From: Schmidtea polychroa | Taxonomy: Eukaryota | NCBI GenBank assembly: GCA_044892525.1 | Contig: CM097885.1 | Span: 992,001 to 1,056,000 of the forward strand | Direction of reading: 5' to 3' | Length of the DNA stretch: 64,000 nt | Shown: positions 1 to 64,000 of the stretch, in pieces | Layout of the letters: every line of letters begins with the position of its first letter | Numbering within the stretch: position 1 is the stretch's first letter | The notes under the pieces: generated by a model | The model's input: only the letters and a program-made list of their open reading frames with translations | What the model was told of the DNA's origin: nothing | The model's database searches: none | Position numbers and translations under genes: made by a program

Positions 1-1323
1 TTTTTATGAAATATTTTTCAATGACAATTTTAGAAAAAAAAATTTTTTGAAATAATTTTAGATGGAAATTATTTAAATTAAGGGATACATTTTTAAATTA
101 AAGTAATCAATGATCTATATTTTAAACTTCTATATTCGGTAAACAAGGACTAAATTAAGTAAATAAAGGGTTAAATTAAAGAAAATTATGATTATAATTA
201 TAATTAGATTTAAAGAATAATTACCTTTTCATTTAACACTACAGTGTTAATTCTTACCATTTTAGAATAATATTTTTTATCAAAGTTCTTATCTTGATTT
301 ATTTAATTTTAATTGAAAGTAATGACGAAATAGAACGTGTTGTCTTCAATTTTAATGAATTAATTTGAAATATTATTTAGATAAATATTTGTGTTTAAGT
401 TATTCCTTAGTATTATTTTTTTTAGAGTTGATGGTTTTTGTGAATTTTTATCATTTTCATGAATTTCATGTGGATAGAATGAATATTTAAAAATTTTAAG
501 TTAGTTCTAAGATAAATTTAATTAATTTCTTGATAATTGGATGCATTTTTATTGATTGGTTTTTTAATTTTAAATAAAAATTATTTTTAATGACAGTTAG
601 GTTAATAATCACGTGATAGGATATGACTTTGTAATAATATTTTTTTTCATATATTTTCTAAGAATTTCATGTAGATTTATTTAAAAATTTAAAGTTTTAA
701 TGACGATTTTATTTGAATTTCTTGATAATTTGTTAAATTTTAAATAAAAATTAATTTTTTTTAATGACTCTTAGGTTAATAATTAAGTAATTGGTTTAAT
801 TTTAGATGACTTTGTAATGCATTTGACTAAATAATTTTTTTCAATAATCTTCTAAGAATATTAACACATTGATGAACTTTTTTAAAAAAAACATAAGCTA
901 AGAAACCAGTTAACCTTATAAAGAACTTTAAATTTACTTGATAATTTACAGAAATAATATACAAAATTTAATTTACAGAAATAATTTACAAAATAATAAT
1001 ACAGAAATTTATGATTAAGTTTGCTTTTATGAACAATCAATATATATCATCTCTAGTTAGGTATTTGATAGGTGAAATATTTGTAGTAAATAATAAGTTT
1101 ATTATGTCTTTGTTACATAACTCGACTTTAGCGTCAAAATGTGTTTTTAAAATAAATTTTAATTTTAAAATACGGCAATGTAATATATTAATTTTTTCCT
1201 AACCTTCCTTGATTTTGATTGGTTAGAATTTGTTACTATAAACAATAATAATCTATAAACAATAATAATCTATAAACAATAATCAATCATTAGTCACATT
1301 TAACAAATAATTAACCTTTAAAA

Positions 1324-1438
1324 ATGAATTCTTTAATAGAAAACGTTATGAATGTTCGAGAAAAAATTCAGGAATTTGGTAAATTTTAATTTATTTATTA
1401 ATTAATTTAGATAATATTAATGAAGACAATTTAAAATC
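1324..1438 (+). pseudogene. 5' remnant (exon 1, intron 1, start of exon 2) of the lineage-B pPolB gene in the repeat unit; also at ATG 5945, 10553, 15160, 19555
   Basis: ATGAATTCTTTAATAGAA...GAATTTG|GTAAA...TTTAG|ATAATATTAATGA matches the gene start at 55229-55350. It is preceded by GATTGGTT (1217) and TATAAA (1237). Confidence 0.75.
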
Positions 1439-1455
1439 TTTTATTTTTTCTTAAA

Positions 1456-2753
1456 TTTTACATTTACATTATATTCTAAAAAGAGAGTTAATTATAACAA
1501 TAATATTTCAATTTGTATAAAATTTTAATTAGTAATTATTCAATTTGAATAAAATATTTATTAGAAATTATTTAATTTATTATAAAATAAAACGCTGTGT
1601 TAATTTTAAATAAACTGGATATTAATTTTTTGGAAAAAATAAATAAATAAAATAGTCTAAAAGATTAAATTATGGTCTAAAATTTAAAATTTAAAAATTG
1701 AAAATTGAAAATTAAAAACTAAACTAATCAAACTAAATCAAACGCTATAACCTTAATTCAAGAATTCACTAAAGTAGATCAGAAGATATTAATTATCAAA
1801 ATGTAACAAAGACTCTGAAATTCATCAATTTCATCTAATGACCTGGTGATATTCAATACCATTCTCAAGAATGCTAAAGTCGGGAATTCTTTGAATTTAA
1901 CAATTTCATCTAACTATCCGGCGATATTCGATCCGATTCTATAAAGTATTTATCTTTGTAGTTGAATAAAAGTTTATTGTTGATTATAGTTTATCATTAA
2001 TTATTTTTTTGTTAGGGGTGTTAAAGAAAATACTTGACTGATTCATTTTTCTCAGATAAAATTTGTTCTGTAATCGGGAAATTCAAGGATGAGAATAAAG
2101 GAAATCAATATAAAGAATGGGTGTTTCTTCGTCCCAAGTGCTACTCACTCCAAGGCGATAAAACACTCTAAAAGCCAAAGGAATAAGACTTACAAATTCT
2201 AATATCACCCATGAAGCTTATAAAAAAAGTGTATACTGATGGTGGAACAGTGAGCATCCCATTAAAAAAGAAAAGGAAGTGTCAATCATCAGTTGTATAC
2301 TTTCATGACAGAAAAACGAGCTCTCCAATGTTTGGACGATAAAAGGTATTGGTACAATTGTAATGAAAGCTATGCCTACGGTCACTATAAGATTCGTCAC
2401 ATGCATATTGCAACTTCTATGTCTAGAAATGAATGCAAATCGAAACAAGCACTTTAACAATTAAATTTATGTGAATAATAAAATATATATTGTGAATTAT
2501 TTGACTTCGTTAATTAAAATATGTTTTATCATTTAATAATTCATTTGTCCAATTAATTTAGATAATTAGTTTTAAGTAAGAATTATTATTTATCATGAAA
2601 AACTTTGCTTTGTTTTGAAAAATTAATGCCCATTTTATTTTAAATTAACACAGCTTTATTTTATGATTATTACTAATTAAAATTTTATTCAAATTGAAAT
2701 ATTATTGTTACAATTTACACTCTTGTTAGAATATATTAAATGTAAATGTAAAA
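1456..2753. repeat. Inner inverted repeat pair (~1456-1640 vs ~2610-2753), present in each full unit
   Basis: TTTTACATTTACATT...TTTTAATTAGTAAT at 1456-1536 is the reverse complement of 2668-2753; 1582-1638 pairs with 2613-2663. Confidence 0.8.
2035..2457 (+). pseudogene. C-terminal fragment of a pPolB (non-B lineage), frameshifted
   Basis: Translates across frameshifts to VIGKFKDENKGNQYKEWVFLRPKCYSL...KAKGI...LDDKRYWYNCNESYAYGHYKI. This is homologous to the pPolB tail at 62358-62939 and near-identical to 53160-53578. Confidence 0.9.
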
Positions 2754-3080
2754 TAATAACAATAAAAAAAAAATAATAATAATAATAAATAAATTAAAAT
2801 TAAATTAAAAAAAAATTAATTAAATAACGTAAGTAATTAAAATAAAATATTAATAAATAATTAATTAATTAAATGTAATAAATTGAAAATTAACTAAAGT
2901 AATTAATTAAAACAAAAAACATAATAAAATAATTAATTAATAAATTTTAAAAAAAAATTAAATAGTAGTAATTAAATAAATTTAAAAAAAAAATAAATAG
3001 AAATGATTCTATTGACCTATATTTGACCTGGACATTGGGATGACCTTGAAAGTGTCCTGGAGTCCTCACTATATACTACT

Positions 3081-4822
3081 AATTATAATCATAATTTTCT
3101 TTAATTTAACCCTTTATTTACTTAATTTAGCCCTTGTTTACCGAATATAGAAGTTTAAAATATAGACCATTGATTACATTAATTTAAAAATGTATCCCTT
3201 AATTTACATAATTTCCATCTAAAATTATTTCAAAAAAATTTTTTTTCTAAAATTGTCATTGAAAAATATTTCATAAAAGTTTTCATTTAAAATTTTCATT
3301 GAAAAATATTTCATAAAAATTTTTTTTAAAAATTATCTTAAAAATTATTCCATAAAAATTTTCATTAAAAAATTTCAATTCTCAAACACCTTCTATTATT
3401 TTGTTAATAAATTTAAAATCTTACTTTAATTTGCTTATTACATTACTTATTTAAAAATTACTTTAATTTACTTATTTAAAATATTTGACCATTGATTACT
3501 TAATTTAAAAATTTGGACCTTAATTAACTTTAATTTAATTTTTAGAACCTTAATTTACTTTAATTTTAAATTTTGACCCTTAATTAACTTTAATTCAAAA
3601 TTTGGACATTAATTGAAAATTTTAGACCATACTTTTCCATAAAATTGTCATTGAAAAAATTTTCATTTCTCAGGCGCCGTTTAGTAGGTGGTTAGGAGCC
3701 CGCTTCAAATGCAAGCCGTTTTTTTGCTGCAACATTTGATTGCGCAATTGTTGGAACTTGTTTTTTTTTCTATTGAAAATACTAGAAAAAAAAAATAATC
3801 GTAGCTTACTGTACAACAAAAAAAATGAGTTGCAACAATTGCGTAATCAAAATTTGCAGCAAAAAAAAAGTTGCCGCAGACCCCCTCCCCCCACCTAAAA
3901 TTTTCAATTAAGGTCTAAAATTTTCAATTAAGTAATTAAAGTCTAAATTTCTCAATTACAGTAAATTATGGTTCTAAAAAATTAAATTACAGTAAATTAT
4001 GGTCCAAATTTTCAAAAACAGTAAATTATGGTATATATTTTAAAACTTAAGTAAATTAAGGTCTAAAATTTAAAAGTAAAGTAAATTTCAATTAAGTAAA
4101 GTAAGGTCTAAAATTTTCAATTAAGGTCTAAAATTTTCAATTAAGTAATTAAAGTCTAAATTTCTCAATTACAGTAAATTATGGTTCTAAAAAATTAAAT
4201 TACAGTAAATTATGGTCCAAATTTTCAAAAACAGTAAATTATGGTATATATTTTAAAACTTAAGTAAATTAAGGTCTAAAATTTAAAAGTAAAGTAAATT
4301 TCAATTAAGTAAAGTAAGGTCTAAAATTTTCAATTAAGGTCTAAAATTTTCAATTAAAGTAAATTAAGGTACAAATTTTGAATTAAAGTTAATTAAGGGT
4401 CAAAATTTAAAATTAAAGTAAATTAAGGTTCTAAAAAATTAAATTAAAGTTAATTAAGGTCCAAATTTTTAAATTAAGTAATCAATGGTCAAATATTTTA
4501 AATAAGTAAATTAAAGTAATAATTTTTAAATAAGTAATGTAATAAGCAAATTAAAGTAAGATTTTAAATTTATTAACAAAATAATTGAAGGTGTTTGAGA
4601 ATTGAAATTTTTTAATGAAAATTTTTATGAAATATTTTTCAATGACAATTTTAGAAAAAAAAATTTTTTGAAATAATTTTAGATGGAAATTATTTAAATT
4701 AAGGGATACATTTTTAAATTAAAGTAATCAATGATCTATATTTTAAACTTCTATATTCGGTAAACAAGGACTAAATTAAGTAAATAAACGGTTAAATTAA
4801 AGAAAATTATGATTATAATTAT
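3081..4822. repeat. Long AT-rich inverted repeat (arms ~3081-3630 and ~4330-4822) with ~30 bp subrepeats; TIR-like; recurs in every unit
   Basis: 3081-3280 is the reverse complement of 4622-4822 (= 1-200), and 3340-3630 of 4340-4630. Related sequence follows pPolB-B 3' ends at 61260-61510 and 63100-63660. Confidence 0.9.
3719..3869. other. Imperfect ~40 bp-stem hairpin followed by a C-rich tract, between the long inverted arms
   Basis: TTTTTGCTGCAACATTTGATTGCGCAATTGTTGGAACT pairs with AGTTGCAACAATTGCGTAATCAAAATTTGCAGCAAAAA; CCCCCTCCCCCC follows at 3881. Confidence 0.8.
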
Positions 4823-6655
4823 AATTAGATTTAAAGAATAATTACCTTTTCATTTAACACTACAGTGTTAATTCTTACCATTTTAGAATAATATTTTTTA
4901 TCAAAGTTCTTATCTTGATTTATTTAATTTTAATTGAAAGTAATGACGAAATAGAACGTGTTGTCTTCAATTTTAATGAATTAATTTGAAATATTATTTA
5001 GATAAATATTTGTGTTTAAGGTATTCCTTAGTAATATTTTTTTTAGAGTTGATGGTTTTTGTGAATTTTTATCATTTTCATGAATTTCATGTGGATAGAA
5101 TGAATATTTAAAAATTTTAAGTTAGTTCTAAGATAAATTTAATTAATTTCTTGATAATTGGATGCATTTTTATTGATTGGTTTTTTAATTTTAAATAAAA
5201 ATTATTTTTAATGACAGTTAGGTTATTAATCACGTGATAGGATATGACTTTGTAATAATATTTTTTTTCATATATTTTCTAAGAATTTCATGTAGATTTA
5301 TTTAAAAATTTAAAGTTTTAATGACGATTTTATTTGAATTTCTTGATAATTTGTTAAATTTTAAATAAAAATTAATTTTTTTTAATGACTGTTAGGTTAA
5401 TAATTAAGTAATTGGTTTAATTTTAGATGACTTTGTAATGCATTTGACTAAATAATTTTTTTCAATAATCTTCTAAGAATATTAACACATTGATGAACTT
5501 TTTTAAAAAAAACATAAGCTAAGAAACCAGTTAACCTTATAAAGAACTTTAAATTTACTTGATAATTTACAGAAATAATATACAAAATTTAATTTACAGA
5601 AATAATTTACAAAATAATAATACAGAAATTTATGATTAAGTTTGCTTTTATGAACAATCAATATATATCATCTCTAGTTAGGTATTTGATAGGTGAAATA
5701 TTTGTAGTAAATAATAAGTTTATTATGTCTTTGTTACATAACTCGACTTTAGCGTCAAAATGTGTTTTTAAAATAAATTTTAATTTTAAAATACGGCAAT
5801 GTAATATATTAATTTTTTCCTAACCTTCCTTGATTTTGATTGGTTAGAATTTGTTACTATAAACAATAATAATCTATAAACAATAATAATCTATAAACAA
5901 TAATCAATCATTAGTCACATTTAACAAATAATTAACCTTTAAAAATGAATTCTTTAATAGAAAACGTTATGAATGTTCGAGAAAAAATTCAGGAATTTGG
6001 TAAATTTTAATTTATTTATTAATTAATTTAGATAATATTATTGAAGACAATTTAAAATCTTTTATTTTTTCTTAAATTTTACATTTACATTATATTCTAA
6101 AAAGAGAGTTAATTATAACAATAATATTTCAATTTGTATAAAATTTTAATTAGTAATTATTCAATTTGAATAAAATATTTATTAGAAATTATTTAATTTA
6201 TTATAAAATAAAACGCTGTGTTAATTTTAAATAAACTGGATATTAATTTTTTGGAAAAAATAAATAAATAAAATAGTCTAAAAGATTAAATTATGGTCTA
6301 AAATTTAAAATTTAAAAATTGAAAATTGAAAATTAAAAACTAAACTAATCAAACTAAATCAAACGCTATAACCTTAATTCAAGAATTCACTAAAGTAGAT
6401 CAGAAGATATTAATTATCAAAATGTAACAAAGACTCTGAAATTCATCAATTTCATCTAATGACCTGGTGATATTCAATACCATTCTCAAGAATGCTAAAG
6501 TCGGGAATTCTTTGAATTTAACAATTTCATCTAACTATCCGGCGATATTCGATCCGATTCTATAAAGTATTTATCTTTGTAGTTGAATAAAAGTTTATTG
6601 TTGATTATAGTTTATCATTAATTATTTTTTTGTTAGGGGTGTTAAAGAAAATACT

Positions 6656-7078
6656 TGACTGATTCATTTTTCTCAGATAAAATTTGTTCTGTAATCGGGA
6701 AATTCAAGGATGAGAATAAAGGAAATCAATATAAAGAATGGGTGTTTCTTCGTCCCAAGTGCTACTCACTCCAAGGCGATAAAACACTCTAAAAGCCAAA
6801 GGAATAAGACTTACAAATTCTAATATCACCCATGAAGCTTATAAAAAAAGTGTATACTGATGGTGGAACAGTGAGCATCCCATTAAAAAAGAATAGGAAG
6901 TGTCAATCATCAGTTGTATACTTTCATGACAGAAAAACGAGCTCTCCAATGTTTGGACGATAAAAGGTATTGGTACAATTGTAATGAAAGCTATGCCTAC
7001 GGTCACTATAAGATTCGTCACATGCATATTGCAACTTCTATGTCTAGAAATGAATGCAAATCGAAACAAGCACTTTAA
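6656..7078 (+). pseudogene. pPolB C-terminal fragment (unit 2)
   Basis: Near-identical to 2035-2457. Confidence 0.9.
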
Positions 7079-10000
7079 CAATTAAATTTATGTGAATAAT
7101 AAAATATATATTGTGAATTATTTGACTTCGTTAATTAAAATATGTTTTATCATTTAATAATTCATTTGTCCAATTAATTTAGATAATTAGTTTTAAGTAA
7201 GAATTATTATTTATCATGAAAAACTTTGCTTTGTTTTGAAAAATTAATGCCCATTTTATTTTAAATTAACACAGCTTTATTTTATGATTATTACTAATTA
7301 AAATTTTATTCAAATTGAAATATTATTGTTACAATTTACACTCTTGTTAGAATATATTAAATGTAAATGTAAAATAATAACAATAAAAAAAAAATAATAA
7401 TAATAATAAATAAATAAAAATTAAATTAAAAAAAAAATTAATTAAATAACGTAAGTAATTAAAATAAAATATTAATAAATAATTAATTAATTAAATGTAA
7501 TAAATTGAAAATTAACTAAAGTAATTAATTAAAACAAAAAACATAATAAAATAATTAATTAATAAATTTTAAAAAAAAATTAAATAGTAGTAATTAAATA
7601 AATTTAAAAAAAAAATAAATAGAAATGATTCTATTGACCTATATTTGACCTGGACATTGGGATGACCTTGAAAGTGTCCTGGAGTCCTCACTATATACTA
7701 CTAATTATAATCATAATTTTCTTTAATTTAACCCTTTATTTACTTAATTTAGCCCTTGTTTACCGAATATAGAAGTTTAAAATATAGACCATTGATTACA
7801 TTAATTTAAAAATGTATCCCTTAATTTACATAATTTCCATCTAAAATTATTTCAAAAAAATTTTTTTTCTAAAATTGTCATTGAAAAATATTTCATAAAA
7901 GTTTTCATTTAAAATTTTCATTGAAAAATATTTCATAAAAATTTTTTTTAAAAATTATCTTAAAAATTATTCCATAAAAATTTTCATTAAAAAATTTCAA
8001 TTCTCAAACACCTTCTATTATTTTGTTAATAAATTTAAAATCTTACTTTAATTTGCTTATTACATTACTTATTTAAAAATTATTACTTTAATTTACTTAT
8101 TTAAAATATTTGACCATTGATTACTTAATTTAAAAATTTGGACCTTAATTAACTTTAATTTAATTTTTAGAACCTTAATTTACTTTAATTTTAAATTTTG
8201 ACCCTTAATTAACTTTAATTCAAAATTTGGACATTAATTGAAAATTTTAGACCATACTTTTCCATAAAATTGTCATTGAAAAAATTTTCATTTCTCAGGC
8301 GCCGTTTAGTAGGTGGTTAGGAGCCCGCTTCAAATGCAAGCCGTTTTTTTGCTGCAACATTTGATTGCGCAATTGTTGGAACTTGTTTTTTTTTCTATTG
8401 AAAATACTAGAAAAAAAAAATAATCGTAGCTTACTGTACAACAAAAAAAATGAGTTGCAACAATTGCGTAATCAAAATTTGCAGCAAAAAAAAAGTTGCC
8501 GCAGACCCCCTCCCCCCACCTAAAATTTTCAATTAAGGTCTAAAATTTTCAATTAAGTAATTAAAGTCTAAATTTCTCAATTACAGTAAATTATGGTTCT
8601 AAAAAATTAAATTACAGTAAATTATGGTCCAAATTTTCAAAAACAGTAAATTATGGTATATATTTTAAAACTTAAGTAAATTAAGGTCTAAAATTTAAAA
8701 GTAAAGTAAATTTCAATTAAGTAAAGTAAGGTCTAAAATTTTCAATTAAGGTCTAAAATTTTCAATTAAGTAATTAAAGTCTAAATTTCTCAATTACAGT
8801 AAATTATGGTTCTAAAAAATTAAATTACAGTAAATTATGGTCCAAATTTTCAAAAACAGTAAATTATGGTATATATTTTAAAACTTAAGTAAATTAAGGT
8901 CTAAAATTTAAAAGTAAAGTAAATTTCAATTAAGTAAAGTAAGGTCTAAAATTTTCAATTAAGGTCTAAAATTTTCAATTAAAGTAAATTAAGGTACAAA
9001 TTTTGAATTAAAGTTAATTAAGGGTCAAAATTTAAAATTAAAGTAAATTAAGGTTCTAAAAAATTAAATTAAAGTTAATTAAGGTCCAAATTTTTAAATT
9101 AAGTAATCAATGGTCAAATATTTTAAATAAGTAAATTAAAGTAATAATTTTTAAATAAGTAATGTAATAAGCAAATTAAAGTAAGATTTTAAATTTATTA
9201 ACAAAATAATTGAAGGTGTTTGAGAATTGAAATTTTTTAATGAAAATTTTTATGAAATATTTTTCAATGACAATTTTAGAAAAAAAAATTTTTTGAAATA
9301 ATTTTAGATGGAAATTATTTAAATTAAGGGATACATTTTTAAATTAAATTAATCAATGATCTATATTTTAAACTTCTATATTCGGTAAACAAGGACTAAA
9401 TTAAGTAAATAAAGGGTTAAATTAAAGAAAATTATGATTATAATTATAATTAGATTTAAAGAATAATTACCTTTTCATTTAACACTACAGTGTTAATTCT
9501 TACCATTTTAGAATAATATTTTTTATCAAAGTTCTTATCTTGATTTATTTAATTTTAATTGAAAGTAATGACGAAATAGAACGTGTTGTCTTCAATTTTA
9601 ATGAATTAATTTGAAATATTATTTAGATAAATATTTGTGTTTAAGGTATTCCTTAGTAATATTTTTTTTAGAGTTGATGGTTTTTGTGAATTTTTATCAT
9701 TTTCATGAATTTCATGTGGATAGAATGAATATTTAAAAATTTTAAGTTAGTTCTAAGATAAATTTAATTAATTTCTTGATAATTGGATGCATTTTTATTG
9801 ATTGGTTTTTTAATTTTAAATAAAAATTATTTTTAATGACAGTTAGGTTATTAATCACGTGATAGGATATGACTTTGTAATAATATTTTTTTTCATATAT
9901 TTTCTAAGAATTTCATGTAGATTTATTTAAAAATTTAAAGTTTTAATGACGATTTTATTTGAATTTCTTGATAATTTGTTAAATTTTAAATAAAAATTAA

Positions 10001-11263
10001 TTTTTTTTAATGACTGTTAGGTTAATAATTAAGTAATTGGTTTAATTTTAGATGACTTTGTAATGCATTTGACTAAATAATTTTTTTCAATAATCTTCTA
10101 AGAATATTAACACATTGATGAACTTTTTTAAAAAAAACATAAGCTAAGAAACCAGTTAACCTTATAAAGAACTTTAAATTTACTTGATAATTTACAGAAA
10201 TAATATACAAAATTTAATTTACAGAAATAATTTACAAAATAATAATACAGAAATTTATGATTAAGTTTGCTTTTATGAACAATCAATATATATCATCTCT
10301 AGTTAGGTATTTGATAGGTGAAATATTTGTAGTAAATAATAAGTTTATTATGTCTTTGTTACATAACTCGACTTTAGCGTCAAAATGTGTTTTTAAAATA
10401 AATTTTAATTTTAAAATACGGCAATGTAATATATTAATTTTTTCCTAACCTTCCTTGATTTTGATTGGTTAGAATTTGTTACTATAAACAATAATAATCT
10501 ATAAACAATAATCAATCATTAGTCACATTTAACAAATAATTAACCTTTAAAAATGAATTCTTTAATAGAAAACGTTATGAATGTTCGAGAAAAAATTCAG
10601 GAATTTGGTAAATTTTAATTTATTTATTAATTAATTTAGATAATATTAATGATGACAATTTAAAATCTTTTATTTTTTCTTAAATTTTACATTTACATTA
10701 TATTCTAAAAAGAGAGTTAATTATAACAATAATATTTCAATTTGTATAAAATTTTAATTAGTAATTATTCAATTTGAATAAAATATTTATTAGAAATTAT
10801 TTAATTTATTATAAAATAAAACGCTGTGTTAATTTTAAATAAACTGGATATTAATTTTTTGGAAAAAATAAATAAATAAAATAGTCTAAAAGATTAAATT
10901 ATGGTCTAAAATTTAAAATTTAAAAATTGAAAATTGAAAATTAAAAACTAAACTAATCAAACTAAATCAAACGCTATAACCTTAATTCAAGAATTCACTA
11001 AAGTAGATCAGAAGATATTAATTATCAAAATGTAACAAAGACTCTGAAATTCATCAATTTCATCTAATGACCTGGTGATATTCAATACCATTCTCAAGAA
11101 TGCTAAAGTCGGGAATTCTTTGAATTTAACAATTTCATCTAACTATCCGGCGATATTCGATCCGATTCTATAAAGTATTTATCTTTGTAGTTGAATAAAA
11201 GTTTATTGTTGATTATAGTTTATCATTAATTATTTTTTTGTTAGGGGTGTTAAAGAAAATACT

Positions 11264-11686
11264 TGACTGATTCATTTTTCTCAGATAAAATTTGTTCTGT
11301 AATCGGGAAATTCAAGGATGAGAATAAAGGAAATCAATATAAAGAATGGGTGTTTCTTCGTCCCAAGTGCTACTCACTCCAAGGCGATAAAACACTCTAA
11401 AAGCCAAAGGAATAAGACTTACAAATTCTAATATCACCCATGAAGCTTATAAAAAAAGTGTATACTGATGGTGGAACAGTGAGCATCCCATTAAAAAAGA
11501 AAAGGAAGTGTCAATCATCAGTTGTATACTTTCATGACAGAAAAACGAGCTCTCCAATGTTTGGACGATAAAAGGTATTGGTACAATTGTAATGAAAGCT
11601 ATGCCTACGGTCACTATAAGATTCGTCACATGCATATTGCAACTTCTATGTCTAGAAATGAATGCAAATCGAAACAAGCACTTTAA
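11264..11686 (+). pseudogene. pPolB C-terminal fragment (unit 3)
   Basis: Near-identical to 2035-2457. Confidence 0.9.
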
Positions 11687-14600
11687 CAATTAAATTTATG
11701 TGAATAATAAAATATATATTGTGAATTATTTGACTTCGTTAATTAAAATATGTTTTATCATTTAATAATTCATTTGTCCAATTAATTTAGATAATTAGTT
11801 TTAAGTAAGAATTATTATTTATCATGAAAAACTTTGCTTTGTTTTGAAAAATTAATGCCCATTTTATTTTAAATTAACACAGCTTTATTTTATGATTATT
11901 ACTAATTAAAATTTTATTCAAATTGAAATATTATTGTTACAATTTACACTCTTGTTAGAATATATTAAATGTAAATGTAAAATAATAACAATAAAAAAAA
12001 AATAATAATAATAATAAATAAATTAAAATTAAATTAAAAAAAAATTAATTAAATAACGTAAGTAATTAAAATAAAATATTAATAAATAATTAATTAATTA
12101 AATGTAATAAATTGAAAATTAACTAAAGTAATTAATTAAAACAAAAAACATAATAAAATAATTAATTAATAAATTTTAAAAAAAAATTAAATAGTAGTAA
12201 TTAAATAAATTTAAAAAAAAAATAAATAGAAATGATTCTATTGACCTATATTTGACCTGGACATTGGGATGACCTTGAAAGTGTCCTGGAGTCCTCACTA
12301 TATACTACTAATTATAATCATAATTTTCTTTAATTTAACCCTTTATTTACTTAATTTAGCCCTTGTTTACCGAATATAGAAGTTTAAAATATAGACCATT
12401 GATTACATTAATTTAAAAATGTATCCCTTAATTTACATAATTTCCATCTAAAATTATTTCAAAAAAATTTTTTTTCTAAAATTGTCATTGAAAAATATTT
12501 CATAAAAGTTTTCATTTAAAATTTTCATTGAAAAATATTTCATAAAAATTTTTTTTAAAAATTATCTTAAAAATTATTCCATAAAAATTTTCATTAAAAA
12601 ATTTCAATTCTCAAACACCTTCTATTATTTTGTTAATAAATTTAAAATCTTACTTTAATTTGCTTATTACATTACTTATTTAAAAATTATTACTTTAATT
12701 TACTTATTTAAAATATTTGACCATTGATTACTTAATTTAAAAATTTGGACCTTAATTAACTTTAATTTAATTTTTAGAACCTTAATTTACTTTAATTTTA
12801 AATTTTGACCCTTAATTAACTTTAATTCAAAATTTGGACATTAATTGAAAATTTTAGACCATACTTTTCCATAAAATTGTCATTGAAAAAATTTTCATTT
12901 CTCAGGCGCCGTTTAGTAGGTGGTTAGGAGCCCGCTTCAAATGCAAGCCGTTTTTTTGCTGCAACATTTGATTGCGCAATTGTTGGAACTTGTTTTTTTT
13001 TCTATTGAAAATACTAGAAAAAAAAAATAATCGTAGCTTACTGTACAACAAAAAAAATGAGTTGCAACAATTGCGTAATCAAAATTTGCAGCAAAAAAAA
13101 AGTTGCCGCAGACCCCCTCCCCCCACCTAAAATTTTCAATTAAGGTCTTAAATTTTCAATTAAGTAATTAAAGTCTAAATTTCTCAATTACAGTAAATTA
13201 TGGTTCTAAAAAATTAAATTACAGTAAATTATGGTCCAAATTTTCAAAAACAGTAAATTATGGTATATATTTTAAAACTTAAGTAAATTAAGGTCTAAAA
13301 TTTAAAAGTAAAGTAAATTTCAATTAAGTAAAGTAAGGTCTAAAATTTTCAATTAAGGTCTAAAATTTTCAATTAAGTAATTAAAGTCTAAATTTCTCAA
13401 TTACAGTAAATTATGGTTCTAAAAAATTAAATTACAGTAAATTATGGTCCAAATTTTCAAAAACAGTAAATTATGGTATATATTTTAAAACTTAAGTAAA
13501 TTAAGGTCTAAAATTTAAAAGTAAAGTAAATTTCAATTAAGTAAAGTAAGGTCTAAAATTTTCAATTAAGGTCTAAAATTTTCAATTAAAGTAAATTAAG
13601 GTACAAATTTTGAATTAAAGTTAATTAAGGGTCAAAATTTAAAATTAAAGTAAATTAAGGTTCTAAAAAATTAAATTAAAGTTAATTAAGGTCCAAATTT
13701 TTAAATTAAGTAATCAATGGTCAAATATTTTAAATAAGTAAATTAAAGTAATAATTTTTAAATAAGTAATGTAATAAGCAAATTAAAGTAAGATTTTAAA
13801 TTTATTAACAAAATAATTGAAGGTGTTTGAGAATTGAAATTTTTTAATGAAAATTTTTATGAAATATTTTTCAATGACAATTTTAGAAAAAAAAATTTTT
13901 TGAAATAATTTTAGATGGAAATTATTTAAATTAAGGGATACATTTTTAAATTAAAGTAATCAATGATCTATATTTTAAACTTCTATATTCGGTAAACAAG
14001 GACTAAATTAAGTAAATAAAGGGTTAAATTAAAGAAAATTATGATTATAATTATAATTAGATTTAAAGAATAATTACCTTTTCATTTAACACTACAGTGT
14101 TAATTCTTACCATTTTAGAATAATATTTTTTATCAAAGTTCTTATCTTGATTTATTTAATTTTAATTGAAAGTAATGACGAAATAGAACGTGTTGTCTTC
14201 AATTTTAATGAATTAATTTGAAATATTATTTAGATAAATATTTGTGTTTAAGTTATTCCTTAGTAATATTTTTTTTAGAGTTGATGGTTTTTGTGAATTT
14301 TTATCATTTTCATGAATTTCATGTGGATAGAATGAATATTTAAAAATTTTAAGTTAGTTCTAAGATAAATTTAATTAATTTCTTGATAATTGGATGCATT
14401 TTTATTGATTGGTTTTTTAATTTTAAATAAAAATTATTTTTAATGACAGTTAGGTTATTAATCACGTGATAGGATATGACTTTGTAATAATATTTTTTTT
14501 CATATATTTTCTAAGAATTTCATGTAGATTTATTTAAAAATTTAAAGTTTTAATGACGATTTTATTTGAATTTCTTGATAATTTGTTAAATTTTAAATAA

Positions 14601-15870
14601 AAATTAATTTTTTTTAATGACTGTTAGGTTAATAATTAAGTAATTGGTTTAATTTTAGATGACTTTGTAATGCATTTGACTAAATAATTTTTTTCAATAA
14701 TCTTCTAAGAATATTAACACATTGATGAACTTTTTTAAAAAAAACATAAGCTAAGAAACCAGTTAACCTTATAAAGAACTTTAAATTTACTTGATAATTT
14801 ACAGAAATAATATACAAAATTTAATTTACAGAAATAATTTACAAAATAATAATACAGAAATTTATGATTAAGTTTGCTTTTATGAACAATCAATATATAT
14901 CATCTCTAGTTAGGTATTTGATAGGTGAAATATTTGTAGTAAATAATAAGTTTATTATGTCTTTGTTACATAACTCGACTTTAGCGTCAAAATGTGTTTT
15001 TAAAATAAATTTTAATTTTAAAATACGGCAATGTAATATATTAATTTTTTCCTAACCTTCCTTGATTTTGATTGGTTAGAATTTGTTATTATAACCAATA
15101 ATAATCTATAAACAATAATCAATCATTAGTCACATTTAACAAATAATTAACCTTTAAAAATGAATTCTTTAATAGAAAACGTTATGAATGTTCGAGAAAA
15201 AATTCAGGAATTTGGTAAATTTTAATTTATTTATTAATTAATTTAGATAATATTAATGATGACAATTTAAAATCTTTTATTTTTTCTTAAATTTTACATT
15301 TACATTATATTCTAAAAAGAGAGTTAATTATAACAATAATATTTCAATTTGTATAAAATTTTAATTAGTAATTATTCAATTTGAATAAAATATTTATTAG
15401 AAATTATTTAATTTATTATAAAATAAAACGCTGTGTTAATTTTAAATAAACTGGATATTAATTTTTTGGAAAAAATAAATAAATAAAATAGTCTAAAAGA
15501 TTAAATTATGGTCTAAAATTTAAAATTTAAAAATTGAAAATTGAAAATTAAAAACTAAACTAATCAAACTAAATCAAACGCTATAACCTTAATTCAAGAA
15601 TTCACTAAAGTAGATCAGAAGATATTAATTATCAAAATGTAACAAAGACTCTGAAATTCATCAATTTCATCTAATGACCTGGTGATATTCAATACCATTC
15701 TCAAGAATGCTAAAGTCGGGAATTCTTTGAATTTAACAATTTCATCTAACTATCCGGCGATATTCGATCCGATTCTATAAAGTATTTATCTTTGTAGTTG
15801 AATAAAAGTTTATTGTTGATTATAGTTTATCATTAATTATTTTTTTGTTAGGGGTGTTAAAGAAAATACT

Positions 15871-16293
15871 TGACTGATTCATTTTTCTCAGATAAAATTT
15901 GTTCTGTAATCGGGAAATTCAAGGATGAGAATAAAGGAAATCAATATAAAGAATGGGTGTTTCTTCGTCCCAAGTGCTACTCACTCCAAGGCGATAAAAC
16001 ACTCTAAAAGCCAAAGGAATAAGACTTACAAATTCTAATATCACCCATGAAGCTTATAAAAAAAGTGTATACTGATGGTGGAACAGTGAGCATCCCATTA
16101 AAAAAGAATAGGAAGTGTCAATCATCAGTTGTATACTTTCATGACAGAAAAACGAGCTCTCCAATGTTTGGACGATAAAAGGCATTGGTACAATTGTAAT
16201 GAAAGCTATGCCTACGGTCACTATAAGATTCGTCACATGCATATTGCAACTTCTATGTCTAGAAATGAATGCAAATCGAAACAAGGACTTTAA
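15871..16293 (+). pseudogene. pPolB C-terminal fragment (unit 4)
   Basis: Near-identical to 2035-2457. Confidence 0.9.
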
Positions 16294-19200
16294 CAATTAA
16301 ATTTATGTGAATAATAAAATATATATTGTGAATTATTTGACTTCGTTAATTAAAATATGTTTTATCATTTAATAATTCATTTGTCCAAATAATTTAGATA
16401 ATTAGTTTTAGGTAAGAATTATTATTTATCATGAAAAACTTTGCTTTGTTTTGAAAAATTAATGCCCATTTTATTTTAAATTAACACAGCTTTATTTTAT
16501 GATAATTACTAATTAAAATTTTATTCAAATTGAAATATTATTGTTACAATTTACACTTCTGTTAGAATATATTAAATGTAAATGTAAAATAATAACAATA
16601 AAAAAAACATAATAATAATAATAAATAAATAAAAATTAAATTAAAAAAAAAATTAATTAAATAACGTAAGTAATTAAAATAAAATATTAATAAATAATTA
16701 ATAAATTAAATGTAATAAATTGAAAATTAACTAAAGTAATTAATTAAAACAAAAAACATAATAAAATAATTAATTAATAAATTTAAAAAAAAAATTAAAT
16801 AGTAGTAATTAAATAAATTTTAAAAAAAAATAAATAGAAATGATTCTATTGACATATATTTGACCTGGACATTGGGATGACATTGAAAGTGTCCTGGAGT
16901 CCTCACTATATACTACTAATTATAATCATAATTTTCTTTAATTTAACCCTTTATTTACTTAATTTAGCCCTTGTTTACCGAATATAGAAGTTTAAAATAT
17001 AGACCATTGATTACATTAATTTAAAAATGTATCCCTTAATTTACATAATTTCCATCTAAAATTATTTCAAAAAAATTTTTTTTCTAAAATTGTCATTGAA
17101 AAATATTTCATAAAAGTTTTCATTTAAAATTTTCATTGAAAAATATTTCATAAAAATTTTTTTTAAAAATTATCTTAAAAATTATTCCAATAAAATTTTC
17201 ATTAAAAAATTTCAATTCTCAAACACCTTCTATTATTTTGTTAATAAATTTAAAATCTTACTTTAATTTGCTTATTACATTACTTATTTAAAAATTATTA
17301 CTTTAATTTACTTATTTAAAATATTTGACCATTGATTACTTAATTTAAAAATTTGGACCTTAATTAACTTTAATTTAATTTTTAGAACCTTAATTTACTT
17401 TAATTTTAAATTTTGACCCTTAATTAACTTTAATTCAAAATTTGGACATTAATTGAAAATTTTAGACCATACTTTTCCATAAAATTGTCATTGAAAAAAT
17501 TTTCATTTCTCAGGCGCCGTTTAGTAGGTGGTTAGGAGCCCGCTTCAAATGCAAGCCGTTTTTTTGCTGCAACATTTGATTGCGCAATTGTTGGAACTTG
17601 TTTTTTTTTCTATTGAAAATACTAGAAAAAAAAAATAATCGTAGCTTACTGTACAACAAAAAAAATGAGTTGCAACAATTGCGTAATCAAAATTTGCAGC
17701 AAAAAAAAAGTTGCCGCAGACCCCCCCCCCCCCCCTAAAATTTTCAATTAAGGTCTAAAATTTTCAATTAAGTAATTAAAGTCTAAATTTCTCAATTACA
17801 GTAAATTATGGTTCTAAAAAATTAAATTACAGTAAATTATGGTCCAAATTTTCAAAAACAGTAAATTATGGTATATATTTTAAAACTTAAGTAAATTAAG
17901 GTCTAAAATTTAAAAGTAAAGTAAATTTCAATTAAGTAAAGTAAGGTCTAAAATTTTCAATTAAGGTCTAAAATTTTCAATTAAAGTAAATTAAGGTACA
18001 AATTTTGAATTAAAGTTAATTAAGGGTCAAAATTTAAAATTAAAGTAAATTAAGGTTCTAAAAAATTAAATTAAAGTTAATTAAGGTCCAAATTTTTAAA
18101 TTAAGTAATCAATGGTCAAATATTTTAAATAAGTAAATTAAAGTAATAATTTTTAAATAAGTAATGTAATAAGCAAATTAAAGTAAGATTTTAAATTTAT
18201 TAACAAAATAATAGAAGGTGTTTGAGAATTGAAATTTTTTAATGAAAATTTTTATGAAATATTTTTCAATGACAATTTTAGAAAAAAAAATTTTTTGAAA
18301 TAATTTTAGATGGAAATTATTTAAATTAAGGGATACATTTTTAAATTAAAGTAATCAATGATCTATATTTTAAACTTCTATATTCGGTAAACAAGGACTA
18401 AATTAAGTAAATAAAGGGTTAAATTAAAGAAAATTATGATTATAATTATAATTAGATTTAAAGAATAATTACCTTTTCATATTACACTACAGTGTTAATT
18501 CTTACCATTTTAGAATAATATTTTTTATCAAAGTTCTTATCTTGATTTATTTAATTTTAATTGAAAGTAATGACGAAATAGAACGTGTTGTCTTCAATTT
18601 TAATGAATTAATTTGAAATATTATTTAGATAAATATTTGTGTTTAAGGTATTCCTTAGTAATATTTTTTTTAGAGTTGATGGTTTTTGTGAATTTTTATC
18701 ATTTTCATGAATTTCATGTGGATAGAATGAATATTTAAAAATTTTAAGTTAGTTCTAAGATAAATTTAATTAATTTCTTGATAATTGGATGCATTTTTAT
18801 TGATTGGTTTTTTAATTTTAAATAAAAATTATTTTTAATGACAGTTAGGTTAATAATCACGTGATAGGATATGACTTTGTAATAATATTTTTTTTCATAT
18901 ATTTTCTAAGAATTTCATGTAGATTTATTTAAAAATTTAAAGTTTTAATGACGATTTTATTTGAATTTCTTGATAATTTGTTAAATTTTAAATAAAAATT
19001 AATTTTTTTTAATGACTGTTAGGTTAATAATTAAGTAATTGGTTTAATTTTAGATGACTTTGTAATGCATTTGACTAAATAATTTTTTTCAATAATCTTC
19101 TAAGAATATTAACACATTGATGAACTTTTTTAAAAAAAACATAAGCTAAGAAACCAGTTAACCTTATAAAGAACTTTAAATTTACTTGATAATTTACAGA

Positions 19201-19616
19201 AATAATATACAAAATTTAATTTACAGAAATAATTTACAAAATAATAATACAGAAATTTATGATTAAGTTTGCTTTTATGAACAATCAATATATATCATCT
19301 CTAGTTAGGTATTTGATAGGTGAAATATTTGTAGTAAATAATAAGTTTATTATGTCTTTGTTACATAACTCGACTTTAGCGTCAAAATGTGTTTTTAAAA
19401 TAAATTTTAATTTTAAAATACGGCAATGTAATATATTAATTTTTTCCTAACCTTCCTTGATTTTGATTGGTTAGAATTTGTTACTATAAACAATAATAAT
19501 CTATAAACAATAATCAATCATTAGTCACATTTAACAAATAATTAACCTTTAAAAATGAATTCTTTAATAGAAAACGTTATGAATGTTCGAGAAAAAATTC
19601 AGGAATTTGGTAAATT

Positions 19617-20900
19617 TATATTTAATCCATCCCAAGAATCAAAGGAAGTGAATAATCCATCATTGGATTCAACAACCAATCGGACCTGGGATTCAACAAA
19701 AGGCAATCCGACCTGGGATTCAACAACCAATCCATCATTGGATTCAACAAAAGGCAATCCGACCTGGGATTCAACAAAAGACAATCCGTCCTGGAATTCA
19801 ACCTCTAATCCGACCTGGGATTCAAAAGAAGAAGTATCTAATTTAATTTTTTTATTTGTATTATTTTTTTCTATAGTTGATGGTCTTTTAAAAACACTAT
19901 CTTTTTTAAAATTAAACCTATCTAAATGATTTTTATGTTTATTATAAAAAACGCTATATGTTACAGGGTCACTAGTCTTACATACGGGACATATAAAATA
20001 AGTTTTATTATAATATTTTTTCGTGTAATAATTCTCCATTATAGAAATGGCAATTATTATCATGTTCTTTCGATGAACAATAATTTGGATAAAGTATACC
20101 TATAAAATAAAAATTTAAATAACGTCATCGATATCGATATCATATTCTCCAAAATCTTCTCCAACATCTTCAATAAATTCTTCCTTATCTTCTCCAACAT
20201 TTTCATCAAATTCATCTCCAACAATTTCTCCAACATTTTCTCCAACAATTTCTCCAACATTTTCTCCAATATTTAATTCACTTAATCTTACATGCCTATA
20301 TGCAAGACTAGTATTTTTCCCCACCCAAACCCTTTTGTCATCTTTGTTAGTTAGTGCTATTTTATTATTTTTAATTGTAAAAATTTGATGATTTTTGTTT
20401 GTTAATTTTGTTTGAGGAATCGAAAAAATTTGATTAGTTTTATAACAATCCAGGTATGACTGATGTTTTATGTCACTACCTTTCAATGTTACACCTTTAG
20501 CCTTTTTTGTTTCTTCATCACCCAACAAGCTATAACACTTGGGTCTAAGAAAAACCCATTCCTTATATTTAAGACCTTTATTCTCGTCTTTGAACTATCC
20601 AATGACAGAATCAAGGTTCTTACTATATAACGAATGACAACTTTTGTAATCGAAGTATGTAATAAATTATCTCGAATCATTGCAGGTAAAAGAACCTCAA
20701 GTTTACAGTTAATGACTTCGAGTAAAAAAGAGTCTGTATCACCTGCAACGATATTAATTTTATTAACAAATTGATAAAAATCAATGAATCTTAAGCTTAT
20801 TTTGCCTAAATGCGCAATCAAAGAAATAAATTTTTCAGTCGTGATTGGGATGCAACCTAAAGTCCAATTTTTAAATTTGTTTAAACCATATTTAAGAATA
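19617..20900 (-). pseudogene. Rearranged lineage-B pPolB fragments (deleted core plus acidic tail fused to the N-terminal exon of another copy)
   Basis: Contains GDTDS, FLRPKCYS and KAKGV motifs, GENVGEIV repeats and the CPVC/ESQVGL N-terminus. It duplicates 32521-33830. Confidence 0.9.
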
Positions 20901-20929
20901 AAATTTTATGTATCCTTTCCTTTGTTGTT

Positions 20930-21110
20930 GTGATTATTATTATTATTATTAATATTATTATTATTATTATTATTAATATTATTATTATTAATATTATTAT
21001 TATTAATATTATTAATATTATTATTATTATTATTAATATTATTATTATTGTGAAAAATATTATTATTTTTAATTAATTTTATTATTATTCGAATAAATAT
21101 TATTATTTGT
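20930..21110. repeat. (ATT)n-rich microsatellite
   Basis: Seen directly in the sequence. Confidence 0.9.
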
Positions 21111-21387
21111 AACATAAAGACTGCCTTTGCCTGAAGCATGCACAGTGCAAGTTAACAAAGGCATGACTAACAAAGACAGTCACATGTAATTTTGAGTGAT
21201 TTACATTACATGCATGCATGCGTGTGATTGGTTGAGAGAGTAAAATATTCAATGTATATGTGTGTGTGTCTATATTCTCATTGGCTGGGACAGGAAAATA
21301 TTCATTCTCTTTATAAACATTGACAAATCTAAAATTTGTCACAATTATTTTGAAATTTTGAAAATCAATTTGAAAAAAAAAACCAAA

Positions 21388-22720
21388 ATGGAAACCAACA
21401 ATAATAATAATAATCGAGTATTGAGAGGTCTTTTGACTAACGGTAAATTATTATTATTTTTATTCGATTTTTATTATATTTTATTTTAGGACCGTTCGAC
21501 TGGTATGAAGTTACCGAAAACGATGCCATTTTAAATGTGGAAAATATCTTTGGTAAATTTAATATTTTAATTTTTATTAAATTAATTTTCATTACAGAAA
21601 ATGATAATAGCGACGATGATGTCGTTTTTCTTGGTCAAACGGCTGCCCCAGTTATTGATGTTGGGCAAAACAATGTTTTCAAAGAAAAAAGTACATTTAT
21701 TTTATTTTAATTTTTATTAAATTAATTTTCATTACAGAAAATGAAAATAGCGACGATGATGTCGTTTTTCTTGGACAAAGTGATGCCCCAGTTAATGATG
21801 TTGGGCAAAACAAGGTTATCAAAAAAAAAAGTAAATTTATTTTACTTTAGTAATTTATTTTTAAAAATTTTATTTTTTAGCGTTTAATGTTTCAAATGCC
21901 CCTTATTTCAATGTCGACATCGATGAAGACGAAAATAATAATAGTATGGAAGATTTTATGGAAAATGACTCTTCAAAGGTATCGGAAAATGAGTCTTCTG
22001 ATGTGGTGGACCGAATTCCTCATGACTCTTCGGAGGATGATTCTGACATTGAATCACAATGTAAGATATATTTATTTATTTTATATATATATATATTTTT
22101 TTTGATATTAAAATTTCGTAAACACTTTTTTAAATATTTTTGATAAAAATTTCTTTAATTTTTTGATGAAAATTTCTTAAATATTTTGATGAACCTTATG
22201 ATCAAACTTATGAAGAAAATGAATTATGAATTTATGAAGAAAATGATTTATGCCCAAATTATGAAGAAAATGATTTATGCCCAAATTATGATGATTTATG
22301 ATTTATGCCCAAATTATGAAGAAAATGATTTATGCCCAAATTATGATGATTTATGATTTATGCCAAAATTATGAAGAAAATGATTTATGCCCAAATTATG
22401 ATGATTTATGATTTATGCCCAAATTATGATTTATGATGAAAATGATTTATGATTTACGAAGAAAATGATTTATGCCCAAATTATGATGATTTATGATTTA
22501 TGACCAAAATTATGATGAAAATTATGATGAAAATGATTTATGACCAAAATTATGATGAAAATATGACCAAAATTATGATGAAAATGATGAAAATATGACG
22601 AAAATTATGAAGAAAATACTATGTTTTTGAAATATAATCAAAGTATTTAAAAAAGTGATTACAAAATTATAGTTATAAAATAAATCCTTGTAGTTTGCAA
22701 TGTGCATCTACAATAGTTAA

Positions 22721-22781
<61 letters not shown>

Positions 22782-23150
22782 TTAATAATAATAATATTAT
22801 TAATAATGTAGTCTACAGTAAGCATGTAGCTACATAGTAGTCTGCAGTGGGCATGCAGCTACTTCTCTTTAATATAAATAATAATAATGTAGTCTACAGT
22901 AAGCATGTAGCTACATAGTAGTCTGCAGTGGGCATGCAGCTACTTCTCTTTAATATAAATAATAATGTATTCTACAGTAAGCATGTAGCTACATAGTAGT
23001 CTGCAGTGGGCATGCAGCTACTTCTATTTAATATAATAATAATATAATAATAATAATAATAATATAAATAATCTGACCCTTCTACTGTAGTCTGCAGTGA
23101 GCATGCAGCTACATAGTAGTCTGCAGTGAGCATGCAGCTACTTCTCTTCA

Positions 23151-23238
<88 letters not shown>

Positions 23239-25421
23239 CTGACTCGTCTAATATTAAACATATTCATATAATAATCTGACCTATCTACTAAAATCTCTCT
23301 AATATTCTCTCGAATATATTAACCTATTTTCTATAAGGATTTATCATCATTTGTTATATAGTTCATTTGAATTAAATAACAAATGATGATAAATCCTTAT
23401 AGATGTAACAATTAATAACAATTAGAAAAAGAATAAAACTTTAATTTTATTATTTAACAGGTAGACTATATCCGAACTATTGTCAAACATCAATTGGACA
23501 TAGCGATAAATGTCATCGAACAATGAAAAAGTATTATAGAAAGACGTTTAATTCGCTCAACTTTTTTATATGCCCCAAATGTGTAACGAGCGAAAAAATA
23601 AAATATAGGGAATTTTTTAATAAACATCATAGTCACTTAGGGCAATTTTCGATATCAAAAAATGTTTTATTTAAAAAAATAAATAAAAAAAAATTACAAA
23701 AAAATTTATCAAAAAATTTACCAAAAAATACTATTAAAAAAGATATAAAAAAAGATATTAAAAAAGATTTAAAAAATATTAAAAAAAATATTATAAAAGA
23801 AAAAACAGATTCTATTAAAAAAGATGCTATTATTATTAAAAAAGATACTATAAATATTATTAAAAAAGATATTATAAATATTAAAAAAGATTCTATTAAA
23901 AGACCTGCTGGTTTAATTAAAAATTGCATTCCTAATAAATTATCGCGACCTGAAGTGATAGTCATCAGCAAAGATGAATGTGTAGCTTCAACATCGTTCA
24001 CACAGCATGCACCCTCTACACAACAAGCACCCTCTACACAACAAGCACCCTCTACACAACAAGAAGTGATAGTCATCAATGATGAATGTGTAGCTTCAAC
24101 GTCTTTCAACATATGTCAAATAGGCGGCTCTTTGTTTGAACCTATGGTAGAATCCGATTTGAACGGATCGCGTAAAACTTTAAAATTTGATATTAGAAAT
24201 CAAAACTTAGTAAAAATAGCCCTAACATCAAAAATTGAAGATAGATTAATAGAGGAAATAGAAAAGATGGGCAATGTAAAAATTCAATTCACAATTTTAA
24301 TTAAATTTGAAAAAGATGGGGAGATCCGGGATAATTATTTTTCAAACAATGCTCAAGTTTTTACATCAAACTTTATAAACGAGGGGGTGAGCAAATTAAA
24401 TGAAAAGATTGAGCAATTCACCTATTTAGGAAGCGGGTGGCGAGTAATGAATATTTTAGAAATAGATTTTATTTTAACGAAATACGCACCCGTTAGTAGA
24501 TTATCCGGACATAGCTATATAAAAACCCCATCAGCATTAAAATTAAAACATGCAATAATTAATGTTAAAAACAACGACCATAAGTGCTTCTTGTATAGCA
24601 TTCTTGCACTTTTAAAAAGAGAAGAAATAGGTCGTAATCACCAAAGAGCCGCTAAATATATAGAATTTTTACCTCTATTAAATTATGACGAAGACAGCGA
24701 TTGCCCGATGAGGCTATGCAACATTCCCAAATTTGAAAGAAAAAATAGAGATTTAAACTTGAGCATAAACGTTCTGTCTTATAATCCAGCCAGTTCTGAT
24801 TTAGATATTTCTGAGGATTATGTAGCTCACCACCCTCATCTTAATATAGTACATCGCTCCAAGGTTATAGACGGTAGACCAATTTATTTATTACTTTTGA
24901 GTAATAAAGATAAATATCATTATACAGCCGTGACAGACTTGGACAAATTAATGAATTGTCATGAAAATGAAAATGTAAATGTTCAAATAAAGTGTAACTG
25001 GTGCCCACATTGCTTAAATGGCTTTAGATATAAGAATGCTTTCGATCAGCATGTTGCTCTATGCTGTAAAAATCAGACTGGCACAACTTTGTATACACTT
25101 CCTAAAAATAAAGATTTATTATTCACAGATTACGCAAAAACCGTTACACCTCCCTTCGTAATTTATGCCGATTTTGAATCGGTTTTACCAGAACATGAAA
25201 CATATCATCAAATACATTTACCCATATCAGCAGGTCTTTTATTAATTAATAATTATACACACACTAAATTTTATTATTATTTTTTTGGACCTAATTGTAT
25301 TTTGGATTTTTTGAGGAAAGTGGAGGAAATTGCTGTCACAATTGTCCTGCCATATTACGAACTTGAAGGTCATAAAGGCATGTCCGATGATTTAATGAAC
25401 TCGTGCTCAATTTATATATAA
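21388..25421 (+). CDS. Spliced pPolB N-terminal gene (lineage A), ending shortly after the first exonuclease motif; exons 21388-21442, 21490-21552, 21598-21690, 21738-21830, 21881-22060, 23461-25421
   Basis: The 632 aa ORF has Polinton-type pPolB motifs: LGSGW, SGHSYIKTP..IINVKNNDHKCFLYSILA, HY, CPHCLNGF..H..C and PPFVIYADFES. The upstream exons are joined by five phase-1 GT-AG introns (47, 45, 47, 50, 1400 nt) that keep the frame open. The pPolB identity is strong; the exon model is inferred. Confidence 0.85.
22190..22620. repeat. Degenerate minisatellite (TATGAAGAAAATGATTTATGCCCAAAT-like) in the predicted long intron
   Basis: Direct tandem repetition. Confidence 0.85.
22721..23238. repeat. 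(AAT)n tracts flanking four ~60 bp palindrome-rich repeats (22806-23146)
   Basis: Unit ATGTAGTCTACAGTAAGCATGTAGCTACATAGTAGTCTGCAGTGGGCATGCAGCTACTTCT, four copies. Confidence 0.9.
23330..23403. other. Perfect 28 bp-stem hairpin with an 18 nt partly paired loop
   Basis: TCTATAAGGATTTATCATCATTTGTTAT (23330-23357) is the exact reverse complement of 23376-23403. Confidence 0.9.
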
Positions 25422-25448
25422 AGACTAATTTTCATAAATGATTTAATA

Positions 25449-25886
25449 ATGTTAGCAAATATAAATTATCGAGGAAATTTTGATGTATCGAATATGAGGT
25501 TCCCACCAGGGAAACCCCAGCAAATTATCGATAGAAGTGGGAAATATCCGATAATATTTTTCAAGACTGGTAAATGCCGAATCATGGGATGTAAGAAACC
25601 TTTGGATATTAATAAATTACAATATCGAATAAATAATATTACAATCCAATCAATTACCGTTACTATGGATATGGGACATAGTATCAATCTATATAACATG
25701 TCGAAAAAATGTGATTGTATGTTTGAACCGGAATTGTTTCCGGCACTAAGACTATTAAAATATAACCCTATATGTGTCAACGTGTTTGCTAGTGGAAATG
25801 TTGTCATGTTGGGGTTGAGAAATTTGGAGTATAGAGAATTTGTTGACAATGTTCGAAATGAGATAATTTCATTGGTCGATTTCTAA
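25449..25886 (+). CDS. Divergent TATA-box-binding protein (TBP)-like protein, 145 aa
   Basis: Two TBP-repeat signatures: IIFFKTGKCRIMGCK (cf. LIFSSGKMVCTGAK) and FEPELFPAL...VNVFASGNVVMLG (cf. YEPELFPGL...LIFVSGKVVLTG). TATATATAAA lies just upstream at 25413. Confidence 0.88.
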   Translation: MLANINYRGNFDVSNMRFPPGKPQQIIDRSGKYPIIFFKTGKCRIMGCKKPLDINKLQYRINNITIQSITVTMDMGHSINLYNMSKKCDCMFEPELFPALRLLKYNPICVNVFASGNVVMLGLRNLEYREFVDNVRNEIISLVDF

Positions 25887-25963
25887 TTGGTTAATTTCTT
25901 ATTGGTTATTGATTGATTTAAACAAACGGTTTTTGTTTAGAATTCATTTTTTTTTTCAACATC

Positions 25964-26318
25964 ATGTACAAATTACCAAGCTCTGCAAACCTCATGAAGG
26001 ATATCGACGATTACGGTAAATTTTAAATTTTTATTTTCACATTATTTACTATTTATTATTTTAGAAAAATATTTAGATGTAATGATCAATACACTCAAAT
26101 ACTATTATCCTCAAATTATTGAAATCATCAAGGATCGAGAAGCAGAAATAATTCCGGACCTCATTTTCTACTCAACCCAAATAAGAATTATGGAGGTATT
26201 CCATCAATTCTTATGGGATATAAAGATTAACAGAACAGTGAAAGAAATGAAGCCGGAATATCAATGTATGTTCGGATGTTCCTGCTGTGCCGATCGATAT
26301 CGGCGATATGTGGAATGA
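25964..26318 (+). CDS. Hypothetical 101 aa protein with Cys-rich C-terminus; exons 25964-26015 and 26065-26318
   Basis: A 49 nt phase-1 GT-AG intron joins MYKLPSSANLMKDIDDY in frame to the 78 aa ORF ending CMFGCSCCADRYRRYVE. ATTGG boxes lie upstream and AATAAA downstream. Confidence 0.7.
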
Positions 26319-26658
26319 AAGTTAGTGAAAACTCTGAGAAGGTTTCACTACTCCCGGATTGTAGATAAATATCAATAAATGTATTTTTGTATTGAGTTTT
26401 TTTTTTATATTTGATGTAGAATTAGAAATAATAATAATAATAATAATAATATAAATAATAGAATTAGAAATAATAATAATAGAAGTAATGATAGTAATAA
26501 TAAAACATTAATAATATGTACATTAATAGAACATAAATGCAGCATTAATGCAAATGAAATGCAAATTTAAACAAAGACATACTGTAATCTGATTGGTTGA
26601 TAGGCATGAGTCAAAGGTATAAAAACCCTGTAACATTTAAATTTATTCATTATTCACG

Positions 26659-27069
26659 ATGACCAAGAAAATTTCAAGCACCGAAAAACCTAAAGAAATG
26701 GTACAACCAGTTCAAATGTTCCACAACTACAAAATGTATTTTTTGAAAGAAGAAATCAATATGAAATTGGTTGCACCAGTCAAGCTAATTCCGACTAAAT
26801 TCGAATTCTTATCCGGCACGCTTTCAATGATTGATGTCAAAACTATTGATGATGTTTTTAAACGGATAGATTCGAATCTATCGTGTAATCAACATGCATG
26901 GTTCAACAATAGATATGCAAGATTTTATGATGCTTTTGATGAAATCAGTTTCAAAGAAAATGAAAATTGGTATATAACAATAGCAATCCAGGGATATAAA
27001 GTTGATAATAATGATGTATATTCTCCTATTTGGAAAATTATGTCTGCTAGACTTTCACAAGTATTTTAA
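26659..27069 (+). CDS. Hypothetical 136 aa protein (possibly an OB-fold ssDNA-binding protein)
   Basis: Intact ORF with GATTGGTT (26591), TATAAAA (26618) and a TCATT initiator-like site upstream, and AATAAA downstream. The fold is a weak guess. Confidence 0.7.
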   Translation: MTKKISSTEKPKEMVQPVQMFHNYKMYFLKEEINMKLVAPVKLIPTKFEFLSGTLSMIDVKTIDDVFKRIDSNLSCNQHAWFNNRYARFYDAFDEISFKENENWYITIAIQGYKVDNNDVYSPIWKIMSARLSQVF

Positions 27070-27195
27070 TGTTATATTTAATAAATGTATTAGTCAGATT
27101 TGTTTTTCTCTTTATTAATTGCAACATAAATGCAAATGACATGGAAATTTAACAAAGAAAATCTATAAACAAAATTATAATATAGTTTTAAAGTG

Positions 27196-27593
27196 ATGAA
27201 AATGACTGCAGAAAAAGGTTAACATGATTAATTAATTACCGAATTATTTATTATTTAGAATTTTTAATCAACTTTTTGTTGGAAAAGTTAGCAGAAATAT
27301 CTGGTGTGAAAATTGAGGACATATTATCTATTACAAATGCCTTAAATATCGGCTGGTTAGTTGAGAGTCAAGATACAGGATTTGATGATGAGGAAGAAAC
27401 TCAAGAAACCGATACTCAAGAAATTGATGAGGAAATCTATGAACCTATAGATGAACCTATAGAGGAACCTATAGAGGAACCTATAGAGGAACCTAAAGAT
27501 GAATCTAAAGATAATATTACGAATGATTGTATTGATCATGTCGTTGAAAATATAATGAAATGTGGAGATGACGACTGCGAATGTGTTAATTAA
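27196..27593 (+). CDS. Small acidic hypothetical protein with EEPI repeats; exons 27196-27217 and 27259-27593
   Basis: A 41 nt phase-1 GT-AG intron supplies an ATG to the otherwise ATG-less 105 aa ORF. AATAAA immediately follows the stop. Confidence 0.6.
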
Positions 27594-27676
27594 TAAATCT
27601 TAGTTAATTAGTGTTTGTAAATTTATTTAAAATGTTATTTAAAAATTTATTTAAAAATCAAACAAAAATAACTATA

Positions 27677-28197
27677 TTAATTTTTATTTAAAAATCTGGT
27701 TAAAATATACAAAATAGCAACACCTGTTGCAAGTTTTACATAGTTTTTAAATTTTCTTTTCTGATCATCAATTTCCTTCGCATTTCTGGCGAGTTGATTG
27801 AGTAGTCCCCATCCGCCATTGGCTTCAATCCATGGTTGAAACTTTGACTTGATTATCTAGAAAATAAATATTAATAAAATATAAATTATAAAAGTATTAC
27901 TTCTTGAGACCACTGATAATAGTGCTCTGAGTCCCATAGACTTCTTTGGATTATTATTTTCATATAAGCGAACCCTATTAGTATTCGGGTCCACTTCATC
28001 TGATCGTCGCATAGACAGTTAAAAATTCTATTAAAATAGAATTTTTTGGTTTCGAGACAATCAGAATTGATCACATCTTCATAATCAATGTGATTACCTT
28101 CTATAATCTTTTCGGTCCGATCGACCAGGAAACAGAGGCTTTCCATAATATTCCTGTTGACGAGTTCTCTTAAAAGATTTTCCATAAATTGAGACAT
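27677..28197 (-). CDS. Bcl-2 family protein, 158 aa; exons 28197-27901 and 27856-27677
   Basis: Exon 1 has BH1-like FNRIFNCLCDDQMKWTRILIGFAYM. A 44 nt phase-0 GT-AG intron (27857-27900) leads to IIKSKFQPWIEANGGW (BH2) and the hydrophobic tail VKLATGVAILYILTRFLNKN*. Confidence 0.88.
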
Positions 28198-28302
28198 TTT
28201 TACAATAATTTAAAATATGATGTTTTATTTATACTAATACCGGATGATTTTGATTGGTTGATAAACTATAAATGTAAAAGAAAGGTTTTGATTTGATACA
28301 CC

Positions 28303-28800
28303 ATGAAAACTATATTCATATTGCTAATTATTATAACGAGTGTGTGCTCACACAATACAACAATAACAGTGGAGTCTTTTAATAAATCAATATGTGTTTG
28401 TCCGAATACAGCCAAGTTGATGGATATTTTATATATTCTGGACAAACCAAAATGGTCAAAGCATCCAGGAAAAAGAATATCTCAAAGATTGGAGAATTTA
28501 GAAAACAGTTATGAACTATCATTTGAATATATACAAAATATAAAATTTGAATTGATTGATCATATTAAGGTTTTCAATAACTCTATTGTTGAAAATAAAA
28601 TGAATATGAAAATAATTGATAAGAAGCATGATTATTTGTTAAAAAAGATTGAATTATTATTAAGAGAAATTCAAACAATCAAAGGATCAATAGAATCTCT
28701 GAAAATCAATTCTACGTTACCAATTTCAAACAATATTGCTGCGAATAGTACATCAATATTTAGTTTACCTTTGTTAATTTTACATTATTTTATTGTTTAA
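28303..28800 (+). CDS. Predicted secreted/surface coiled-coil glycoprotein with a GPI-signal-like C-terminus, 165 aa
   Basis: Signal-peptide-like MKTIFILLIIITSVCS, several N-x-S/T sequons, a heptad-rich middle and the hydrophobic end SIFSLPLLILHYFIV*. GATTGGTT (28252) and TATAAA (28267) lie upstream. Confidence 0.7.
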   Translation: MKTIFILLIIITSVCSHNTTITVESFNKSICVCPNTAKLMDILYILDKPKWSKHPGKRISQRLENLENSYELSFEYIQNIKFELIDHIKVFNNSIVENKMNMKIIDKKHDYLLKKIELLLREIQTIKGSIESLKINSTLPISNNIAANSTSIFSLPLLILHYFIV

Positions 28801-28920
28801 ATAAATGTATGTTTTGTTGATTTGTTGAGCGTGACCAGTACCCTTGTAAGCATTACCCATAGGGGGACAAAATATTTTGTCGGATAGACTAGGAGTATAT
28901 AGACTCGGAGTATATAGATT

Positions 28921-29040
<120 letters not shown>

Positions 29041-29194
29041 AATATATGGCTCATTCGAAAGGTCTTGGATTGAGCTTTAAAATGAGCTATCGATTATTAA
29101 TTTTCGTTGGCGAGAACTTTGAACAAATTAAAAATAAAATAATAATATTTTTAAAAATAATAATAAAAATAATAATATTTTTTAAAAATAATAA

Positions 29195-29745
29195 TATGAC
29201 CTTGGGAATGACCTTGAAAATTCTGATGAGTCATCGGATGAGTCATATGACCTTGAAAATTTTCAATGAGTCATAGTATGACTCACGTGACCTTGAAAAT
29301 GACCTTGGTGAGTCATAGGATGAGTCAGATGACCCTGTGAAAATTTTTTCAAGGGCATATGACTCATACTATGACTCATATGACCTTGAAAATGTCCTTG
29401 ATGAGACATAGGATGAGTCATGGCCTTCGTTTAAATGACCTTGAAAATTTTGATGAGTCATACTATGAGTCATATGACCTTGGGGAAAATTTCCATGGCC
29501 ACATGAGTCATAGTATGAGTCATATGACCTTGAAAGTGACCTTGATGAGTCATGGACTTTGTTTAAATGACCTTGAAAAATTTTTTGACCTTGATGCTTT
29601 ATATTATGAGTCATACGACCTTGAAAATGACCTTGATGAGTCATAGGATGAGTCATGGTCTTTGTTTAAATGGCCTTGAGAAATTTGATGAGTCATACTA
29701 TGAGTCATGGTCTTTGTTTCAATGACCTTGATGAGTCATATGTCT
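29195..29745. promoter_or_regulatory. Subterminal array of ~20 TGA(G/C)TCA (AP-1 consensus) and over a dozen TGACCTTG (NR5A/ERR-type) motifs
   Basis: The motifs are seen directly. A regulatory role is inferred. Confidence 0.6.
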
Positions 29746-29790
29746 TTGTTTTACTTTTAGACTTAGCATATTTTTGAAAAATATGACGAC

Positions 29791-29832
29791 CGGGGGGGGG
29801 GTACTGTGCTAGCGGTGCCCAATCCATCTACT
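29791..29832 (-). mobile_element. Putative Polinton-type terminus (5'-AGTAGATGGATTGGGCACCGCT on the minus strand)
   Basis: It begins AGTAG, resembles AGTAGGTGGTTAGGAGCCCGCT at 3683, and marks an abrupt junction to unrelated sequence. Confidence 0.5.
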
Positions 29833-30006
29833 ATAATAATAATAATATATCAACCAAATACTATACAACACATAAAAGATTAACTAAACACATAAAAATA
29901 ACTAGACACATAACAAAACATATAAACATTAACTAGACACATAAAAAACATAAAAATTTACCAAACAAATAACAAATGTATGTATATAAACTTTTATTTA
30001 ATAAAA

Positions 30007-33000
30007 TTAGTCCTCATCAGACAAAATAACGTCATCGATATCGATATCATCTTCTCCAAAATCTTCTCCAACATCTTCAATAAGTTCTTCCTCATCTTCT
30101 CCAACATTTTCACCAAATTCATCTCCAACAATTTCTCCAACATTTTCTCCAACAATTTCTCCAACATTTTCTCCAATATTTAATTCACTTAATCTTACAT
30201 GCCCATTTTTTCAGCAGCTTCAGGGAAATCATCCAACTTCTCATTTAGCTCAGAATAAATTACAAAATCAACTTCAAGAGTGTATCCATAAGACAAAGAA
30301 TCAAGATTTAAATTCCTACTTTCATCCATTATTAAATCAAATCCATCAAGAACCCAACTAAATTCACCACAAGGTAATGATTGACTTAAAGCCCAACCAT
30401 AAAGATTATTAATATCTATATAAAGTAACTCGGTGTTCTCATCGGTTTTTACGTAATGCTAATTCACAAAAGTAATACCGCCTCTTATTCCACCCTCATA
30501 AAAGCTAAACATTTCGTTTTCAGTTATGAGCTCAATTGGTTCATTTAAAGACATTAATGCCGAAGACCAAGACATACCTGGAATTCCGAAATAATTCAAT
30601 GGTTCCAATCTATTGTGAGCAATAGATTTCAACCGAAACTGATGAAAGAAATCAGCCAAAAGAAAACAATCAAGTTTTAAGTAGATCATCATATAATCTA
30701 ATAAAATTAGGCAATTAGTTTCTACCCAAATCTCCTGAGCTTTTTCATACTAAAGCTCAGTAACACCCTCCCAGATTGGTGGTAATTCATAAGTAGTTTG
30801 GAGAATATCTAAAGATGTAGCGAAATTATAAGGGAAGATTCCTTTTTCAGAAACTATAGTGCCAGAAAAAACAGAATTAGTAAAAGGCAAAGAATTCAAA
30901 GTTTTGACTGCTTTAGCTAAAGAATCATTAACAAATTGATAAGAATCAATGAATTGATAAGAATCAATTCTTTTGCCTAAATGCGCAATCAAAGAAATAA
31001 ATTTTTCAGTCGTTATTGGGATGCAACCTAAAGTCCAATTTTTAAATTTATTTAATCCGTATTTAAGTATATGATGCATATCGTATCCCTTCAAGTTGTG
31101 AAATACGATAGGCAAAATTTTATTTATTTTCTTATTTTTGTTACATGTGCTACAAGCTGCACCCAAATATTTCCCCGTAAAATGATCGTGATCTCTAACA
31201 GGATCAACGATAGATTTCATACAAAGATAACAAACAGATGCACTAACAAATTGACGTTGTTCAATTTTCGTTAATTTAATCATAGGTTTCCTACCCATTT
31301 TATAATAAAAAGGAAGAACCTTATTTAATGCTATATCCTCTATAGCACTTAAAAAACTCTCGACGCAATCTAAACCTATGAACTGTTGATAAGATTTAGA
31401 TACGTCAAAGTTATTTACAAGTAAAAGACCAGCAGATATTGGCATGTGTCGTTGGAAATGAACATTATCAGAAGGTAAAATAGCCTCAAAATCGGCATAA
31501 ACTACAAAAGGAGGAGTTACTGTTTTCGACCAGTCAGTAAACTGCAATAATTTATTTTGAGGGAAAGTGTAAAGAGTTGTTCCTAATTGATTACGTTTAC
31601 ATAATATTTCATGTTTTTCCAGTGCGTGTTTATACCTAAACCCATTCAAACACCGATGGCACCATAATGAACGTATGCGTGTAGGACAACTAGTGTTGAT
31701 ACCACAATTCAGTAACCTATTTAAATTACTTATAGCAACGTAAGGGAAATTGTTTCCTTTATTTAAAAGTAGTAAATTAATTACAGTTCCATTTAAAACT
31801 TTGGAACGATGTATAATATCTAAATGTGGATGTTTTAATACATAATTATCAATTAATTGTTTGCTATTATCATATGAAAAAACATTAATTATTAAACCCG
31901 AATTTTTAGATTCAAATTTCCTAATGTCTTTTAATTTCATAGGTAATTCTAACGGGTCGTATACTAAGTCAGATAAATTATAACTCGATGTCCTATCTCT
32001 AGCATAACTACTAACTTCATCATATTTTAAAACAGCTAAAATGCTATATAAAAAACATGAATCATCAGTGTTTTTTATATTAATTAAACAATATTTATTT
32101 TTTAGATAAGTAGGTGTTTCAATGAAACTCCTACCACTTAATCTACTTAACCTACTTATTTTTGTTATGGTGAAATGTATTTCAGTAATATTTTTTATAT
32201 TCCAACTGCTTCCTAACTCAGTAATATTAGTAATTTTCTCATTTAATTCTTTAAGGCCTTCATCAAAAAATGATGCAGTTAAAGGCTTTGCCAAATTTGA
32301 GATATTATTAACCTTTATTTCCCCGTCTTTTTCAAATTCGATTGTTATTCCGAATTGAATTTTGACGGAGCCTTATTCGTTAATAATATCTCGTAATTTT
32401 ATTATTAGTTGTTCAGGAAATATTACTTCTTTTATATTTAAGTTGCTGTATTTAAGCTTAATATTTGATGGGTACCTCTTAAATCTCTTTTACTGTCGGT
32501 ACATTTCCACCTATTTGTATTATATTTAATCCATCCCAAGAATCAAAGGAAGTGAATAATCCATCATTGGATTCAACAACCAATCCGACCTGGGATTCAA
32601 CAAAAGGCAATCTGACCTGGGATTCAACAAAAGACAATCCGTCCTGGGATTCAACAACCAATCCATCATTGGATTCAACAAAAGACAATCCGACCTGGAA
32701 TTCAACAAAAGACAATCCAGCCTGGGATTCAACCTCTTATCCGACCTGGGATTCAAAAGAAGAAGTATCTAATTTAATTTTTTTATTTGTATTATTTTTT
32801 TCTATAGTTGAGGGTCTTTTAACAACACTATCTTTTTTAAAATTAAACCTATCTTAATGATTTTTATGTTTATTATAAAAAACGCTATATGTTACAGGGT
32901 CACTAGTCTTACATACGAGACATATAAAATAAGTTTTATTATAATATTTTTTCGTGTAATAATTCTCCGTTATAGAATGGCAATTATTATCATGTTCTTT

Positions 33001-33029
33001 CGATGAACAATAATTTGGATAAAGTATAC
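30007..33029 (-). pseudogene. Lineage-B pPolB pseudogene (stops, frameshifts, large deletion of the polymerase C-half)
   Basis: The 514 aa ORF has YADFE, VRDHDHFTGKYLGAAC, VFHNLKGYD and KGIFPY, followed by LLADFF, GIRGG and YIDINNLYG. It then jumps from PEAAEK directly to the acidic tail. Confidence 0.93.
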
Positions 33030-33044
33030 CTATAAAATAAAAAT

Positions 33045-34255
33045 TTAAATAACGTCATCGATATCGATATCATATTCTCCAAAATCTTCTCCAACATCTT
33101 CAATAAATTCTTCCTTATCTTCTCCAACATTTTCATCAAATTCATCTCCAACAATTTCTCCAACATTTTCTCCAACAATTTCTCCAACATTTTCTCCAAT
33201 ATTTAATTCACTTAATCTTACATGCCTATATGCAAGACTAGTATTTTTCCCCACCCAAACCCTTTTGTCATCTTTGTTAGTTAGTGCTATTTTATTATTT
33301 TTAATTGTAAAAATTTGATGATTTTTGTTTGTTAATTTTGTTTGAGGAATCGAAAAAATTTGATTAGTTTTATAACAATCCAGGTATGACTGATGTTTTA
33401 TGTCACTACCTTTCAATGTTACACCTTTAGCCTTTTTTGTTTCCTCATCACCCAACAAGCTATAACACTTGGGTCTAAGAAAAACCCATTCCTTATATTT
33501 AAGACCTTTATTCTCGTCTTTGAACTTTCCAATGACAGAATCAAGGTTCTTACTATATAAGGAATGACAACTATTGTAATTGGAAGTATGTAATAAATTA
33601 TTTCGAATCATTGCAGGTAAAAGAACCTCAAGTTTACAGTTAATGACTTCGAGGAAAAAAGAGTCTGTATCACCTGTAACGATATTAAATTTATTAACAA
33701 ATTGATAAGAATCAATGAATCTTAAGCTTATTTTGTCTAAATGCGCAATCAAAGAAATAAATTTTTCAGTCGTGATTGGGATGCAACCTAAAGTCCAATT
33801 TTTAAATTTGTTTAAACCATATTTAAGAATATGGTGCATATCGTATCTCTTCAAGTTGTGAAATACGATAGGCAAAATTTTATTTATTTTCCTATTTATG
33901 TTGCATGTGCTACAAGCTGCACCCAAGTATTTCCCAGTAAAATGATTGTGATCTCTAACAGGATCGACGATACATTTCAAACAAAGGTAACAAACAGATG
34001 CACTATAGCACTTAAAAAACTCTCGACGCAATCTAAACCTATGAACTGTTGATAAGATTTAGATCCATCAAAGTTATTTACAAGTAAACGACCAGAAGAT
34101 ATTGGCATGTGTCGTTTGAAATGAACATTATCGGAAGGTAAAATAGCCTCAAAATCGGCATCAGCTACAAAAGGAGGAGTTACTGTTTTCGACCAGTCAG
34201 TAAACTGTAATAATTTATTTTGAGGGAAGGTGTAAAGAATTGTTCCTAACTGATT
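33045..34255 (-). pseudogene. Internally deleted lineage-B pPolB copy
   Basis: The 328 aa ORF fuses FIDSYQFVNK directly to NIVTGDTDS; GKFKDE, LRPKCYS and KAKGV follow. Confidence 0.92.
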
Positions 34256-34800
34256 TTTTATGTGTTTAGTTAATGTTTATATGTTTTGTTATGTGTCTAG
34301 TTATTTTTATGTGTTTAGTTAATTTTTATGTGTTGTATAGTATTTGGTTGAAATAATAATATTATTATTAATCTATAAAAAAAAATTTCATTCAAAAAAT
34401 TTACTTAAAAAATTAATCCACTAAAATTTTCGTTGAAAATTATCTTAAAAAATTTTTATTAAAGATTTTCATTAAAAAATTTCAATTCTTAATTACTGAC
34501 TATTATTCCAACTTTTTTTTAATAAATTTAAAAATCTTACTTTAATTTACTTATTACTTTAATTAAAAAATTTGAAACTTAATTTACTTATTTCAGCCCA
34601 TTGATTACCAAATATATCTATTAATTTACTTTAATTCAAAAATCTTAGCCCATTATTTACTATATTTCAATTTTTAGACCCTTAATTTACTGTAATTCAA
34701 TTTTTGAACCATCATTTACTTTAATTTTAAATTTAAGAACCATAATTTACTTTAGTTTAAAAATTTGAACCTTAATTAACTAATAAAAGTTAAATTATCA
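34256..34800. repeat. Diverged copy of the pPolB-B 3' flank and AT-rich TIR-like subrepeats
   Basis: Similar to 62995-63660 and 3340-3630. Confidence 0.65.
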
Positions 34801-36379
34801 TTTTCAATTAATATTTTACAAACATAAAATTACAATATTTGAAATTCTAAATATCTCTATTAACATGTTTGCAATTAATTTTAAAAATACAAAAATTTTA
34901 CAAAATTTTCAAATTGAATATTAAAATATTTTTTTAATTTGCATTTGATAATGTTTATTCTTAATAAGATTTTCCCATGAGAAAATTCATATTTGTTTAA
35001 ATGCAAAACTTTAAATTTAATTCTATAAAAAAAAATTATTTTTCAAGACGTCTAAAAGCTCTAGGACAAGAAGAAAATACAGTTTAGAAAGGTAGTGAGT
35101 GAATTTCCTAATGAATTACAGAAGGGTATAGGACAAAGTTCCAGTTCTCTATTCTCAATTTATCATCAATCAGCAGCAACATTGACAAAGTTTTTCTTAA
35201 ACAAGCTGCAAATTTATATATAAAATTACATAAAAATTGTTGATAAATTGTTAAAGTTTTAATAATATATTTCGAATAATAAAAATTTCCCTTGATAAAA
35301 TTCTGAATATGAAATAAATATTAAAAATTATATTAAAATTTAAAACTGTAAAAATTTTAAATTTTATTTATAAATTTCATTTCTAAATTGTTTTATTAAT
35401 CAATTTATTAGAAAATAATCTTAATGAAGCATTTTAAGTATTATTTTAGTTTTAACTAATTTTTCTAAATTTTATTTAAATTTATTTTTGTAGTCGTTTA
35501 TGATATGGAGGCCTTTAAGCAGTTAGTCTTAGTTAACGTAGCTCTCTTTGCTGGAAATAATACAAATTACCTTTTACCTTGACTGCATTGATGGAGGTGC
35601 TACTCGTCATGAACCTACCTCATGCAGTTATCAATTTGTATGCCGAATGTACTTTACCGTCGAACTTCCTGTGGCTTCGTCATAATCATTCTTATTGGTC
35701 TAACAATGTACCGCACTACGTCGATCCCTCTTATAAGGTTTCTGAATTTCAACATTTTGCTCTTATCATAGCCCATTTTTGACTACTTTGGTGACAACAT
35801 CAGAGTGCCTTCTTTTATTTTTTACCTTTTTAGGATCTGACCTTCACAGTGGATACATAAAGATTTTCAGCAAAAGCCTCAGCGATATGTAATTTCATTT
35901 ATTTCCATTTTCAGCGTAGATTAGACTAGTAATGTCATGTAATTCTGAACACTTCTCATGCTTTCTTTCTTTATTTTCAATTTCTAGTTTAATATTTACA
36001 TCCATCATTTTTATTTTTATTTTTATTTTTATTCTGATATTGCATTTATTATTTCTATGTAGATAGTTTAATACCTAAATCGGTATTCCTTACTAAATCG
36101 AAAGGTTTAAGCGGTCCTTATACATGCATCCTACTGATCCCAGTTGGTGTATAAAATAAACTGCATTGATGAAGGTTCGAACCGTCATCGTTTTCTCTCT
36201 TGCAGTCAGTCATTTGTGTTGACCTTTTCTTTGTCTTTTTTGCCAGATCCTCTATCTCAGTGGTAGATAGGCCAATAATCCTTAGTATTGTGTATATTTA
36301 TCCCAATACCCTAAGGTACCTATTACAAGGACATGTAACGTGTGTGGTCGTTTATGGAGGTGTCCGATTTCCACTTGTT

Positions 36380-37290
36380 GTTCCACCGATTGTTCCACTT
36401 TACCAACTGTGCTTTAACAGCTTCGTACTCAGCCAGTGAGCTTATCCTTTCATCCCTGCACTCTTCAATTCGTCAATTCGCCTATCACGCTTCGCAAGTA
36501 GAACTTCTGCTACTTGTTTGAATCCTTTCTGTGCATTCGGACCCCAACGGCAACTACTTACTCTTGCCGCTAGTATCTTTTTAAGTGTCCTAGTTAATAC
36601 TGAGCACGCTCTTCCTCTATTTTTGAAGGCTTTCTTAAATCGGCATCCAAGCTAGTTCGCTGGTCATGTTTTCGGTTATTGGGAGTCATTTCCTAATATT
36701 TTTGATTTCAAGCTTTGGCTGGGTGCTTTGTTTTGCCTGTGTTTTAATAGAATGGGAATAGGTACCTTTTCTCGGAGAGATGCTTTTTCAGGAATGGTGA
36801 TGTTGAAGTGATGGACTCCTTCTCCTGGTAGTATTCCTCACTATATCTGCGTATGTTTTTGATGTAGGTTCTTTTGCATTCATTTTGTTTTCGTCTAAGT
36901 ACCTAATGATATAGATAAATATTGGAACTGGGGCATAATTTATTCATAATCCGAAGGCTTCAATGGTTATACGTCAGCTGCCTCCTGGCTTCTCTGATAA
37001 AATTCTCTTTTTCTCCTTGGAATTGCCGCCCATTTCTGCGCAGTGCTAGGAATCTTATATTGGAGTGATTCTCCGAAGCACTGGTAAACGGCGGGAGTTA
37101 TAATGTAACGATTGTTTTTGGAATCTTGCATGTAATACTTTTACGGAAAAGAGGTGCTAGGAAGTGATTCTCCTAAGCGCTGGGAAACGGCGGGAGTAAT
37201 CTGGTAATAATTTGAGTTTCTGAATAACATTAAAGAAATATTTTCACGGTAAAAAAGGGGACCTCCACCCGGCATTGGATCATCCTCCTG
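36380..37290 (-). pseudogene. Highly degraded mosaic of R2-type RT fragments and Ulp1-element fragments
   Basis: 36436-36510 resembles 44405-44475; 36520-36604 resembles 45390-45472; 37268-37305 resembles 45808-45845. Confidence 0.6.
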
Positions 37291-37703
37291 CAGCAGAATT
37301 ATCTTTTTCATTTTCCTTAACTTTTAATTTTTCTATTTCTTTAACCTTTTTATAGAAAACTTTATTATCCTTTTCTATATTTGAAAATTTTACATTATTA
37401 AAAGCGAAAATATCATTAATACCGCAATTTTGATTATTAATTACCGTTATTTTAGCTTTCGGATAATTTTGAAATAATAAATATGGCATTTTCATGCTTT
37501 TCCTTGTCATCGGGCGAGATTTTTTTCCAATCGGCCAGTGTGATTCCATCAAGTCCTGGAGCAGTGTTTTGGAGTTGTGAGAAGATTTATTATTTAGGAT
37601 CTTCGTTATCTCCTCTTTAGGTTTTGTTTTATATTTGGATCTTTTAATACAAAGCAGTTCATTTTAAGTCCAGGTTTTTTTATGGACAATGTCTGCTGGT
37701 TTT

Positions 37704-38840
37704 TTAATTTTCTTTTTTTTCCATTTCATTAAGGGCTGTTTCACGGTCCATATTGTCGTTATTTAAATTAGTTATTAAACCTTTAATAAGTGGGAGGTAT
37801 TTTTTAATATTATCGTCAGGTATTTTGTAGGTAAAATAGTTTTCCTCAACAGTTCTGATATTTTTTTGCATAATAGTAATTTTAGGAATGGTTAGTTTAG
37901 TATTCTTTATCAGGCATTGGATGAGGTGGCACACAAAAAAGGCAACTGGGATATTCATATTTTGAGAGTGTAATTGCGAGTGGTGAAACGATTTTTTGCA
38001 GATCAAGAATGGTATTCAGTATGCTATTAGCGAGAGATAAGTGTATGGAGTGGCTATCGTCAAGTAAAGAATCTATTATAACAGCTAATTGTCTCCGCTT
38101 ATCAAGATAAAAGAAAAACCAGTTGTCTTTGCCATTTGACATTGGCATAATAATTTCGTTCCACTCTGCGAAGTCTTTGAAGGGGAAGGAGGAGAAGAAG
38201 GTTTTGTAATTATGCTGGATTAGAAAGTTATCAACATAAGGGTCAACAAACATGGTAGATTTTTTCATGGCGAAAGAGTAAACGAAGCTGATTCCTTATC
38301 CACGTTATTATAAGCAATCATTTGGTATTTCTCTACTATAGTTAAAATCAAAACCATTTAGACATTCTTCATCTGATGAAGTTTGTTTCCCTTACTTTGT
38401 GTTTCAAGGTTATCTGCAATCACGTCCTGGGTGTTTAATACATTATTCATAATATTATAGTCATAATACTATTGTTAGTATTTGGTGGTATTGGGTGGCG
38501 TTGAGCTATATGATTGATAATGCCATCTACTGGGACCCAGCTCCTACATGCACAGTATATATCGGCATTTTTAACAATAATTCCATTTCTATGTTTTTTT
38601 GACATGTGCTCCTATACATATGCCAATGGAGTGTCCCAATTCCACGTCGTAAAGCATTTTTTGTAGTTCTTATTGTGGCTATTACATGTGAGGTGATTAT
38701 TTTTGTCGATTTTAATAAATATCATTTTGAGGGTATCTTTATCATTTTGTATTTCATGCACATATTGTTCGACATATGCATTGACAATACAGATAATGTA
38801 AATACAAATAATGTATATAGTAATAATATTTATCAATTAA
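37704..38840 (-). pseudogene. Degenerate Zn-finger plus Ulp1/SENP (C48)-like protease region, probably from a NeSL-clade non-LTR retrotransposon
   Basis: IIMPMSNGKDNWFFFYLDKRRQLAVIIDSL matches the Ulp1 P...HW...D...DSL pattern with His replaced by Asn; a frameshifted ..FFVC segment follows. 38580-38836 and 38140-38268 are homologous to parts of 41197-41800. Confidence 0.65.
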
Positions 38841-51630: not shown

Positions 51631-52757
51631 AATTTACGTTGTTCAATTTTCGTTAATTTCATCATAGGTTTCCTACCCATTTTATAATAAAAAGGAAGAA
51701 CCCTATTTAATTCTATATCCTCTATAGCACTTAAAAAACTCTCGACGCAATCTAAACCCATGAACTGTTGATAAGATTTAGATCCGTCAAAGTTATTTAC
51801 AAGTAAAAGACCAGCAGGTTAAAAGACCAGTCAGTAAACTGCAATAATTTATTTTGAGGGAAAGTGTAAAGAGTTGTTCCTAATTGATTACGTTTACATA
51901 ATATTTCATGTTTTTCCAGTGCGTGTTTGTACCTAAACCCATTCAAACACCGATGGCACCATAATGAACGTATGCGTGTAGGACAACTAGTGTTGATACC
52001 ACAATTCAGTAACCTATTTAAATTACTTATAGCAACGTAATGGAAATTGTTTCCTTTATTTAATAGTAGTAAATTAATTACAGTTCCATTTAAAACTTTG
52101 GAACGATGTATAATATCTAAATGTGGATGTTTTAATACATAATTATCAGTTAATTATTTGCTATTATCATATGAAAAAACATTAATTATTAAACCCGAAT
52201 TTTTAGATTCAAATTTTCTAATGTCTTTTAATTTCATAGGTAATTCTAACGGGTCGTATACTAAGTCTATACCCTACTAAGTATACTAGCATAACTACTA
52301 ACTTCATCATATTTTAAAATAGCTAAAATGCTATATAAAAACATGAATCATCAGTGTTTTTTATATTAATTAAACGAAATTTATTTTTTAGATAAGTAGG
52401 TGTTTCAATGAAACTCCTACCACTTAATCTACTTAACATACTTATTTTTGTTATGGTGAAATGTATTTCAGTAATATTTTTTATATTCCAACTGCTTCCT
52501 AACTCAGTAATATTAGTAATTTTCTCATTTAATTCTTTAATGCCTTCATCAAAAATTGATGCAGTTAAAGGCTTTGCATAATTTGAGATATTACTAACCT
52601 TTATTTACCCGTCTTTTTCAAATTCGATTGTTATTCCGAATTGAATTTTGACGGAGCCTAATTCGTTAATAATATCTCGTATTTTATTATTAGTTGTTCA
52701 GGAAATATTATTTCTTTTATATTTAAGTCGCTTGTATTTAAGCTTAATATTTGATGT
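51631..52757 (-). pseudogene. Lineage-B pPolB N-terminal fragment, degraded
   Basis: Near-identical to 31250-32470, with deletions. Confidence 0.9.
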
Positions 52758-52832
52758 GTAATTTTAGCAATAATTTAGCAATGAATCAATTGGATTGACT
52801 CATGGTTTCGCGGGCTCACATCTCTCAACTAT

Positions 52833-53578
52833 CCACCTGGTAGTAAAGTTGAAAAGCTGTTATTAACACACGAAGCGATGCGGATGATCTCATTGCTGTT
52901 ATACTCAATAAGGAAATTGTGTGCTTAGATAGACCAATGTATATTGGACAAACCGTACTTGATTTATCTAAACTTCGCATGTACCAGTTTCAATATAAAG
53001 AACTGCAGAGTTATAGAGAAGAATTCAATTGTCAAATTAATATCGTAGCCGGTGACACAGATTCCTTCTTTCTAGAGTGTAAAAATGTTGATTTACGCTT
53101 ACAACTATATCCAAAAATGATTGAAGATGGACTCTTAGATACTTCAAATTATCCAGTGACTGATTCATTTTTCTCAGATAAAATTTGTTCTGTAATCGGG
53201 AAATTCAAGGATTAGAATAAAGGAAATCAATATAAAGAATGGGTGTTTCTTCGTCCCAAGTGCTACTCACTCCAAGGCGATAAAACACTCTAAAAGCCAA
53301 AGGAATAAGACTTACAAATTCTAATATCACCCATGAAGCTTATAAAAAAAGTGTATACTGATGGTGGAACAGTGAGCATCCCATAAAAAAGAATAGGAAG
53401 TGTCAATCATCAGTTGTATACTTTCATGACAGAAAAACGAGCTCTCCAATGTTTGGACGATAAAAAGTATTGGTACAATTGTAATGAAAGCTATGCCTAC
53501 GGTCACTATAAGATTCGTCACATGCATATTGCAACTTCTATGTCTAGAAATGAATGCAAATCGAAACAAGCACTTTAA
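52833..53578 (+). pseudogene. C-terminal pPolB fragment of the lineage found in the tandem units
   Basis: PPGSKVEKLLLTH, CLDRPMYIGQTVLDLSKLRMY, VAGDTDS, LDTSNY and IGKFKD. It is followed by the same 3' flank as the repeat unit up to ~54127. Confidence 0.9.
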
Positions 53579-54131
53579 CAATTAAATTTATGTGAATAAT
53601 AAAATATATATTGTGAATTATTTGACTTCGTTAATTAAAATATGTTTTATCATTTAATAATTCATTTGTCCAATTAATTTAGATAATTAGTTTTAAGTAA
53701 GAATTATTATTTATCATGAAAAACTTTGCTTTGTTTTGAAAAATTAATGCCCATTTTATTTTAAATTAACACAGCTTTATTTTATGATAATTACTAATTA
53801 AAATTTTATTCAAATTGAAATATTATTGTTACAATTTACACTCTTGTTAGAATATATTAAATGTAAATGTAAAATAATAAAAATAAAAAAAAATAATAAT
53901 AATAAATAAAAAAAATTAAATAAAAAAATTTAAATTAAAAAAAATAATAATAATTAGTTAAATAATTAATTAAAAATTAATTAAAAATTAATTAAAAATT
54001 AATTAAAAAAATCAGTTAAATAACGTAAGTAATTAAAATAAAATATTAATATAAAATGATTCGATTGACCTATATTTGATCTGGACATTGGGATGACTTG
54101 AAAGTGTCCTGGAGTCCTCACTATATAGTAC

Positions 54132-54632
54132 AACAGTTTATACGGTAAAACTGTGGAAAACTTGAAAAAAACGTATAAATTTGAGATTTTGCAACAAAAG
54201 CAAAAGATTGATAACTTATTGTAGTCATCCTATGTTTCGTCGTAGCATCAAGATTGCGGATGATCTCATTGCTGTTATACTCAATAAGGAATATGTGTGC
54301 TTAGATAGACCAATGTATATTGGACAAACCATACTTGATTTATCTAAACTTCGCATGTACCAGTTTCAATATAAAGAACTACAGAGTTATAGAGAAGAAT
54401 TCAATTGTTAAATTAATATCGTAGCCGGTGACACAGATTCCTTCTTTCTAGAGTGTAAAAATGTAAATTTACGCTTACAACTGTATCCAAAAATGATTGA
54501 AGATGGGCTCTTAGATACTTCAAATTATCCAGTGACCTATCCGTTGTTCTTTGATGAAATTTGTTCTGTAATCGGGAAAGTTAAGGATGAGAATAAAGGA
54601 AATCAATATAAAGAATGGGTGTTTCTTCGACC
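54132..54632 (+). pseudogene. pPolB palm fragment (same lineage as 52833-53578)
   Basis: NSLYGKTVENLKK, LDRPMYIG, GDTDS and EWVFLRP. Confidence 0.88.
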
Positions 54633-57021
54633 CATCAGTTAAATTTTAAATAAAAATTAATTTTTTTTTAATGACTGTTAGGTTAATAATTAAGTAATTG
54701 GTTTAATTTTAGAAGACTTTGAAATGCATTTGACTAAATAATTTTTTCAATAATTTTCTAAGAATATTAACACATTGATGAACTTTTTTAAAAAAACATA
54801 AGCTAAGAAACCAGTTAACCTTATCAAGAACTTTAAATTTACTTGATAATTTACAGAAATAATATACAAAATTTAATTTACAGAAATAATTTACAAAATA
54901 ATAATACAGAAATTTATGATTAAGTTTGCTTTTATGAACAATCAATATATATCATCTCTAGTTAGGTATTTGATAGGTGAAATATTTGTAGTAAATAATA
55001 AGTTTATTATGTCTTTGTTACATAACTCGACTTTAGCGTCAAAATGTGTTTTTAAAATAAATTTTAATTTTAAAATACCGCAATGTAATATATTAATTTT
55101 TTCCTACCCTTCCTTGATTTTGATTGGTTAGAATTTGTTCCTATAAACAATAATAATCTATAAAAAATAATAATCTATAAACAATAATCAATCATTAGTC
55201 ACATTTAACAAATAATTAACCTTTAAAAATGAATTCTTTAATAGAAAACGTTATGAATGTTCGAGAAAAAATTCAGGAATTTGGTAAAATTTAATTTATT
55301 TATTAATTAATTTATTAATTAATTTAGATAATATTAATGAAGACAATTTAAAATCGAAGATTAAAGGAAATTTGAAAAGAAAAAGTAAACATAATTTTTA
55401 ATTTATTAATTTAATTAATTAATAATTTAGGTAATACGAATAAAGAGAAAAAATATGTCAATGTGTCAATAAATCGAAATGAAAATTTACAATGTAAGTT
55501 TTGATTACATTTTATAATTTAAAGGAAATTTAATATAATTTTTTATTTAAGTAAATGTTAATATTTTTAATTTAGTAAATTTTTATATTTTAGTAAATAA
55601 AATTTGTAAAATAATAATAATTTGCAAATTTTTGCGTAAACATTTATTAAAATCTTTCATTTAAATTATATTTTTTAAATAAATTTTTATTTTATAGGTA
55701 TACTTTATCCAAATTATTGTTCATCGAAAAAACATGATAATAATTGCCATTCTATAATGGAGAATTACTACACGAAAAAATATTATAATAAAACTTATTT
55801 TATATGTCCCGTATGAAAGACTAGTGACCCTGTAACATATAGCGTTTTTTATAATAAACATAAAAATCATTTAGATAGGTTTAATTTAAAAAAAGATAGT
55901 GTTTTTAAAAGACCCTCAACTATAGAAAAAAATAATACAAATAAAAAAATTAAATTAGATACTTCTTCTTTTGAATCCCAGGTCGGATTAGAGGTTGAAT
56001 CCCAGGCTGGATTGTCTTTTGTTGAATTCCAGGTCGGATTGTCTTTTGTTGAATCCAATGATGGATTGGTTGTTGAATCCCAGGACGGATTGTCTTTTGT
56101 TGAATCCCAGGTTGGATTGGTTGTTGAATCCCAGGTCGGATTGTCTTTTGTTGAATCCCAGGTTGGATTGCCTTTTGTTGAATCCAATGATGGATTGGTT
56201 GTTGAATCCCGGGTCGGATTGCCTTTTGTTGAATGCCAGGTCGGATTGGTTGTTGAATCCAATGATGAATTATTCACTTCCTTTGATTCTTGGGATGGAT
56301 TTAATATAATACAAATAGGTGGAAATGTATCGACAGTACAAAGAGATTTAAGAGGTACCCATCAAATATTAAGCTTAAATACAGCGACTTAAATATAAAA
56401 GAAGTAATATTTCCTGAACAACTAATAATAAAATTACGAGATATTATTAACGAATAAGGCTCCGTCAAAATTCAATTCGGAATAATAATCGAATTTGAAA
56501 AAGACGGGGAAATAAAGGTTAATAATATCTCAAATTATGCAAAGCCTTTAACTGCATCATTTTTTGATCAAGGCATTAAGGAACTAAATGAGAAAATTAC
56601 TAATATTACTGAGTTAGGAAGCAGTTGGAATATAAAAAATATTACTGAAATACATTTCACCATAACAAAAATAAGTAGGTTAAGTTGATTAAGTGGTAGG
56701 AGTTTCATTGAAACACCTACTTATCTAAAAAATAAATATTGTTTAATTAATATAAAAAACACTGATGATTCATGTTTTCTATATAGCATTTTAGCTATTT
56801 TAAAATATGATGAAGTTAGTAGTTATGCTAGAAATAGGACATCGAGTTATAATTTATCTGACTTAGTATACGACCCTTTAGAATTACCTATGAAATTAAA
56901 AGACATTAGGAAATTTGAATCTAAAAATTCGGGTTTAATAATTAATGTTTTTTCATATGATAATAGCAAACAATTAACTGATAATTATGTATTAAAACAT
57001 TCACATTTAGAATTTATACAT

Positions 57022-59316
57022 CAGGGGTGCCCACTAATTTTTCTAGGAGTGCTACATTCACATCCAAAATGTGTATGCGATCTACTTTTTTAATACTTAC
57101 ATAATATTTACCTACAATGCAATAAATTCATCACAATAGAACAAATATATGTCAAAATATGGAAAATTAAACTATGTAACTATTTATTATAAAAAAATGT
57201 AACTTAGGAAATCAAATTTAATGAAACTTATTGTTATATAGAACTTTTCGATGTTGATGCTCTACATTGGGTTGAATCCACTAGATTTTTGTAGTTTGGG
57301 ATATAAATGCTAAGACAACTTCTTAGGCTGGATTCCAAATGGTCATCTGTTAATGTTGCTCGGTACTTTGACTTAATAATTTTCATATGTGAAAATGCAG
57401 ACTCACATAAATAAGTTGAACCAAAAAAAGATACTAAATTTTCGAAGCATTTTTTCAAGTTTGAATATTTATCCTCTGATAGATATTTCCATACATTTGG
57501 TTCGGAAGATCTTGATTTAATGAAGATATCATTTTGAAGTGTGATTATTTCCATTTCAAGTATAGGGATATCCATTTTAAACAAAGTTGAAATTGAATCT
57601 GCAACAATTTCTGGCTTTATATTTGGATTAAACGGAAAGGACATAAATGCAGCCACAATTTCAAGTTTCTTGAAGTCTTGAAAACGTCTCTCGAACTCTA
57701 AAACCAAAATTTCGATCTGTTCGGCATATCTCGTAATATTAAAGTTGACATTTTCAGATTCTTTTAATTGTGACAACATATTTGGAAAATAACTTAAATT
57801 TTTGTCTTTTAATTTTGGTAATAAGTAAATGAAGCTTTTGTATAAATGCAATGATTGAACTTATCATATCGAATATCAATTTATCCTTACGATGTAAGTC
57901 GAGATTTAATTCATTCAGAATTGCAGTAATATCTACTAAAAATGCCAAATCCAAGACCCAAACATCATCTTCCAATTGCTTGAACTCATCACCTCTTGGG
58001 GCAAGGAACAACTTAATCTCAGAAAGCAAATCTCTAAATCTTTGTAAGAATTTTCCTCTACTTAGCCACCTTACATCTGAATGCATCAGTAATTCAGCAG
58101 GACCTTCGCTATTACTTTCTTCAATTTGTAATTTGAAAAGTCGTCTCTGAAGACTTCTTGCACGAATCGAGTTAGCAATTTTGAATGTTATTTCCATAAT
58201 ATCTCTCATATTCAGAATTTTAGCACACAAGGCTTGTTGATGAATAATACAGTTGTAGGAAAGAAAATCTGGGAATTCACAATCATTCCTACAATATGCT
58301 ATAAATCCGTTGTGACGCCCTGTCATAGCTGGTGCGCCATCTGTTGTTATTGATACAAGCTTACAAATTTGGAGCTGAATGCTGTTGGCATAAGCTTTAA
58401 AATTCTGAAATATATCTTCACCTCGAGTTTTACTTTTGAGTGGTATAATTGTTAATAATTCTTCCTTCGTAGAAAAATCTTTAAAGACCATTCGAATAAA
58501 AATTATAAGCTGCGAAATATCAGCCGCATTAGTTGATTCGTCTGCTTGCAATGAAAATGCAGTACAATTTCCTATGTCTAACATTAACTGATATTTTAAA
58601 TTGGTACTTATTTCTTGGACTCTCCGTGTAACTGTATTACGGGACAATTGAATATCAGTAATAGCAGAAATTATATCTGATTTATTTTTAAAATCACAAA
58701 ATAATGATTCTGCCGCTTCTAAAAATGCTTCTTTTACAATTACTCCATCACTAAAAGATTTCTTATTTTTTGCCAGAATGTAGCTTACTCGGAAAGATGC
58801 AGCTGTAGCTGACTTTGATTTGGATGCTAGCTTCGTAAAAAATGACTGTTGAAAAAAAATGCATGTTTTCAGTTCCATGATTTTAGACTTGCGTAGTTCA
58901 CTGTCAAGTGGATAATCAACTGCAAAATTCTTATGAATTGTCTTGAAATGCCTTTCCAAATTCCATCTTTTTGGTAATGAAATAGTAGCTTTACAAATTA
59001 ACCAACAACATTTACCTTTAATCATTACAAAAAAGTACTCCTTCTCCATTTCTTCGCTATAATGATAAGTCTTGGCTTTTCTATTTAGCATTTTTTATTT
59101 AGCATTTTTTATTTAGCATTTTTAAACAAAATTAATTTAACAAAAAAGCTTAAGAAAATTTTTCACTTTGTTACACAAAAATTTAGGCATAAAACAGAAA
59201 TTTTATATAAAATCTAAATTTATATAAAAAATATTTAAAAAATATTTATGAAGATCTACTAAAAAATCCTTCGCGATCTACCGGATAGATCGCGATCGAA
59301 CTTATGGGCACCCCTG
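57022..59316 (-). mobile_element. hAT DNA transposon (Buster/SPIN-like), 2295 bp, 12 bp TIRs, 8 bp TSD
   Basis: CAGGGGTGCCCA...TGGGCACCCCTG with TTATACAT at 57014-57021 and 59317-59324. Other pPolB copies have the empty site (near 31810 and 52105). Confidence 0.96.
57234..59091 (-). pseudogene. hAT transposase (GTF2IRD2/EPM2AIP1-like), frameshifted near 57850
   Basis: N-terminal BED-like finger, FSLQADEST, SITTDGAPAM, CIIHQQALC, VRWLSRG, LAFLVD and FGSTYLCESAFSHMKIIKSKYRATLTD. Confidence 0.93.
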
Positions 59317-61508
59317 TTATACATCGTTCCTAAGTTTCAAATGGAACTGTAATTAATTTACTACTTTTAAATAAAGGAAACAATTTCCATTACGTTGCTA
59401 TAAGTAATTTAAATAGGTTACTGAATTGTGGTATCAACACTAGTTGTCCTACACGCATACGTTCATTATGGTGCCATCGGTGTTTGAATGGGTTTAGGTA
59501 CAAACACGCACTGGAAAAACATGAAATATTATGTAAACGTAATCAATTAGGAACCACTCTTTACACTTTCCCTCAAAATAAATTATTGCAGTTTACTGAC
59601 TGGTCGAAAACAGTAACTCCTCCTTTTGTAGTTGATGCCGATTTTGAGGCTATTTTACCTTCTGATAATGTTCATTTCCAACGACACATGACAATATCTG
59701 CTGGTCTTTTACTTGTAAATAACTTTGACGGATCTAAATCTTATCAACAGTTCATAGGTTTAGATTGCGTCGAGAGTTTTTTAAGTGCTATAGAGGATAT
59801 AGCATTAAATAAGTTTCTTCCTTTTTATTATAAAATGGGTAGGAAACCTATGATTAAATTAACGAAAATTGAACAACGTCAATTTGTTAGTGCATCTGTT
59901 TTTTATCTTTGTATGAAATCTATCGTTGATCCTGTTAGAGATCACGATCATTTTACGGGGAAATATTTGGGTGCAGCTTGTAGCACATGTAACAAAAATA
60001 AGAAAATAAATAAAATTTTGCCTATCGTATTTCACAACTTGAAGGGATACGATATGCATCATATACTTAAATACGGATTAAATAAATTTAAAAATTGGAC
60101 TTTAGGTTGCATCCCAATAACGACTGAAAAATTTATTTCTTTGATTGCGCATTTAGGCAAAAGAATTGATTCTTATCAATTCATTGATTCTTATCAATTT
60201 GTTAATGATTCTTTAGCTAAAGCAGTCAAAACTTTGAATTCTTAGCCTTTTACTAATTCTGTTTTTTCTGGCACTATAGTTTCTGAAAAAGGAATCTTCC
60301 CTTATAATTTCGCTACATCTTTAGATATTCTCCAAACTACTTATGAATTACCACCAATCTGGGAGGGTGTTACTGTGCTTTAGTATGAAAAAGCTCAGGA
60401 GATTTGGGTAGAAACTATTTGCCTAATTTTATTAGATTATATGATGATCTACTTAAAACTTGAAATTTTTCTTTTGGCTGATTTCTTTCATCAGTTTCGG
60501 TTGAAATCTATTGCTCACAATAGATTGGAACCATTGAATTATTTCGGAATTCCAGGTATGTCTTGGTCTTCTGCATTAATGTCTTTAAATGAACCAATTG
60601 AGCTCATAACTGAAAACGAAATGTTTAGCTTTTATGAGGGTGGAATAAGAGGCGGTATTACTTTTGTGAATAAGCATTACGTAAAAACCGATGAGAACAC
60701 CGAGTTACTTTATATAGATATTAATAATCTTTATGGTTGGGCTTTAAGTCAATCATTACCTTGTGGTGAATTTAGTTGGGTTCTTGATGGATTTGATTTA
60801 ATAATGGATGAAAGTAGGAATTTAAATCTTGATTCTTTGTCTTATGGATACACTCTTGAAGTTGATCTTGTAATTTCTTCTGAGCTAAATGAGAAGTTGG
60901 ATGATTTCCCTGAAGCTGCTGAAATATTGGGCATGTAAGATTAAGTGAATTAAATATTGGAGAAAATGTTGGAGAAATTGTTGGAGAAAATGTTGGAGAA
61001 ATTGTTGGAGATGAATTTGATGAAAATGTTGGAGAAGATTTTGGAGAAGATGATATCGATATCGATGACGTTATTTTGTCTGATGAGGACTAATTTTATT
61101 AAATAAAAGTTTATATATATATACATTTGTTATTTTTTTGGTAAATATTTATGTTTTTTATGTGTCTAGTTAATGTTTATATGTTTTGTTATGTGTCTAG
61201 TTATTTTTATGTGTTGTATAGTATTTGGTTGATATATTATTATTATTATTTTTATTATTATTTCATAAACATTTCCATTAAAAATTACCATTGAAAAATA
61301 TTTCATTAAAATTTCTATTAAAAATTATTCATAAAAAGTTATTTCATAAAAACTTTCATTAAAAAATTTCAATTGTTAATAAATTTAAAAATCTTACTTT
61401 AATTTACTTATTTAACTTTAATTTTTTACCATTGATTACTTAATTTTAAAATTTGGACCTTAATTAATTTTAATTTAATTTTTTAGAACCTTAATTTAGT
61501 TATTTGTG

Positions 61509-62939
61509 CCGATGAGAACACCGAGTTACTTTATATAGATATTAATAATCTTTATGGTTGGGCCTTAAGTCAATCATTACCTTGTGGTGAATTTAGTTGG
61601 GTTCTTGATGGATTTGATTTAATAATGGATGAATGTAGGAATTTAAATCTTGATTCTTTGTCTTATGGATACACTCTTGAAGTTGATCTTGTAATTCCTT
61701 CTGAGCTTCATGATAAGTTGGATGATTTCCTTGTAGCAGCTGAAAAAATGAAACCTGCTGGGTCTAAGGTTAAAAAAGTATTATTTACTCATCTTCCAAA
61801 ATCTAATTATGTGATTCATTGGAGATTATTAAAATTATATTTGGAACTTGGTGTTAAAGTAACACATGTAAATAGGGGTGTAAGATTTAAGCAATCTCCA
61901 ATTTTTAAAAAATATATAGATACAAATACAGAACTAAGGTCAAAAAACATAAATAATTTAGATAAAAATTATTATAAATTGTTAAATAACAGTTTATACG
62001 GCAAAACAGTTGAAAATTTAAAGAGAAGAATGAATCTTCGTCTTTGTACAACTGCCGGTAAATAAGTAACATATTCTTCAAAGCCGACTTTTAAAAAACT
62101 ATTAAAATAGATGATAATTTAATTGCGGCATTAGTGAATTCAGATTCTATATGTTTAGATAGACCAAGTTACATTGGTCAATCTGTACTTGATCTATCTA
62201 AACTTAGAATGTATGTATTACAATATATTATATTGAATATAAGGATCTAGAATCATTTCGCAATGAGTTTAATAATAAAATTAATATCGTTGCAGGTGAT
62301 ACAGATTCTTTTTTCCTCGAAGTCATTAACTGTAAACTTGAGGTTCTTTTACCTGCAATGATTCGAGATAATTTATTAGATACTTCCAATTACAATAGTT
62401 GTCATTCCTTATATAGTAAGAACTTTGATTCAGTCATTGGAAAGTTCAAAGACGAGAATAAAGGTCTTAAATATAAGGAATGGGTTTTTCTTAGACCTAA
62501 ATGTTATAGCTTGTTGGGTGATGAGGAAACAAAAAAGGCTAAAGGTGTAACATTGAAAGGTAGTGACATAAAACATCAGTCATACCTGGATTGTTATAAA
62601 ACTAACCAGATTTTTTCGGTTCCTCAGACTAAAATAACAAGCAAAAATCATCAAATTTTTACAATTAAAAATACTAAAATAGCACTAACTAACAAAGATG
62701 ACAAAAGGGTTTGGGTGGGAAAAAATACTAGTCTTGCATATAGGCATGTAAGATTAAGTGAATTAAATATTAGAGAAAATGTTGGAGAAATTGTTGGAGA
62801 AAATGTTGGAGAAATTGTTGGAGATGAATTTGATGAAAATGTTGGAGAAGATGAGGAAGAATTTATTGAAGATGTTGGAGAAGATTTTGGAGAAGATGAT
62901 ATCGATATCGATGACGTTATTTTGTCTGATGAGGACTAA
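61509..62939 (+). pseudogene. Lineage-B pPolB polymerase C-half with stops and frameshifts
   Basis: YIDINNLYG, GYTLEVDL, YKLLNNSLYGKTVEN, GDTDS, IGKFKDE, LRPKCYS, KAKGV and an acidic GENV tail. Confidence 0.93.
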
Positions 62940-63099
62940 TTTTATTAAATAATAGTTTATATATATACATTTGTTATTTTTTTGGTAAATATTTATGTTT
63001 TTTATGTGTCTAGTTAATGTTTATATGTTTTGTTATGTGTTTAGTTAATTTTTTATGTGTTGTATAGTATTTGGTTGATATATTATTATTATTATTTTT

Positions 63100-64000
63100 A
63101 TTATTATTTCATAAACATTTCCATTAAAAATTACGATTGAAAAATATTTCATTAAAATTTCTATTAAAAATTATTGATAAAAAGTTATTTCATAAAAACT
63201 TTCATTAAAAAATTTCAATTGTTAATAAATTTAAAAATTTTACTTTAATTTACTTATTTAACTTTAATTTTTTACCATTGATTACTTAATTTTAAAATTT
63301 GGACATTAATTAACTTTAATTTAATTTTTTAGAACCTTAATTTAGTTATTTGTGCCCATTCATTACTTTAATTTAAAATTTTGGACCTTGATTTACTTTA
63401 TTTTAATTTTTTAGAACCATTATTTACTTTAATTTAAAAATTTGAATCTTATTTTACTTAGTTGAGCCCTTAATTAACTTTAATTTTAAATTTTGAACCA
63501 TTATTTACTTTAATTTAAAAATTTGAACCTTAATTTAGTTATTTGAGCCTATTCATTACTTTAATTCAAAAATCTTAGCCCATAATTTACTTTAATTCAA
63601 AAAAATCTGAACCTTGATTTACTTAAATTTAATTTTTTAGACCCATAATTTGCTTTATTTTAAAAATATACTATGCGTTTTTAATGTAAACCACCTTTTC
63701 TATTGAAATTCTCATGACCAAGGAGACCCCCTCACTGTAGTCTTAAAAATCCATGCTTTTTTATTGAAGACTACCTTTTTCTATTGAAATTCTCAGGACC
63801 AAGGAGACCCACCCAAATAATATTTATACTTGGCTTGTTTATTGAAAAAAAAATTTTTTGTATTTAAAATCCCAGAAAAAATACATTGGAGCGTACGGCA
63901 ACAATTATGTATTCAAAAAATGTCTACGGCAAAAATTATGCAATCAAAAGTTTGCAACATTTTTACCCCCTCCCCCCCTATTTCTCCCGCGGGCCCCTAA
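63100..64000. repeat. TIR-like AT-rich subrepeat region running toward a presumptive element end
   Basis: Subrepeats resemble 3340-3630. GCAACAATT/GCAATCAAAA motifs and CCCCCTCCCCCC at 63898-63978 resemble 3830-3893. Confidence 0.6.

Follow-up and report, generated by a model that had tools for sequence, protein, structure and literature searches.

Two genes for protein-primed family B DNA polymerases (pPolB), here assigned to families A and B, lie in a 64,000-nucleotide stretch of the Schmidtea polychroa genome (GCA_044892525.1, contig CM097885.1, positions 992,001 to 1,056,000; hereafter the window). A preliminary description, made from the sequence alone, had proposed that both begin with a chain of tiny exons and that this spliced architecture is ancestral, although unusual for Polintons. 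The locus raises two questions: whether these introns are real, and how far back they were inherited.

Exon–intron structure of the two leaders

The proposed exon model is correct for both loci: as read from the sequence, tiny exons separated by GT-AG introns, every one of them in phase 1, precede a long main exon (Table 1). All eight introns (five in A, three in B) have GT...AG ends and an AT- or pyrimidine-rich acceptor, the criterion applied for the U2 type, and the short A introns have a GC content of 8-11%, against 31-38% in the leader exons. In both families, a zinc module has its first Cys codon interrupted (T|GT) by the last intron, just 5' of xLYPNYC.

Some details are narrower than first described. 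A 55 nt first exon is shared by the window copies of A and B, but within A it measures 55 nt in 10/20 copies and 46 nt in the other 10/20; introns of 44-50 nt number four in A but only two in B; and the last junction, given as CAA T|GT for both, indeed splits the Cys codon in A and B, but within A it reads CAAT|GT in 9/20 copies and GAAT|GT in 11/20. The region is repeat-rich, with a GC content of 18-26%. A coding exon inside the long A intron was considered and rejected: the satellite there mixes 27- and 28-nt units, which shifts the frame. Both window copies are broken, A losing its match to full copies at ~25384, 5' of the HNH and polymerase domains, and B by an in-frame stop. The promoter-like GATTGG...TATAAA arrangement found before both first exons also precedes the gene at 26659.

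Table 1 Features of the A and B pPolB 5' ends in the window
Family	Feature	Position	Strand	Remarks
A	Promoter-like GATTGG...TATAAA	21226..21317	+	70 nt 5' of ATG; putative function
A	Exon 1	21388-21442	+	55 nt; 46 nt in half of copies examined
A	Intron 1	21443..21489	+	47 nt, phase 1
A	Exon 2	21490-21552	+	63 nt, in 20/20 copies
A	Intron 2	21553..21597	+	45 nt, phase 1; frame stays open if retained
A	140-nt tandem repeat (intron-plus-exon unit)	21563..21849	+	2.0 copies, 92% matches
A	Exon 3	21598-21690	+	93 nt, acidic, DDDVVFL motif
A	Intron 3	21691..21737	+	47 nt, phase 1
A	Exon 4	21738-21830	+	93 nt; tandem duplicate of exon 3
A	Intron 4	21831..21880	+	50 nt, phase 1
A	Exon 5	21881-22060	+	180 nt (other copies 120-207 nt), acidic; last base is Cys codon base 1
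A	Long intron	22061..23460	+	1400 nt (three other copies 1390-1608 nt), phase 1; full of mini- and microsatellites
A	Zinc module, main exon start	23461..23672	+	C-x6-C-x5-H-x3-C ... CPxC ... H-x2-H; predicted metal binding
A	Main exon, window copy	23461..25421	+	Zinc module, low-complexity linker, terminal-protein-like and vOTU-like domains from ~24150
B	Promoter-like GATTGG...TATAAA	55122..55147	+	81 nt 5' of ATG; putative function
B	Exon 1	55229-55283	+	55 nt
B	Intron 1	55284..55327	+	44 nt, phase 1; retained in sole RNA-like contig covering it
B	Exon 2	55328-55384	+	57 nt, basic
B	Intron 2	55385..55430	+	46 nt, phase 1; exact skip in one X1 contig
B	Exon 3	55431-55493	+	63 nt; last base is Cys codon base 1
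B	Long intron	55494..55697	+	204 nt (205 in some copies), phase 1
B	Main exon start, with zinc module	55698..56392	+	In-frame stop 55814-55816, window copy

Polymerase domains and element types

Fragments of B in the window match PF03175 (protein-primed family B polymerase) with E values down to 3.9e-12, and A and B share 60% identity over 1065 aa; all 96 scored A matches (96/96) are 98-100% identical, many of them in frames of ~1350 aa. The terminal-protein (TP)-like and polymerase domains share one open frame of 1289 aa, in the order TP, vOTU, then exonuclease and palm. The introns had been placed in the TP region itself; they lie upstream of it, the TP domain beginning ~140 codons into the B main exon. 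A structural model (pLDDT 79) has Drosophila-associated adintovirus 2 as its top BFVD match (E 1.6e-24), whereas its PDB matches are weak (E 0.01-0.02) and to Y-family polymerases, to which the TP fold is related according to the accessible part of 10.1101/2024.03.18.585575. The vOTU catalytic Cys is invariant, and the His nearly so, in 32 aligned rows. This is the same single polypeptide as the adintovirus-type Polinton/Maverick pPolB (TP-vOTU-EXO-PALM) of the accessible portions of 10.1101/2024.03.18.585575 and PMC8502044, from which A and B differ in having, ahead of TP, a leader of several exons and a zinc module that no library entry matches. An endonuclease-VII/HNH-like insert (PF02945, E 0.0004-0.007, below the curated cut-off) is shared with the HNH-bearing pPolB2 of nematode and oomycete Polintons (10.1101/2023.08.22.554363); in the accessible text of that work, 'intron' denotes group I introns, and a spliced pPolB is not described.

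At one A locus (L025), open reading frames encode a retroviral-like integrase (rve E 3.6e-5, under the cut-off, and Chromo E 3.4e-4) and a packaging ATPase (Pox_A32 E 3.7e-7, above the cut-off); two frames, 360 and 427 aa long, that separate the integrase from pPolB gave no Pfam match when a capsid was sought. Matching, inverted ends with identical 6-nt flanks, read as target duplications, bound two of three tiled A copies, the third showing one end. Neither of the two tiled B elements carries integrase, ATPase or capsid genes, only two inverted pPolB arms between their ends.

Evidence for splicing

In AT-rich DNA with many repeats, such as this region, exons and introns might be read by chance. 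Among the 2228 ATGs of the window (both strands), 30 begin an exon that runs into a short AT-rich GT..AG intron; nine open a chain of at least two, and all nine lie within the A and B leaders. Across 20 A copies, all introns are in phase 1 in 20/20, and the leader is open and in phase with the main exon in 19/20. Length variants among these copies are multiples of three in 11/11 cases in exons and in 0/8 in introns (Fisher p = 1.3e-5, for variants that often arise from 3n-periodic repeats and are hence not fully independent). Taken together, alleles of A exon 2 differ by six synonymous and four non-synonymous codon changes, a number too small to be informative. One X1 contig (n=1, depth 5.6) skips B intron 2 exactly from GT to AG, a joint seen in 0/4756 records from X3, and retains B intron 1; a second X1 contig starts exactly at the B acceptor, 55698. 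The RNA status of runs X1, X2 and X9 is a guess made by the search tool, no run being recorded as RNA, and this RNA-like evidence concerns the B leader only; X2 gave no coverage of the leader and X9 no records, so that neither bears on splicing. Given the frame-keeping length changes in 20 A copies and the skip of B intron 2 in an RNA-like contig, the introns of A and B are very probably real spliceosomal introns; a chance reading is contradicted by these two observations and by the ATG test, and is extremely improbable.

The RNA junction between 55493 and 55698 that the preliminary description had singled out as a check did not appear: no contig in the examined B leader data joins B exon 3 to the main exon, and the sole contig extending as far as the exon-3 donor continues into 28 letters unlike the main exon. 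The leader exons could accordingly belong to a separate short transcript, or be spliced to another downstream exon, with the polymerase translated from a Met within the main exon or from another upstream exon. Five database relatives (P0030, P0033, P0034, P0038 and P0040) are called from a Met in mid-module, as such a start would predict. However, the leader is free of stops and in phase with the main exon in nearly all A copies, the long introns of both A and B lack an ATTGG/CCAAT box, and the first in-frame Met past the acceptor is residue 20-21, after the first C-C-H-C set, so that a start there would omit four residues (C, C, H and C) that A, B and relatives conserve. The 28 letters match nothing in the window (up to 3 mismatches) or in a genome search (1 mismatch), as might be found with a chimeric contig or with a host exon at an unassembled insertion. 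We regard this reading as improbable and retain splicing of the leader onto the polymerase.

A zinc module split by the last intron

The C/H-rich motif reported at the start of both main exons is borne out as a Cys/His zinc module in A and B alike. An unindexed protein search with the module found 43 database proteins. In relatives, the Cys split by the last intron corresponds to an aligned module position. Word-indexed searches had returned nothing, neither for B residues 20-330 (4707 candidates) nor, among longer proteins, for a module alignment of two rows (111 candidates); since the unindexed search then gave 43, these blanks reflect sensitivity. The ESM Atlas held no match at a score of at least 0.9, no Pfam family matched the module in more than 2 of 21 members, and comparison with C2H2 profiles and folds gave nothing significant (best Foldseek E 1.4, a Kaiso finger; best Z 3.4, Serrate). 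The module is absent from eight viral-contig relatives, and among the 43 proteins, P0041 left out, none has an A- or B-type leader joined to it.

Intron positions among relatives

Whether the architecture is ancestral depends on how far the intron positions extend beyond A and B. Of six outside relatives, four (L052, L054, L057 and L096) show open intron chains that lie elsewhere, one of them a phase-0 series, and two (L050 and L053) have no leader introns; the Cys-splitting site carries an intron in 0/6. Family C, from the same genome, is likewise without leader introns. A and B form a clade at 99.9/97 in a tree for which P0034 was too short, and are 59.7% identical to each other, compared with at most 52.2% to others; a tree from a shorter region did not unite A and B (14% of bootstrap trees) and grouped B with P0034 at 84/89. 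Common descent probably explains the presence of the Cys-splitting last intron in both families, with an origin no deeper than their shared ancestor. The claim of an ancestral spliced architecture therefore survives for A and B, where the last intron probably dates from their common ancestor, but not for the wider clade. Since relatives in the zinc-module clade differ or are intronless, and the A and B leaders show no significant similarity, no wide ancestral architecture is indicated.

The same intron could instead have arisen twice, at a favourable site just past an old start codon. Introns are labile in the zinc-module clade, the shorter-region tree does not unite A and B, and their leaders have no detectable homology: the best pair of exons reaches p = 0.0145 among 15 tests, which is not significant, and the charge balance is opposite (37 acidic and 10 basic residues of 157 in A; 7 and 12 of 56 in B). 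Against two origins stand the identity of codon and phase in what are each other's closest families, the lack of an intron at this site in all six outside relatives and a weak YxNVxIxxxEN match between the last leader exons of A and B. We consider a double origin unlikely, and favour a single one in the A+B ancestor.

Exon duplication and the question of control

Symmetrical exons had been suggested to allow skipping or duplication. Duplication is evident, the 140-nt intron-plus-exon unit occurring in two or four copies among A elements (four such exons in L043 and L046), whereas no skipping was seen. Tandem duplication of such units would be enough to account for the uniform phase. A DDDVVFL-type motif occurs in every duplicated A exon, with two VIVI motifs downstream in the main exon; the former resembles SUMO-interacting motifs.

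These features admit a reading, compatible with the preferred one, in which the introns are a control device: retention or exon skipping would gate the polymerase or set how many SUMO-binding-like motifs it carries, for instance in response to piRNAs or cell state. Retention would introduce an in-frame stop in 7/8 introns (4/5 in A, 3/3 in B), one contig has B intron 1 retained and intron 2 removed, and in a planarian PIWI targets Polintons (PMC8532177, accessible part). Yet a partly spliced contig is equally expected of ordinary pre-mRNA, skipping was not observed, the basic B leader has no SUMO-interacting-like motif, the same loose scan also gives 3 matches in 1094 aa of the polymerase body, and two outside relatives as well as family C manage without leader introns. 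Control of this kind is unlikely.

Comparison with known systems

That a spliced pPolB is unusual for Polintons agrees with the accessible parts of two studies: intact vertebrate Mavericks are intron-free (PMC8097293), and in a nematode Maverick the core genes are called intronless, with introns in cargo genes only (10.1101/2022.07.12.499685). The pPolB genes of A and B depart from this description, which is not a defining trait. No paper describing spliceosomal introns in an animal Polinton pPolB was found among the main texts of a mostly open-access literature; the accessible texts of PMC12220804, PMC6431247 and 10.64898/2026.07.28.741253 hold nothing on pPolB introns.

Two other systems are comparable. 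In the adenovirus E2B genes for pTP and Ad-pol, part of a related protein-primed replication module, short 5' exons lead to a long terminal coding exon, as modelled here (PMC11304566, accessible part). There, however, shared 5' exons are alternately spliced to two separate genes, whereas TP and polymerase are one frame in A and B, and the A/B leader, unlike that of E2B, encodes 58-160 aa. The resemblance is one of analogy, and nothing points to a shared origin of the introns. Spliceosomal introns also occur in Polinton-like proviruses, the introner-filled maverick-polinton-like elements of dinoflagellates, where according to the accessible part of PMC11957031 the introners are scattered copies of transposons that generate introns, most of them gained after integration. 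The A/B introns, by contrast, have passed along with the element to its many copies and cluster at the 5' end, and tandem duplication is the only multiplication observed.

Interpretation and implications

Taken as a whole, the best explanation, and one we hold with good though not full confidence, is that A and B are sister Polintons with a host-spliced leader before a zinc module, and that the introns are labile. Transcription would take place in the host nucleus from a CCAAT/TATA-like promoter before exon 1, and the host spliceosome would remove the short AT-rich GT-AG introns, as seen for one B intron. Splicing would place a low-complexity leader before the zinc module, followed by terminal-protein, vOTU, exonuclease/HNH and palm domains; a complete module would need the last splice, since the last intron splits its first Cys codon. 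The leader appears to evolve fast, through in-frame repeat changes and tandem duplication of intron-plus-exon units, both seen in A, and the wider zinc-module clade has probably gained or lost pPolB 5' introns repeatedly, at differing positions. The pPolB leader would then be a weakly constrained 5' extension that tolerates introns, rather than a demonstrated control device.

A bolder conjecture, to which we give little credence, is that in one animal Polinton clade the pPolB N-terminus is an exon-built cassette, in which symmetric mini-exons, each with a short host-binding motif (SUMO-interacting-like in A), are added, duplicated and moved to either side of a clade-specific zinc module, and that the first-Cys splice ties the replicase to the splicing state of the host, for example through piRNA or differentiation control.

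Because Polinton core genes are treated as single open reading frames, ORF-based annotation truncates the N-terminus of these polymerases and overlooks a clade-specific zinc module. High-copy families with variant leaders offer a natural series for studying intron gain and exon duplication. Inherited replicase introns would imply transcription and processing in the host nucleus, as for adenoviruses. Should the splicing prove to be regulated, it would be a step at which control of Polinton activity can be tested, in a host that targets these elements through PIWI.

Exon–intron structure of the pPolB leaders

The spliced leaders of pPolB, the protein-primed DNA polymerase gene of the sister Polinton families A and B, are very probably real. 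The exon and intron coordinates of the preliminary description were reproduced, together with GT..AG ends and phase 1 in all eight leader introns (A and B), and in A and B alike the last intron splits the first Cys codon before xLYPNYC. Just 6–7 codons of the main frame are open 5′ of the acceptors, with no Met there, and the main exon has its first Met at residue 21 in A and 20 in B. A phase-free exon walker was started at each of the 2,228 ATGs present on either strand of the window. From 30 of them it opened an exon followed by a short AT-rich intron and from nine a chain of two or more; these nine all fall in the A and B leaders.

A GATTGG...TATAAA arrangement precedes the ATG by 70 nt (A) and 81 nt (B). 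No ATTGG/CCAAT box was found in either long intron (A or B); that of A holds four TATAAA, within its repeats. The latter intron also contains a 78–81 nt repeat with palindromic parts (22792–23150), which is 68% like the stretch just 3′ of pPolB in full A copies (L021:1721–2117).

Leaders and A-type genes in the window
Feature	Position (strand)	Structure or match	Remark
A leader	start 21388 (+)	exons 55, 63, 93, 93, 180 nt; introns 47, 45, 47, 50, 1400 nt	
B leader	start 55229 (+)	exons 55, 57, 63 nt; introns 44, 46, 204 nt	
A left-arm gene block	25385–29832		after cut-off pPolB; order inverted vs tiled full copies; element terminus at 29832
TBP-like ORF	25422–25886	Pfam E 2e-14	in A left-arm block
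Accessory gene	25964–26318 (+)	short first exon + short AT-rich intron	
Probable accessory gene	27203–27593 (+)	like structure	
Bcl-2-like ORF	27886–28209 (−)	Pfam E 0.006; short first exon + short AT-rich intron	

Frame keeping among copies

Twenty A leaders were compared (the window copy, 3 from tiled regions and 16 chosen from 48 rows so as to cover the identity range), of which 18 were walked alike and two, with a differing start anchor, separately. Every intron was in phase 1 in 20/20, and the leader was open in 19/20. First exons measured 46 or 55 nt, internal exons 63, 75, 93, 99, 105, 111, 120, 171, 180, 189, 198, 207 or 231 nt, short introns 42–50 nt and the long intron 1390–1608 nt in the four copies spanning it. 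With the window copy as reference, 11/11 distinct exon-length variants, counted by hand from the 20 leaders, were multiples of 3, versus 0/8 intron variants (Fisher p 1.3e-5, which is optimistic because some of the length variants come from codon-periodic repeats). Exons 3 and 4 form a 140-nt tandem unit (intron + exon), of which L043 and L046 each have four copies; with the unit repeated twofold or fourfold among copies, the duplication that symmetric exons had been proposed to permit is therefore demonstrated in A. Two finer points of the preliminary description fell away: the 55-nt first exon is not a common trait of A and B, being found in just 10/20 A copies, and the CAA before the junction is not conserved, A copies reading CAAT/GT in 9/20 and GAAT/GT in 11/20 (slash, junction).

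The 17 B rows comprised 14 distinct complete leaders, two duplicates and one cut by the locus end. All 14 have exons of 55/57/63 nt and short introns of 44/46 nt, the last intron measuring 204 or 205 nt; exon 1 of one leader contains a stop.

RNA-like evidence

Junctions were checked over B 55050–55950, A being left out owing to long repeats in its intron. One 219-nt contig (depth 5.6) from sequencing run X1, putatively RNA, skips B intron 2 (55385–55430) exactly, GT..AG. Other features of this contig speak against the full model: it keeps intron 1, in a stretch flagged as repeat-affected, and beyond the exon-3 donor it continues with 28 letters unlike the B main exon, with no match in the window or in a genome search. 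The joint over 55385–55430 was absent from all 4,756 records of run X3 aligned to the B region, and the 204-nt skip from exon 3 to the main exon was not among the joints found in 55050–55950. A second X1 contig begins exactly at the acceptor, 55698, and a third contains 18 nt of intron; such contig ends may reflect branching of spliced and unspliced forms. Leader splicing in B thus has direct but thin RNA-like support at one short intron, and none at the last junction (55493/55698), which no contig joins. Separately, a contig from run X2 covers the B main-exon start (55684–55912) with poly-T ahead of 55684, which suggests antisense or internally primed RNA; no sequence from run X9 aligned to the B region.

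Sequence encoded by leader and module

The leaders are of low complexity, acidic in A (37 D/E and 10 K/R in 157 aa) and basic in B (7 and 12 in 56 aa). Among 15 A/B exon pairs, the best similarity (A exon 5 vs B exon 3, p 0.0145) was not significant once corrected. DDDVVFL occurs in each repeated A exon and two VIVI motifs later in the main exon, which we take to be like SUMO-interacting motifs, but the same loose scan also gave three matches in the 1,094-aa body, and none in B.

The putative Cys/His zinc module that follows the last intron represents a family, matched by 43 representative proteins at E up to 0.001; at least one of these, P0039, is a chance match. Several proteins carry two or three modules in tandem (P0001, P0002, P0003, P0008, P0009, P0027 and P0043), and many short matches stop just past the module in intron-like run-through (P0013, P0017, P0019, P0024, P0025, P0031, P0036 and P0042). 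These ends, with which the loci L054 and L096 agree at the DNA level, suggest that the module often forms a separate exon. Its predicted fold has a pLDDT of 76, and no significant match was found in Pfam or among known structures.

Modelled B main-exon residues 128–517 best matched adintovirus pPolB N-termini (E 1.6e-24) and, weakly, Y-family polymerases. The vOTU-like domain has an invariant Cys at residue 291 and a near-invariant His at 395. With the start of the terminal-protein-like (TP) domain placed by the TP–vOTU architecture in 10.1101/2024.03.18.585575, TP begins ~140 codons into the main exon; the introns therefore precede it, rather than lying within the terminal-protein region as first described.

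Age of the spliced layout

The module was present in 6 of 83 loci scanned (72 from JGI metagenomes, 8 viral contigs and 3 from this genome). L054 has three predicted phase-1 introns (45, 53 and 49 nt) 3′ of the module; in L096, two phase-1 introns (45 and 62 nt) are predicted to follow the module, and a lone ATG may be followed by a phase-0 intron; L052 has a predicted phase-1 intron inside the module, then four phase-0 introns of 42–46 nt; and in L057 a single 121-nt intron is predicted to separate two module copies. No leader intron is present in L050 and L053, where the frame starts at an ATG of its own and stays open for 505 and 578 aa, respectively. Judged from sequence, all predicted chains run stop-free into the main frame. 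No intron in the first Cys codon was seen among the six (L057 without its 5′ end). In database proteins the first Cys lies at residue 3–8 behind Met in 19/20; these 20 (19 of the 43 matches and one cluster member) were chosen for a match near the N-terminus, and their gene calls ignored introns and may therefore lack exons farther upstream.

Family C, a third pPolB family in this genome (L048, L049 and L019), has its own ATG start, ordinary C2H2 fingers and no leader intron, with no acceptor-like site in the preceding 120 nt. It is abundant (78 scored matches, many frames of 1,452 aa), and in L048 its pPolB lies downstream of accessory genes much like the A left-arm block.

A 27-row tree of the TP–vOTU region unites the module-bearing elements in a single clade (100/99) without recovering the A+B grouping. 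A 16-row tree over ~1,100 aa, which omitted short fragments including P0034, P0006, P0023 and L096, groups A+B at 99.9/97 and places intronless L053 as sister to the three-intron L054/L055 (100/100). On the simplest reading, the Cys-splitting intron and upstream leader would have arisen in the A+B ancestor, and the pPolB 5′ end of the module clade would repeatedly gain or lose short introns. The proposal of an ancestral spliced layout in this way probably holds for the last intron within A+B, but other relatives have introns elsewhere or none. Serial duplication with frame keeping would yield a uniform intron phase, in L052 likewise with phase 0.

Element context

The genome searched was a 781-Mb assembly with four largest contigs of 93–272 Mb. 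A is an abundant Polinton: 96/96 scored of 12,622 candidate matches show 98–100% identity, many with frames of ~1,350 aa, and tiled copies have ATPase, integrase, inverted ends, 6-bp duplications and two unnamed ORFs at the capsid position. In the window A copy, similarity to full copies ends near 25384, followed by left-arm genes of the element. Two small window genes, and probably a third, have an AT-rich intron of 44–49 nt after a short first exon, so host-type splicing is used beyond pPolB. At L011:2776–3155 there is a miniature element, 380 bp long, that has A-type ends and shows a duplication of 6 bp.

A and B share 60% identity over 1,065 aa of polymerase body and 45% over 70 aa past the junction. 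B matches show 97–100% identity in 40/40 scored, with about a dozen outward-facing pairs among them. Two tiled B elements are palindromes of 14–15 kb with inverted ends, 6-bp target duplications and two pPolB arms of ~5.9 kb; in one element the arms are 99.6% identical. Neither element contains any further long ORF, and ORFs for integrase or capsid are absent from both; examples are L012/L013 (G000:C1 ~228.728–228.743 Mb) and L016/L017. The palindrome may be a snap-back derivative that gives polymerase but needs integrase in trans.

The window B copy has a stop at 55814–55816, and an ORF pair that we take to be DNA-transposase-like (57234–59094, −; weak DUF4371 only) lies inside its polymerase gene. 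A non-LTR reverse-transcriptase element (RVT_1; 41521–46638, −) interrupts Polinton fragments. A 4.6-kb tandem array (1–19600), whose unit includes the B promoter-like box, exon 1 and intron 1 (ATGs at 1324, 5945, 10553, 15160 and 19555), is a macrosatellite made of the B 5′ end and spacer.

Discussion

No introns are reported for intact vertebrate Mavericks (PMC8097293), nor for a nematode Maverick in its core genes (10.1101/2022.07.12.499685). The nearest precedents are dinoflagellate elements with introner insertions (PMC11957031) and the spliced adenovirus E2B mRNAs (PMC11304566), yet both differ. No description of a spliced pPolB in an animal Polinton was found in literature searched without most subscription papers, Repbase and supplements. 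New here are the copy-level frame test, exon duplication and one RNA-like junction, as well as the labile intron positions revealed by outside relatives.

Nuclear transcription would start from the upstream promoter-like box, all leader introns would be removed, and the product would be a leader–module–TP–vOTU–polymerase precursor; under the cleavage model in 10.1101/2024.03.18.585575, the TP fragment released by vOTU would still carry the leader and the module. What was directly observed is the arrangement of splice signals, evolution that keeps the frame, duplication of the unit and, in an RNA-like contig, a single skip. Possible parallels are found in the P element, which is under splicing control, and in the protection of intron-bearing RNA from silencing. 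A regulatory role of the leader introns is possible, because retention puts a stop in frame for 7/8 introns and Polintons are PIWI targets in a planarian (PMC8532177).

Follow-up and report, generated by a model that had tools for sequence, protein, structure and literature searches.

A two-exon Bcl-2-like gene, very probably derived from host bcl2-1, in a Polinton element of the planarian Schmidtea polychroa

The window analysed here, a stretch of 64,000 nucleotides from the genome of Schmidtea polychroa, contains on its minus strand a 103-aa open reading frame (ORF; 28197-27886) with KWTR at the position of the BH1 motif of Bcl-2 proteins. This locus raised three questions: whether the frame is one part of a spliced gene, where such a gene came from, and what it does for the DNA that carries it. 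A sequence-only reading had described the frame and its divergent BH1, and had proposed that the removal of a 44-nt GT-AG intron adds WIEANGGW and a hydrophobic tail to give 158 aa. The coordinates and motifs were as described, and the proposed gene model was supported both by reading of the sequence and by comparison with related loci.

The ORF begins with ATG at 28197, and its end runs into an A+T-rich stretch. In the two-exon model, exon 1 (27901..28197, minus strand) comprises 99 codons and encodes 99 aa, the intron (27857..27900) has 44 nt in phase 0 with GT-AG borders and 91% A+T, and exon 2 (27677..27856) encodes 59 aa plus the stop. The donor GT was found at 27900 and the acceptor AG ends at 27857; no other GT or AG was present within the 44-nt stretch when 140 nt around the junction were scanned. 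Exon 1 includes what we take, from the general anatomy of the family, to be an alpha1/BH4-like helix, a short loop, alpha2-alpha5 with WTR of BH1 and the first part of alpha6. Exon 2 comprises the BH2 motif WIEANGGW, a linker, a C-terminal membrane anchor and a short tail. The intron lies 8 codons before the first Trp of BH2, in agreement with the sequence-only reading. The best 17-residue hydropathy value of the C-terminal tail was 1.62, compared with 1.39 for host bcl2-1. Exon 2 was also considered as an independent ORF, and this was rejected; it contains no Met and thus cannot be a gene on its own. In assembled contigs from four runs, which were only guessed to be RNA, no joint at 27856/27901 was among the 15 joints listed, all from run X7, with 22 more beyond that list. 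One contig of run X1 starts exactly at 27856, but this single run is of uncertain kind and the contig was not counted as splice evidence.

The two exons were scanned separately against Pfam, and Bcl-2 (PF00452) was the top match for both exon 1 (E 0.019, 15.9 bits, profile 11-66) and exon 2 (E 0.33, 12 bits, profile 86-100). The matches were colinear and both fell below the curated cut-off of 31.4 bits. The corresponding scores of relatives were 32.7 bits for an intronless sister gene, 43.3 for host bcl2-1 and up to 34.5 for sister copies with in-frame introns. Bcl-2-family chains ranked first in the PDB sequence searches with each exon, at non-significant E-values. A 12-row alignment profile, in which host paralogs were included, matched Bcl-xL at 3e-20, and the homology to a bona fide Bcl-2 protein, bcl2-1 of Schmidtea mediterranea, was significant over the whole domain (66 bits).

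A structure model of exon 1 alone, rather than of the full-length protein, had a pLDDT of 67 and six helices. All 42 rows listed by Foldseek for this model were Bcl-2 family structures, but with E 0.68 or worse, and VIA ranked M11 first (Z 7.4, rmsd 4.0 over 90 residues), with helical repeats of no relation mixed in among its rows. Viral Bcl-2 proteins were among the fold look-alikes of exon 1, all of them weak; the Atlas look-alikes at 0.90-0.92 carried PF00452 on 12-46% of their members. Nothing significant was found by fold search among predicted viral structures, where the best E-value (1.9) belonged to an iridovirus BCL2-like protein. For the intronless sister, a fold predicted from the single sequence reached a pLDDT of only 55 and was set aside as poor.

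The canonical BH1 motif NWGR was absent from the window gene, in which Trp and Arg are kept and Asn and Gly are replaced. Host bcl2-1 reads RWSR at this position. Because the validated host gene also lacks Asn and Gly, KWTR does not exclude membership of the bcl2-1 subfamily, and because it already has WSR, most of the departure from NWGR was inherited. The idea that KWTR reflects viral divergence was thus for the most part not upheld. A BH2 motif ending in GGW and a C-terminal membrane anchor were both present. The features of the pro-apoptotic Bak, Bax and Bok proteins were not seen: the small residue is missing from alpha2, the Asp varies among the element families, and Bok proteins scored 4 bits or less against the element protein. 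The BH3 death motif of Bak, Bax and Bok is LxxxGD; it was not found in the element protein, and no BH3 death motif was conserved across the element families.

The exon structure was compared with that of host genes and of related elements. A host-clade profile was built only from three host-type bcl2-1 sequences, and the window gene, scored with X at the exon border, reached 73 bits, whereas the best of 1000 shuffles reached 10.1. Residues 10-98 of exon 1 aligned with profile positions 37-125 and residues 2-56 of exon 2 with positions 128-182, so that the two exons abut with neither gap nor overlap. Twenty two-exon-type sister loci, 32-87% identical to the window protein, were fetched from other element families. 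GT-AG was found at the same codon in 18 of them, with intron lengths of 30-60 nt distributed over all three frames; the two exceptions (L085 and L093) had deletions that removed one splice site. Locus L085 was considered as a possible intronless copy of the window's family, which was rejected, as its acceptor had been deleted instead. Read-through or frameshifting in place of splicing was also rejected, because the intron lengths occupy all three frames and the in-frame introns end in TAG. In two sister families (L061-L064 and L068; L090, L091 and L095), a microsatellite of ATT or AT repeats was located inside the new intron. These introns vary from 38 to 60 nt between copies, and both splice sites are fixed.

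The dN/dS values ranged from 0.04 to 0.17 in the exon-1 pairs (six pairs, one of which had saturated dS) and from 0.07 to 0.44 in six exon-2 pairs, which means that 11 of the 12 exon comparisons lay between 0.04 and 0.44 and the twelfth was the saturated one. Three of the six exon-2 comparisons were weaker, with dN/dS of 0.26-0.44 and p from 6e-4 to 0.08 (0.04 and 0.08 for the two weakest). Differences by codon position in exon 2 were 9/3/19 against L062 (p 0.002) and 10/9/18 against L061 (p 0.14). In the 30 young copies chosen by DNA similarity, 32 coding variants were counted, of which 17 were synonymous compared with about 20% expected, the variants being non-independent events; a count on all 45 copies was set aside, since 30 of the 60 loci had been picked by protein similarity. 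Both exons were open and both splice sites were present in 42 of the 45 distinct top-scoring copies, a fraction that is biased upward because the copies were selected as best matches. Both exons are under purifying selection in the spliced frame.

These data bear on the explanation that the gene is a passenger, that is, a decaying processed pseudogene or a chance pair of ORFs that hitchhikes with the element and is neither spliced nor translated. Many older copies contain stops or frameshifts, and the element copy in the window is rearranged and without integrase and capsid genes, as would be expected of a passenger. However, the purifying selection on both exons in the spliced frame, the third-position bias, the lack of Met in exon 2 and the retention of GT-AG while intron length drifts through all three frames speak against this explanation, which we consider scarcely credible. 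Judged from the sequence comparisons, the locus almost certainly contains a real spliced gene.

The genome searched (781 Mb, mostly in four large contigs) gave 136 PF00452 matches among the 150 scored, which comprised host paralogs, domains of Burro polyproteins and further element families. One host gene was 89% identical to the 'Bcl2-like protein' ACW83059.1 of S. mediterranea, which a supplementary row of PMC4993586 identifies as bcl2-1. Such high identity to named S. mediterranea proteins places the host close to that planarian. RNAi of bcl2-1 was described as leading to total lysis (PMC4993586) and to systemic cell death or death (PMC6970515, citing the primary paper). The host ortholog was found at a single locus and contains a 2,972-nt phase-0 intron directly after GGW. 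This ortholog (L082 653-1159) lies head-to-head with an exon that has no Pfam match and presumably resembles an M20 peptidase, going by what we take to be the motif. The gene in the window is not the ordinary single-copy host ortholog, which is a separate locus.

The element protein matched S. mediterranea bcl2-1 with the 66 bits given above and the bcl2-1 relative P0013 with 61.5 bits, whereas it scored 11.2 bits or less with six other host paralogs and 8.5 bits with the Burro domain. A 5-residue gap was common to the element proteins and bcl2-1 and was absent from the other paralogs. The identity between the window protein and host bcl2-1 was only 25%. In trees with the host paralogs, the element genes grouped with bcl2-1 with moderate support only (69/88, 82/84, and 91/90 with Burro included), and this group was never starred; Burro had a very long branch and was treated as unplaced. 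Searches for homologs of exon 1 yielded nothing beyond copies of its own element family, and no relative was found in viral contigs searched with the intronless protein or in metagenome contigs searched with exon 1.

Alternatively, the gene would have been transferred sideways, with another virus or the Bcl2 genes carried by other adintoviruses as its source, in which case the likeness to bcl2-1 would be due to convergence or long-branch attraction. Adintoviruses of other animals carry Bcl2 (PMC8502044), and the support for the element-plus-host group, never starred, came from trees without those adintovirus sequences. Such an origin is nevertheless very improbable in view of the 55-bit gap to the other paralogs, the extension of the match through the tail exon, the gap of five residues shared with bcl2-1, and the 43-51% identity of the intronless sister to bcl2-1; a search of 1.84 billion representatives gave a single match, at 63% identity. 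The phylogenetic and score data suggested that the element gene very probably descends from the host bcl2-1 lineage. The earlier description of the gene as captured was borne out, in that it lies in a Polinton and its closest relative is one single-copy host gene. The term 'viral-type' holds for the virus-like element that carries it, but not for its descent, which leads to the host bcl2-1 lineage, and no known viral Bcl-2 emerged as a relative. Elsewhere in the genome, seven Bcl-2-family genes lie in a cluster on C4 (G000:C4:89948841-90831822; L072). They are nearly identical, have the canonical NWGR and lack an intron after GGW, and are possibly a retroposed and tandemly expanded Bak-like paralog.

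The gene is cargo of a young, very high-copy Polinton/Maverick family. There were at least 40 DNA matches at 99% (all 40 scored, from 1657 candidates) and at least 150 protein matches at 96% or more (all 150 scored, from 2382 candidates), 149 of the latter without a stop. The 26-29.7-kb arm of the window, including a 165-aa ORF, was carried by all 30 DNA-picked loci. Polintons were recognized by long terminal inverted repeats (TIRs), AG...CT termini, a 6-bp target-site duplication (TSD) and a length of 15-25 kb, and these were all found on a sister copy (G000:C1:103189166-103208406), which has 19,241 bp between matching termini, identical 6-bp flanks and a TIR of at least 850 bp at 92%. Only the right end of the window copy was found. 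The right TIR and right terminus occupy 28756..29832, with the terminus, TIR and TSD taken from the sister copy and the inner TIR border approximate.

The sister copy contains, between a TBP-like gene and the protein-primed polymerase gene (pPolB), an A32-type ATPase, an integrase with rve and chromo domains, an adenain protease and a 407-aa protein. Pfam matches in the sister copy (L084) were Pox_A32 (30.3 bits) and Peptidase_C5 (26.8 bits), and rve (24.4 bits) plus Chromo fell below the cut-off in a frame with a low-complexity run. The 407-aa protein had no Pfam match; PF21738 (DJR-like) is found on 15-24% of the members of its Atlas look-alikes at 0.97-0.98, with a recognition value below threshold. 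Its position and size fit a capsid gene, and its assignment as the likely capsid is taken as a lead. The N-terminus of pPolB in the arm was 38-48% identical to the pPolB of the intronless-gene element (L081), the sister copy contained a putative 794-aa continuation of pPolB, and PF03175 matched related pPolB fragments within the window.

The window copy is a derivative of this structure. The plus-strand region 20897..25421 comprises a leader, which has four candidate introns (45-50 nt), and the first ~620 aa of pPolB. The segment 20897-25384 is inverted relative to the sister copy, and pPolB is cut at ~25384, at about residue 620. The ATPase-integrase-capsid-protease module is absent, and the Bcl-2-like gene is intact. 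The inversion junction was common to 4 of 43 matches, all within 0.6-1.4 Mb of C1, which suggests that the rearranged window copy was locally duplicated. The copy at L083 was interrupted by the end of a different Polinton (L083 8006-8570), which was inserted into the ORF equivalent to that at 25998; this end has a subterminal array of 7 CRE/bZIP-like and 2 AP-1 words. The end of the L081 element had no bZIP-type array, and such arrays may be common in these TIRs. Around the element, positions 1-19400 of the window contain an AT-rich macrosatellite of about four ~4.6-kb units, with a partial copy near 53150-55460. The surroundings also hold fragments of a non-LTR retrotransposon (RT, PF00078), a hAT-type transposase and a further pPolB family in several copies (39354-46608, 57234-59091, 29833-34005, 59317-63100).

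The accessory arm further comprises a TBP-like gene (25449..25886, plus strand; PF00352, 53.5 bits) and three additional ORFs within 25998..27593 on the plus strand, at 25998-26318 (with a candidate 49-nt intron at 26016), 26659-27069 and 27228-27593. A likely promoter of the Bcl-2-like gene lies at 28226..28257 on the minus strand, with a CCAAT box at 28252-28257 and a TATA-like box at 28226-28233, in the 105-nt gap between the gene and the head-to-head ORF that starts at 28303. A CCAAT box about 55-70 nt upstream of the ATG was also found in L061, L062 and the intronless L071, and no CCAATC was present near the start of the host gene. The head-to-head ORF (28303..28800, plus strand, 165 aa) has hydrophobic N- and C-termini, a coiled-coil-like middle and no Pfam match above the cut-off. 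Its start resembles a signal peptide and its C-terminus is hydrophobic, and the product may be a secreted or anchored surface protein.

The Bcl-2-like gene was also described as re-intronised in the sequence-only reading, and this proved correct: the 2,972-nt host intron is missing, and the new intron is common to several element families. The element gene runs without interruption through GGW into the tail, which shows that the post-GGW intron of the host is missing from it. This boundary is described as the conserved, ancestral one of pro-survival Bcl-2 genes (PMC8998228), and GT was found at the same place in three other fetched host paralogs (L073, L077, L078). The element intron instead corresponds to a point between host residues 126 and 127 and precedes the position of the host intron by 16 codons. 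No intron was present at this site in the host gene or in the intronless family.

The intronless Bcl-2-like gene (144 aa; L081 4778-5209, G000:C1:15405777-15406208) belongs to a pPolB/TBP element with a different gene order. It is 43-51% identical to bcl2-1 and occurs in 11 full-length copies at 97% identity or more, 9 of them without stops, plus many decayed copies. Its element shares with the window arm pPolB, a TBP of 53% identity and an ORF of the 26659 type of 34% identity; integrase and capsid genes were absent from the 10 kb fetched around L081. In the tree, the new-intron group (81/87), the intronless group (95/99) and the host group (97/97) formed a trichotomy in which no pairing was rejected (p-AU 0.21-0.36).

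The simplest reading of these data is that a spliced mRNA was captured and that one lineage then gained an intron. The intron history might also have been different without any change in function, with either two independent captures of bcl2-1, one remaining intronless and one gaining an intron, or one capture followed by loss in the intronless family. The trichotomy is compatible with both, and the two element types have different gene orders and tail sequences. On the other side, the shared pPolB, TBP and 26659-type ORF and an equally spaced CCAAT box are simplest under one capture, and the intron position is new relative to the host in every version. We regard such a different history as quite possible, though short of an even chance. 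Short introns look like a habit of these elements, because five other candidates of 45-50 nt and similar style are present in the arm and leader. Introner-derived introns were reported in dinoflagellate Polinton-like viruses (PMC11957031).

The explanation considered best, which we hold to be likely overall, is that of a functional accessory gene that is derived from bcl2-1, spliced and pro-survival. Its first two steps are well supported: an ancestral Polinton would have acquired the pro-survival host bcl2-1 without the post-GGW intron, presumably by way of a spliced mRNA, and a short AT-rich intron would then have arisen 16 codons upstream in one element lineage; the version carried by a related pPolB/TBP element is intronless. 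By comparison with relatives, splicing would yield a tail-anchored Bcl-2-fold protein of 158 aa with a shortened loop, probably transcribed from the element-borne CCAAT/TATA promoter head-to-head with the 165-aa ORF. The protein would reside on mitochondria or the endoplasmic reticulum via its tail, like host bcl2-1 and viral Bcl-2 proteins, and bind BH3 segments of host Bak/Bax-like or BH3-only proteins, and apoptosis would be delayed while the element replicates its linear DNA and reintegrates. Selection would act mainly for the element's own spread. The anti-apoptotic role is suggested by the phenotype of the donor, by the retention of BH2 and of the Arg in BH1, by the fact that no death motif is conserved, and by the way in which viral Bcl-2 proteins generally behave. 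Given a real spliced gene of bcl2-1 origin, a pro-survival function can be assumed with fair confidence.

Against this explanation stands the 25% identity to host bcl2-1, which leaves room for a change of partners. With the same origin and splicing, the protein might be a Bcl-2-fold modulator that no longer sequesters Bak/Bax and has another target, such as autophagy via Beclin, innate-immune signalling, or host bcl2-1 itself as a dominant negative by which cell death would be timed to release. Other targets of this sort are known for several Bcl-2 folds of poxviruses and herpesviruses. The divergence from the donor together with the long stem branch, and the best structural rows of exon 1, which include M11 bound to the Beclin 1 BH3 and vaccinia A49 (weak Z), would fit such a change. 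So would Thr in place of the BH1 Gly; in mouse Boo, BH3 selectivity is changed by a Ser at that position (PMC8998228). However, the donor, which is pro-survival in vivo, itself has Ser in place of the Gly. The window's family and the sisters closest to it retain the BH1 Arg, the BH2 motif and the tail anchor, and no death motif of the BH3 type is conserved across families. A changed job is thus unlikely.

A more far-reaching possibility is that Polintons give the host hundreds of stress-inducible extra copies of a survival gene, with AP-1-like arrays in the TIRs switching the element on after injury and the Bcl-2 protein protecting stem cells. The tandem array of the TIR (29227-29738 of the window) contains 20 of the 23 TGASTCA words of the whole window, a word that we take to be the AP-1 consensus; the shuffle expectation of 4.75 is an unfair null for this count because the array is repeat-derived. 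The array occurs at both ends of the sister copy (L097 1-400; L098 1-260) and lies ~1 kb from the promoter of the Bcl-2-like gene. This possibility is speculative and distinctly improbable; it would be the DNA-virus counterpart of the Burro1 mutualism. If true, the intron-bearing and intronless families (at least 150 near-identical versus about 11 copies) would form a natural experiment, which would ask whether intron gain lets a captured gene escape silencing and expand.

The closest named protein to the product of the preferred, pro-survival gene is S. mediterranea bcl2-1 (ACW83059.1; C9WPR4; FJ807655.1), which is colinear over both exons including the tail anchor. Both have a non-canonical BH1, WSR in bcl2-1 and WTR in the element, and the common 5-residue gap. 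They differ in that bcl2-1 is a single-copy chromosomal gene of 184 aa, whose N-terminus and loop are longer and whose ~3-kb intron follows GGW, whereas the element gene is multi-copy, encodes 158 aa with 25% identity, and has its 44-nt intron 16 codons upstream. Viral Bcl-2 proteins (gammaherpesvirus M11, ASFV A179L, myxoma M11L, iridovirus GIV66 and adenovirus E1B-19K) are likewise short, tail-anchored or compact Bcl-2 folds carried by a DNA virus, but they showed no significant sequence relationship to the element gene, which is spliced and has a donor traceable in the same genome.

Among mobile elements, adintoviruses were found to carry homologs of Bcl2 and IAP, and Bcl2 appears as a label three times on the supplementary maps (PMC8502044). 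These adintovirus/Polinton genes represent the same element class with an anti-apoptotic-type accessory gene, likened here by label and not by sequence. Section 3.1 and part of the supplementary text of that paper contain no planarian example, donor identification or splicing, and its remaining parts may hold a closer example. Bcl2 cargo in adintoviruses is therefore already published, and what is new here is the named essential donor and the history of intron loss and gain. A literature search that lay mostly outside subscription journals and Repbase reports found no paper on a planarian Polinton Bcl-2. In planarians, BCL2-like and IAP domains were described in Burro giant Gypsy retroelements (PMC6431247), and the B-IAP of Burro1 protects stem cells according to a 2026 report summarised in PMC13465017. 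Burro is likewise a planarian mobile element with host-derived apoptosis regulators. It differs in that the domain belongs to a Gypsy LTR polyprotein with frames of up to ~3000 aa, whereas the window gene is stand-alone, has two exons and lies in a DNA element; the Burro domain, with its very long branch, reached only 8.5 bits against the Polinton protein.

The donor gene is named, essential in vivo and present in the same genome beside the intronless and intron-bearing captured forms, which makes the captured gene a clean, datable case of intron loss and gain. With only 25% protein identity to the host copy, the element gene can be targeted specifically by RNAi in a standard regeneration model. 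If the protein serves the element only, it would be a tidy new example and not a new principle. Polintons follow Burro as a second type of mobile element that carries apoptosis regulators in planarians. This suggests that, where heredity passes through somatic stem cells, control over cell death acts in general as a filter on which elements succeed. The element has its own copy of a host survival gene, which selection maintains, probably so that cells do not die while the element multiplies.
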